Shown: in pieces, positions 1 through 41,548 of the stretch
Numbering within the stretch: position 1 is the stretch's first letter
How the letters are laid out: every line of letters starts with the position of its first letter
DNA from: a virus
Lineage: Duplodnaviria > Caudoviricetes
IMG/VR virus record: IMGVR_UViG_3300008116_000184
Location: 1 to 41,548 of that record
Strand: one strand, 5' to 3'
DNA length: 41,548 bases
Translations under genes and position numbers: made by a program
The notes under the pieces: generated by a model
What the model was told of the DNA's origin: nothing
Databases searched by the model: none
What the model saw: only the letters and a program-made list of their open reading frames with translations

Positions 1-1941
1 TAAATATGAAGAGTTGTAGTTTACTAATTTATTAGTTCCATTCACTTGAAAGATTGCTGTTCCAAGTAAAGTAGTACCTCCAATAGTAGCAGATGATAAT
101 GCAGTTAATGAACTACTAACTCTTGCTGTTCCAGTTACATCTAACGTGCTTGCAGGCGTAGCCGTTCCAACACCCAACCTACTATTAGTATTATCCCAAA
201 AGAACCCTGTTCCTGAAGCTCCAAAAAGTACGTCACCTGTAGTAGTTTCAATAGCTCTATGTATAGTTCCAGTTAAACTTGTAATTGTAGGATTATAATA
301 GAAACCTCTAACTGTACCCGTGTATGCAGCTGTGTTATTTATTGTAGGGTTTATATTCAGCATTGAGAAGTTTCTACCCGTTCCTGTGGTATTTTGTACT
401 ACAAAAGGTATACTTAACAAATCATTACCTACAGTATCTGAAGCTGTCCCATTAATACTTACTCTACGACCACCCCCACCACAGTTAAAATTAAATACTC
501 CAAACGATGTTGGAGTGTTAAACTCAAGAGAAGAACTAGTTGCACTAATATTTCCTGTTGCAGCAACTCCATTAAAGTATATTGTAGATAATCTAACCGT
601 TCCATTAACATCGAGCTTGTAACCATTATCTGTTGTTGTGCCTATTAAGACGTTGCCTGTTGGTACAAGTGTTAATGTTTGACTATTAGAAATTAAACGT
701 ATGCTTGTGCTTACTCCTTGCGCTGTTAATGTGTGTACATTACCCGCCTCACTTACTGTAAGCCCGCGTAAAACACAAACACTTGAAACATTTAAATCAC
801 CTGTTACATCTAAGGTTCTTGAAGGCGAAGCGTTACCAATACCCAATCTATTGTTTGTATTATTCCAAAAGAAGTTAGCACTCTCCTGCAATACATTGCC
901 TGTACCCTCAAAGAGTATACGGCCTACTGTACCACCTGTTATAGTAGTAGTACCTACTGTTAAGCCTGTTGCAAGTGTTTTATTCTTCCATAGTGATGTT
1001 GCTGACTCATATTGCAATACTTGATTATCTGCAGGAGAACTGATATACACATTATGAAGTTCATCAAGCTCCCAACCATTCATGATCTTTACGTATATCT
1101 TTCCATGAATAGCATGTGAATACTCAACATAACCCATGACAACGATGTGTCCTGTGGCTCCTGTTGGCTTGATATTTGTCAAGGCTCCGGGAGTGGTAGG
1201 AGAAAGATAGAGAACATCTCCGTCAACCCAAGTTTCACCTTGAAGACTTCCTGTTGTGTTAATCTCCTCTAAGTTACCAACGGTCATGATGAAACCCTCC
1301 TGATTGGTAGCAATCGTTTCGGTTACAAGACCTATCGTGTCGGCACTATTGTTATCATTATCTGCTTGAGCAAAAGCTACAGCAAGTCTCTGTCCTTGTG
1401 CACCGCTAATTCTTACAGCCTGATAGGCCGCCTTTGTTAGCGTGGTATTTGGGGTAACTTTATTTACAACACGAGCAACAAGGTCTACTCCGTTCTTTAA
1501 TATAACTGAGCCACCTTTAAGAGTTGTTTGAGAGCTACCTATTGTATCATTCCACTGTGTTGTACCTACAGCTGCTGTTCCTGTTGGAGAGGTGTCTAGA
1601 GTTAACTGACCTGCCTTCAACTCATACTCCCCTAAGTTTACATTACCTGTTGCCCCTATATAAGGGACATACCCACTTCCACTTGCAGAGATAGTTGTTA
1701 TCCCATCTTTGTCTGTAGTAATTGTTATCCCGGTACCCCCTAAGAGCAGGTCTGAGATATATTTAAAGCTAAATGTCTTTGGACGATTAATGTTAGATAG
1801 AGATACTAGGACTTGGTTGTCTCTAACATTATCAACCCTATCTCTACTGCCCCCAGTTTGGTCAAAATCAGCAAGTTGCCTTAAACTGATGTCAACTTTC
1901 TTTGGAGCTGCAGTAAGTTTATTAGGGTTGTAAGTATCCAT
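1..1941 (-). CDS. Tail fibre / receptor-binding-like structural protein (3'-truncated by window edge; missing from ORF track)
   Basis: ATG at 1941 overlaps the upstream TAA (TAATG). The parts I translated are open and in frame to base 1 (MDTYNPNKLTAAPKK...YVPYIGATGNVNLGEY...GWELDELHNV...TAIFQVNGTNKLVNYNSSYL). Gly/Thr-rich with repeated units FFWNNTNNRLGIGNASPSRTLDVTG, GNVLIGTTTDNGYKLDVNG and FFWDNTNSRLGVGTATPASTLDVLG. Confidence 0.8.
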   Translation of the reverse strand, partial: MDTYNPNKLTAAPKKVDISLRQLADFDQTGGSRDRVDNVRDNQVLVSLSNINRPKTFSFKYISDLLLGGTGITITTDKDGITTISASGSGYVPYIGATGNVNLGEYELKAGQLTLDTSPTGTAAVGTTQWNDTIGSSQTTLKGGSVILKNGVDLVARVVNKVTPNTTLTKAAYQAVRISGAQGQRLAVAFAQADNDNNSADTIGLVTETIATNQEGFIMTVGNLEEINTTGSLQGETWVDGDVLYLSPTTPGALTNIKPTGATGHIVVMGYVEYSHAIHGKIYVKIMNGWELDELHNVYISSPADNQVLQYESATSLWKNKTLATGLTVGTTTITGGTVGRILFEGTGNVLQESANFFWNNTNNRLGIGNASPSRTLDVTGDLNVSSVCVLRGLTVSEAGNVHTLTAQGVSTSIRLISNSQTLTLVPTGNVLIGTTTDNGYKLDVNGTVRLSTIYFNGVAATGNISATSSSLEFNTPTSFGVFNFNCGGGGRRVSINGTASDTVGNDLLSIPFVVQNTTGTGRNFSMLNINPTINNTAAYTGTVRGFYYNPTITSLTGTIHRAIETTTGDVLFGASGTGFFWDNTNSRLGVGTATPASTLDVTGTARVSSSLTALSSATIGGTTLLGTAIFQVNGTNKLVNYNSSYL

Positions 1942-2171
1942 TAGTTAAGTTTAGTTCTAGCCTGTATATACAAATGTGACTTCTCTTGCTCTGCAGCCAT
2001 TACAGCCATTATCCCTCGAAGCTCTTCATAGGTAAATTGAATAATCAAGTCATCGTCAGCATTTAGTACTTGGATAACATTCTCATCAATATACACTAGA
2101 GCTTGCTCGGCCTCCTCTTCATTCTTAGTGAAAGGTGGTTGATAAATTCCAGTTTTGATGTAAGTAGGCAT
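1941..2171 (-). CDS. Hypothetical protein
   Basis: 76-aa ORF coupled to the fibre gene and preceded by TATCTTTG (2190-2197). Confidence 0.7.
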   Translation of the reverse strand: MPTYIKTGIYQPPFTKNEEEAEQALVYIDENVIQVLNADDDLIIQFTYEELRGIMAVMAAEQEKSHLYIQARTKLN

Positions 2172-2189
2172 TTGTCCTCAATTTGAAAT

Positions 2190-2197
2190 CAAAGATA
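2190..2197 (-). promoter_or_regulatory. Bacteroidota-type -7 promoter element (TATCTTTG)
   Basis: Matches TAnnTTTG, 18 nt upstream of the ATG at 2171. Confidence 0.5.
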
Positions 2198-2199
2198 AT

Positions 2200-2455
2200 C
2201 AAATTCTTAGACATAGTTATCCCCTTGGTGATTTTTGTGTTTAAAATTGACCTTCAGATTACTGCCGTCTTTAGCCTTCGGAGGAACATTTCTGTCAGCC
2301 TATAGTTTTAACCCTCCCCAGTATCCTATATCAATTCAATTTTTGCAACTATTGGGGACAACTTTTCTTAACTATTGTGATAAGAATAGAACCCAACTTC
2401 TGACCCCTTACTTTGGTTACCTCAGGGGTGATCGTGTAGGAACACGGTTGCAGAT
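2200..2455 (-). ncRNA. Candidate structured non-coding RNA or leader
   Basis: No convincing ORF; lies directly downstream of TATATTTG (2457-2464). Potential helices TGCAAC/GTTGCA, ACCCCT/AGGGGT, TCCCCA/TGGGGA. Confidence 0.3.
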
Positions 2456-2456
2456 G

Positions 2457-2464
2457 CAAATATA
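2457..2464 (-). promoter_or_regulatory. Bacteroidota-type -7 promoter element (TATATTTG)
   Basis: TAnnTTTG match just after the stop of 2474-2611. Confidence 0.5.
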
Positions 2465-2473
2465 ATAAGTTTG

Positions 2474-2611
2474 TTACCCTTGTCCTACTGAAAGTTTTCT
2501 ATAGTTTTTTGAACTTTTCAACTTTGAGTGTTTGGTCTTAGCATGGACTCCAGGTCTTTTGATTCTAGGTTTCGGATTAAAAGTGCTAGATGTTTGTTTT
2601 ACTTTGGCCAT
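2474..2611 (-). CDS. Small highly basic protein (45 aa; not in ORF track)
   Basis: MAKVKQTSSTFNPKPRIKRPGVHAKTKHSKLKSSKNYRKLSVGQG*; Lys/Arg-rich, possibly nucleic-acid binding; packs tightly behind the upstream gene. Confidence 0.7.
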   Translation of the reverse strand: MAKVKQTSSTFNPKPRIKRPGVHAKTKHSKLKSSKNYRKLSVGQG

Positions 2612-2617
2612 CTTATC

Positions 2618-2773
2618 TTAGTGCTTTTCTAATGTAATTCTAAATGAGTAGTTGTACAAATATATACTTAAGTACAATTCCCACCACAATTTATTTTCTG
2701 GACGTACGAATTTGAAGTCAATACCGATTCTATTGGTTAGCTTCATCTTTCTTTTTGTTGCTCTTAGTTTCAT
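2618..2773 (-). CDS. Small hypothetical protein
   Basis: MKLRATKRKMKLTNRIGIDFKF...; ATG start chosen downstream of the previous stop; fills the gap between neighbours. Confidence 0.5.
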   Translation of the reverse strand: MKLRATKRKMKLTNRIGIDFKFVRPENKLWWELYLSIYLYNYSFRITLEKH

Positions 2774-2784
2774 TGCTTTAAATT

Positions 2785-2937
2785 TTAGCTGCCACAGTAT
2801 AGACAATCTTCATTATCGTCGTCATAATATCCATTGATGATTTTCTCCATCTCGGCATTAATCTCTTCGTCTGTCCAGTCAGGGTTCTTCATCTTAACTT
2901 GGACTCTTAAAAATTGGTATTGTTCTAGGCTGTGCAT
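2785..2937 (-). CDS. Small acidic protein with C-terminal CxxC (…DDDNEDCLYCGS)
   Basis: Likely start ATG 2937 (MHSLEQYQF...), 7 nt after TATATTTG at 2945-2952. Confidence 0.65.
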   Translation of the reverse strand: MHSLEQYQFLRVQVKMKNPDWTDEEINAEMEKIINGYYDDDNEDCLYCGS

Positions 2938-2944
2938 TTCGTAA

Positions 2945-2974
2945 CAAATATACGTAAAAATTGTTACAGCCAAA
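2945..2974 (-). promoter_or_regulatory. Bacteroidota-type promoter (TTTG -33 / TATATTTG -7) heading the leftward operon
   Basis: TTTG at 2974-2971, an 18-nt spacer, then TATATTTG at 2952-2945. Confidence 0.55.
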
Positions 2975-3213
2975 CTCTGTAATAAAACACTGCCAAACTC
3001 GGAAGTCTGCCGAATTGTTTAACATGCATTTACATATAGAATTAACGATCTGCCTAATATAGCATGCAAAAGCATATAAGATGGTTAGAATTTGTAACCG
3101 ACTGGAAAAAAATTTTTAGGGGGAAATTTTTTGAGAGTGAGACCCTAAGTATTCAAAGACCCCGGCTAAGTTCTGTGCTTCGAAATACCTCGGACACATA
3201 AAAATTTACCAAA

Positions 3214-3441
3214 ATGGCAAAAGCAAAAACACCTGCACCAACTGTCGTTGGAAACCTTATGATTAACAAAGTTTGGATTTCCGACGACAAAGCCAAAAAT
3301 CCAGGGGCTATCACATGGATGAAGATGGAATTGACACCTGATGGAGAAGTTCTTAACCAGGAATTCCTGTTACATTTAAGAGTTGAAGACGCTGATTATG
3401 CTAACACTCTTACTTGGCTTAAAGCCATTGGTCGTCTCTGA
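3214..3441 (+). CDS. Hypothetical early protein
   Basis: 75-aa ORF with A-rich leader (ACCAAAATG), followed by a perfect hairpin. Confidence 0.75.
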   Translation: MAKAKTPAPTVVGNLMINKVWISDDKAKNPGAITWMKMELTPDGEVLNQEFLLHLRVEDADYANTLTWLKAIGRL

Positions 3442-3454
3442 TGAGACGACCTTT
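3430..3454 (+). terminator. Hairpin over stop codon (possible terminator or processing stem)
   Basis: GGTCGTCTC-TGAT-GAGACGACC, a perfect 9-bp stem, followed by TTT. Confidence 0.45.
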
Positions 3455-3461
3455 AGCCATT

Positions 3462-3527
3462 GGGGTGTTGAGAGAATAATCATCACGATGATAAGTGACT
3501 GATTGCCAGGACTCTCACACCCCTTTT
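3462..3527 (+). other. Structured intergenic stem-loop ending in U-tract
   Basis: GGGGTGTTGAGAG ... CTCTCACACCCC-TTTT. Confidence 0.45.
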
Positions 3528-3583
3528 AAGGTTATTTGATTGATACCTTCAAATCAATCTATCAAATTGTATAACACATTGTC

Positions 3584-3766
3584 ATGAAATACTTTCTATT
3601 GACGATAATAATCATTGCTATGCTTGACAGCTTTGCATTGCTTTATTTCTGTGTAACATTACTAGAACCATCAGCATATGTATTAACATTCGTATCGTTT
3701 GTTAGTGCATTCACAATATGGTTATTAGTATTCCACATCAAGGAATTAAGAGCCGGATCACGATAA
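3584..3766 (+). CDS. Small membrane protein (2 predicted TM segments)
   Basis: 60 aa with two hydrophobic stretches and a basic tail. Confidence 0.65.
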   Translation: MKYFLLTIIIIAMLDSFALLYFCVTLLEPSAYVLTFVSFVSAFTIWLLVFHIKELRAGSR

Positions 3767-3930
3767 CATGTGAACCAAAGGGTTTAACTGTACCCATAAT
3801 AAACAGTTAATTTATATTCTTAAAGTATTAGCATTTGAACAAGAGATGAGAAATTATACAAATGCACACAACCAACAGCATTGAGATCTGATTTGTCGAT
3901 ACAAGTCTTTCGATTGATATGTTGTTGGTT

Positions 3931-4024
3931 TGCTAATGCACCATAACTTACTTCCCAAGGGTGGGCAGTTGTATGTCAGTTTACTGTAGCAGAATACAGT
4001 CTTACAACTGAGTGCAGAGGGGCA
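3931..4024 (+). ncRNA. Twister-type self-cleaving ribozyme, copy 1 (type P1, extended P5)
   Basis: P1 UGC/GCA; UAA cleavage loop (U3934^A3935); P2 UGCAC/GUGCA; P4 CUUAC/GUGGG; loop UUCCCAAGG; P5 CAGUUGUA/UACAACUG; GA then GGG pairing with loop CCC. Confidence 0.75.
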
Positions 4025-4025
4025 C

Positions 4026-4126
4026 AGCAGTTGTAGTATATGCCGAGTTAGATAGATTTAGTAATCTATACTATACGTAGGGTGGCCACCTAGAATCAAC
4101 GTTCAGCAGGTAATACTACAATTGTT
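4026..4126 (+). ncRNA. Structured RNA domain between tandem ribozymes
   Basis: 14-bp closing helix AGCAGUUGUAGUAU/AUACUACAAUUGUU with internal hairpins (AUAGAUU-UAGU-AAUCUAU; ACGU/ACGU). Confidence 0.5.
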
Positions 4127-4274
4127 TGTATTAATGCATCATTCCAACTTCACAAGGGTTGGCAGTTGTAAAAAATCATCTACTATACAGTACACAAGTA
4201 ATAGTTGACCAGGCTTAAAGCTGGCACTGTATAACACAACCTGTAGAGGGTACAACTGAATGCAGAGTGGTACA
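4127..4274 (+). ncRNA. Twister-type self-cleaving ribozyme, copy 2
   Basis: P1 UGUAU/GUACA; U4132^A4133; P2 UGCAU/AUGCA; P4 CCAAC/GUUGG; loop UUCACAAGG; P5 CAGUUGUA/UACAACUG with an 80-nt nested insert; loop CAC pairs with GUG after GA. Confidence 0.8.
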
Positions 4275-4305
4275 TAATCAAATCATTAACTAACATTTAT
4301 TAACT

Positions 4306-4860
4306 ATGAATCTAGAACAATTTTTACAGAAGTACCCTAATGTGAGTGTAACCGATTTTATGCAAGCAGCATTTAATATCGTTAATGCAATCGAAGAAGC
4401 TCGTGAAGAAATTGCTGAAATAAATAGCAGAGATGAGCAAGCACTCGAACGGTTGCGTCGTAAGATGGATGATAATTCTGACGAAGAATATCAACAATCT
4501 TTTGATGCAATTAATTGGCCATCAGATGACCATGAGTATGAATCATTTAATGACTATGAATCATTTAATAGTGATGCTGATGAACAATATGTTACAGCAT
4601 CTACATCATACAATGCAAATGAAACATTCTACTTCATGAGTGATGAATATGGAGTACATGGAGGTCATGAACTAGGATGCTCAATGGCTGAACGTTGGGG
4701 TAATGTACTTTGGAATGTTCCTAGTAGAATAGACAGAAACATTGAGGATGAATTTCCCAATCACGATGTCAAACTATCTAGAAGCTATCGTATAGAACCA
4801 GACAAAGAACACCCTTGGGCAGTAGAAAAAAGAGTCTATAGGGTAACAAAGAGACAATAG
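4306..4860 (+). CDS. Acidic hypothetical early protein
   Basis: 184-aa ORF 31 nt after ribozyme 2; contains an 18-nt-period duplication (YESFND-YESFNS, 4537-4569). Confidence 0.8.
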   Translation: MNLEQFLQKYPNVSVTDFMQAAFNIVNAIEEAREEIAEINSRDEQALERLRRKMDDNSDEEYQQSFDAINWPSDDHEYESFNDYESFNSDADEQYVTASTSYNANETFYFMSDEYGVHGGHELGCSMAERWGNVLWNVPSRIDRNIEDEFPNHDVKLSRSYRIEPDKEHPWAVEKRVYRVTKRQ

Positions 4861-4936
4861 AAAGGACGTGATATTCGTCGTATTCCTAGGCATGAAGACA
4901 AACTGCCTTATACTTTACTAAATCTAAATAAACAGT

Positions 4937-5314
4937 ATGAAAACATTTACTTATCTAAAACGGGTTGAAATAGAAACAACTATTGAAGTTCCCGTAATCA
5001 CCTTTGTTGCTGAAAAGGTGCGTGTATCAACAGGTGACTCATCATGGTTTGAAATGGGTTATGTACCAAGATTTAACGGACTCACATCATGTGAATACGG
5101 TAAAGAAATGTGTAACTATAATGCCATGTGGAAGATGCTTGAAAAATATGTAGCAGAAACATTTAGTAAAACTAAAGGTTACGGTGCAGGTTATGGTTCA
5201 ATAGACTATCATGTCTATGCAGGTAAGGACATAGATATGCCCGAACTACCTAAGATTCCAAGAGAATGGAATGATGACCATGCTGACCTTGTTGCAATGT
5301 TCAAAGGTCTATAA
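4937..5314 (+). CDS. Hypothetical protein
   Basis: 125-aa ORF with A-rich leader. Confidence 0.8.
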   Translation: MKTFTYLKRVEIETTIEVPVITFVAEKVRVSTGDSSWFEMGYVPRFNGLTSCEYGKEMCNYNAMWKMLEKYVAETFSKTKGYGAGYGSIDYHVYAGKDIDMPELPKIPREWNDDHADLVAMFKGL

Positions 5315-5333
5315 GAGCACAAATTAATTATAT

Positions 5334-5369
5334 GGAAGCATCACAGGGTTTATAACTCTGTGATCTTCC
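5334..5369 (+). other. Long intergenic hairpin
   Basis: GGAAG(C)ATCACAGGGT-TTATA-ACTCTGTGATCTTCC, followed by a TAAATTTG promoter-like element. Confidence 0.5.
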
Positions 5370-5407
5370 GACTAAATTTGGATTTACATAAATCAACATA
5401 TAAAATC

Positions 5408-5986
5408 ATGAGTTACAACACTCCAAATTCTGGATCATTGACTGGGTTGTCAATGAATCAGACCTTGCTCGTGTCTGCTAGGAAAGTTGCAGGCCAAAAA
5501 TTACAGTTAGAATTTGCTGAGATCTTGGAAAAAGGATCTGCTCCAGTAAATGTTCTAGCGATGTTCAACCAATCAGACAATCGTTTCTCTCAAGGAGGAG
5601 CTCGTCGTGCTTGGATGACAGTAGAAGCAATTGATGCATCAAAACTATTAGGTGTTGATCTATCAGACTCTGCTTCTTGGGGTGTTGATTCATTAGGTCG
5701 TGAGATCTTAATGCTTAACATTCTAAACCCTCAAGTATTAATTGGTGACGAACTAATTAACTTGAAGGTTGAGGTAGTGGAAACTACTGAAGGTACAGAA
5801 TGGCAAAAGTCTAACTTAGAGACTTCTGCTAAGCGTAAAGGTAAAGACGGTGATTTTATCATGCACAATGGTAAGCACATCTTTGCTAACACACGTATTG
5901 CTCTTAACAAAGCTAACCACGTGTTCTTAACTGCTGATGCTAGTGTGGCTAACACTGTATCTGCATCTGATAGTGTTTTCAACTAA
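5408..5986 (+). CDS. Hypothetical protein
   Basis: Likely true start ATG 5408 (MSYNTPNSG...); the track's 5360 start lies inside a hairpin. Codon choice resembles highly expressed genes (many T-ending codons). Confidence 0.85.
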   Translation: MSYNTPNSGSLTGLSMNQTLLVSARKVAGQKLQLEFAEILEKGSAPVNVLAMFNQSDNRFSQGGARRAWMTVEAIDASKLLGVDLSDSASWGVDSLGREILMLNILNPQVLIGDELINLKVEVVETTEGTEWQKSNLETSAKRKGKDGDFIMHNGKHIFANTRIALNKANHVFLTADASVANTVSASDSVFN

Positions 5987-6005
5987 ACATTATCAAAAAA
6001 CCTAC

Positions 6006-6041
6006 AATAGGGTGTCAAGGTTAATTCCTTGACATTCTATT
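6006..6041 (+). terminator. Long hairpin (terminator-like) abutting ribozyme 3
   Basis: AATAGGGTGTCAAGG-TTAATT-CCTTGACATTCTATT (15 bp with G-U pairs), then TGTATT. Confidence 0.5.
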
Positions 6042-6113
6042 TGTATTAATGCACCACAACTTGATTCCAAAGGTCAAGCAAGATTTTAATCTTGAGTGCA
6101 GATGGGTACAAAT
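6039..6113 (+). ncRNA. Twister-type self-cleaving ribozyme, copy 3 (compact)
   Basis: P1 AUUUGUAU/GUACAAAU; U6047^A6048; P2 UGCAC/GUGCA; P4 CUUGA/UCAAG; loop UUCCAAAGG; P5 CAAGAU/AUCUUG; loop CCA pairs with UGG after GA. Confidence 0.82.
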
Positions 6114-6138
6114 AATTATTTACCAAACCTTAATTGTT

Positions 6139-6432
6139 ATGATCAATTTATCAAAAAACTCAACACCAAACTATTGTTTACCAAACTATTCAGTAGAAAA
6201 ACAACCTGTTAAAAAACCAATTATACGTAAACAATTTAAACAATTGTTTCGTGGATTAGCAGAATTAGCTGCTGTATTCACAGCTGTATTTATGGCTCCA
6301 GCATTACTTGCTGCGTTTGTTAACTTCGACATTAGTGTGTACTTCTCGTGCATACATAGTGCTACTTATTGTGTATTACTTACCATGCTTGGTATCATTG
6401 TGTCCATCTTTTATACATCGATGCACCAATGA
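6139..6432 (+). CDS. Membrane protein (2 TM)
   Basis: Likely start ATG 6139 (MINLSKNST...); the track's start at 6049 falls inside ribozyme 3. Confidence 0.75.
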   Translation: MINLSKNSTPNYCLPNYSVEKQPVKKPIIRKQFKQLFRGLAELAAVFTAVFMAPALLAAFVNFDISVYFSCIHSATYCVLLTMLGIIVSIFYTSMHQ

Positions 6433-6620
6433 GAAAGCTTAAGTACCATATTCAACTTCATTGGTATTGGGAGGAACGAGTATTCGTATTCGTTCCAACC
6501 ATTGCCTTTGGGGAATGCTTACCTGAATACGATGATTCGTATTGGTTTGCTTTTATGTTTGGTCCTATGAGATTAGGATTTAAACGAGTTGCTAATAATA
6601 TAGCACAAGAAGATAAATAA
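6429..6620 (+). CDS. Small hypothetical protein
   Basis: ATGA overlap with the upstream stop (MRKLKYHIQLHWYWEE...). Confidence 0.7.
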   Translation: MRKLKYHIQLHWYWEERVFVFVPTIAFGECLPEYDDSYWFAFMFGPMRLGFKRVANNIAQEDK

Positions 6621-6631
6621 TCTTCTCTTTT

Positions 6632-6681
6632 GCAAACAATGCTTGTAAGGTTTCTGGTAAATTCCTTATGAGCTTGTTTGC
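6632..6681 (+). other. Long intergenic hairpin
   Basis: GCAAACAA(T)GCTTGTAAGG ... CCTTATGAGCTTGTTTGC, followed by TTCTTT. Confidence 0.5.
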
Positions 6682-6739
6682 TTCTTTAATACCTTGTAAG
6701 AAATTAATCACGAACTATATTTACAAAAACTAATCAGTT

Positions 6740-6904
6740 ATGAAAAAATCAAATGCTTATCTTATTCTTTATTTTGCAACAATCATTGCAATAGCTTGTA
6801 TGACATCTTGTAGTAGCTCTCAACATGGGTACAATTACAAGTCTCATGCTAAGCATCGTAATACAGGTCCTAGTAAATGCTATAAAAAGCATAATAAGTG
6901 GTGA
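6740..6904 (+). CDS. Small lipoprotein (54 aa; not in ORF track)
   Basis: MKKSNAYLILYFATIIAIACMTSCSSSQHGYNYKSHAKHRNTGPSKCYKKHNKW*; basic N-terminus, hydrophobic core, MTSC lipobox. Confidence 0.7.
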   Translation: MKKSNAYLILYFATIIAIACMTSCSSSQHGYNYKSHAKHRNTGPSKCYKKHNKW

Positions 6905-6917
6905 AAACTAATCAGCT

Positions 6918-7124
6918 ATGGGTTATATGAAGTGGGTAAAAGGCCTGATGGATACAGGTCGACACACAATTCTTCGTGAGAAATACGACGAAGCAATTGA
7001 GTGTAAGTTCGAGAGAATAGAATTTGACAATTCTAATCTTGATGTTACATTTGTAGGTCACGTTCTTGACTTTATTGACAAGAATGATGATGCTCATACA
7101 GCAACAAGACATGAAAAGCTCTGA
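6918..7124 (+). CDS. Small hypothetical protein
   Basis: 68 aa; overlaps the polymerase start. Confidence 0.7.
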   Translation: MGYMKWVKGLMDTGRHTILREKYDEAIECKFERIEFDNSNLDVTFVGHVLDFIDKNDDAHTATRHEKL

Positions 7125-8967
7125 TTCTATCTATGTAGTTAATGGTAAAGATAATCTCTTTGAATACCCATTGAATTCATGTACAATGCAAGAATGTGTA
7201 GACTACTTACGATCAATTGATTTGATTGGGGTAGATACCGAGACCGAAGGTTTCGACTTCACAGGAAAGAAATTGTTAATGATTCAATGTGGTGACAAAG
7301 GGAAGCAGTTTATCATTGATTACAGAGTAACTAGTAAGCAAGAGATAGCGTTATTGAAATCTGTTTTAGAAGATGCTTCTAAAATTAAGATACTTCATAA
7401 TGCTAAATTTGATTACAAGTTCCTCAAGTTCTATTGTAATATCAGCCTCAATAATGTGTACGACACATTTTTGGTGGAAAAGATATTACACTGTGGTAAG
7501 AAAGAAGTACGTAACAGATTCGTAGACCTTGGTAGTAATCCATTCACTGTTGATCAAATGGTGTATGGTGCTAAAGATGTAGAATATCTAATCGATATCT
7601 ATCACAAACAACAGCCTGATATCGAGCTTAAGAGACTACGTAGTGTAGTTAGGCTTGAGAATGAAGCTGTTGTAGTTTTCTCTGAGATTGAGTATGAGGG
7701 ATTAATCCTTGATACTGAAGCTTGGCAAAAACTTGCTGTCAGAAACAAAGCCATGTCTATTCAGCTTGAGAAAGAGCTGGACAAGTCATTGGTTGCTGAT
7801 GAAAGGTTTACGAAATATAAGGCACAAAAGCAGTTGGATATGTTTACTGCTGTAGAGGATTTGAAAGAGTCTACAGTTAAGTGGTCGTCCCCAACTCAAG
7901 TGTTAAAGATTTTCAGAACGTTAGTACCTGAGCTTGAGAATGCTAACGGTAAGAAGCTTGCACCTTATAGGTTTAAGCATACTCTTATCGATGAGTATAT
8001 CAAGTATAAGGAGAAGGATAAGTTATCATCTGCATTTGGAGATAACTTCTACACATTCCTTAGTGCTGACAAGAAAGTTAGAACGAATTTCACACAAATC
8101 CTGGACACAGGTCGTGTTAGTAGTTCTGAGCCCAATATGCAACAAATCCCTGCTACTAACGAGTACAGAAATTGCTTTGTGGCTCCTGAAGGTTATGTGT
8201 TTGTATCTAGTGACTATTCATCACAAGAACTAAATGTAATAGCATATGGTTCTCAAGACCCTGTGTTTCTAAAAGCTCTCGAAAATAATGAAGACTTGCA
8301 CTCAGTATGTGCAGAGTTAGTATTCGGAGAAGTATGGAAGAATGCAGCAGAAGAGGATTGTGCCTATTACAAAACGAAAGAGAAGTGTGACTGTAAAGCT
8401 CACAAGAAATTAAGAACTCAAGTTAAGACAATCAATTTCGGATTGGCTTATGGGATGGGACCTAAGAAGTTATCTGAAACAATCAATTGCTCTACAAAAG
8501 AAGCAAAGGATTTGATTACTAAGTACTTCAAAGCTTTCCCTAAGATTGAGGCATTCTTAAATGGTCTTGGTGAGTTTGGAAAGAAACACGGTTACATTGA
8601 GACTTTCCCTCCATTCAGAAGGAAGAGGTGGTTTAACAGTTGGACTCCAAAGATGTACAGTGATAAAGATAGCTTTATGGAACTGGGATCAATTGAGAGA
8701 GCATCTAAGAACACACCGATTCAAGGCAGTTCAGCTGATATGACTAAGCTTGCATTGGTTCTCATTTATAGGCATATTAAAAAGTACGACTTACCTGTTA
8801 AGATAATCATGACCGTTCATGATCAGATTGACACAGTTTGTCCAAGAGAATATGCTGAAGAATGGAAACAGAGAATGACTGAGCTTATGGAACAAGCAGC
8901 TAACACTGTTATTAAGAATGGATTGTTGAAAGCAGAAACATCAATCACTAATGTTTGGAGTAAATAA
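7111..8967 (+). CDS. polA: Family A DNA polymerase with 3'-5' exonuclease, no 5'-3' exonuclease domain
   Basis: ExoI DTETEG, ExoII HNAKFD, ExoIII YGAKD; TGRVSSSEPNMQQIP; motif A DYSSQEL; motif B RTQVKTINFGLAYG; NTPIQGSSAD; motif C VHDQI. Likely start ATG 7111. Confidence 0.96.
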   Translation: MKSSDSIYVVNGKDNLFEYPLNSCTMQECVDYLRSIDLIGVDTETEGFDFTGKKLLMIQCGDKGKQFIIDYRVTSKQEIALLKSVLEDASKIKILHNAKFDYKFLKFYCNISLNNVYDTFLVEKILHCGKKEVRNRFVDLGSNPFTVDQMVYGAKDVEYLIDIYHKQQPDIELKRLRSVVRLENEAVVVFSEIEYEGLILDTEAWQKLAVRNKAMSIQLEKELDKSLVADERFTKYKAQKQLDMFTAVEDLKESTVKWSSPTQVLKIFRTLVPELENANGKKLAPYRFKHTLIDEYIKYKEKDKLSSAFGDNFYTFLSADKKVRTNFTQILDTGRVSSSEPNMQQIPATNEYRNCFVAPEGYVFVSSDYSSQELNVIAYGSQDPVFLKALENNEDLHSVCAELVFGEVWKNAAEEDCAYYKTKEKCDCKAHKKLRTQVKTINFGLAYGMGPKKLSETINCSTKEAKDLITKYFKAFPKIEAFLNGLGEFGKKHGYIETFPPFRRKRWFNSWTPKMYSDKDSFMELGSIERASKNTPIQGSSADMTKLALVLIYRHIKKYDLPVKIIMTVHDQIDTVCPREYAEEWKQRMTELMEQAANTVIKNGLLKAETSITNVWSK

Positions 8968-8969
8968 TC

Positions 8970-9320
8970 ATGACTCAAGAAGAAGAAAAAATTAAAGTAC
9001 TAACATTACTAATGTGGTTACAAACTGCTGTTTATGCTGCAGATGAATGTCAAGAGATTAAATGGTTCAATACTAGAAGAAGTAAACAACTATTGAAGTC
9101 TACTGTTGATATCATTCTGAAAGAGCACGGTGGAATTATCAAAACTTTATGGGATGTAGATGGTGTGCAAATGCCAGAAGTCACTAAAGCTTTAGAAGAA
9201 TTCACTGGACTCTTATCTACTACTGACTATTACAAACTGCCTGAGATATCAGCTCTTATCAGAGCTTATCAAGCAGGAGAATTCGAAGACACTTTTAATC
9301 CTATAAGAGATGAACAGTAA
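8970..9320 (+). CDS. Hypothetical protein
   Basis: 116-aa ORF tightly packed after the polymerase. Confidence 0.8.
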   Translation: MTQEEEKIKVLTLLMWLQTAVYAADECQEIKWFNTRRSKQLLKSTVDIILKEHGGIIKTLWDVDGVQMPEVTKALEEFTGLLSTTDYYKLPEISALIRAYQAGEFEDTFNPIRDEQ

Positions 9321-9552
9321 CTTACCAGCAGGGGCAGAAAATGACCCTAATAGACCATGGGATACTTCAGAGAAGTATTGTCGTGTTTGTGAATCTGATG
9401 CCATCGGAGATCTAGTTGATAACTATTTAGCAGCACATCCTGATTGTGGAGATTGGGATGAAGCTTATGAAAAGTTAGAAGAAGATGAGCAGATTGGATT
9501 ATGCAGACATTGTTATTGGGAAGAAATGGGGGAATGGAACAATGAAGACTAA
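9310..9552 (+). CDS. Small Zn-ribbon-like protein
   Basis: CRVC...CRHC pairs; N-terminal NLPAGAENDPNRPW. Confidence 0.75.
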   Translation: MNSNLPAGAENDPNRPWDTSEKYCRVCESDAIGDLVDNYLAAHPDCGDWDEAYEKLEEDEQIGLCRHCYWEEMGEWNNED

Positions 9553-9841
9553 AAGACTAACTGATGATGACATCATCAAAGAACTAATAGACACAATGTT
9601 TCTTATAGCTGGTCATGATGTAACCTTTGAGGACATCAAGGGTCGTAAGGACCAATGGTACTATGAATGGACCATGACTCCTGAGCAAGAGCAACAATGG
9701 ATGGAGTATATGGTAAAGTATTTCCGTAAGCACAGAAGTATGACCATTAGACATGCTCAGACTTCAGCATCTATGTTTAACCTAATGTGGGGCCTTAAAG
9801 TGGAACGGCCTGAAGTTCCCGATATCGATAACATAAATTAA
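9542..9841 (+). CDS. Hypothetical protein
   Basis: Likely start ATG 9542 (MKTKRLTDD...), overlapping the upstream gene end. Confidence 0.8.
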   Translation: MKTKRLTDDDIIKELIDTMFLIAGHDVTFEDIKGRKDQWYYEWTMTPEQEQQWMEYMVKYFRKHRSMTIRHAQTSASMFNLMWGLKVERPEVPDIDNIN

Positions 9842-9842
9842 C

Positions 9843-10010
9843 GTGAAAAAGTTATTCATCCTTGCACTGCTGTTTGCTTCATGTAAGCAAGCACCAGTAA
9901 ACATTACAGTTCATTGTCCAGAAAAGGACACAACGAAACTGTTTGACTTAGAAACTGTAGGTACTACAACAGACCCAACAGAGGAAGAACTTAATCAATT
10001 AAACAATTAA
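9843..10010 (+). CDS. Small lipoprotein (55 aa, GTG start; not in ORF track)
   Basis: MKKLFILALLFASCKQAPVNITVHCPEKD...; MKK plus FASC lipobox; exactly fills the gap between neighbours. Confidence 0.75.
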   Translation: MKKLFILALLFASCKQAPVNITVHCPEKDTTKLFDLETVGTTTDPTEEELNQLNN

Positions 10011-10015
10011 ACAAA

Positions 10016-10330
10016 ATGGAGATTTTTGCAATCATTTCAACAGTCGTTGCCGTACTAGGTGTGGCAGGTACTATTTTCTTTTTACTAACTTCATTGAAGA
10101 TAATGGGTAGATTAAGAGAAGCAGAGGAAATTATCGAGGATAAGAACGATGCTCTTAGAGATGCATTCGAAGCTATTCATATTCACAATGAAAAGCTGTG
10201 GGATGTTAGACATGAACTTAACATGGTAAAGAATCCTAAAAAACCTGTTGGTCGTCCTAAAGGTTCTAAGAACAAGGTTACTAAGCCTAAGTTTTCTCAG
10301 AAAGAATTTGACAAGAAATACGGGAAGTAA
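10016..10330 (+). CDS. Membrane-anchored coiled-coil protein with AT-hook-like motif
   Basis: N-terminal TM helix, heptad region, KKPVGRPKGSKNK. Confidence 0.75.
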   Translation: MEIFAIISTVVAVLGVAGTIFFLLTSLKIMGRLREAEEIIEDKNDALRDAFEAIHIHNEKLWDVRHELNMVKNPKKPVGRPKGSKNKVTKPKFSQKEFDKKYGK

Positions 10331-10515
10331 TGCCAGATATTTCTATGTGTAAGGGGGTTAATTGCCCCCTTGCTTTTAACTGTTACAGGTTTACAGCTAA
10401 AGCAAATCCTTATGGGCAAGCTTTTTTCATGGAAACTCCATGGGACGAAGAGAAAAAAGAATGTGAATATTATTTACCAAACGAAAAGATTAAAGTTAAA
10501 TCAAATGACAAATGA
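10330..10515 (+). CDS. Small Cys-rich phage protein
   Basis: MPDISMC-x4-CP-x4-CYRF...C; TAATG coupling with the upstream gene. Confidence 0.8.
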   Translation: MPDISMCKGVNCPLAFNCYRFTAKANPYGQAFFMETPWDEEKKECEYYLPNEKIKVKSNDK

Positions 10516-11069
10516 CGGAAAGAAAGAAGTTTTACTCAACGAAAAGAAGGAAACATTTACTGAGTTTGATAGAATCTTCACGGGATTCCTCGATAGAATT
10601 TACGAAGTCACGAGACCCGAAGGCAATATCGGAGATGATGATGAAGATAGTGGAGCATCTGTTCCACATTCCTAGAGAAGAATTCTTATCAGAGAGTCGT
10701 ATCAGGGACTATGTTGTACGTCGTACTTTAGTTGTCAATCTAATAAGCATGCATACTCATCACAGAGATGTGGAGATTGCTAAGGTTATTAATCGTGACA
10801 GAACTAGTGTGATTCACATGCAGAAGCTTCATGAGGATCTTATGTTTTCTGATGGAACTTATCGAGAGTATTTCGAGAGAGCTTCTAGTCTTTATGCAAG
10901 AGCTAATTATTTACCAAGAGTAGAAGATGCAACATTAGATGGCATCATTGAAAAGATAGTAAAGCTTAATGAAGAAGTAGAAGCCCTCAATGGAATGCTA
11001 GGCAACCTATTAGTTAACGTAAAATCTAAAGACAATGTCACAAGTGAAGAGCAAACTTTTAGCAATTAA
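10512..11069 (+). CDS. DnaA C-terminal (domain IV-like HTH) domain protein
   Basis: LSESRIRDYVVRR...EIAKVINRDRTSVIH resembles the DnaA domain IV signature; C-terminal coiled coil. Confidence 0.8.
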   Translation: MTERKKFYSTKRRKHLLSLIESSRDSSIEFTKSRDPKAISEMMMKIVEHLFHIPREEFLSESRIRDYVVRRTLVVNLISMHTHHRDVEIAKVINRDRTSVIHMQKLHEDLMFSDGTYREYFERASSLYARANYLPRVEDATLDGIIEKIVKLNEEVEALNGMLGNLLVNVKSKDNVTSEEQTFSN

Positions 11070-12234
11070 AGATGCTGAACAAAAGAAGGCATTGAATGCT
11101 TGGAAAGATGCTGACTACGTGGGCACTGTTATAGCTGGTACAGGATTCGGGAAGAGTCGTGTTGGTGTTATTGCCTGTGGAGCTATGATTCGTAAACATG
11201 GAGGTAGAGGATTGGTCTTAGTCCCTACTAATCAATTGCAAGACCAGTTTGAAGAAGAATTCAAGAAGTGGGGTTATGAAGATGTATTGGATAGTGTAGA
11301 TATCCTATGTTATGCATCAGCTCATAAACTTCGAGGTGTTACTTATACTGTTACAGTAGCAGATGAGGTGCATCTTGGCTTATCCCCAATCTATCGAGAA
11401 GTATTCTTACAAAATGACCACGAAAGACTTCTTTGTATGACTGCCACTGCCCCAGAGGAAGAGGAATACGAAGATTTACTTGATGAGATAGCCCCAACGG
11501 TCTATACCATTACCCTAGATGAGTGTGTACAGAAAGGATTAGTGGCTCCTTACACTATTCACTGTGTTCCCGTTCCATTGTTAGATTCAGAGAGAGATGC
11601 TTACAAGGCTGCAAACAATGCCTTTGTTCATTATAAGTATCATCTTGGGATGTACAATGCTTTCGAGGAAGCAGGTAGAATATTGAAGGACCCTAATGCT
11701 AGCCCTGTACAGAAGAAGAATGCAACTTTGTTCTACAAAGCTATTCGAGATAGGAAGGAAGTAGTTCAGAAGGCTCATAACAAAATTCTTTATACTGCTA
11801 TGATAGCTAAAACTAAAGCAGATAAGAAAATACTAACGTTTGCCGGAACTAATGAATTCACTAACCAAATGTATACAGAGTTGAATGCTGCAGATTGTAA
11901 ATCGGCTAGATATCATTCAGCTCTTGGTAAGAAAGAGAAGGACAAAGCTCTCAAGGATTTCAGAGAAAATGAGGTACGAATACTGTGTTCTACAAAGGCA
12001 TTGAATCAAGGATTCGATGTACCTGATGCACAGCTCGGAATCATCTGTGGCCTTGATAGCAAAGCATTAGCCATGATTCAGAGAGTGGGTAGATTGTTAC
12101 GACTTAGCCCCGATAAGGTTGGAGAAGTAGTGATACTCTACGTAAAAGATTCTCAAGAGGAGAAGTGGTTAAGAAGTTCCATCGAAAGTTTATCAAATAT
12201 AGTTTGGTGTGACGATATTTCTTCTTATATTTGA
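11035..12234 (+). CDS. Superfamily 2 DNA helicase (DExH)
   Basis: AGTGFGKS, DEVH, TAT, GFDVP, QRVGRLLR. Confidence 0.93.
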   Translation: MSQVKSKLLAIKDAEQKKALNAWKDADYVGTVIAGTGFGKSRVGVIACGAMIRKHGGRGLVLVPTNQLQDQFEEEFKKWGYEDVLDSVDILCYASAHKLRGVTYTVTVADEVHLGLSPIYREVFLQNDHERLLCMTATAPEEEEYEDLLDEIAPTVYTITLDECVQKGLVAPYTIHCVPVPLLDSERDAYKAANNAFVHYKYHLGMYNAFEEAGRILKDPNASPVQKKNATLFYKAIRDRKEVVQKAHNKILYTAMIAKTKADKKILTFAGTNEFTNQMYTELNAADCKSARYHSALGKKEKDKALKDFRENEVRILCSTKALNQGFDVPDAQLGIICGLDSKALAMIQRVGRLLRLSPDKVGEVVILYVKDSQEEKWLRSSIESLSNIVWCDDISSYI

Positions 12235-12270
12235 ATACGATTACTTATAGAAAGTATAAAAGAAACTTTT

Positions 12271-12837
12271 ATGATCATTGAAATTGATACAGAGAAGCTG
12301 TTGGCCCATGGGTTTACAGCTGATGAGTTCCTGTTCTTATCTATGCTTAATCGTGACCTTGATTCTAGTGACTTAAAGTTAATTATTGACCGTGAGAAAT
12401 TGCAAACCAACGGTTGGATTAAGTTGGGAGAGGAGGACGATTGTACATTGAGAGAAAAATTTAACGACGAATTCTCAAGTACAGAAGATGTCATATGGCA
12501 CGGCCTCCTTTCTCACTATCCACTCAAAGTCATAGCTAACGGAGCAGTCAGAATACTTAGAGCTAAAGATCCCAGCTCTAAGGCAAATGCAAAAGCCAAA
12601 AGTCGTTATCTTAAATACATAGGAAAAGATAAACAAAAGCACGAACACGTTATAGAGTGTCTGCAACGAGAGCTCCTATTACGTAGAAAAGGTAATAACC
12701 TAGGATTTATGCAGCAGCTAGAAACTTGGATTAATAATCACACATGGGAGAAGTACAGTGATTTAAGTGATGGAGAACAATCCAAATCAAAACCTGAGTC
12801 ATCAGGCTCAGAAGGTAGAATCACAAGGCAACTTTGA
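12271..12837 (+). CDS. Hypothetical replication-associated protein (possible initiator or helicase loader)
   Basis: Directly upstream of and overlapping DnaB; FMQQLETWINNHTWE tail resembles phage replisome-organiser C-termini; TATATTTG upstream at 12226-12233. Confidence 0.6.
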   Translation: MIIEIDTEKLLAHGFTADEFLFLSMLNRDLDSSDLKLIIDREKLQTNGWIKLGEEDDCTLREKFNDEFSSTEDVIWHGLLSHYPLKVIANGAVRILRAKDPSSKANAKAKSRYLKYIGKDKQKHEHVIECLQRELLLRRKGNNLGFMQQLETWINNHTWEKYSDLSDGEQSKSKPESSGSEGRITRQL

Positions 12838-13750
12838 CGACTCGTTAAAGGATTTTAGACACATCTCGTTATCAGTAGACAAATCAATCGAAGAAATTAA
12901 AGCAGCCCAAAGTGGCTCTAGAGTTGTCTTCCCTACTGGTTGGCCGAGATTGAATAAGAACTTGCTAGGTGGACTACAGAAAGGTAAGATGTACGTTATT
13001 GCCGGTCGTCCTGGTGTAGGTAAATCTGCATTTTCAAACCAATTAATTTTCGATGTACTCGATAACAACAAAGACAAGAAAGTAATAGTTCTGTACTGGA
13101 CGTTCGAGATGCCTGACTATCAGCAGATCATGAGAGCTGCATCAAACAAGGCACAACTCCAGTTTTCACAGTTATACAGTGTCGACCAACAGTTATCAGC
13201 AGAGGGATTAAAGAAGTATGAAGATGCAGTAGACAGCTATAGGAAGTATCCTATATTCTTCTGCTCTATTCCACAGAACATGGTGAAGATTAAAGAGATT
13301 AACAACAAGGTGTTTCAAAAGCACCCTGAACACACAATCATTAATCTTTACGACCATTCGAGATTGATTCTAGGCTCAGAAGACACAGAGCTTCAGAAGC
13401 TAAATCAAGTATCGAAGACATGTATGTGGTTGCAAGCAAGAATGGGGAGCATTTCTATTCTGTTGTCACAGCTAAACAGGAATATCGAGCAAGAGTATCG
13501 TGCCAAACAACAGTATCAACCACAACTTACAGACCTATTTGGTGGTGATTCTATTGGGCAAGATGCTCACGTAGTGATGATGCTACAAAGACCATTCGAC
13601 CTTTACGGTATTACAGATGCTTATTGTGGAGAGGATCCTGAAGGGTTGTTAGCCTGTCATATCGAGAAGAATCGTGATGGTCAATTGGGTATGATTCCCT
13701 ACGAAGCTGATTTGTCAACATTTAATTTGACAGAAAGAGTGAAAAAGTAA
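12770..13750 (+). CDS. dnaB: DnaB-like replicative helicase
   Basis: TGW..LN, AGRPGVGKS, FEM, LSQLNR, IGQDAHVV, IEKNRDG. Confidence 0.95.
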   Translation: MENNPNQNLSHQAQKVESQGNFDDSLKDFRHISLSVDKSIEEIKAAQSGSRVVFPTGWPRLNKNLLGGLQKGKMYVIAGRPGVGKSAFSNQLIFDVLDNNKDKKVIVLYWTFEMPDYQQIMRAASNKAQLQFSQLYSVDQQLSAEGLKKYEDAVDSYRKYPIFFCSIPQNMVKIKEINNKVFQKHPEHTIINLYDHSRLILGSEDTELQKLNQVSKTCMWLQARMGSISILLSQLNRNIEQEYRAKQQYQPQLTDLFGGDSIGQDAHVVMMLQRPFDLYGITDAYCGEDPEGLLACHIEKNRDGQLGMIPYEADLSTFNLTERVKK

Positions 13751-13769
13751 ATTTAAAATTTGACAAAAA

Positions 13770-14474
13770 ATGGAGTTAGTACTGCCAACAGAGAAGGTCG
13801 CTGCCCTTCGTAAGAGTCCGAGACACATGATTATCTACGGACCACCAAAGATTGGTAAAACAACAGCACTGGCTAAACTTGATGGATGTCTTATCATAGA
13901 TCTAGAGCAAGGATCGGATATGGTAGAAGCACTTAAAGTTAAAGCTGCAAACTTGAAAGAGTTGAGTGAAATCGGTAAAGCAATTATGAAAGCTGGAAAG
14001 CCTTACAAATATATTGCTATCGATACCTTGACTCAATTAGAGGTATGGTGTGAATCAGAGGCTAAAGAACTCTATCGTCAAACTCCAATGGGTAAGAACT
14101 TTGATACTGATAACAAAGGGTTATCTGTTCTTAGTCTTCCTAACGGTGCTGGCTATTTGTATCTACGAATGGCTATCAAGAAGTGGATGGATAGATTAGA
14201 GACTTTGTCTGAACACATCATTTACATCGGTCACTTAAAAGATAAGCAGATCGAGAAGAAAGGTAAGGAGGTATCAGCTAAAGATTTAGATTTGACTGGT
14301 AAGATCCGTAGTATTGCTTGTGCTAACTCAGATGCCATCGGCTATGTGTATAGAAACGACGACAAGACTATGATCTCATTCAATTCATCTGATGATATCA
14401 CTGCTGGCTCACGTTGTGAGCATTTAAGAGGTCAAGAGATGGAGCTTGACTGGAGTAAAATTTATATTGATTAA
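13770..14474 (+). CDS. AAA (AAA_24/Sak4-like) ATPase
   Basis: YGPPKIGKTT Walker A, IDLEQG, IAIDT Walker B, IGH. Confidence 0.88.
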   Translation: MELVLPTEKVAALRKSPRHMIIYGPPKIGKTTALAKLDGCLIIDLEQGSDMVEALKVKAANLKELSEIGKAIMKAGKPYKYIAIDTLTQLEVWCESEAKELYRQTPMGKNFDTDNKGLSVLSLPNGAGYLYLRMAIKKWMDRLETLSEHIIYIGHLKDKQIEKKGKEVSAKDLDLTGKIRSIACANSDAIGYVYRNDDKTMISFNSSDDITAGSRCEHLRGQEMELDWSKIYID

Positions 14475-14489
14475 TTAAAACCCTAGAAA

Positions 14490-14843
14490 ATGTCTATCGA
14501 GGCAAACATTCAACAAAATCCAACTGTTGCAAATACTGCAACAACTGAAGGTCCTATCGTATTAACGGTAACAGGAATCATTAATGACTTAAACGACGGT
14601 ATCGATCGTGATGGCATTGCAACTAAGTATAACTTGACTAAAGCTGAAGTTACTGAGCTATTCAAGCACCCTAAGTTGACTGGCCTACGTGCTCGTAAGA
14701 AGATTCCAGTACGTTTTACATTGGTAGATGACACTGTTATTACTAAGAGTGAGGCTGCTGCTGTAGAGTCTGATCCTAATCAATTAGATTTGATGGATGC
14801 TATTCAAGAGCATGTAGCTACTGAAGAAGCAATCAGCAACTGA
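14490..14843 (+). CDS. Hypothetical protein (possible HTH)
   Basis: 117 aa; GIDRDGIATKYNLTKAEVTELF has an HTH-like pattern. Confidence 0.75.
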   Translation: MSIEANIQQNPTVANTATTEGPIVLTVTGIINDLNDGIDRDGIATKYNLTKAEVTELFKHPKLTGLRARKKIPVRFTLVDDTVITKSEAAAVESDPNQLDLMDAIQEHVATEEAISN

Positions 14844-14908
14844 GAGTTCCGTCAGCAACAGGACATTGTGTATAGAACATATTTTCGTTAATTTAAATTT
14901 AAAACAAA

Positions 14909-15676
14909 ATGGCAATTGAGTCAAACAATTCAGAAGAAGTAGTAGCAGGTGGTGGTTATCAGTTATATACTGGTATTGCTGCTGTTAGTGTAGTAGCAGT
15001 TAATCCAACTCAATCAGAGTTGCAAGCTATTGGTATTAATGCTAAGGAAGATCCTAAGTACAACGTGGAAATCAATGGAGAAGAGTACAATAAGATTGTA
15101 TTCTATCTTCGTCACGATGATCCAAACATTACTGTAAGATTTGATATCTTGGCTAAGCCTGAGCACCGTATGTCAAAGAACGGTAAGGCAATGTGGATTA
15201 ACAACATCGGTCAGATGACTTGGAGTGAAGATGTTCCAGCATACGATTGGTGGAAGAATTCAGACACAAGCCGTAAAGCTTATGTTGGAGAAGACATCCT
15301 TGTTAACTTCACTAAAGCATGGGCTAACGTAGCCAATGGTGGTAAGATTAGTTTTGATACTATCGATGCTATCATGAAGGGTGATGTTAAAGAGTTGAAG
15401 GAGCTTGTAAAAGCTTTATCTGCTAACAAGTTACGTGTCTTGATTGGTGTTAAAGACGAGAAGTATCAGGTTGTTTACAACCGTCACTTCGGTCGTTTGA
15501 AGCCAGCTAATGACATGTTATTTGTCAAAGCTTTGAATGAGGACTACGGTTCTTTCAATGCTGAATACAGCAAAGACCTTAAGTTTGGGGTTTATTCACC
15601 AACTTTAATTACGGCTGATACTACGTCAGAAGAGACTCCTTTCAAGGACGACTCTAAGGACGAGTGGGATGCATAA
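14909..15676 (+). CDS. Putative single-stranded DNA-binding protein
   Basis: Lies between the AAA ATPase and primase; acidic tail with terminal aromatic residue (KDDSKDEWDA); followed by a terminator. Function inferred. Confidence 0.6.
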   Translation: MAIESNNSEEVVAGGGYQLYTGIAAVSVVAVNPTQSELQAIGINAKEDPKYNVEINGEEYNKIVFYLRHDDPNITVRFDILAKPEHRMSKNGKAMWINNIGQMTWSEDVPAYDWWKNSDTSRKAYVGEDILVNFTKAWANVANGGKISFDTIDAIMKGDVKELKELVKALSANKLRVLIGVKDEKYQVVYNRHFGRLKPANDMLFVKALNEDYGSFNAEYSKDLKFGVYSPTLITADTTSEETPFKDDSKDEWDA

Positions 15677-15690
15677 TTGAAACCTTAACC

Positions 15691-15733
15691 AAAAAACAAA
15701 CAGGGGTTACAGAAATGTGCCCCTTTTGTTTTT
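15691..15733 (+). terminator. Rho-independent terminator
   Basis: AGGGGTTACA-GAAA-TGTGCCCCT then TTTGTTTTT, with an A-tract upstream. Confidence 0.75.
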
Positions 15734-15747
15734 AATTTAGCCTCCTT

Positions 15748-16734
15748 ATGATTGAATCAAGAAGCAGTGATGCATACTTGCATAAGGATTCTATTTTGTG
15801 TAAGATATCTGAGTACGATATATTCAGATATTATTGTCACAATTTTAAGAATTTTGGTGACAAGTTTTGCAGTGAGTTAAGAGAGGATAGATCTCCTACA
15901 TGCTCGATAGTTCCTTGGAAAGGGAGAGTTATCTATAAAGATTTTGGTAGTGGGGAAAGTCATGATTGCTTTTCGTATGTACAAGCCAAATTCAATTTAA
16001 CTTTCTCAGAAGCCATGAGAGTTATTGACACAGATTTTGGGTTAGGTTTACAAAGTGGGTCCGTTATAAAGAATCAAGTAGCTATTACATATGGTACTCA
16101 AGAGATTATCGAAAGACGTCCAACCAAGCTTGCAAAGAGAGCAAGAAAGTGGACTCTACAAGATAAAGAATTCTGGGAAAAGTACTATATCACTAAGAGT
16201 TTATTGATTAAATTTGATGTCGAACCAATAGATTACTTTTGGATTAATGAAGCACGTTACGTATGTCACACTCCTAGTTATGTATATAACATCAATGGTC
16301 GTTATAAAATCTACAGACCATATGAAGCAGAGGGTAAATGGTATAGCAACACTTCTAAAAATGACATTCAAGGGTGGAAGCAGTTAAAAGATAATGGAGA
16401 CATTGTCATATTAGCTTCTTCTCTCAAGGATGTCATGTGTCTTAATGTATTGGGGTATGAGGCTATTGCTCTACAGAGTGAGATGCAGATGCCAGATCCA
16501 AAGTTAATCAGTAATTTGCAGAAGAGATTTAGCACCGTAGCTGTACTATACGATAATGATTTTGAGAAGGAAGCAAATCCTGGTCAAACAATGGCCAATA
16601 AAATTTGTGCAGAGTTCAACTTAATTAACGTAATTTTACCAGCACACTACAAATCGAAAGACATCTCTGATTTAATGAAGAATCATGGAATCGAGATAGC
16701 TCAGAGAATTGTGCAAATACAACTACCACTTTAA
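15748..16734 (+). CDS. DNA primase (Toprim)
   Basis: SELREDRSPTC..YKDFG N-terminal domain; SSLKDVM, YDND, KDISD Toprim motifs. Confidence 0.9.
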   Translation: MIESRSSDAYLHKDSILCKISEYDIFRYYCHNFKNFGDKFCSELREDRSPTCSIVPWKGRVIYKDFGSGESHDCFSYVQAKFNLTFSEAMRVIDTDFGLGLQSGSVIKNQVAITYGTQEIIERRPTKLAKRARKWTLQDKEFWEKYYITKSLLIKFDVEPIDYFWINEARYVCHTPSYVYNINGRYKIYRPYEAEGKWYSNTSKNDIQGWKQLKDNGDIVILASSLKDVMCLNVLGYEAIALQSEMQMPDPKLISNLQKRFSTVAVLYDNDFEKEANPGQTMANKICAEFNLINVILPAHYKSKDISDLMKNHGIEIAQRIVQIQLPL

Positions 16735-17222
16735 TGGCCAAACGACGAACCCCAAGAACTAGATCCAACATAAAGTCCAAAGGATTAACTAAAGGAAAGA
16801 TCCAAGCAAGACAGAAAGAAGTAGATGGAATTAAATTCAAGTCAATGCTTGAAGTATTCTGCTACAAGAAACTAAAAGAGCTTGGAGTATCTTTTACTTA
16901 TGAGGAACACTCTTATCAATTGACTGATGCTTTCTACTATCCTTGTCCAATATTTGAGACCAAAGGAACAAGTAAAGAGTTTGTCGATAAGAGCAAGGAT
17001 AAGATTCGTGGGATTTCGTACACACCAGACTTTGTGAGTCATGATGCAGATGGTAAGCTGCTATGGGTAATAGAATGTAAAGGTTTTGCTAACGACAGGT
17101 TCCCAAACACTTGGAAGAACTTCAAGAAGCATTTAATCGATACTGATTCTGTCTGTCCGTTATTCTTACCAAAAGATCAAAAACAAGTATTACAAGTAAT
17201 TCAGCTCATTTCTGAGCTATAA
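16734..17222 (+). CDS. PD-(D/E)xK endonuclease (T7 endonuclease I / DUF1064-like)
   Basis: VDGIKFKSMLE...YE...YTPDF...IECKG. Confidence 0.87.
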   Translation: MAKRRTPRTRSNIKSKGLTKGKIQARQKEVDGIKFKSMLEVFCYKKLKELGVSFTYEEHSYQLTDAFYYPCPIFETKGTSKEFVDKSKDKIRGISYTPDFVSHDADGKLLWVIECKGFANDRFPNTWKNFKKHLIDTDSVCPLFLPKDQKQVLQVIQLISEL

Positions 17223-17233
17223 ACTAAGAGGTT

Positions 17234-17596
17234 ATGAGTCTCACTATTAATGAAGACTCTAATTATCTTAAACCACATACTTTTCAAAAGGGAGATTTAA
17301 TTCTTATCTCTATTGGTAATGGGATGCATTATGGTATCTATGATAGCATGAAATCTGAAGACAAGATTTACTATTATTTTATAGGAGGTGCTTGGCATTG
17401 CCATCCCTATGAAAAAGATACTGCAAATGGAGATTCTTCATGGTTGTATAAGAAAATTAACGATCCTTCACAAGGCTCTGTTGATTTTACTAATACTAAT
17501 GCAAGTAAAAGAATCTTCCCTCTTCCGAAAGAAATGTGCACTAAGAAATTATTAGAGATTCAACACGATTACAAAAAAGCTAGAAACTTATTATGA
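17234..17596 (+). CDS. Hypothetical protein
   Basis: 120-aa ORF with ATGA overlap into the next gene. Confidence 0.75.
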   Translation: MSLTINEDSNYLKPHTFQKGDLILISIGNGMHYGIYDSMKSEDKIYYYFIGGAWHCHPYEKDTANGDSSWLYKKINDPSQGSVDFTNTNASKRIFPLPKEMCTKKLLEIQHDYKKARNLL

Positions 17597-20415
17597 GTAT
17601 CAAACAGATTGACAACGAGTTTGTCGGTTCAGACACTGGTGTTGCTAAACGAATTAATCGTGGTGCAGAGAAACTAGTATTTGACATATTACAAGCCACA
17701 CAGTATTCTACTCCAATTCCTTCAACCGTCAGAGAGCTGGTAACAAATGCCTGCGATTCTCAACGAGAGAAGGAAATTGCTATAGAGATATTGACTGGGC
17801 AGAAGACCGTGGAAGATTATTATATCAATCGAGAAGGAGAGCAGTACGAAGACAGTAACTTCGATCCAAGCTACTATAGCTTACCTCATTTTGATGTACA
17901 GAATCACCACGTTGACGTTTATTACAAGCACAATGCTGGAGTTGGATATTGTGACCAGTTCATAATTAAAGACTACGGTGTTGGTATCGGGGGTAGACGT
18001 TTAGAAGGTATCCTAGAATTAGGTTATTCAACTAAACGTAATACTTCAGAGAATTTTGGTGCCTTCGGTTTGGGTGCTAAGGTTGCATTATCTACGGGTG
18101 TAGACTTCTACACTATTGAAACCATTTATCAAGGGAAACGATTCAAAGCAAACTGCTTTAATTACAAGACTGATTTCTTAATTCCACGATTTAATCTTAG
18201 TACAGGCCAAGAGAATCCATACATCACATTTACTGATGGGACTAAAGTTTATTACGAGCCAACTACAGAGTTAAACAGAACTGAGATTTCATTTGGAGTA
18301 AAGAAGCACAATGCAGATCGTTTTATAGATGCAGTCAGTGAGCAATTAACTTACTTGAGTAATGTTAGATTCTATGTGGTTGAAGAAAACGGTTATGAAA
18401 GAGAGATCGACTTCAAGCCTAGTGTTATCTACAACTCAAAGCATTTGATTATCACTGAGAGTAACTACTATGCACGTCCACACATTGTCATTGTTAAAGC
18501 AGAGGGAGCAACCACTGGTATTAACTATGGTCACGTGGATTTCCGAGAGTTGGAGATGGAGCAGTTATATGGGGCAGTTGGTCTGAAGTGTCCTATACGA
18601 CAAGTGTACAAGAATGAACAGGGGGAAGAAGTAGTTATTCAAGATGGAGTCGATGTTACTCCGAGCCGTGAGAAAGTAATCTGGTCTGATCATACTAAAC
18701 AGTTTGTTCAGAACTTGATTCTTAAAGCAGGTGAGGAAGCAACAGAGCTTGTGCAAGAGAAGCTGAACGAAACAGATTTCTTGAAGTGGGTAGAGGCATG
18801 TAAGAATGTAGTGTACTCAGGAAGAATAAACGAAGATTATTCTGCTAACGGTAGAGTACTGCAAGCTATGAGTAGAATCATTGACACGAAGTCTTTAAAG
18901 CCGGTATACCCAGTGAACAAACGAATCAAGTTTGAGCACATGGGAAAGGTATTCGAAGGGTTTAATGTCAGACTTCATACTCTGTCTAACAAGCTTGAGA
19001 ACGGAGAGTTTAAGATAGTTTCTAATACTACTGATGTTGATACTTGGGAAAAGTTTGACATCTCTAAGGTGTATTTTAGAAAAGAAGGATTTACCAGACT
19101 TAAAGATGCATATCTTATGAAAGAGAATGGTGGTTCTTTTATATCTATCAGAAAGAAATCCACTCAAGATTTAGAGGACAAGTGTGATGATCCTTCTACA
19201 CCTCCAAACGAGTTAGGAATCTACGAAGCTCAGTTAGCAAAGGTTAAGAAAAACCAATTAGAAGTTGAGAAGTATTTATCAGAGTCAGAAAGCTACAGAG
19301 TTTATGATGATGTGATAGTTCCTGATGACTTTGAGGCTAGTCTTAAAGAGGAGGAAGAAGTATTGGCTGCTACAGGTGGTGGAACTCAAAGGTTAACTCC
19401 TGCTGAACTTCGTGAGTTGAACAAGCAGATTGTAGGTTACACTGTTCGTACTGCTACTGCAAGACAGGCTAATAACTGGAATGATTCTGTATGGGATAAG
19501 GTAGAGCCAAAGTTATCTGAACTTAGAGCTACTGAAACTCTTATCTACTATGGTACAGATGAAGATGGAGAAAAGCTTAAGTTAGCTGCTGAGATAATGA
19601 AAGGATTTGCTCCGTTTATTTCAGATGTTTATCCTAGTTCTACTTATACTCCTCCTTATTCTAATAGTAGACAGGATCCTATGCATTTCTACATGTGTCA
19701 CCCTACAAGATTTACTAATGGTAAAGGAGAGCTTAGTGAATATCCTATGGGATCTAAAGTCGATAGAGACTTTAAAACTCCACAGTTAATTAAGCTCAGT
19801 GAAGCCAATGTAAGACAGGTGAAGAATGTCGAGAATATCAGACATATCGATGAGTTTTTCTATACAGTGACTGAGAATGACTACATTACTTGTAGCCCAT
19901 ATCTTAGAATATACTATGCTGCTCATCGTCTTGAAACTTGTGATCTTAAGCATTTCTTTGATCATCTGCAATCTATCAATCCTTTGTTTGGTAAAATGTA
20001 TGATCAGATTATGGAAGTTACAGGTAAGATATCTTATAAGTTAAAAGACAAATCTCATCCATTACTTGATGAAGTGTTTACAAGACTGAATAAGATGTAT
20101 GCTTTAGAGTATGTATGCAAGACTTCTCCTGATGATAAGGAGACTATTGCTAATACAGCAAGCAACTTGTTTATGCTAGCAGACATTCCAGGAGCTGAGA
20201 TTCGTATTCCAGGCTTTGAGGCTGTGTATTCTTTCTATAAAGATTTCATAGAAACTTCTCAACATATCCTAAGTCAGATTTCTAGTTATAAGTTTGATGA
20301 GGAAGATACGAAACGTGAGATTCAGCTGTATCTAAAAGCAAAAGGGTTACTCGAAATGACCATTCCTGTTGACGAAATTAATGAGTTCGAGTCATTTATT
20401 TCAGTAAATTTGTAA
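17593..20415 (+). CDS. rIIA: rIIA-like protein (N-terminal GHKL ATPase)
   Basis: YS...VRELVTNACDS, DYGVG, STKR, GAFGLGAK, later VTPSRE; adjacent to an rIIB-like gene. Confidence 0.88.
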   Translation: MSIKQIDNEFVGSDTGVAKRINRGAEKLVFDILQATQYSTPIPSTVRELVTNACDSQREKEIAIEILTGQKTVEDYYINREGEQYEDSNFDPSYYSLPHFDVQNHHVDVYYKHNAGVGYCDQFIIKDYGVGIGGRRLEGILELGYSTKRNTSENFGAFGLGAKVALSTGVDFYTIETIYQGKRFKANCFNYKTDFLIPRFNLSTGQENPYITFTDGTKVYYEPTTELNRTEISFGVKKHNADRFIDAVSEQLTYLSNVRFYVVEENGYEREIDFKPSVIYNSKHLIITESNYYARPHIVIVKAEGATTGINYGHVDFRELEMEQLYGAVGLKCPIRQVYKNEQGEEVVIQDGVDVTPSREKVIWSDHTKQFVQNLILKAGEEATELVQEKLNETDFLKWVEACKNVVYSGRINEDYSANGRVLQAMSRIIDTKSLKPVYPVNKRIKFEHMGKVFEGFNVRLHTLSNKLENGEFKIVSNTTDVDTWEKFDISKVYFRKEGFTRLKDAYLMKENGGSFISIRKKSTQDLEDKCDDPSTPPNELGIYEAQLAKVKKNQLEVEKYLSESESYRVYDDVIVPDDFEASLKEEEEVLAATGGGTQRLTPAELRELNKQIVGYTVRTATARQANNWNDSVWDKVEPKLSELRATETLIYYGTDEDGEKLKLAAEIMKGFAPFISDVYPSSTYTPPYSNSRQDPMHFYMCHPTRFTNGKGELSEYPMGSKVDRDFKTPQLIKLSEANVRQVKNVENIRHIDEFFYTVTENDYITCSPYLRIYYAAHRLETCDLKHFFDHLQSINPLFGKMYDQIMEVTGKISYKLKDKSHPLLDEVFTRLNKMYALEYVCKTSPDDKETIANTASNLFMLADIPGAEIRIPGFEAVYSFYKDFIETSQHILSQISSYKFDEEDTKREIQLYLKAKGLLEMTIPVDEINEFESFISVNL

Positions 20416-20438
20416 TACAAATAATAACAAAATCTTAT

Positions 20439-21608
20439 ATGATTAGTTTAAATGTAATCGATGGAAACATCGTAGGATCTTACGGAGAGAAGTCATTCTC
20501 TGTAAAGTACAAGGAAGAGTTGTACAAACAAATGCAAGAGTTATCTAACAAGGCTGACAAAGCAGAAACAATGGATGAGTTGAGAGGTATCTTAGATACT
20601 TTCGATAGCTTGGCTGTTGAGGATTACACTGAGCTTATTCAAGATAAGTGTGAGCACATCTATGTTAATAGCACTACCGGAGAGTTCTTCTTGAAGACTG
20701 GTGATGTGGTATCTAACATTCCAATGCCTGAGGCTTTAGTAGAGAGAATCTATGAGTCTATGGATATGGGTTTAGATTTTATGCCACTTATCAAGATGTG
20801 GACTCGTTGGCTACGTAATCCAATTCTTTGGAAGAAGATGAAAGCTGGTACAGGAGTAGAATTCTCTGAAAGATTCTTCAATTTCATCAATCTTAAGTAT
20901 GTTCACCCTGTTCTATTCAAAGAACTTGTTGAAGAAAAGGGATTGAATGAGGACGTAGCTGCTAAGAAAGCTACTATGTATCAGATGAAGATTACCAAGG
21001 AAGGTTTATTGAACGGTTACAAAGTTTCTTCTGAGGTTTTGCATAAGTTCGATGCTGAGACTGGAGAGGTAGTAGATCGTTACAAACGTACATTCAATGT
21101 AGACACTGGAGAAATTGAGTCAGAAGGCTTACCAGAGTTTGTAGAGGATCGTGTCTTCCAACCTGCTATCATGGGAGAAAGTGGAGATGCATTCTATTGT
21201 GAAGGTCCTAACGGTTATGCTAACCCTGGCCACTTCATTAAAGTAGGATGTACTCATCGTCTTGCATCTTGGGATCAGGTGAATACTAATGACCATCAAG
21301 CATGTGTACCTGGCTTACACTTCGGAGGTCTTGAGTATATTAACCGTATCTCAGGTGAGATTCACAACATCTTTGTAGACCCGATGCACATCGGTGCCGT
21401 TCCAGATGATAACACTGGAGCTATCCGTTGTCTTCAGTATTTCGTGCATTCAAGTTTGGCTGGTGTAAATGGTTCCATTTATCACTCTTCAACTTATGCA
21501 GCAAAGACTGATGCTGAATGGGCTATAGCTCGTAAAGAAGCAGTAGAGAAATCTTTCTCTCGTATTGAAGAACTAAAAGCAGCTGTTGCTAGAATAAACA
21601 ACATATAA
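20439..21608 (+). CDS. rIIB: rIIB-like protein
   Basis: W..WLRNP, ITKEG...GYK, CVPGLHFGGLEY, VDP..IGAVP.D...IRC.QY. Confidence 0.88.
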   Translation: MISLNVIDGNIVGSYGEKSFSVKYKEELYKQMQELSNKADKAETMDELRGILDTFDSLAVEDYTELIQDKCEHIYVNSTTGEFFLKTGDVVSNIPMPEALVERIYESMDMGLDFMPLIKMWTRWLRNPILWKKMKAGTGVEFSERFFNFINLKYVHPVLFKELVEEKGLNEDVAAKKATMYQMKITKEGLLNGYKVSSEVLHKFDAETGEVVDRYKRTFNVDTGEIESEGLPEFVEDRVFQPAIMGESGDAFYCEGPNGYANPGHFIKVGCTHRLASWDQVNTNDHQACVPGLHFGGLEYINRISGEIHNIFVDPMHIGAVPDDNTGAIRCLQYFVHSSLAGVNGSIYHSSTYAAKTDAEWAIARKEAVEKSFSRIEELKAAVARINNI

Positions 21609-21619
21609 ATTAAGCTCAG

Positions 21620-22393
21620 ATGGAAGAAATATTAGACCAGAGTGTAGGACCAGTGGAACCGATATGTCTAATTGATGGAGATAGCTTAATTTATTATGAG
21701 ATGGACAAGCCAACCCTGGAGGAAGCCTTACAAGGGCTAGACTCCAGGATCTTGACCATTCTTGAACAATGCAAAACCCCTACATATGTTGGCTTTCTTA
21801 CAGATCATAATTGTTTCCGTTACCAAGTTAGCAAAGACTATAAAGCTAATCGGAAACATAGACCCAAACCTGTCATCTTCCCTGCCCTTCGAGAATACCT
21901 CAAACAAAAATGGGGATTCTATGGAGTTGAAGGATTAGAGGCTGACGATTTGGTAAGTTATTATGCTAAGAACGAACCACGTAAAACGATTATCTGCTCA
22001 CCAGATAAGGATGTTCTTCATCAATGCCCAGGCATGCACTTTAATTATCGTACTCTTGAGTTTTTGCATACATCTCCAGATGATGCATATCAATTCTTGT
22101 GGAAGCAAGTATTGATGGGAGATAGTACAGATAATATTACAGGCATACCAGGAGTTGGTATTAAGACAGCCGAGAATTGGTTGATGGGGAGAACTAATGA
22201 TGTTGAAGCATTTGTTTTGAAGAAGTATATCGAGAAATTTGGAAGTACAGAAGGCATTATGCAGTTCTATACTAACTTTAAACTTGTATATTTACTTCAA
22301 AGTCCTGAGGATATTCTCAGAGAGCTTCAAAATAATTTAGAACCCTTAAAACCTATAACTCACTATGAGCCAGCAGATAGCGACGGATGGTAA
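21620..22393 (+). CDS. 5'-3' exonuclease / flap nuclease (T7 gp6-like)
   Basis: IDGD, YKANR, EADD, SPDKD, GDSTDNITGIPGVGIKTA. Confidence 0.93.
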   Translation: MEEILDQSVGPVEPICLIDGDSLIYYEMDKPTLEEALQGLDSRILTILEQCKTPTYVGFLTDHNCFRYQVSKDYKANRKHRPKPVIFPALREYLKQKWGFYGVEGLEADDLVSYYAKNEPRKTIICSPDKDVLHQCPGMHFNYRTLEFLHTSPDDAYQFLWKQVLMGDSTDNITGIPGVGIKTAENWLMGRTNDVEAFVLKKYIEKFGSTEGIMQFYTNFKLVYLLQSPEDILRELQNNLEPLKPITHYEPADSDGW

Positions 22394-23168
22394 AATAATT
22401 TACACTCCAGTGAATGGTAGAACCATTCGTATGACAGGAAGTATTGCAGACTATTCTAGAGTTTATGATGAAGATGGGAAAACAATAACTACTTTGGTAA
22501 GTGGGAAATTAAAACATGATCTCGGCTCTATTGTTAGAGGCCGTACAAAGAATCCCTACAAAGTAAATATCATAACCCCACTTTATAATGCTGTAAATCT
22601 TTTAGCTGGATATGATCTATCAGTTGCAAAAGCAACTAAATCTACAATCTTTTTATGCCCAATGCTTGGAGGAAAGAGAGAGTTATTCTACTGGAACAAT
22701 CTATTAGTAAATGCATTCTGTGCTGTACCGAATGATGAGAATGTGATTGCATTACTATATAGATTTTCAGGAGATGCTTTGTTCACAAAATTTGAACATG
22801 CTCTTGAAAGCTTTGAAGCATTTAAGTATAAGATTGATACTGACCCATACCATGTGTTGTTTGTGTTTGAGGTGCCTAAGCATGCTCAAGCATCTTATTC
22901 ACATTTTGTGAATGGTCGGTATTCAGAGATAGATGATATCATGAAACTTAAGATTTTGGATTATCATGGATTTAATATGGATGGGTCAACAGCTAAAATC
23001 CTATTCAAGTCTCCTTCATTGAAGAAAGAACTTGAGGAGCAATTAGACGTAACGATACCAGAAGAGAATGAATTACATTCTCCCCCAAAATTAAATGAAG
23101 AAACATTCGATCCAGAACTATATCATACAAGTAAATTAAAATTCGATAACACAAAATTCTTAAAATGA
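22365..23168 (+). CDS. Hypothetical protein
   Basis: 267-aa ORF overlapping both neighbours. Confidence 0.85.
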   Translation: MSQQIATDGKIIYTPVNGRTIRMTGSIADYSRVYDEDGKTITTLVSGKLKHDLGSIVRGRTKNPYKVNIITPLYNAVNLLAGYDLSVAKATKSTIFLCPMLGGKRELFYWNNLLVNAFCAVPNDENVIALLYRFSGDALFTKFEHALESFEAFKYKIDTDPYHVLFVFEVPKHAQASYSHFVNGRYSEIDDIMKLKILDYHGFNMDGSTAKILFKSPSLKKELEEQLDVTIPEENELHSPPKLNEETFDPELYHTSKLKFDNTKFLK

Positions 23169-23920
23169 GTAAACTGCTTGAACAGATCGGGGATTGGGGA
23201 CCTATCCACACTAAGTTGGTAGAAGACCACCCCGGTCTTTACGGGCAGCTCAAAGACTTCATTAAATTTCACAGAACAAATTACACTGTATATCCTGCTA
23301 GTCCAGAGGTGTACAAAGCATTTGAGTTGTGTCAGATGAAGGACCTTCGAGTTGTCATCATAGGGCAGGATCCATATCACAATGGAGCTGCTACCGGCCT
23401 TGCATTTGGAGTTAAAGAGGGAATGAAAATTAATCCAAGTCTACGAGTGATACAGAGAGAAATCTGTAGATCCCACGGTATAGACGAATCAGATGCCAAA
23501 ACAACTGAGTTTGATTATTCATTGTCTCATCTGGCCAAGCAAGGTGTATTGCTATTGAACACTACTCTGACTGTTACTAAAGGTAAACCTAATTCCCATG
23601 AGCAAATCTGGGGCTGGTATACCAAAGGAATTGTCAGAGAGATATGCAATGAGTTAGATGGAGTCATCTTTTTATTATGGGGAAAGTTTGCACAGCATGC
23701 TTTCGGAGGCATAATTAAAGAAGTGAATTCTTTCCACGACAAATCACATATCATATTTGCTGCATCACATCCTGCAGCAGAAGTCTATGGAGGTAATGCC
23801 CGGTTTATTGGTTGTAATCATTTCATTAAAGTTAATGAGATAATTGCAGAGCCAATTGATTGGTTTAAATTACCAGAGAAGAAAGAGGATGAATTAGAAT
23901 CTCAATTTAATTTACTATGA
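23165..23920 (+). CDS. ung: Uracil-DNA glycosylase, family 1
   Basis: GQDPYH, ATGLAF, PSL, GVLLLN, LLWG, SHPAA. Confidence 0.95.
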   Translation: MSKLLEQIGDWGPIHTKLVEDHPGLYGQLKDFIKFHRTNYTVYPASPEVYKAFELCQMKDLRVVIIGQDPYHNGAATGLAFGVKEGMKINPSLRVIQREICRSHGIDESDAKTTEFDYSLSHLAKQGVLLLNTTLTVTKGKPNSHEQIWGWYTKGIVREICNELDGVIFLLWGKFAQHAFGGIIKEVNSFHDKSHIIFAASHPAAEVYGGNARFIGCNHFIKVNEIIAEPIDWFKLPEKKEDELESQFNLL

Positions 23921-24330
23921 ACGATACTGAACAACAGATTAATGCTGTATGCAATCAAATCAAAACACTTTTACTTTTAAAGAACAAAGCTTACGGGGAC
24001 TCAGCACTTGAGCCCGTAAGAATCTTTTCGAAGAATAGTTCTATCGATGGACTACTTGTACGAATTGACGATAAGTTATCTCGAATCAAGAATATGGGGG
24101 TTTCTTCAGCAAGTGAAGACACTCTTATGGATTTGATTGGGTACTTAGTTCTTTTGAAAATTCAATTGAATAAGAGTATGAGCAGTGGTTTTGAGGTTAT
24201 GGCTAAAGAAACTCAGAAGAAAATAGTAGATCAGTTAGGGCTACCAAAGATGCCACCTACCTATTGGCAAGGTACTCATCATGATATCGATAAGATTCGA
24301 TACACTAACGGCACTATGACAGGGTATTAA
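23917..24330 (+). CDS. Nmad1/DUF1599-like (MazG-fold) nucleotide-modification-associated protein
   Basis: KNKAYGDS...RIDDKLSRI...EDTLMDLIGY. Confidence 0.8.
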   Translation: MNDTEQQINAVCNQIKTLLLLKNKAYGDSALEPVRIFSKNSSIDGLLVRIDDKLSRIKNMGVSSASEDTLMDLIGYLVLLKIQLNKSMSSGFEVMAKETQKKIVDQLGLPKMPPTYWQGTHHDIDKIRYTNGTMTGY

Positions 24331-24359
24331 AAAGAAGGGGCAGTAGCCCCTTTTTTATT
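24329..24359. terminator. Bidirectional Rho-independent terminator
   Basis: AAAAAGAAGGGGC-AGTA-GCCCCTTTTTTATT between convergent operons. Confidence 0.9.
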
Positions 24360-24366
24360 GCCTTTA

Positions 24367-27300
24367 TTATTTCGTTGCTGTAGCAGGAAGATCAAACCAC
24401 TTAGAAGCTGTAGCTGGATCAGATGATTTTTCAATACCCCCTAGTATTGGAATTAATGCTTGGAACTTAGCTAGCAGTTTGCTATCTCCTTTCTCATGAA
24501 TTCCAGACTTTCTTTTGTAGTATAGTTCTGATGTATCCCCTGTAAATATTGATGGAATAGCTTGAAATGCTACCATATCTATAAGTTCTATTGATTTTGT
24601 AATAGGACGTACAGTTGCTGTAGGGGAATTAGCAGTCTTTAAGAATTCCATTGGTCTTACGAACTGAGTCAATTCAGTTTGCATACGTAAAGCCTCGTAA
24701 ATAACGAAGCTCTCAAACCATGAATCATCTTCATCATCGTCATCTGAAAGTGACATTACAATCAAAGCACATAGAGTCCAGAATGCAATAGATACTGCAG
24801 ACCTTCTCATGTTTTGCTTCTCCATGTCTGTCATCATCTTGTAAACTTTAACACCGTTACCAGCATTCTTATAAGTTTCTTTCATGAATCTCCACATAGT
24901 TTCCATTGTACCTTCTGAGATAGTTCCAAGCTCTAAGTCACGGTGGATTCCCCCACGAAGACCGTTGTGTCCATAGTGTTTACGAAGAGATGGAATGAAG
25001 TAACGACGGAATAGCATAATCAATTTACCGTACCATCTTCTTTGAAGAATAGCATCATCAAATTTAGTTTTGACTTGGTTGGTTCTCTTGTTGATTCCAG
25101 AGATTTTAGACATGAATCTGCTTCTGTTGAAGTTAACAACCTTAGGGTCTATTCCAAATCTACCAGTCTTCTCATCTTTAACAAATACATCCCAAAGATT
25201 TGCATCTTCCCCCTTCTCATTTTTAATGACATTACCGTCTTTATCTTTAAGCTTTCCTCTGTAGCTGTCCATCAAGGCAAGCATTCTTGTTACTGCTGTC
25301 TCGTGCTCAGCAATAGTTTGTAATGCCATTGGCCCTTCTTGTAAAAGCTTAAGCATTCGTGGACCAGTCTTGTCTTCTTTTGTAGATCCAAGTACTTCCC
25401 CTAATGCATCGAAGTATCTAATAGCTTGTACAATCTTAGTTTGTGGGGCAAATGTTTTAAAGTCTTTCAAAGATCCTAAGCCACCATTACTTGTAAAGTG
25501 GTAGATGCTCTTAGCCCACGTCATATTCTTTTTATTAAAGAACTGCTGTGAGTGTGCCTCTTCCATCAAACGTACGTTATCGAGTAACATCTGATTGGTG
25601 GACTGAAGTAAGTTACCTGCTAAGTTAGCTAATGCAGTAAACGATGCTATTTTATTAGATAGCTTATTTGCTGAGATCTGTCTCCCAAATATATTTAAAG
25701 CAGACTTTAACTCTTCTTCCCCAAAGAATATTTTATCAATCCATTCGGACAAGTGCTTGAAGTTATTCCCTCCTTTACCTGCAGTCTGCATCTTAGTTCC
25801 TTTTAGGATCTTTGACATTCTGTGTAAAAGAGGATTGTTATCTGCTGCTACTGCCTGTACTTCTCTGTTTTCTATAATATCTCTCATTAACATTACTGAC
25901 CCAATAATTTCAGATTTACTCTTAAACATATTGGCCATTCCTCCGAAGAGAATTAATGAGCTGGCTATGTCTCTACTTACTAATTTAGAATCAGTAGGAT
26001 TTGTGTAGAAGATAGGAATTGTTTTGGCTCTAGCTTCTTTGTTGGCATTGATAGCATCTCCGTAATTTACATCCGTAGATAAGAACTGAAATGAATCTTT
26101 TACAAAGTCTTTAGCTGCAGTGAATGCTCCGTCCTTCTGAACCTTTTCTAACCCTTCCGATCTCACTGATGGGAGAATGTAGCTGAACTTATCCCAAGAA
26201 TTTTTTGCAAGGTTATTATTTCCAAGCATCTTTTGCTTCTTGTAGTAGAAGCTCATCATGCCCTTGTAATACTCAAAAGCAGGAGCATTCTTTTTTAATG
26301 CTTCATACTTAGGATTTTTGTAGCTATCATTTGGACGAACTGCTGAAATTTTCCACTGCCCATTTACAGAGTCATACATCTTGTCCATCAATGATTTTAG
26401 AGAAGCTTGTTCTACTTCTAAAACTTGAATCTTATCTGTATCTATTAAAGCTTTGTCTTTTGAACTTTCTTCTAAAAGTTTTTTTCTTACAGTCTTAAGT
26501 TTGTCTACAAGTACGTTATATTTTTCTTGAGAGTCTTTACTTGGGACAGAATTTTCTTTGTACCACTTAGCTACTTCTTTATAGTACTCTCTTACGGTTA
26601 CCTTGTTCTTTAACCACTCTTGAATTTCTTCGTCCCCCTTAACTGGTTTACTGTACTTTTTAGCTAAATCTTCATACATTTTAGATTCAGCACGTTTGTA
26701 CCTAGTAACATCAAACTCTTGTACAAAAGATAGTAAAGTTGTTTTTTCTGACTGCCCTGTTTCAGGATTGTACGTCATATACTCTACCTCTTCTATTACA
26801 TCTTCATTAAATTTATTAGGATTAAGTCCTGACCCTTTTGATTTTTCGAAATTTTTATATACTTCTGCTAATTCGTAGATGTCATCTTGTGTTTCATCAT
26901 TAGCTTGATACATTTTATCCTTAAGCATAGATGCAAACATCTGTATCCCTACTTGAGAAGAATAAATGATTGGGTCTAAAAGGTAACTAAATGCAGACTT
27001 ATCTTTTTGAGCTTCAGTAAGTTCATTTATTAAAGTCTGTCTAGTTACTTTTTTGTTCTCTAACTGCTTGATGTTCAATGCTATAAGAGCTGCAAATTCA
27101 TCAGCAGGAGCTAACTTCTGATTTTTTATTTTGTTGTACTCCTCATCTCTCTCAATAGCTACTAAACGATTGTTATCTTTTATATTCTGTATAAGCTTAA
27201 TAATCTCATCGTTTACATCATCATTTGAATACTCCATTAATAAGTCTGCCATAAGAGGGATACCTATTTCTCTGTATGTCTCTTCTACCAAGTTCATTCT

Positions 27301-28920
27301 ATAAATGGCTTGGCTAATTTTCTTTTCAAATACTGATAAAGATTGGAACTTTGGGTCTTGTTGAAGTTGTTCAAAGGTTAATCCTTTTCCAAGTCTTACT
27401 AAGTCTTTAGAAACTAGTAATCCAATCTTCTGCATTATGCTATCTTTCCCAGCTCTTCCACCATAGAAATCTCCTACCCATTCACTAACCTTGTATAATT
27501 CATGGATAAGTTGTAATCTTTCTCTAGTAGGTAAAGTCTCGTTGTACTTTTCATTAATTTTATCTAAATTTTCTTCAGCTCTATCTACAAGTCTTGAAGC
27601 ATAATTTACAAACTCTACTAATTCTTCTACGTCTTTAATCTTGTCTAATCTTTTCTGCATTAAAGCTAGCTTCTCTACTGCAGTGTCATTCACATCTCCA
27701 GGAACTCTTTTAAGTTTGTCGATGCTTTCTTGTGTTACAATACGAACATCATCTACAACTTTCATAAAGTCTTCTTCTTTCTTAGTAAGCTTACTATCAG
27801 CCATTAAGAAAGTAACAGAACCTTTTAAATCTGCAGCAGTGTATCTTCTCTCCAAAAGCATTCGTGTAAGTTCTTCTACTGCAGATGGTTTTGCCTCTGT
27901 ACCGAATAACTTTGAAAGAGCTCTTACCACTCTATTGAATATTCTTTGAAAAATATTAGGATTGTCTCTTTTTATTCTAGCTCCACTTAAACCCATAGCA
28001 GTTACAAGAACTTCTTTTTCTAAAGCTTTTTCATCTAACTTTGGGTATGCTTTTTTAATTTCTTCGTAAAGGTTTGTAGTCTTTAACTCGTTGATAGCTC
28101 TAACTACTACAGGATGATCTTCCCCTAAAAGCTCTACAAGGATGTGGCTAAACTCATGGATGTGAGTATCTTCTGTCATCAACAGTGGGTTAAGTACTAT
28201 TGTTAATACTTGACCAGGATTGTTAATAACTCTACCCTTTACTTCAAGTGTAGGGTCTATTTTAACTTCAACATTTATCCCAACTTTTGCAAAATCAGCT
28301 ATAAGATTGTTGATATCTTTTTGAACAGAAGGCATTTCTGCTCTCTCCATATCCTCAAGATCCAAACGACTGTCCATGTCTTGGAACATATCTAACTGTC
28401 TAGCAGTTTCATTTGACATTCTCTTTGTCAAATTCTGCTCTGCATTAGTAAGTCTTAAATCTTCACGATTAAATGGAATTACTAAAGGCTTAAATGTATT
28501 CTCAAACTCATAGGCATTTAGAGCAAACTCGTATGGGTCTATTCTGTTTGGAAGTTTAGGGGCTATGTTTGGAGACAGAGACAGAGTAGCTTGTTCAGAA
28601 ATCTGAATATCGTAATTTGTCTGATTGTTACTCTTGTTTCTAAACGGTGTAATTTGTACAAGTTGTACAGGTGAACCATAATACAAAGCTGCAACGGCAT
28701 TCAAGTCAGCCACTTCTTGTAAAAGCACATCCTGCATTGCAGGAGAGATTCTTCCTGAAGAGCTTATCACTCCATCGTTGTAAAGCAAGTAGCTGATCCT
28801 GTTAGGATCTACTGTATCATTACTTGCTAATTGAGTGTCTATGTATTCAATAACCTTACTAGTAGTAGGAGATTTTCTTACATTTCCGTTTTCGTCTGTT
28901 TTAAAGAATCCACATGCCAT
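24367..28920 (-). CDS. Giant virion (ejection/cargo) protein with zincin-like motif
   Basis: Likely start ATG 28920 (MACGFF...); THIHEFSH with a downstream EKEVL; long helical body; hydrophobic segment plus poly-Asp near the C-terminus; downstream of the vRNAP as in crAss-like phages. Confidence 0.8.
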   Translation of the reverse strand: MACGFFKTDENGNVRKSPTTSKVIEYIDTQLASNDTVDPNRISYLLYNDGVISSSGRISPAMQDVLLQEVADLNAVAALYYGSPVQLVQITPFRNKSNNQTNYDIQISEQATLSLSPNIAPKLPNRIDPYEFALNAYEFENTFKPLVIPFNREDLRLTNAEQNLTKRMSNETARQLDMFQDMDSRLDLEDMERAEMPSVQKDINNLIADFAKVGINVEVKIDPTLEVKGRVINNPGQVLTIVLNPLLMTEDTHIHEFSHILVELLGEDHPVVVRAINELKTTNLYEEIKKAYPKLDEKALEKEVLVTAMGLSGARIKRDNPNIFQRIFNRVVRALSKLFGTEAKPSAVEELTRMLLERRYTAADLKGSVTFLMADSKLTKKEEDFMKVVDDVRIVTQESIDKLKRVPGDVNDTAVEKLALMQKRLDKIKDVEELVEFVNYASRLVDRAEENLDKINEKYNETLPTRERLQLIHELYKVSEWVGDFYGGRAGKDSIMQKIGLLVSKDLVRLGKGLTFEQLQQDPKFQSLSVFEKKISQAIYRMNLVEETYREIGIPLMADLLMEYSNDDVNDEIIKLIQNIKDNNRLVAIERDEEYNKIKNQKLAPADEFAALIALNIKQLENKKVTRQTLINELTEAQKDKSAFSYLLDPIIYSSQVGIQMFASMLKDKMYQANDETQDDIYELAEVYKNFEKSKGSGLNPNKFNEDVIEEVEYMTYNPETGQSEKTTLLSFVQEFDVTRYKRAESKMYEDLAKKYSKPVKGDEEIQEWLKNKVTVREYYKEVAKWYKENSVPSKDSQEKYNVLVDKLKTVRKKLLEESSKDKALIDTDKIQVLEVEQASLKSLMDKMYDSVNGQWKISAVRPNDSYKNPKYEALKKNAPAFEYYKGMMSFYYKKQKMLGNNNLAKNSWDKFSYILPSVRSEGLEKVQKDGAFTAAKDFVKDSFQFLSTDVNYGDAINANKEARAKTIPIFYTNPTDSKLVSRDIASSLILFGGMANMFKSKSEIIGSVMLMRDIIENREVQAVAADNNPLLHRMSKILKGTKMQTAGKGGNNFKHLSEWIDKIFFGEEELKSALNIFGRQISANKLSNKIASFTALANLAGNLLQSTNQMLLDNVRLMEEAHSQQFFNKKNMTWAKSIYHFTSNGGLGSLKDFKTFAPQTKIVQAIRYFDALGEVLGSTKEDKTGPRMLKLLQEGPMALQTIAEHETAVTRMLALMDSYRGKLKDKDGNVIKNEKGEDANLWDVFVKDEKTGRFGIDPKVVNFNRSRFMSKISGINKRTNQVKTKFDDAILQRRWYGKLIMLFRRYFIPSLRKHYGHNGLRGGIHRDLELGTISEGTMETMWRFMKETYKNAGNGVKVYKMMTDMEKQNMRRSAVSIAFWTLCALIVMSLSDDDDEDDSWFESFVIYEALRMQTELTQFVRPMEFLKTANSPTATVRPITKSIELIDMVAFQAIPSIFTGDTSELYYKRKSGIHEKGDSKLLAKFQALIPILGGIEKSSDPATASKWFDLPATATK

Positions 28921-28924
28921 AGTA

Positions 28925-28932
28925 CAAATATA
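28925..28932 (-). promoter_or_regulatory. Bacteroidota-type -7 element (CGTATATTTG)
   Basis: In the 17-nt intergenic gap, 4 nt before the ATG at 28920. Confidence 0.55.
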
Positions 28933-28937
28933 CGGTA

Positions 28938-31900
28938 TTATATTGAGCAAGACATATTTCCAGACTCAATTGGTAATTTTCCTCTGTCTAACAAGTATGT
29001 GCTGTTTCTCTCTATGTTGTTTTTAATCTGTGGAATTACTTCTTCGTTTGCTATTCTCATGTAGTTTAGCCCGTAAAGTTTAGTAGACCCCTTGGTTGTG
29101 AAAGTTCCTGTAAGCATTCCATACTGTGTCATAATAGATCCATCTCCAGCTGTTACTGGTCCAATTTTACCAAACACAGCACTTGTACCAACTTTTTGAT
29201 TTCTAACTATTATAAAGTTTTCAGTACCACTATCTAAAACAGTTTCTGTTGTTGACTTAAGTATATCACTGTTTACCCTTCTAACCAAGTTGCTCCCTCC
29301 AGCTCTCATTTTTCCAAATGCAGCCATGTAATTAACCATGTCTTGTGAATCAAAGTACTGGGACTGTCTAGCTTTAAATGATTCTTGTCTGAAGAAATCT
29401 AAGATGCTTATTCTGTTTTGAACTTCTATTCCAGGTTCTGATGGCCCTTGCTCAACCTTCACAGGAGTTGTGAAAAACTCTAAAGGAACAATATCAGCAT
29501 ATGAGCTAGCACTTTGTCTAAATCCATTTACAAAGAAGCTGTGCATTGCTAACTTTTCGGCAAAATCTTTTACTTCTTTTATACCTTCATTAACTTTTGG
29601 ATCAGTGTAGTTACCTTCACTATCCATTGTTTTATCTCCTGGTACATAGAATTGTGGGTTATACAATAGGTTGTATAATCCATCTGTATAAGATTGCTTT
29701 TCCCCTGCAGAAGTTTTAAATGTATTGTCAAACTTAATTCCATAGTACTTAGCTTCTGTATCTGTATCAGGCTCTAAGTTGGCTATAAATGGGTTTGTAT
29801 TTAATGCAGGGTACTTCGTCTTTAATCCTTGAAGTCTTGTATAGATGTTATCATTTGCTTTGTTGTACAAGCTTGACATGTTGTTCATAAGGGAAGCAAA
29901 TGGAGAACCAGGCTTCATAAGCATCATGAACATCAAGTTGTAATCAATCAACTGATGCATTTCAGGGGTTAACTCTTCAGTACTTACATTTCCTAATAGT
30001 TCTTTCTTGAAGACTTTGAATGATTCAGATAGTCTAGTAGGGAAGAACACACCTGCAAACTCAAGACCGTTTCTCAATAGATTCTCGTAACCTCTTTCCA
30101 TTCCATAGATAGATTTCTCTCCAATGAATTGGTCAGTAACGTTATCCATAGAAGTTGGTTCGAAGAATATTGGAGTCTTGAGAGAATCTTCACTCTGATC
30201 GAATGCATCAGCTCTATCTAAGTAAGACTGAATAGAACCTATTCGTCCCAATCCATCCATTGAATCTGGGGTTACTCTCTTTCCTAGTTTCATAAGAGCT
30301 GACCCAGCTTCGTAGAACTTCATAAAGTTAGCAAGCATCTTAAGTTGCTCATCTACATTTCTGTTCTCTTTGCTTAAGTTTTCTAACTCTGCAACATCCA
30401 TGTTGAATGTACCAGGCTTATTTAAATTTAAATAACCATTAGGGTCTTTGAGCTTTTTTCTAAAGGTCTTATAAGCTTGTTTTAAATCTCGTAAGTTTCC
30501 TGCTTTTGCAGTCTCAAAGTAATCTGTAAATTCTTTAATCAATGGTTGATTTAAGAACAAAGAACAGAATCTTGAAGAATACTCTGGGAAGAATCCTGAG
30601 AATAAAACTCTGATACGAGATGTTAAAACTGTATCGTTAAGTTCGTATTGTACAGGAAGTTTTGCAGCATCCACGGCAGCTGATAAAAATAGAGACATAC
30701 TTTTATCTGTTGGGTAAGATCTGCTTGTTTCATCAAATGGATTTTCAAAAGCAGTTTTTATGTAGTCTCTATATTCTACTCCGTTGATTTTAATAGCATA
30801 ATCGTTGTGCATTCTAACACTGCCGTGTTGTAACACGTTACGTGCAGCTAATGCATTTGCATAGATACCACGGAGTTTATTTCCAAGAGTACTACGACGA
30901 GCTGTAACAGCTTCTGTCTTGTAGTCACTCCAGTCTAATTCTTTTGCAAGTTCTGGGGACTTAGATTTAATCTCGTCCACAACAGTATTTAATGTAGTAT
31001 CATCAAGTGGAGTAAACACTTCTTTGAAGTGAGCAGGATTTGAGTACACTGCCTCCATCAAATCTAATATCACATTGTTAATCTGTTGATTAGACAACTT
31101 CGATAAGTTCTTTGACTTAAGTACACTTGCATAGTCTACAGATACTTTCTCTAGTTGCTTAGTCTCTTTATTAATTCTAACCTCTGGGAATAAGAGATTT
31201 AATTTATCGACGTCAAAGTCAGATCCCATCAACTTAACAAGTTGTCCTGGTACAACCACTGCTTTTGCATAATTATTTGGTAAGATTTTAGCAATCTTAA
31301 GCATAACTACAGAAGCTTTATCCTGATTAGGGATACGGTAACCTACAATTCTTCTAAGTTCTTCTGGGATAGAGTCTAAAGATTGTCCTGGCTGTATTCC
31401 AAACTTACGAGCTACGTCCTCACGGATCATAACTTCTGCATGGATTACCCTCTTACCATCTTCAGATATTTGCAAGAACTTCAAAGCACCACTTCCATCA
31501 GCTTCTGATCCTCCTAACTGTGTAACTTGAACTGCTTCAAACCCTTTAACTTTTTGTTTGAACACATCATTGTTTATTACAGACATTATGATGGACTCAT
31601 ACTTCTTGTTGTATAGAGGTATGTCAAGTGGAGCCACGAATCTAGGAGATCCATCGTTTTCAAATACGATATCTAAAGCTCTCTCATAGTTAGAGTGAAG
31701 CTCTTTTGTTCTAGCCTGCTTGAGTACTTTCTCTCTTACAGTTTTTAATACTACTAGTTTTGCTTCATTTATCTTGTTGATATCATTGCTTTCAGCAGCT
31801 GCATAAAGTTTAGTCAATCCAAACTCGTCTTCAACTTTCTTTGTATCTCTAGCAAGTTTCTCTTCTACAGCAGCATGGTAAAGGTCTTTTAATTCTTTAC

Positions 31901-34900
31901 CTGAAATTTCTGTATCTAGAATTCCAGGAGAGATTTGATATATGGTATCATCCTCAACATTGGCCACCATATTTTTTTTAATCTGACGATTGAGAGCATT
32001 TGTTGGATCTTCTTTTGCAGAAGGGATAAATTGTGGAAATCTTAATCCTGATGAAGAGTGAGTGTTAACCCCTGCTTCTCCAAGCAGTCCTAGTCTACCT
32101 GTATGTTTGTAAACGTTTCTCTTAGATAGTTTTTTACCAGATACAAAGTTTACTACATGTACTGGCTTTAATCCTTGATACTCTTCTACAGCTTCCATTC
32201 TACGACGTAAGTCTTCTAAGAATGGGAAGTTTGTAGTATATGATTTTAATAATACAGAGTAAGAGTTCTTTTGAGAGTCTATAGATAATGTTCTTCCAAC
32301 ATTGTTGTAAGACATTTTTTCGTAGTAACCTTTATGCCCCAATGTTGGGACTGGGTCTCCAACTTTTTTACCGTCAGGAACAAATCCTGGTTGGTATACA
32401 AACTCTCCTGTTACTTTATATGCTTTGTATGCTTCTTCATCTTCTCTCTCCCACTTTCCTAAACCTTGCATAATACTTCTATGCATATCCAAACTAATGA
32501 AAGCTTGAGCATCTGTAGAATCATATTTGCCTGGTCTAAATGCATCTGCAATAATTTTTGCTTCTGTGCTTGAGACACCACTTTTAACTAACCCATTATA
32601 GATATTTGTAGCCTGATCATTTGCTTCTTTTTCTTGTTCAGCATTTAGATTTAACTTAATATCTCTCATCACAATCTCATTGAACTCCTTCATCATTCCA
32701 TAAGATTCACTGATATCTCCAACCATAACCATTTTGGTTCCAGGAGTAGTCAAGTGGCCCATACGTTTGTAGAAGTCTTCTTGATTTTTATGTAGAGCTC
32801 TATTTCCACGGAATAGTTTTACTATTTCGTTTCTCATAATAGCATTTTCTACTACAAATCCTTTTAGCAATCCTTTTAAATCTACTCCGATAGCTCCACT
32901 CATTCCAATCTCTCCTACCTTCCCTGCTTTAGTCAACTCTGTTTCTAGAGCTAAAGCTTGTGCAGAAAAGAATTCAAGCATCTCATTAGTCATTCTATCT
33001 AAACGAGCATCAAATAGTTTCTGAGATTCTGCATCCATAGACTTGCCTACATAGTCCATAACCTTGTCACTCATCTGAGTAACTCCGTTCATTCTTGTAC
33101 CAGTTACATTCTCTGTTAAAGCTTCATCTGTTACTATGTATTTACCATCTTGGTTCTTAGCTCTGAATTGGAAGAAAGATTCTTTGAATGCATTACCAAG
33201 GTATTCTCCATTCTCTACAATTCTTGTAGGGTCTCCAGGAGCTGTGTGGTAACCTTCTTCTAAATCTGCATAATCTACTCTTCCATTTAAAGCTCCTCTT
33301 ACAACATCCTTAGCTTGTTTTACTCTCACTAAGTCTTGCACGATCTGAGCTTTAATCAAATCTTTATGTGACATGAATTGCTTAGAGAAAGCATTTTTGC
33401 TAATTCTAGGAACCTTTACAAATGTGAATTTGTCACGGTCTGATTGAACAGGGACAGCAATGTATGTATACTCACTATCTGTTCTGTTGTTAATGAAAGC
33501 ATTTATAAGAGTAACCATTGTATCGGCCTCTGAGAAGTCTTCATATGCAAGAGCTTCTTCATACTCTGATCCCATCTTGCTTGCATCAAAGTCAAATACC
33601 CCAAACTCTTCTAAGAATTTATTATCCATTAAATGTTTAAACAAGACACTTGTAAACTCAGGTCTTCCTTTTACATTGATGAATTCGTCTTTAAGATATT
33701 CTTTTAGTAACTGAGCAGAATTTTCAGATCTCTCTTTCAATATACTTACAATCTGAGCCATGTGTGTCTCAGTGTTTGTACCGTAGATTGCTTTTCCCTT
33801 TCCATTGACAAAGCTGATACCTGCAATAGGGATAGTTGATTTGAAAAGCTTTGCAAAATCTATAGCTGCAGATTTACGAGCAGTTATGAAATCTAAGTTT
33901 CTGTCATTCTTTACCCCTACAAACTCTTCAAGTTCTGATCCTTTCCCTCTAGTGAAATCTCCTACTTGACGGATGAATGATAGTACTTGGGTTTTAATAG
34001 TTCTCAAAGAATCTACCCCAGTCTTACCATCTATTCCATTATCAGCAATTGATTGTAATATTTTTTGTGTGTCTCCTACATTGGTATTGCTACCTACATA
34101 TAGACCTAATTCAAACATAGCCTGTGCAAGATGTTCTACAACAGGATTAACCTGTCCGTCTATACTAGCTACATTAACTACTCCAAATTTTGGGAGAAGT
34201 TTCTCAGCTTCTTTCCAAGCTTTTGCAGCTGCAATTACCTTATTCTTGTTAGTAGTAAGAACTTCTACAACCGTCCCATCCTCTTTAGTAACAACATCCT
34301 TTTTGTACAAAGCCATTCCATCTACTTCAGAAACAAGTGTATTCTTCCACTTCTCTGCAATAGCTGTTGGAATGTCTTTACGATTAGGATTGAAGACTTC
34401 AACGTAGTTTACTTTGTTATCTACCTTTTGCTTTAACATTACAAAGTCAGTATTGCTAAGTGCAAATGCAGAGAATATCATAGCCTTTTCAGAGTCTGAT
34501 AATTCGTTTAAAAAGTTAAGGACATTTCTTAAGTGAGGTCGTAGCTTTACTTCTTGCTTAAGAGCATTAACCATTGCAGTGTAAGTTTGCTTACCACTGA
34601 ATATGTTCAGCAATTCTTTGAATACAACATCTCTGTTTAAATATGTTTTAACCCCTAAGCTATTATATTCATTTGACATAATAGTAGATAGAAGTTCTCT
34701 TACTCTTGCTGTAAGTCTTTTTGCAGGACTAATCTCCATACTACTTTGTCCGTATATTTTCCCTACTGCTTCATCGATGATTGCAAATTCATCATTCAAT
34801 TCATCTAATTCATCCTCAGCCTCTGAAGGAGTTTCTAGGTCAGTATCGTATTTAAACTTAGAGTCAATGTATATTCCAGCATCTGTAAGTCTGTTTACCA

Positions 34901-36641
34901 ATGCTGTTCTCCAACCTTCTTGAATAATATTTCCAGATTTAGACTGTACTACATCTCCCCAAGTGGTGTATATGTTTTTGTAAACTGTTCTTTTACGTAG
35001 ATTGTCCCCCATTGCAAAAACTAAATTGTTTTTAGCAAGTATATCTCTAAGAGCTTGTAGATTTTCTGGAGATTTATTTTCTGTATAGACTTCTTCAGCA
35101 GCTATAGTTTCAATCATTGCAGCATAGTCTGTTGTCATATTTAGACTAGACCCGTCTGCTTTAGCATATATTTTTGTTAAAAATGAGTTTGCTATTGCTC
35201 CTTTATTTTCTCCAGATCCTAAAGCAACTGATGAGTCAAAAGTATCTTTATAGTCTTTTCTCATCTTTAAGAAATCCGTATATAAAACATCGACAGCATC
35301 TGTAATAGTTTGACCCCCCATTCCAGGACGGGTCAAATAAGCTGTCTTTGGTCCTACAAACTTTTGTGGGTTTCTCATTACTCCTCTACCAAGAATAGAA
35401 GTGTTCATTCTATTGCTTTCAATCAAAGAGTAAACCTGCTTTAGTCCTACACTGTCTGTGAACATTGCTTTGATGAAGTTCCAAAGATCTTTAAAGAACT
35501 TAGCAATTTTACCAGGAAGAGATTTTTCAGTAGCTTGATCAGTAAGAACGTAGTCTCTAAATTCTTCTGACATCTTCTCTTCTAGTACAAGCTTAAAAGC
35601 ATCTTCATTAGATATGTTTGGGAATTGCTTTTTAATATCAGCTATCTCAGCATCAGTAGGTGTCCCAAAATTCTTTTCAGCTTCTGCATACAATTGCTGT
35701 CTCTGTTCTTCACTAAGCATTGTTCTGAATACTAAGTGGTAAGCTTCGTGGTATTCTGTGCCTACTTCAGCAGCAGACCATAGGAACACAGAAGCATTCT
35801 CTACATATCCATGAATTTCTTGGCCTCCTACAGACTTAGCTGTTTCAAATATGCTAACAGAATTCTCTCCAAATCTTTCTGCTACCCAAGCTTTTGCCTT
35901 TTCAGCATTTATTGTTTGAGTAGATGATACTTGTGCACTAGTTCTAAATGCTTTATTGCTATTTACAAACTTTTGAAATCCTTTTATATCTTGTTTATTT
36001 CCTAATATATGAATTTGTTCTGGTTCAAACACTGTAATATTCTCTGCCCTTGTTATTGATGGTGATATTATGCCATCATAATTATTAGCTAATAAAGACT
36101 TTTTATAATTTCTGTAAGCTTCACTTTTTTCTATTAAACCTTGTACATCTTTAAATTTAGTAGATAGAATACCTGGTTCATTAACTATCTTTTTAATGTT
36201 TAATATTGCTGGATATTCTTGTTTCCATTCTAAATTTCTAGATTTAAGTAATTCTTTAAACTTTGTTTTATCTGTAGTAAAGAAAAACCCTAACCAGCTA
36301 TCAAAATCTCTTGTATTTGTGCTAATAAATTTCTTGTCAAATTTTTCAAATTGAGCATTACTTAGATGATATACAATATTTTTTACTTTACTATCAGGAA
36401 ATATAGAATCTAAATATTGAGAATATTGCTCCTCATTTCCAATAGCTTTTAACTCAGGACTAGATTGAAACAAGTCACTTACACCTGACTTAATTTGGAT
36501 TTGTTGAGGAACAGTTTGTACATAAAACATAGAAGGCACATTGCCTCTGTATTTATCCCAAAGGAAGTATGCTACATTTTCACCTTGTGCACTTACAAGG
36601 TTTTTCCATTCTTCAGAGTTTATGTTTGGACAAAATGCCAT
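28938..36641 (-). CDS. Virion-packaged DNA-dependent RNA polymerase (crAss-like, phi14:2 gp66-type)
   Basis: GYRIPNQ and GSDFDVDKL (31206-31220) catalytic motifs; DSTDAQ; N-terminal ART-like module and HEAYH zincin-like domain. Confidence 0.93.
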   Translation of the reverse strand: MAFCPNINSEEWKNLVSAQGENVAYFLWDKYRGNVPSMFYVQTVPQQIQIKSGVSDLFQSSPELKAIGNEEQYSQYLDSIFPDSKVKNIVYHLSNAQFEKFDKKFISTNTRDFDSWLGFFFTTDKTKFKELLKSRNLEWKQEYPAILNIKKIVNEPGILSTKFKDVQGLIEKSEAYRNYKKSLLANNYDGIISPSITRAENITVFEPEQIHILGNKQDIKGFQKFVNSNKAFRTSAQVSSTQTINAEKAKAWVAERFGENSVSIFETAKSVGGQEIHGYVENASVFLWSAAEVGTEYHEAYHLVFRTMLSEEQRQQLYAEAEKNFGTPTDAEIADIKKQFPNISNEDAFKLVLEEKMSEEFRDYVLTDQATEKSLPGKIAKFFKDLWNFIKAMFTDSVGLKQVYSLIESNRMNTSILGRGVMRNPQKFVGPKTAYLTRPGMGGQTITDAVDVLYTDFLKMRKDYKDTFDSSVALGSGENKGAIANSFLTKIYAKADGSSLNMTTDYAAMIETIAAEEVYTENKSPENLQALRDILAKNNLVFAMGDNLRKRTVYKNIYTTWGDVVQSKSGNIIQEGWRTALVNRLTDAGIYIDSKFKYDTDLETPSEAEDELDELNDEFAIIDEAVGKIYGQSSMEISPAKRLTARVRELLSTIMSNEYNSLGVKTYLNRDVVFKELLNIFSGKQTYTAMVNALKQEVKLRPHLRNVLNFLNELSDSEKAMIFSAFALSNTDFVMLKQKVDNKVNYVEVFNPNRKDIPTAIAEKWKNTLVSEVDGMALYKKDVVTKEDGTVVEVLTTNKNKVIAAAKAWKEAEKLLPKFGVVNVASIDGQVNPVVEHLAQAMFELGLYVGSNTNVGDTQKILQSIADNGIDGKTGVDSLRTIKTQVLSFIRQVGDFTRGKGSELEEFVGVKNDRNLDFITARKSAAIDFAKLFKSTIPIAGISFVNGKGKAIYGTNTETHMAQIVSILKERSENSAQLLKEYLKDEFINVKGRPEFTSVLFKHLMDNKFLEEFGVFDFDASKMGSEYEEALAYEDFSEADTMVTLINAFINNRTDSEYTYIAVPVQSDRDKFTFVKVPRISKNAFSKQFMSHKDLIKAQIVQDLVRVKQAKDVVRGALNGRVDYADLEEGYHTAPGDPTRIVENGEYLGNAFKESFFQFRAKNQDGKYIVTDEALTENVTGTRMNGVTQMSDKVMDYVGKSMDAESQKLFDARLDRMTNEMLEFFSAQALALETELTKAGKVGEIGMSGAIGVDLKGLLKGFVVENAIMRNEIVKLFRGNRALHKNQEDFYKRMGHLTTPGTKMVMVGDISESYGMMKEFNEIVMRDIKLNLNAEQEKEANDQATNIYNGLVKSGVSSTEAKIIADAFRPGKYDSTDAQAFISLDMHRSIMQGLGKWEREDEEAYKAYKVTGEFVYQPGFVPDGKKVGDPVPTLGHKGYYEKMSYNNVGRTLSIDSQKNSYSVLLKSYTTNFPFLEDLRRRMEAVEEYQGLKPVHVVNFVSGKKLSKRNVYKHTGRLGLLGEAGVNTHSSSGLRFPQFIPSAKEDPTNALNRQIKKNMVANVEDDTIYQISPGILDTEISGKELKDLYHAAVEEKLARDTKKVEDEFGLTKLYAAAESNDINKINEAKLVVLKTVREKVLKQARTKELHSNYERALDIVFENDGSPRFVAPLDIPLYNKKYESIIMSVINNDVFKQKVKGFEAVQVTQLGGSEADGSGALKFLQISEDGKRVIHAEVMIREDVARKFGIQPGQSLDSIPEELRRIVGYRIPNQDKASVVMLKIAKILPNNYAKAVVVPGQLVKLMGSDFDVDKLNLLFPEVRINKETKQLEKVSVDYASVLKSKNLSKLSNQQINNVILDLMEAVYSNPAHFKEVFTPLDDTTLNTVVDEIKSKSPELAKELDWSDYKTEAVTARRSTLGNKLRGIYANALAARNVLQHGSVRMHNDYAIKINGVEYRDYIKTAFENPFDETSRSYPTDKSMSLFLSAAVDAAKLPVQYELNDTVLTSRIRVLFSGFFPEYSSRFCSLFLNQPLIKEFTDYFETAKAGNLRDLKQAYKTFRKKLKDPNGYLNLNKPGTFNMDVAELENLSKENRNVDEQLKMLANFMKFYEAGSALMKLGKRVTPDSMDGLGRIGSIQSYLDRADAFDQSEDSLKTPIFFEPTSMDNVTDQFIGEKSIYGMERGYENLLRNGLEFAGVFFPTRLSESFKVFKKELLGNVSTEELTPEMHQLIDYNLMFMMLMKPGSPFASLMNNMSSLYNKANDNIYTRLQGLKTKYPALNTNPFIANLEPDTDTEAKYYGIKFDNTFKTSAGEKQSYTDGLYNLLYNPQFYVPGDKTMDSEGNYTDPKVNEGIKEVKDFAEKLAMHSFFVNGFRQSASSYADIVPLEFFTTPVKVEQGPSEPGIEVQNRISILDFFRQESFKARQSQYFDSQDMVNYMAAFGKMRAGGSNLVRRVNSDILKSTTETVLDSGTENFIIVRNQKVGTSAVFGKIGPVTAGDGSIMTQYGMLTGTFTTKGSTKLYGLNYMRIANEEVIPQIKNNIERNSTYLLDRGKLPIESGNMSCSI

Positions 36642-36654
36642 TGCTTATTTTATT

Positions 36655-39600
36655 TTAACATTCTTTTTTCTTGTTTTCACCTTCTTGTGCAGCATCTCTC
36701 ATTAAATCTGAGAAGTCTTGCATAGCTCCTCCCATTGGATTTAAGCCTCTTAATTCTGCTTCCATCTCTGCTTTAAGTTGTGCCTGTTTTTCTGGGCTAG
36801 GTCTTAGGTGAGCAAGTGCTGCAGGAAGTTCAGTCAAAGATACAGGTTTTTGCTGAGCTTTTGGAGCAGGGCCAAACAAATCTGCAGGCATTTCATCAAC
36901 AGCTACATCTAAAGTAGATTGTGCAACTGGGGTAGGAGCTGATGGTGCAACAACAGTTGGTGTTGTAGGTTTACCTTTTAACTTAGCTACTTCTGCTTCT
37001 ATTTCTTTTTCAATACGTTCCTGAGCATTTAGCACTTGTCCTGCAGGTAATTTAGAAGCAGCCGTCCACTTATCTAGTCTCTTTTTTCTCCTTTAATTTC
37101 TATTTCAAAACTTGTCCCTTGTTGTGCAAATTTTGCTTCAATTATTCTTTCATTAGCTGAAACTGTTGCAGGTTTTTTGAATTGATATACATTAATCGTT
37201 TTGACTTCTTCTTCACCAGTTTCTCTATTGTAAACTTTAGACTCTGCAGTTCCTGTAACTTCAGCATACCCATTCTCTACAAGCTTCTCCCAAACTCTTA
37301 ATGCCTGTGGTGAAATACCAGCAGTATGTTTATCCCAATGGGTACTTTCTAAAGTGTATCCTAATTTTTGAACTTCTTGTCCAATTTGTATGTAAGCTTG
37401 AAGACCGTATCCTTTGTTTTTTGTTTTGTCAGATTCTTGGAAGTCTCCTAATTGAACATCATAAATATAAGCTGTCCCATCTTCTAGAACTTTTACAGTG
37501 AAATTACCTTTACCATCCCTTTACCATCCGGTGTAATAATTTCTCCTTTAAGCATAGGAGAAGATTCTGATGGAGAACTTGTAACGTTTATACTAACAAC
37601 AGAAGTAGTTGTAGCAGCAATTGGTGTAGCTGCAGGCTGAGTTTGAGTTTTAGATAATGACCCAGGTCCGTAGAAAGATTTAGCATTGTATATCACATAA
37701 AAAGGATCTACTTTCTGGTTACCAATTATATGATTTAAAATTTTAACTCCTTTAACTTCAGGGTTTGATTTCTGAAAATCATTGAATAGGTTTATAATTG
37801 CAGGACTTTGATTTGCTTTTTCTGTATCATTGTACTCAGCATCAGGGTTGTCAGATATGTAAGATCCTGTAGCTGGATTGTTGAATTTATAACCTTTTGC
37901 TTTTAGTTCTTCATAAATCTCTTTCTCAGATTTATTAGCATCTATAACTATAAATTCAGATTCATTTATTTCACCTGCAATTGGTTGACCATATCTTTGA
38001 ACAAGGAATGGAGTAGTAGTAGAAGATGCATTTAAGCCATCTCCAAACTGACTGATTTGATCTTTACCTCTTTGGAAATTACCAAAATCAAAGTCTTGTG
38101 GAGCAACACTTGTGTGATGATACACAGTAACTACATTAACAGGGCCTGGAACCGAAGGTTGAGGTTTAGTTTGAGGTGCAGGTGCAGGTTGAGATTTTCT
38201 TAACTCTGCAATTTGCTTATCGTATGCTGCAGAGATTTGATTTTTCAACTCTGTAGCAATCCTTACTTGTTCTGCAGTGCTCTCAGGGCTTTCTATAATT
38301 TTTGTATACTGTGCAGTACGAGTATCTCTTTCTTTTTCTAATCCCTTTATCTTAGCTTCTACTACTGTACTTGGAGCAGCAGGGGCTTCGATGCTATCTA
38401 ATACTTTTACAGCATTTGATACCTCTAATTGAGTTTGAGTTGCAGTTCCTCCTCCAACACCTGTTAATGGTGTAAATTCAATTCCAACATCAAAGAATGG
38501 AGACTTGTATACATTACCTGGAGAGTCAGTTGCTAAAATTACATTAGCCCCTAAACCTTCAGTTCTAGGCTCTGTAAATTCTTTATCACTGTTTAAGTAC
38601 TCAAAATATGAAGGATACTCAATACCAGTAAGAGCACTAACATAAGGTTCTGTGTTACTAATTCTATTGACATCAACTTGATACTTCTTGTTCATAATAA
38701 TGTCTAAGAACTCTTGCTTCAAGTTTGGAGTTACTCTTGCATACTCAGCTTTCTCTCCTTTTATTGTAACTAAAGATTTCCATCCTTTCTCGTTAGTACC
38801 TACCTCAGAGAATGTGAACTTGAATGATTGCCCTAGTAAAGCTTTCTTAAGTTCCTCTTCATTTATTCTGACAATTTTGTTTGCAGATTTAGAGTAGAAT
38901 GAGAATAAAACTTTACCATCTGTAAGAGTGACTTGTGACATGTAGTTCTCAAAGTCCTCTGTAGAGATATCTTCTCCTTCATTTAAATCTATTGCATCGT
39001 TTTCATCTGCAACTTCTACAGGAAGTTTATTCAGACCTACAATCTCTCCAAATAGTTGAGCCTCAGGGTTTTCCTTAATTAAATGATTAACTGCAATTGT
39101 TCTTCCTTCTTCAGTCATAGACTTTGTAGAAGCCATTACAAGAGCAGGATTACCGTTAGGATCTTCTACTATAATTGCTACTTGTCCAAGTGTAACATTG
39201 TTTGCACTGAACGGTAGAACATTTTCGTTCTGGTCCATGAAGACAGGTACACCGTCTTTAATTCTTACTACAGCAATATTTGCAGATCCTTTTACAATGT
39301 TTGAAGATGGATAGAAAAATATCTGACCATATGTAAACATCGAATTTCCACGAGCATTAGCAATATTCTTAGAATTAAAAACTTTTCTGCTAATAGTAGA
39401 AGCAGCAGTAATCCCTTGCTTATGTAAATTGTATATGTCTTTTCTAGACAATCCAGTATTTTCATCTGCTTTATAAGCAGCTAATAAACCAATTCTACGA
39501 ACCTGTCCATTAGGAAGTTGTGCAACTACATAGATAGGGACTTGTTCCCAATATCTATCTTCTGTTAAATCCTTTTTGTTATTTCTTGTTTTAGGATCTT

Positions 39601-41548
39601 CAGAGTTCCACCAGTCAGTAGACTCATCTACCTCAAATGTAATGATTGTACCTGCAGGAGTTATATTATTATCAGTTAGCATCTCTGGGTAGAGTGCTAT
39701 TACATCTCCATTTACTTTCTGTACAGGCAGTGAAGATTGTACATTTCCATCTTCAGATACACCTTGTTCTGTAAAGTCGGAATCAATAGAGTAAATTTCC
39801 CCCTTAGAAAGTGGAGCATCTACAGGACCTTCAGCAACTACAACAGTTACTTTTGGTTCTTCAGGATCTGACTGAGTATCAGTTGGACCATCAACAGGCT
39901 CATTCATTGACCTGTCTATCTGCTCTAACTGCTCTCTTTGTCTACGAATTTCTTCTAGCTCTTCTGTTGTGGTTGTGCCATCCAGCCCTTCCTCCGTAGA
40001 TCCTGCTCTAGGATCGATATCCGTTCTTTCAGACTCTTGCCCTTCAACTGCAGTGTCAGTTCCTTGGGCAACGTTGCCGTCTTGACGAAGTTTTTCAGAT
40101 TCACGTTCTTCATTTATTCTTTGTATTAGTTCTTTAGATTTACGGATATTCTCCTCTCTTCTCTTAATCTTGTTTTGAGTGTTTCTAACTTCTTTTTTAG
40201 CAGCTGCTGTATCCTGTCCAGGGTAAACACCATCTACAATTTTTTGAAGTTCTACTTCTACAAGTTTTAATTGAGCTATCTCATCTTCTAATCTAGAAAT
40301 TTTAGCTTGTTCACCTCTTGTGATTTCATCTATTTCTTCTTCTAGAGGAGCTTGCTCAATTTCTTCTGCAATGACTTGATCATCAGTTGCTTCTTGCATT
40401 GCTGCAGATTTCTTTCTCTTAGCTAGCTCTTTAATCTTCTTATTTAATAAAGCTTTGTGAGATTTTTTAAGAGCTTTTAAAGTCTTTACGTTTCCATCAG
40501 CATTAAACTCTGCTTCTGTAAATCCAGCCTCCATAGCTAACTGTCTTTCAGCAGCTAAGATTTCCTCCATCTCAATTAAGTCTTGCTTAATTACTTCGAT
40601 TTGATTACGAAGTTGGCCGTCTGTTAGACCAGCTGTTCTTCCAATGTCAGTGCTGTCTACTAATTTTTCAAACTCTGCCTCTATCTGAGCAATTTCTTCT
40701 GGATCTTCTAGTGAGTCTAATGTTTCAAACTTTTTAGTTTTACCTTTTAAGGTATCTGCTTGAGCATCTACTTCTTTCTTATGCTTTTCAAGAACATCTT
40801 TTCTAATTACCTCTCCACGAATTCTTTGAATCTCTTTGAACTCTTCAGCAGACATGTTAGCTATAGCTTCTACATCTCTAATAGAAGATGCCTGTACAAG
40901 AATAGCATAGGTAATTGTATCAGCAATAGCAGAGTCAGTCTCATTATTATCATCTAATAACCAAGTAACTACATTACCTGTAGCAGCATCAGTTAATCTA
41001 ACTCCAGTTCTGTTACCTTCTTCATCGTAGATAATAGCATCTGTAATGTTTTCATTTAGATTTAGGTATGTTCTTCCATTTATAGTGAATATAAATCCAC
41101 CTGGAGAAACTGAGATATCCCCTAAAGCTGCTGCCTCTGCATCTGATACTTCTCTAGCAAATTCTTCATAGCTTGCTGTTGGAGCAAACTCATCTCTCCT
41201 TTGTAATTGCCCGTTTTGAGCTTCTATAGTATTTTCAGCAAGTCTTTTCTTTTCTCTTACGTCTTTTTCTTTTGCTAATGCAGCTGCTGCAATTGGGGGT
41301 AAAGAATCTTCATCAATAGCATTTAACATGTCGTCAGTCATGCCACTGAATTTCATTCTTTCTTCTTTTTCTTCTTGCTCCAATTGTTCTACTCTTTCTT
41401 CAGCTGCTGCAACAATTTCTGCAGGAGCATCATCAGGCATATTATCTCTTAACTCATCTGCAGTTTCTGCATTCTCAACTACCTGTGCAGCTCTATCTGC
41501 AGAGGCTTGCTTTTCTTCTTGTTGTCTACGAGCATACTCAGCTTCTAC
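36655..41548 (-). CDS. Giant virion (ejection) protein, 5'-truncated, interrupted by two frameshifts (37508-37529 and ~37085)
   Basis: The frame is open from 41548 to 37493. Removing an 11-bp tandem duplication continues it through a GNAT-like domain to ~37080, and one extra A in an A6 run joins it to 36655-37035, ending KKKEC*. Acidic coiled coils; ART-like insert at ~37670-38130. Confidence 0.75.
37508..37529. repeat. Perfect 11-bp tandem duplication
   Basis: CTTTACCATCC x2. Confidence 0.95.

Follow-up and report, generated by a model that had tools for sequence, protein, structure and literature searches.

Three intergenic elements in the front part of a crAss-like phage genome belong to a previously undescribed variant type within the known twister class of ribozymes. 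The window analysed is a 41,548-nt stretch of viral DNA, assigned to this group through its primase, whose best matches are crAss-like phages. We consider it probable that the three copies belong to a phage RNA family that combines the type-P1 twister layout with a rewired second pseudoknot, cuts itself between U and A, and thereby splits a long rightward transcript. Coordinates are collected in Table 1.

Table 1. Copies of the twister variant and neighbouring features in the window.
Feature	Position	Strand	Details
Long hairpin, P0-like	3871..3930	+	fold; directly upstream of copy 1; homologues in phage loci L602 and L473 (and the near-identical L445)
Copy 1	3931..4024	+	predicted cut 3934/3935; family model 62 bits
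Copy 1, P1	3931-3933/4022-4024		
Copy 1, P2	3937-3941/4012-4016		
Copy 1, C14	3942		
Copy 1, P4	3947-3951/3961-3965		
Copy 1, loop	3952-3960		
Copy 1, P5	3966-4010		45 nt
Copy 1, bulged A	4011		
Copy 1, G45	4017		
Copy 1, T1 3' strand	4019-4021		
Spacer hairpin	4027..4122	+	fold; between copies 1 and 2; outer stem like family P5 arm; similar spacer in L402
Copy 2	4127..4274	+	predicted cut 4132/4133; U13-A40 form; T1 CAC:GUG; P5 96 nt; G45 4265
ORF, 184 aa	4306..4860	+	acidic, no family; start codon 36 nt downstream of copy 2 T1 strand; distant homologues in G027, G028
M3	4860..4908	+	4-bp hairpin with conserved 7-nt loop, then predicted H-type pseudoknot; 28 nt before ATG 4937
ORF, 125 aa	4937..5314	+	no family; G027 homologue 58% identical, then canonical twister
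ORF, 192 aa	5408..5986	+	no family; 54-61% identical homologues in G027, G028, G029
Hairpin just 5' of copy 3	6007..6040	+	fold
Copy 3	6039..6113	+	predicted cut 6047/6048; 8-bp P1; T1 CCA:UGG; P5 short (16 nt); G45 6101
ORF, 97 aa	6139..6432	+	from second ATG; probable membrane protein; start codon 33 nt downstream of copy 3 T1 strand

A first-pass annotation had read three type-P1 twisters here, and all three were recovered on the + strand, with cores starting at 3934, 4132 and 6047 (three matches, against 0.01 expected from 100 shuffles). Searching the window with a family-derived model gave no fourth copy, the next match having E=0.31. On rechecking the sequence we found the T1 triplets as described (CCC:GGG, CAC:GUG and CCA:UGG in copies 1, 2 and 3), along with the P4 stem of each copy and the fifth pair of P2 (C-G, U-A and C-G). 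The gaps of 31 nt to ATG 4306 and 25 nt to ATG 6139 also agreed, and copies 2 and 3 do enclose three ORFs. Two details needed revision. The P1 stems had been called different, which is true of copy 1 (3 bp); copies 2 and 3 have five identical inner P1 pairs. The loop, credited with an extra U, would be one base shorter than in the canonical twister when counted from the P4-closing pair in an alignment to the Rfam consensus. For copy 3 the family structure is the minimum-energy fold (z = -4.2 relative to shuffles). Two observations count against the main reading: in isolation, copies 1 and 2 fold no more stably than shuffles (z -0.9 and -0.6), and the minimum-energy fold of copy 1 departs from the family model. 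The circularly permuted types P3 and P5 were rejected because every copy is open at P1 and itself contains a complete P5 and a matching T1; a copy 1/copy 2 hybrid across the spacer would mismatch in T1. The spacer hairpin is likely what remains of a copy that decayed or was duplicated, and the relative G028 carries one mosaic copy that joins the 5' flank of copy 1 to the 3' flank of copy 2.

Covariation across the family bears out the proposed architecture for P1, a five-pair P2, P4, P5 and T1. Among 47 short copies, T1 is 100% paired with both-side changes at all three pairs, and 0 of 500 shuffles reach the observed covariation; P2 is paired in 100%, P4 in 99%, P5 in 97% and the inner P1 pairs in 83-85%. 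The fifth P2 pair, between positions 13 and 40, is C-G in 27 of these copies and U-A in 20. Unfiltered matches behave alike, with all three T1 pairs formed in 100 of 103 and, under a pattern that left both bases free, a Watson-Crick 13-40 pair in 100 of 103. On a core tree of the filtered set, parsimony places about 26 changes at both positions.

This fifth pair bears directly on the second pseudoknot, T2, which canonical twisters form from G13-C31 and C14-G30. In the variant, position 13 is C in 96 copies and U in 19, and position 31 is G in 115/115. The canonical two-pair T2 is thus absent, and C14-G30 alone could form. Because position 13 pairs into P2, T2 retains at most one pair, and C14-G30, being invariant (G30 in 114/115 when left free in the pattern), is a pair without covariation support. 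Bases able to pair are avoided at position 40 of canonical phage twisters (A in 113/115). We propose that, with G13-C31 lost, the 13-40 pair would extend P2 from four to five pairs, while C14-G30 would stay as a one-pair T2, C31 would be deleted and an invariant U-G would close P4. The P2+T2 stack would then still comprise six pairs (5+1 compared with 4+2), and the new invariant bases A15, bulged A39, U23 and G31 would brace it.

Mutational data from the rice twister show what such a rearrangement would have to overcome. G13 is among four positions that tolerate no substitution there, and A40C, a mutant with one extra P2 pair, keeps almost no activity (0.09; PMC5113685). Among the G13C or G13U double mutants in the portion of that data set considered, none exceeded 0.14 except G13C with U12G (PMC5113685). 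In favour of the one-pair model, a single imperfect T2 pair in natural twisters reduces cleavage without abolishing it (0.76 to 0.53). In a large published test, every natural twister had a T2 of two nucleotides. The intolerance at G13, the near-death of A40C and the A40 of canonical phage twisters together suggest that activity in the variant would depend on compensation by other changes.

An alternative is a gated or slow twister, in which 13-40 would be the off state and a 13-31 pair (C-G or U-G) would rebuild a 2-bp T2 once triggered by the P5 arm, the ribosome or some protein. We know of no such trigger. Any copy could adopt either pairing, since only C or U occurs at position 13 and only G at position 31; the P5 arms are long, folded and variable; and P2 extension is the proposed off-switch of the rice A40C mutant (PMC5113685). 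However, the equivalent swap G13C/C31G did not restore the rice ribozyme, its relative activity being about 0.06 in the same portion of the data (PMC5113685). Moreover, G31 never follows position 13: it accompanies U13 in 19/19 copies, and U13 with A31 occurs in 0/19. The P5 interiors, too, are without an enriched common word (top 6-mer in 12/108), and no conserved cargo was found in the long arms. Gating is accordingly unlikely.

The positions associated with catalysis are strongly conserved. The UAA cleavage loop follows P1 in all three copies, and in a scan whose pattern omitted the cut site and the GA, A7 and A8 were each present in 97/98 matches, while base -1 was U in 93, A in 3 and C in 2. 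The GA after the 3' strand of P2 (G4017, G4265 and G6101 in the window) recurs in 89 of 94 unselected homologues in which the 3' half was found. Loop L4 carries U24, A28, A29 and G30 in all three copies, the first three of these being fixed in every search pattern. A few copies lack G45 or the UAA, which counts against the main reading. Natural twisters accept any base at -1 but not the loss of A+1 (PMC11662667). The retention of A7, A8, G45 and A46 while base -1 drifts is therefore the pattern expected from selection on cleavage chemistry. As in the twister, the general base would be G45 and the general acid A7; the upstream product would end in a 2',3'-cyclic phosphate and the downstream product would begin with a 5'-OH.

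The same conservation weighs against a dead, twister-derived scaffold whose fold is kept as a protein-binding site, a nuclease barrier or the border of a recombination cassette. Such a scaffold could explain the loss of G13 and C31, the few decayed copies, the spread of inter-copy spacing from 141 to 2177 nt, and the position of copies beside variable gene sets with apparent recombination, as in the single G028 mosaic where the window has two copies. Yet the catalytic positions persist while base -1 drifts, and the same operon in relatives holds canonical twisters, so we give this explanation only a small chance.

The fold originally drawn for the window, with a 4-bp P2, a polarity-swapped 2-bp T2 (Y13-G31, C14-G30) and one additional U in the loop, preserves the canonical topology; all 115 copies are able to make C13-G31 or U13-G31, and T2 wobbles are tolerated in natural twisters. 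Its pseudoknot of (C/U)C with AAGG, however, counts position 13 twice, and family covariation assigns that base to P2. The strict 13-40 covariation would be left unexplained, and the swap is the one found inactive in the rice data cited above, making this fold improbable. Least probable is a circle-forming unit, in which copies 1 and 2 would release a 198-nt RNA whose ends the spacer hairpin joins for ligation: the spacer helix does pair the 3' P1 strand of copy 1 with the 5' P1 strand of copy 2, as in L402, but an end-closed spacer occurs in only 2 of 22 neighbouring pairs (two more partly), the unit is absent from the closest complete relative, and RtcB is encoded in 0/5 phage records (a host enzyme could act), so that circle formation was rejected as a general family feature.

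The expectation that standard models may miss these elements proved right. The Rfam twister-P1 model detected 0 of 40 variant loci and 0 of the 3 window copies; this covariance model (RF03160) gave no match at E<=10 within 3800-6300 and none in G000, and as a control it recovered 18/20 canonical phage twister loci at E<=6e-4. No Rfam ribozyme family matched the elements on the window, on 3800-6300 or in the 40 variant loci. Within the window, twister-sister, pistol, hatchet, hammerhead and HDV-like ribozymes matched neither by Rfam model nor by core motif, pistol and hammerhead being detected elsewhere with the same tool.

Our first relaxed scan returned mostly chance hits, 28 of 116 distinct parses being structurally sound among all loci then compared. 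The family comprises at least 240 distinct bodies in the loci analysed, nearly all on viral contigs, with an effective number of about 50 at 85% identity; for stored viral stretches we estimate about 310-370. P5 is long in 189 of the 240, copies 1 and 2 included. Searches of prokaryote genomes gave 0 matches to the short form and 18 loci of the P5-anchored form. P4 is complete in 11 of the 18, and every one lies on a metagenome-assembled contig, the taxa being mixed; we presume these to be co-binned phage. The full-text literature searched does not describe the variant, and the 2014 twister alignments, the PMC11662667 supplement and viral structured-RNA catalogues could hold members.

With type-P1 twisters (RF03160; rice Osa-1-4, env22) the variant shares the UAA after P1, the U/A cut site, P2, a U-NNN-AAG loop capping P4, the 3-bp T1 to the bases after GA, conserved G45/A46, C14, and a P5 that is optional in those twisters. 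Unlike them, it lacks G13 and C31, has a 5-bp P2 and at most one T2 pair, closes a 5-bp P4 with U-G rather than G-C, and carries invariant A15 and bulged A39; no copy is without a P5, which abuts P4 in a direct stack and often measures 40-195 nt, and there is no P3. The T-variant twisters of Schistosoma mansoni are likewise natural variants at the 5' end of coding RNA, where cleavage permits downstream translation in a reporter; in the sections of that report considered, they differ in P1 and in the number of L1 A residues, the listed examples keep GC and the AAGC loop, and they belong to eukaryotic retrotransposons (PMC8501958). Theta ribozymes of gut phages, as presented in the excerpt considered, are also small self-cleaving RNAs beside phage non-coding RNA genes, but they are HDV-like and tied to tRNA genes (PMC10879173). 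The variant has a twister-type core and the window no tRNA gene, so a theta identity was rejected.

Placement ahead of start codons, as first described for the window, extends to the short-P5 copies, 29 of 52 of which have an ATG ORF 15-45 nt downstream, compared with 7-10 of 52 in four later intervals. Canonical phage twisters are likewise intergenic and show the same spacing (77/111). Enrichment is slight for long-P5 copies (34/111 versus 21-28/109), which counts against the main reading. The ORFs between the copies belong to no PHROGs or Pfam family, and a MOSC assignment for ORF 5408 (ESM Atlas, 0.91, 146 shared features) fell within the chance range and was rejected. Its homologues in G027, G028 and G029 each have a canonical or variant twister within about 600 nt: in G027 the homologues of ORFs 4937 and 5408 are separated by a canonical twister, in G028 variant copies occupy the sites of copies 2 and 3, and G029 has both forms 1 kb apart. 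In L450, variant copies are preceded on their own strand by a pistol ribozyme. Elsewhere, a GOLLD RNA ends 10 nt before the cut site (L006), and permuted tmRNA-like genes follow variant copies (L021, L191). A general tRNA link was rejected, given no tRNA gene in the window and few tRNA calls near other copies.

A second structured RNA, M3, stands where the ribozymes stand, after a stop codon and about 25-40 nt before an ATG. It occurs at 45 viral loci; in 26 sequences, 98.5% of cells are paired, with both-side changes at 7 of 13 pairs, and it matches no Rfam family. M3 abuts variant twisters in 6/39 cases and the 3' end of a tRNA in one. That the transcript front is processed by an all-RNA toolkit of two uncatalogued cutters, a one-pair-T2 twister (possibly 13-40/13-31 gated) and M3 as a new self-cleaving class, is a speculative proposal that we consider doubtful. 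Phage clusters of ribozymes (hammerhead, twister, pistol, hatchet and twister-sister) also mix classes at interchangeable positions, and in the passages considered their suggested function is the processing of polycistronic transcripts; unlike the copies of the window, those clusters lie among Mu-like prophage genes (PMC10085705, PMC6765202). The window also differs in having a second motif that fits no known family.

The three elements of the window lie in a lytic-type replication block. Segment 28938-36641 matches the virion RNA polymerase of phi14:2, and by likeness to phi14:2 and crAss001 the block may be early. Scans for sigma-70 promoters and terminators gave no excess over shuffles (15 vs 17.8 and 3 vs 2.1). 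Two public RNA runs share 5-8% of words with the window; their contigs are only short pieces from relatives and cannot show ends, strand, level or habitat. A cultured-phage collection held no DNA match to 3920-4290 and no match to ORF 5408, and our search found no cultured host-phage pair carrying the variant. A processing role has already been suggested for ribozymes in bacteria and phages, in the part of PMC6765202 considered. If the three copies cut as we propose, each downstream piece would begin with a folded ribozyme serving as 5' leader, and an A-rich start site would follow after about 20-40 nt; small structured RNAs would also be released. A phage transcribing the block with its own virion RNA polymerase would thereby set mRNA ends and stability without a protein nuclease.

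A two-pair T2 with G13 has been treated as essential in twisters, and here a natural family of hundreds replaces it by a longer P2, the same change that kills the rice ribozyme. If active, the variant would show that the same active site can be built in another way, and the family would mean that phage ribozymes are undercounted by model-based searches. Since canonical and variant forms replace one another within one operon of related phages, these elements offer new cases for the question of what self-cleaving ribozymes do in phages.

A pattern for the 5' half of the element gave three matches in the 41.5-kb window versus 0.01 expected, and a covariance model of the variant family recovered copies 1–3, the twister-type elements, with no other match below E = 0.3, which confirms all three placements in the first-pass annotation. 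Its stems and pseudoknot triplets were also correct, and its suspicion that standard models may miss such elements held: Rfam returned no ribozyme at copies 1–3, even at E ≤ 10, and missed all 40 variant loci as twisters, versus twister-P1 matches in 18 of 20 canonical control loci. Its description of the P1 stems as different fits copy 1; copies 2 and 3 have five inner P1 pairs in common.

Positions are numbered as in the rice twister (PMC5113685). Among 47 copies with short P5 arms, pseudoknot T1 is paired throughout (100%) and shows two-sided changes at 3/3 pairs, P4 and P5 are 99% and 97% paired, and positions 13 and 40 form a C-G (27) or U-A (20) pair. The covariation score was reached by 0 of 500 shuffles, and slid controls attained at most one fifth of it. 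Because these copies had been filtered for pairing, unfiltered matches were counted separately: T1 was fully paired in 100 of 103 and P4 present in 101, and positions 13–40 were Watson–Crick in 100, U-G in two and mismatched in one; independent positions should give about 14 C-A mismatches. A scan leaving positions 13, 14, 23, 30 and 31 unspecified yielded 118 matches; the 115 with P4 carried C (96) or U (19) at position 13, C14, U23 and G31 in all 115, and G30 in 114. Neither C14-G30 nor U23-G31 covaries, with a single C-G at 23–31 among 240 distinct bodies.

The 8-nt loop of the Rfam consensus for canonical twisters ends in AAGC and has a G-C closing pair. We infer from the alignment that, on the simplest mapping, the closing G-C would become U-G, C31 would be deleted and G13 would be replaced by a pyrimidine pairing with position 40, so that the helix stack would still contain six pairs. 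Position 40 of canonical phage twisters is A in 113/115, unable to pair with G13.

The rice twister tolerates no single change at G13, G30, A46 or G48, and its A40C mutant, presumed to extend P2 and break the second pseudoknot, T2, falls to 0.09 (PMC5113685). Within roughly the first 120 entries of each row of the supplement matrix, G13C double mutants reach at most 0.07 except with U12G (0.56), and G13U double mutants at most 0.14. The cell counted as G13C/C31G, equivalent to the pseudoknot swap of Y13 with G31 that had been proposed at first, is 0.06 and tells against that proposal. On these values, then, including that of A40C, the canonical scaffold accepts neither the 13/31 swap nor a longer P2. 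In the available text of PMC11662667, T2 is two nucleotides long in every ribozyme of that study, and, pointing the other way, natural twisters with one imperfect T2 pair still have a mean cleaved fraction of 0.53 versus 0.76.

When the junction, the P4 loop and the beginning of P5 were the sole anchors of a scan and the cut site and GA were free, there were 117 distinct matches, 98 with P4. A7, the base after the cut, and A8 were each kept in 97/98, and base −1 was U in 93, A in three and C in two; among 94 matches with a located 3' half, 89 had GA and all had the bulged A. In natural twisters any base is accepted at −1, and replacing A+1 removes activity (PMC11662667, available text). The conservation of A7, A8 and GA beside a drifting base −1 is the strongest indirect sign of what would be selection on cleavage, and the three elements are predicted with good confidence to cleave in a twister-like manner. 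Four loci (L571, L572, L639, L614) have lost UAA or the catalytic G and kept the remaining fold, as natural dead controls.

Viral and metagenome contigs were scanned with patterns, and the loci fetched from them contain 240 distinct complete bodies, with a short P5 arm in 51 and a long one in 189 (effective number ~50 at 85% identity). Extrapolating from the matches listed, two scans put the stored stretches with the variant at ~310 and ~370; one narrow pattern estimates ~1100 for canonical twisters. The family model was run on 26 viral records and matched 1–4 times in each. In prokaryote genomes, a pattern scan found no short form, and the P5-anchored form occurred at 18 loci, 11 with full P4, on metagenome-assembled contigs. 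Published twister variants alter P1 and L1 (PMC8501958, available text), unlike this family, and additional permutations were sought without any turning up (PMC10085705, available text); full-text literature searches yielded no description of the variant. The elements lack a two-pair T2 and a model match and are therefore not filed under RF03160; we classify them as a new variant of the twister ribozyme class.

The window is an entire linear virus record (completeness rating 51%), whose closest complete relative is the 82.3-kb G028 (polymerase 87% identical). DNA polymerase A, two helicases, a Sak4-like protein, primase and rIIA/rIIB lie 3' of the elements on the same strand, the best primase matches being crAss-like phages (~33%), and the opposite strand carries a 2567-aa gene with a match to the virion RNA polymerase of phi14:2. 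In crAss-like phages, that polymerase is responsible for transcribing the block of regulatory and replication genes (PMC10136315, available text), so "early" transcription is proposed here by analogy. Relatives exchange canonical and variant forms. In G027 a canonical twister lies between the ORF-4937 and ORF-5408 homologues, with no match to the variant; G029 carries both kinds, one copy each; and G028 has variant copies before the ORF-4306 homologue and ~70 nt after that of ORF-5408. The first G028 copy joins the upstream flank and P4 type of copy 1 to the pseudoknot and downstream flank of copy 2; copies 1 and 2 and their spacer thus stem from a duplication or have been collapsed through recombination.

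Coordinates of the elements and accompanying features (window unless a locus is named)
Feature	Location	Strand	Remark
Conserved non-coding stretch	3100-3195		A and T runs where rightward gene block begins; common to otherwise divergent L188, L418, L473, L521; candidate promoter, origin or genome-end signal
Long hairpin	3871-3930	+	immediately 5' of copy 1; conserved in L473, L602
Copy 1	3931-4024	+
Copy 2	4127-4274	+
M3 RNA	4860-4908	+	between copies 2 and 3; loci L772-L816
Plain strong hairpin	5334-5369	+	between ORFs 4937 and 5408; canonical twister at equivalent place in G027
Copy 3	6039-6113	+
Virion RNA polymerase homologue	28938-36641	-	N-terminal ADP-ribosyltransferase-like domain, residues 89-211 (Pfam ART-PolyVal, E 2.5e-8)
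GOLLD RNA	L006:1097-1491	+	between two variant copies, ending 10 nt before predicted cut site; 101 bits, below gathering score
Permuted tmRNA-like gene	L021:978-1496	-	relaxed ARAGORN; directly after/before variant copies
Permuted tmRNA-like gene	L191:683-1075	+	as above
Permuted tmRNA-like gene	L015:1163-1452	+	as above
Pistol ribozyme	L450:2162-2222	-	56 bits; ~490 nt 5' of two variant copies, same strand

Long copies often lie in RNA-rich islands, and permuted tmRNA-like genes follow variant copies in two loci. Five inter-copy spacers were measured, and each is more stably folded than its shuffles (z −1.9 to −9.3). Those of L012, L001 and L018 (407–474 nt) fold strongly (z −3.9 to −9.3), lack Rfam matches and are possibly large unknown RNAs, although they contain short ORFs. 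In L006, L020, L034 and L209, short-P5 copies are followed after 14 nt by a third conserved structure, a small stem-loop whose 16-nt loop has a common sequence.

The second structured RNA, M3, occurs at 45 viral loci (26 distinct cores), with no Rfam family in 20 loci. It consists of a 4-bp hairpin with two-sided changes at 4/4 pairs and a predicted H-type pseudoknot whose inner stem has one covarying pair; over the whole structure, 98.5% of cells are paired. An ATG lies 10–40 nt after M3 in 13/26 versus 3–7 in later windows. M3 abuts a variant twister in 6/39 flank-distinct cases and once starts 2 nt after a tRNA; 14/28 M3-carrying records match the twister-variant model, although weak matches may be canonical twisters. 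M3 may be a ribozyme, a translation control element or a nuclease barrier.

An unproven proposal for such ribozymes is that they process polycistronic transcripts, also in phages (PMC6765202, available text). An ORF of ≥25 codons with an ATG start begins 15–45 nt after T1 in 29/52 short-P5 copies (7–10/52 in four later windows), 34/111 long-P5 copies (21–28/109) and 77/111 canonical phage twisters (23–35/111). Leader placement is therefore real among the short copies and weak among the long ones, and it is what phage twisters ordinarily show.

What the first reader, a model, noticed from the sequence alone, without database searches (positions are those of the whole stretch)
3935..4132. Tandem ribozymes would excise a ~198-nt structured, circularisable RNA
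Seen: copies 1 and 2 are only ~100 nt apart, and the spacer is one closed domain (14-bp helix 4026-4039/4113-4126, UGCC/GGUA, internal hairpins) with no ORF. Known: twister cleavage leaves 5'-OH and 2',3'-cyclic-phosphate ends, which are RtcB ligase substrates. Inference: double cleavage releases a discrete 198-nt RNA, potentially circular, presenting the spacer domain as cargo, for example a decoy or antitoxin mimic against host defence. A discrete product would explain why two cut sites are kept so close together.
Basis: inference. Interest (0 to 1): 0.8.

Follow-up and report, generated by a model that had tools for sequence, protein, structure and literature searches.

The report
Twister ribozymes flanking swappable phage RNA
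Two predicted self-cutting RNAs in a crAss-like phage would release a 198-base piece carrying a small uncatalogued RNA motif that other phages keep with one cutter or none beside it, so the piece is likely a trimmed linear RNA rather than the circular decoy first proposed.

Summary
The anatomy is real. Two twister-type folds predict cuts at 3934|3935 and 4132|4133 (198 nt), with a 14-bp-closed, ORF-free spacer between. They belong to a large phage twister variant family that Rfam misses; its 3-bp pseudoknot is complementary in 119 of 122 copies, with three sequence keys. The scan has noted this family on other DNA. Copy 1's 3-bp P1 is typical, and P1 is dispensable in twisters, so a double cut is likely. 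The spacer is a conserved, uncatalogued motif, but it does not need two ribozymes: relatives carry it with no twister nearby, with one downstream only, or inside a twister's P5 arm, and one lacks the whole 198 nt. Only 12 of 94 family twisters have a close second cut (141-544 nt). A ligated circle would rebuild copy 1's complete cut site and likely re-cut. No RtcB was found in 38 related phage records. Eight RNA runs showed no 4132-3935 joint, but they held only relatives' contigs, so that is no real test. Best reading: ribozyme trimming of an early transcript into linear RNA modules that recombination shuffles between phages. A stable circle or decoy role remains untested (about 0.1).

The parts
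3864..3933 (+). Closed stem-loop domain ending at the first cut site; a further shuffled module
   Evidence: z -4.62; held by relatives' contigs in runs X6, X7, X8 with other neighbours
3931..4024 (+). Twister-type ribozyme copy 1 (type P1 with P5 arm; T1 key CCC/GGG); predicted cut 3934|3935
   Evidence: descriptor; family covariation; no Rfam hit
3935..4132 (+). Predicted 198-nt double-cleavage product: copy 1 body, spacer motif, and the 5' P1 strand of copy 2
   Evidence: arithmetic on predicted cuts; not observed; one relative lacks exactly 198 nt here (X8 record 14)
4026..4126 (+). Spacer: uncatalogued conserved RNA motif closed by a 14-bp helix whose ends match the family's P5 stem; predicted three-way junction with a 10-nt palindrome at 4081-4090
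   Evidence: found in the P5 slot of a twister 3' half in X4 record 8
4127..4274 (+). Twister-type ribozyme copy 2 (T1 key CAC/GTG; about 96-nt P5 arm); predicted cut 4132|4133; lies 31 nt before ORF 4306
4306..4860 (+). 184-aa acidic ORF of unknown family, whose message would start with the copy 2 body
   Evidence: no Pfam or PHROG match
6039..6113 (+). Twister-type copy 3 (T1 key CCA/TGG, short P5, 8-9-bp P1); predicted cut 6047|6048

Best explanation
Two variant twister folds flank a conserved spacer motif and likely cut the phage's early transcript into separate linear RNAs, one of which would be a 198-nt piece made of the first ribozyme's body plus the spacer, whose closing helix is predicted to shield its 3' end. 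Inferred steps: (1) the virion RNA polymerase transcribes the region as one long early RNA; (2) each twister cuts as it is made, giving the upstream RNA a 3' end just behind a folded element and the downstream RNA a structured 5'-OH end; (3) the different T1 keys keep each 5' half with its own 3' half; (4) the close spacing arises because RNA modules bounded by the common P5-type helix and twister halves are swapped between phages by recombination, not because a circle is selected. The spacer motif likely works as a protein-binding or self-dimerising small RNA, whether or not it is excised.
For: Phage context: PolA, DnaB, Sak4, primase and rIIA/B genes, a DFDVD motif in the 2567-aa ORF, and best primase hits among gut phages named cr-number (33% identity). 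In crAss-like phi14:2, early long intergenic RNAs are abundant and persist (10.1101/2020.03.07.982082, passages). T1 is complementary in 119 of 122 copies with three keys. The spacer motif stands with no twister in L372 and L376, with one downstream only in L489, and in a twister's P5 slot in X4; copy 1 is replaced by 122 other letters in X7, and the whole 198 nt are absent in X8. 17 of 112 P5 inserts recur at 80% or more in twisters with unrelated flanks. Cuts follow GOLLD-type 3' ends in 6 of 137 cases and a recurrent pseudoknot-like motif in 14 of 137. The last 60 nt before a cut fold at z of -2 or lower in 39 of 124 cases, against 21 of 124 and 13 of 122 in two control windows.
Against: No cleavage was shown, and the family departs from the canonical twister in T2 and L4. 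Contigs in RNA run X8 span twister cut positions uncut (records 14 and 16), which may be DNA, uncut or re-joined RNA. The excess of structure before cuts is modest: 50 of 137 cuts had no such element within 45 nt, and pairing at -30 to -21 was below shuffles (0.26 vs 0.42). L027, and partly L023, repeat the window's layout with an unrelated interior, which fits selection for an excised unit. The divergent spacer copies fold no better than shuffles (z -0.21 and -0.10).
Confidence: 0.55

Rival explanations
1. The 198-nt piece is cut out and closed by a host ligase (RtcB type) into a stable circle that presents the spacer as a decoy or antitoxin mimic.
For: Ribozyme ends are RtcB substrates and work in E. 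coli (Tornado; PMC12628768, one passage). Tandem hammerheads give natural circles in plant retrozymes (PMC4918200, passages). The spacer helix brings the two ends close, and L027 has the same layout at 210 nt. A Bacteroides control genome has RtcB. RNA anti-CRISPRs can escape sequence searches (PMC13288109, passages).
Against: The circle would hold copy 1's whole core and a restored U-A site. P2 forms at 0.97 in the circular ensemble (pseudoknots not modelled; the nested twister fold lies 6.3 kcal/mol above the minimum), and P1 is dispensable, so re-cutting is expected; retrozyme circles instead block their ribozyme. RtcB is in 0 of 38 related records and an ATP-dependent RNA ligase in 2 of 38. 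The motif persists without two ribozymes. No antitoxin or CRISPR-repeat match.
Confidence: 0.12
2. Only the cut at copy 2 matters: it sets the 5' end of the mRNA for ORF 4306. The 198-nt piece is a short-lived by-product of an accidental module insertion.
For: X8 record 14 lacks the 198 nt and joins the upstream domain straight to a copy-2-like twister. L489 keeps the downstream twister but not copy 1. 82 of 94 twisters have no second cut within 600 nt, and many precede a start codon (seen, not counted). The spacer motif was absent from 48 of 48 other related records, most chosen for carrying twisters.
Against: Copy 1 keeps every core element. The spacer shows compensatory changes at 6 of 30 pairs across three lineages and turns up in RNA-library contigs of three runs (X2, X4, X7), so it is probably functional as RNA.
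Confidence: 0.2
3. These variants do not cleave, or copy 1 does not; they act as structural leaders, and no discrete product forms.
For: T2 is CC/GG or UC/GG rather than the conserved GC, the P4 closing pair varies, and L4 starts with UU in 122 of 122. RF03160 gives no match. An upstream P0 hairpin lowers cleavage (PMC11662667, passage), and copy 1 has one at 3864-3933. X8 contigs cross cut positions.
Against: The catalytic A after the cut, the G before T1 and both pseudoknots are kept throughout the family. P1, P2 and P4 imperfections and P5 arms are tolerated in a large test of natural twisters (PMC11662667, passages).
Confidence: 0.09
4. The 198-nt unit is a small selfish element that spreads through an RNA intermediate, as retrozymes do.
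For: The indel in X8 equals the cut-to-cut length, and modules move between unrelated flanks.
Against: Recombination between the repeated twister 5' halves gives the same indel. The spacer and the twister move independently of each other. Reverse transcriptase was not searched in relatives, and none was among the 26 window ORFs scanned.
Confidence: 0.04

Closest known systems
Twister ribozyme, type P1 with optional P5 (Rfam RF03160; reviewed in PMC5408937)
   Same: U|A cut site next to P1, P2, P4, two pseudoknots, G before the 3-bp pseudoknot, P5 between P4 and P2'.
   Different: T2 is CC or UC with GG; L4 has an extra U; the P4 closing pair varies; P5 is a 10-14-bp stem of conserved sequence with a large swappable insert; the Rfam model does not detect it; activity untested.
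Plant retrozymes (PMC4918200) and the synthetic Tornado system (PMC12628768)
   Same: Two self-cleaving ribozymes in tandem release an RNA with 5'-OH and 2',3'-cyclic phosphate ends.
   Different: Retrozyme circles are shown and fold the ribozyme into a blocked form; Tornado is engineered (that both cores stay outside its circle is recalled). Here the product keeps a whole core, no circle is shown, and the cargo does not depend on the pair.
Theta ribozymes of gut phages (PMC10879173, abstract)
   Same: A small phage ribozyme placed with its cut site right behind another RNA, proposed to mature its 3' end.
   Different: HDV-like fold next to tRNAs there; twister fold next to GOLLD-type ends, pseudoknot-like motifs, hairpins and this spacer motif here.
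Abundant early intergenic RNAs of crAss-like phage phi14:2 (10.1101/2020.03.07.982082)
   Same: Long non-coding stretches at the front of the early gene block of a crAss-like phage.
   Different: No sequence match of 3860-4290 to any of 50,697 annotated phage records; the function of the phi14:2 RNAs is undetermined and the passages read mention no ribozyme.
Phage decoy RNAs (rAcrVIA1, as described in PMC13288109; pseudo-ToxI recalled, not read)
   Same: Small structured phage RNA of accessory distribution.
   Different: No sequence or structure match was found, and no linked defence system was identified.

Membership tests
Twister ribozyme | Conserved A directly 3' of the cut (U|A), and G before the 3-bp pseudoknot | tested here: met
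   U3934-A3935 with G4017; U4132-A4133 with G4265
Twister ribozyme | Stems P1, P2, P4 in the canonical order | tested here: met
   P1 is 3 bp and 5 bp; P1 is dispensable per PMC5408937 and PMC11662667
Twister ribozyme | 3-bp pseudoknot T1 between L4 and L1 | tested here: met
   119 of 122 complementary; CCC/GGG 94, CAC/GTG 15, CCA/TGG 10; 3' triplet not constrained
Twister ribozyme | 2-bp pseudoknot T2 with conserved GC, and invariant G-C pair closing L4 | tested here: inconclusive
   Pairing is possible (CC/GG 99, UC/GG 23) but not with the canonical letters; closing pair C-G 93, A-U 13, U-A 12, G-C 3, U-G 1
Twister ribozyme | Match to Rfam twister models | tested here: not met
   0 hits at gathering score, at E up to 5 over 1-7200, and with RF03160 at E up to 10
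Twister ribozyme | Site-specific self-cleavage | not testable with these tools
   needs in vitro assay or raw reads
Ribozyme-released circular RNA (retrozyme or Tornado type) | Two cut sites in tandem on one strand | tested here: met
   predicted sites 198 nt apart
Ribozyme-released circular RNA (retrozyme or Tornado type) | Back-joined (circular) molecules | tested here: inconclusive
   no 4132-3935 joint in 8 of 8 runs, but all were contigs of relatives and none spanned the stretch
Ribozyme-released circular RNA (retrozyme or Tornado type) | Ribozyme absent from the circle or folded into a blocked form | tested here: inconclusive
   core is inside the circle; P2 0.97, P4 0.13, P5 0.27 in a pseudoknot-free circular model
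Ribozyme-released circular RNA (retrozyme or Tornado type) | A ligase for 5'-OH and cyclic-phosphate ends is available | tested here: inconclusive
   RtcB in 0 of 38 phage records (0 of 19 near-complete); host unknown
Type III antitoxin or CRISPR-repeat mimic | Likeness to known antitoxin repeats or CRISPR repeats | tested here: not met
   no such Rfam family at E up to 5 in the window or in three spacer-bearing loci; a purely structural mimic is not excluded

The most novel reading that the evidence does not exclude
crAss-like phages run an RNA cassette system: twister ribozymes with orthogonal pseudoknot keys cut out interchangeable small-RNA cargoes that share a common closing helix. This 198-nt unit is one of them, closed into a circle by host RtcB or dimerised through its palindromic loop, and acts as a decoy against host defence.
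Probability: 0.1. Interest if true: 0.85.

Novelty: new variant of a known kind. Interest (0 to 1): 0.47.

Why it matters
The role of self-cleaving ribozymes near phage genes is an open question (PMC6765202, passage). This locus gives a compact test case with defined cut sites and a defined 198-nt product. Its cargo RNA occurs naturally with two, one or no ribozymes, so the effect of cutting can be separated from the effect of the cargo. It also adds an uncatalogued phage RNA motif, and shows that RNA modules are swapped between phages in and out of a ribozyme arm. A natural ribozyme-made circle from a DNA phage would be new as far as five literature searches show, but nothing here demonstrates one.

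Tried and rejected
Rfam scans of the window found nothing relevant. A permuted type-P5 twister made of copy 1's 3' half and copy 2's 5' half was rejected, because its T1 would be CAC against GGG. A hammerhead on the minus strand of the spacer was rejected: two relatives read CUGAUGA there, but the window reads CUGCUGA and no copy has the GAAA junction. A junction pattern scan hit mostly unrelated DNA; only 4 of 120 loci held twisters, so L125-L244 were left out of all family counts. The covariance model found the motif only in the window among 100 sources and in 2 of 50 records, both training sequences. A sigma-70 promoter and terminator scan was at chance level (13 vs 15.6; 3 vs 2.2). blastn of 3860-4290 against annotated phages gave no match. 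RNA runs held at most 8% of the words; contigs cannot show ends, strand or level, so missing cover and the missing back-joint are not counted as evidence. Two X1 contigs stop about 11-12 nt downstream of the predicted cuts; this was not counted. A likeness of the P5 stem ends to Cas13b repeat ends is recalled from memory and untested.

Full report
Setting. The window is a single 41.5-kb virus record. It carries PolA, an SF2 helicase, DnaB, Sak4, primase, rIIA/B and UDG on the plus strand, and three giant ORFs on the minus strand. The 2567-aa ORF holds a DFDVD motif, the signature of crAss-like virion RNA polymerases (10.1101/2020.03.07.982082, abstract in listing and passages). The primase's best matches are gut phages named cr-number, at about 33% identity; 130 records matched, many of them Bacteroides and Flavobacterium phages. 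The finding lies near the front of the plus-strand block, in an ORF-free stretch (3767-4305). In phi14:2, long early intergenic RNAs are abundant, persistent and unexplained.

Observation. All coordinates check out. Predicted cuts at 3934|3935 and 4132|4133 give 198 nt, and a third copy cuts at 6047|6048. The 14-bp helix and the UGCC/GGUA extension are present. 4022-4132 folds at z -3.99. Rfam detects none of the copies. L001 is a twin record, identical over 3508-7406, and is not independent.

Are they twisters? Pattern scans with either half returned about 120 stretches each, with an estimated 340-460 in the viral collection. Of 117 distinct hits found with the 5' half alone, 88 completed the fold within 330 nt. 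The other 29 were not called; by eye most look like chance matches in coding DNA or are cut by contig ends. In a pooled set of 129 5' halves, 122 had the 3' anchor, and the triplet after it, which was not constrained, complemented the L4 triplet in 119: CCC/GGG 94, CAC/GTG 15, CCA/TGG 10. The window's three copies use the three different keys, which would stop halves from cross-pairing (inference). Departures from the canonical twister (PMC5408937, passages): T2 is CC or UC with GG, L4 starts with UU in 122 of 122, and the closing pair varies. P1 is 3 bp or shorter in 52 of 88. P1 is dispensable, and P5 arms are well tolerated, whereas an upstream P0 hairpin lowers cleavage (PMC11662667, passages). 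I put activity of both copies at about 0.8; it is not shown.

What the spacer is. Its closing helix has the same sequence as the family's P5 stem, which is within one mismatch of consensus on both strands in 63 of 88 and shows compensatory variants. Its interior is a motif in its own right. L489 carries a near-identical copy; L372 and L376 carry divergent ones. A three-way-junction structure that I drew by hand has 91.7% of cells paired and double-sided changes at 6 of 30 pairs; slid controls reach 23-49% and 1 pair. These are four sequences from three lineages, the automatic consensus recovered only part of the structure, and the two divergent copies fold no better than shuffles, so the interior fold is tentative. 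Both versions keep a perfect 10-nt palindrome with four changed pairs (window 4081-4090). This hints at dimerisation, but beyond the hairpin itself the coincidence is only about 1 in 16. No Rfam family matches. The motif is accessory: 0 of 48 other related records hold it.

Does it need two ribozymes? No. L372 and L376 have no twister in their loci, and two half-patterns find none in their whole records of 22 and 13 kb, which are fragments. L489 has a twister downstream only, and run X2 shows the same upstream end. In X4, a 130-nt contig joins 4118 to 4254, placing the motif in the P5 slot of a twister 3' half; the short side is 21 letters. In X7, 122 other letters stand in place of copy 1. 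In X8, one contig skips exactly 198 nt, 3932 to 4131. These contigs come from relatives, in libraries that may hold DNA. Across the family, 17 of 112 P5 inserts recur at 80% or more in twisters whose two flanks are unrelated; random pairs score 0.27. The region is a mosaic of swappable modules.

How common are close pairs? Of 138 distinct twisters, 94 had 750 nt of known sequence downstream, and 12 of these had a second cut within 600 nt. That count includes the window's own pair and one row (L041) with a degenerate first copy. Products run from 141 to 544 nt with unrelated spacers. L027 repeats the window's layout (210 nt, P5-type closing helix, matching hybrid P1), and L023 does so partly. 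This is the best evidence for a selected unit, but the same recombination would produce it.

What do the cuts follow? Of 137 cut sites, 6 directly follow a GOLLD-type 3' end (Rfam GOLLD match below gathering score at L055 787-1181, cut at 1191), 14 a recurrent pseudoknot-like motif, 5 a P5-type helix and 62 a hairpin of -8 kcal/mol or better (no control for that class); 50 show none within 45 nt. The last 60 nt fold at z of -2 or lower in 39 of 124, against 21 of 124 further upstream and 13 of 122 downstream. The enrichment is modest, and the position-wise pairing profile exceeds shuffles near the cut only in the last 10 nt. All three window cuts follow a strong helix. This resembles the 3'-end role proposed for theta ribozymes (PMC10879173, abstract). 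Hatchet, pistol and tRNA matches in neighbouring loci show that these are mixed RNA islands.

The circle. The chemistry is sound: ribozyme ends are ligated by E. coli RtcB (PMC12628768, one passage), and tandem hammerheads give circles in plants (PMC4918200, passages). But joining 4132 to 3935 rebuilds U-A in front of copy 1's full core. In a circular fold model P2 forms at 0.97, and the nested twister fold lies 6.3 kcal/mol above the minimum before pseudoknots are counted; this neither proves nor excludes a blocked state. Since P1 is dispensable, re-cutting is the default expectation. Retrozymes, by contrast, hold the ribozyme in a blocked conformation. RtcB was found in 0 of 38 related records, and an ATP-dependent RNA ligase in 2 of 38; a host enzyme remains possible. 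No back-joint was listed in 8 of 8 runs, but none covered the unit. Nothing points to a decoy role, although structural mimics can evade sequence search (PMC13288109, passages).

Verdict. The locus is a real pair of variant twisters around a real, uncatalogued RNA module. A linear 198-nt product is likely; a stable functional circle is unlikely on present evidence and untested. Earlier notes of this scan describe the same ribozyme family in other genomes. New here are the spacer motif, its four contexts, and the exact 198-nt indel. Five literature searches (listings only unless stated) showed no report of this family or of a ribozyme-made circle from a DNA phage; subscription journals and supplements, such as the original twister alignments, were not seen. 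Novelty: new variant of a known kind. Interest 0.47.

Noticed in passing
window 4855-4911: Conserved non-coding motif (hairpin, then a likely H-type pseudoknot ending in an AAAC loop and stem). Shared by L002, L003, L030, L050, L322, L372 and contigs in runs X5, X6, X8; in L002 and L050 it ends right at a twister cut. No Rfam match.
   Followed up: partly
L056 minus strand about 1282-1519; also L017, L021, L024, L028, L037, L043, L051, L062: Giant twister variants with two further stem-closed inserts between the 5' half and the T1 loop, with their own conserved linker motifs.
   Followed up: no
L055 787-1191; L103, L105, L113, L124, L335: Twister cut site about 10 nt behind the 3' end of a GOLLD-type RNA, suggesting ribozyme maturation of GOLLD.
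   Followed up: partly
window 3431-3452: Near-perfect inverted repeat over the stop codon of ORF 3214-3441, with CTGATGA in its centre.
   Followed up: no
window 3861-3875: Sequence resembling a decayed twister 5' half just before the upstream stem-loop domain.
   Followed up: no
window 4197-4217: Part of copy 2's P5 insert resembles, from memory only, the start of IscB-associated omega RNAs; no tool support. The insert occurs with other 3' flanks in runs X1 and X3.
   Followed up: no
L372 minus strand 1889-1829 and L376 minus strand 970-908: Another conserved stem-closed motif shared by the two twister-free records upstream of the spacer motif; L372 also holds a weak GOLLD match.
   Followed up: no
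window 28938-36641 (minus): The 2567-aa virion RNA polymerase-like ORF carries an N-terminal ART-PolyVal ADP-ribosyltransferase domain match (residues 89-211, E 2.5e-08).
   Followed up: no
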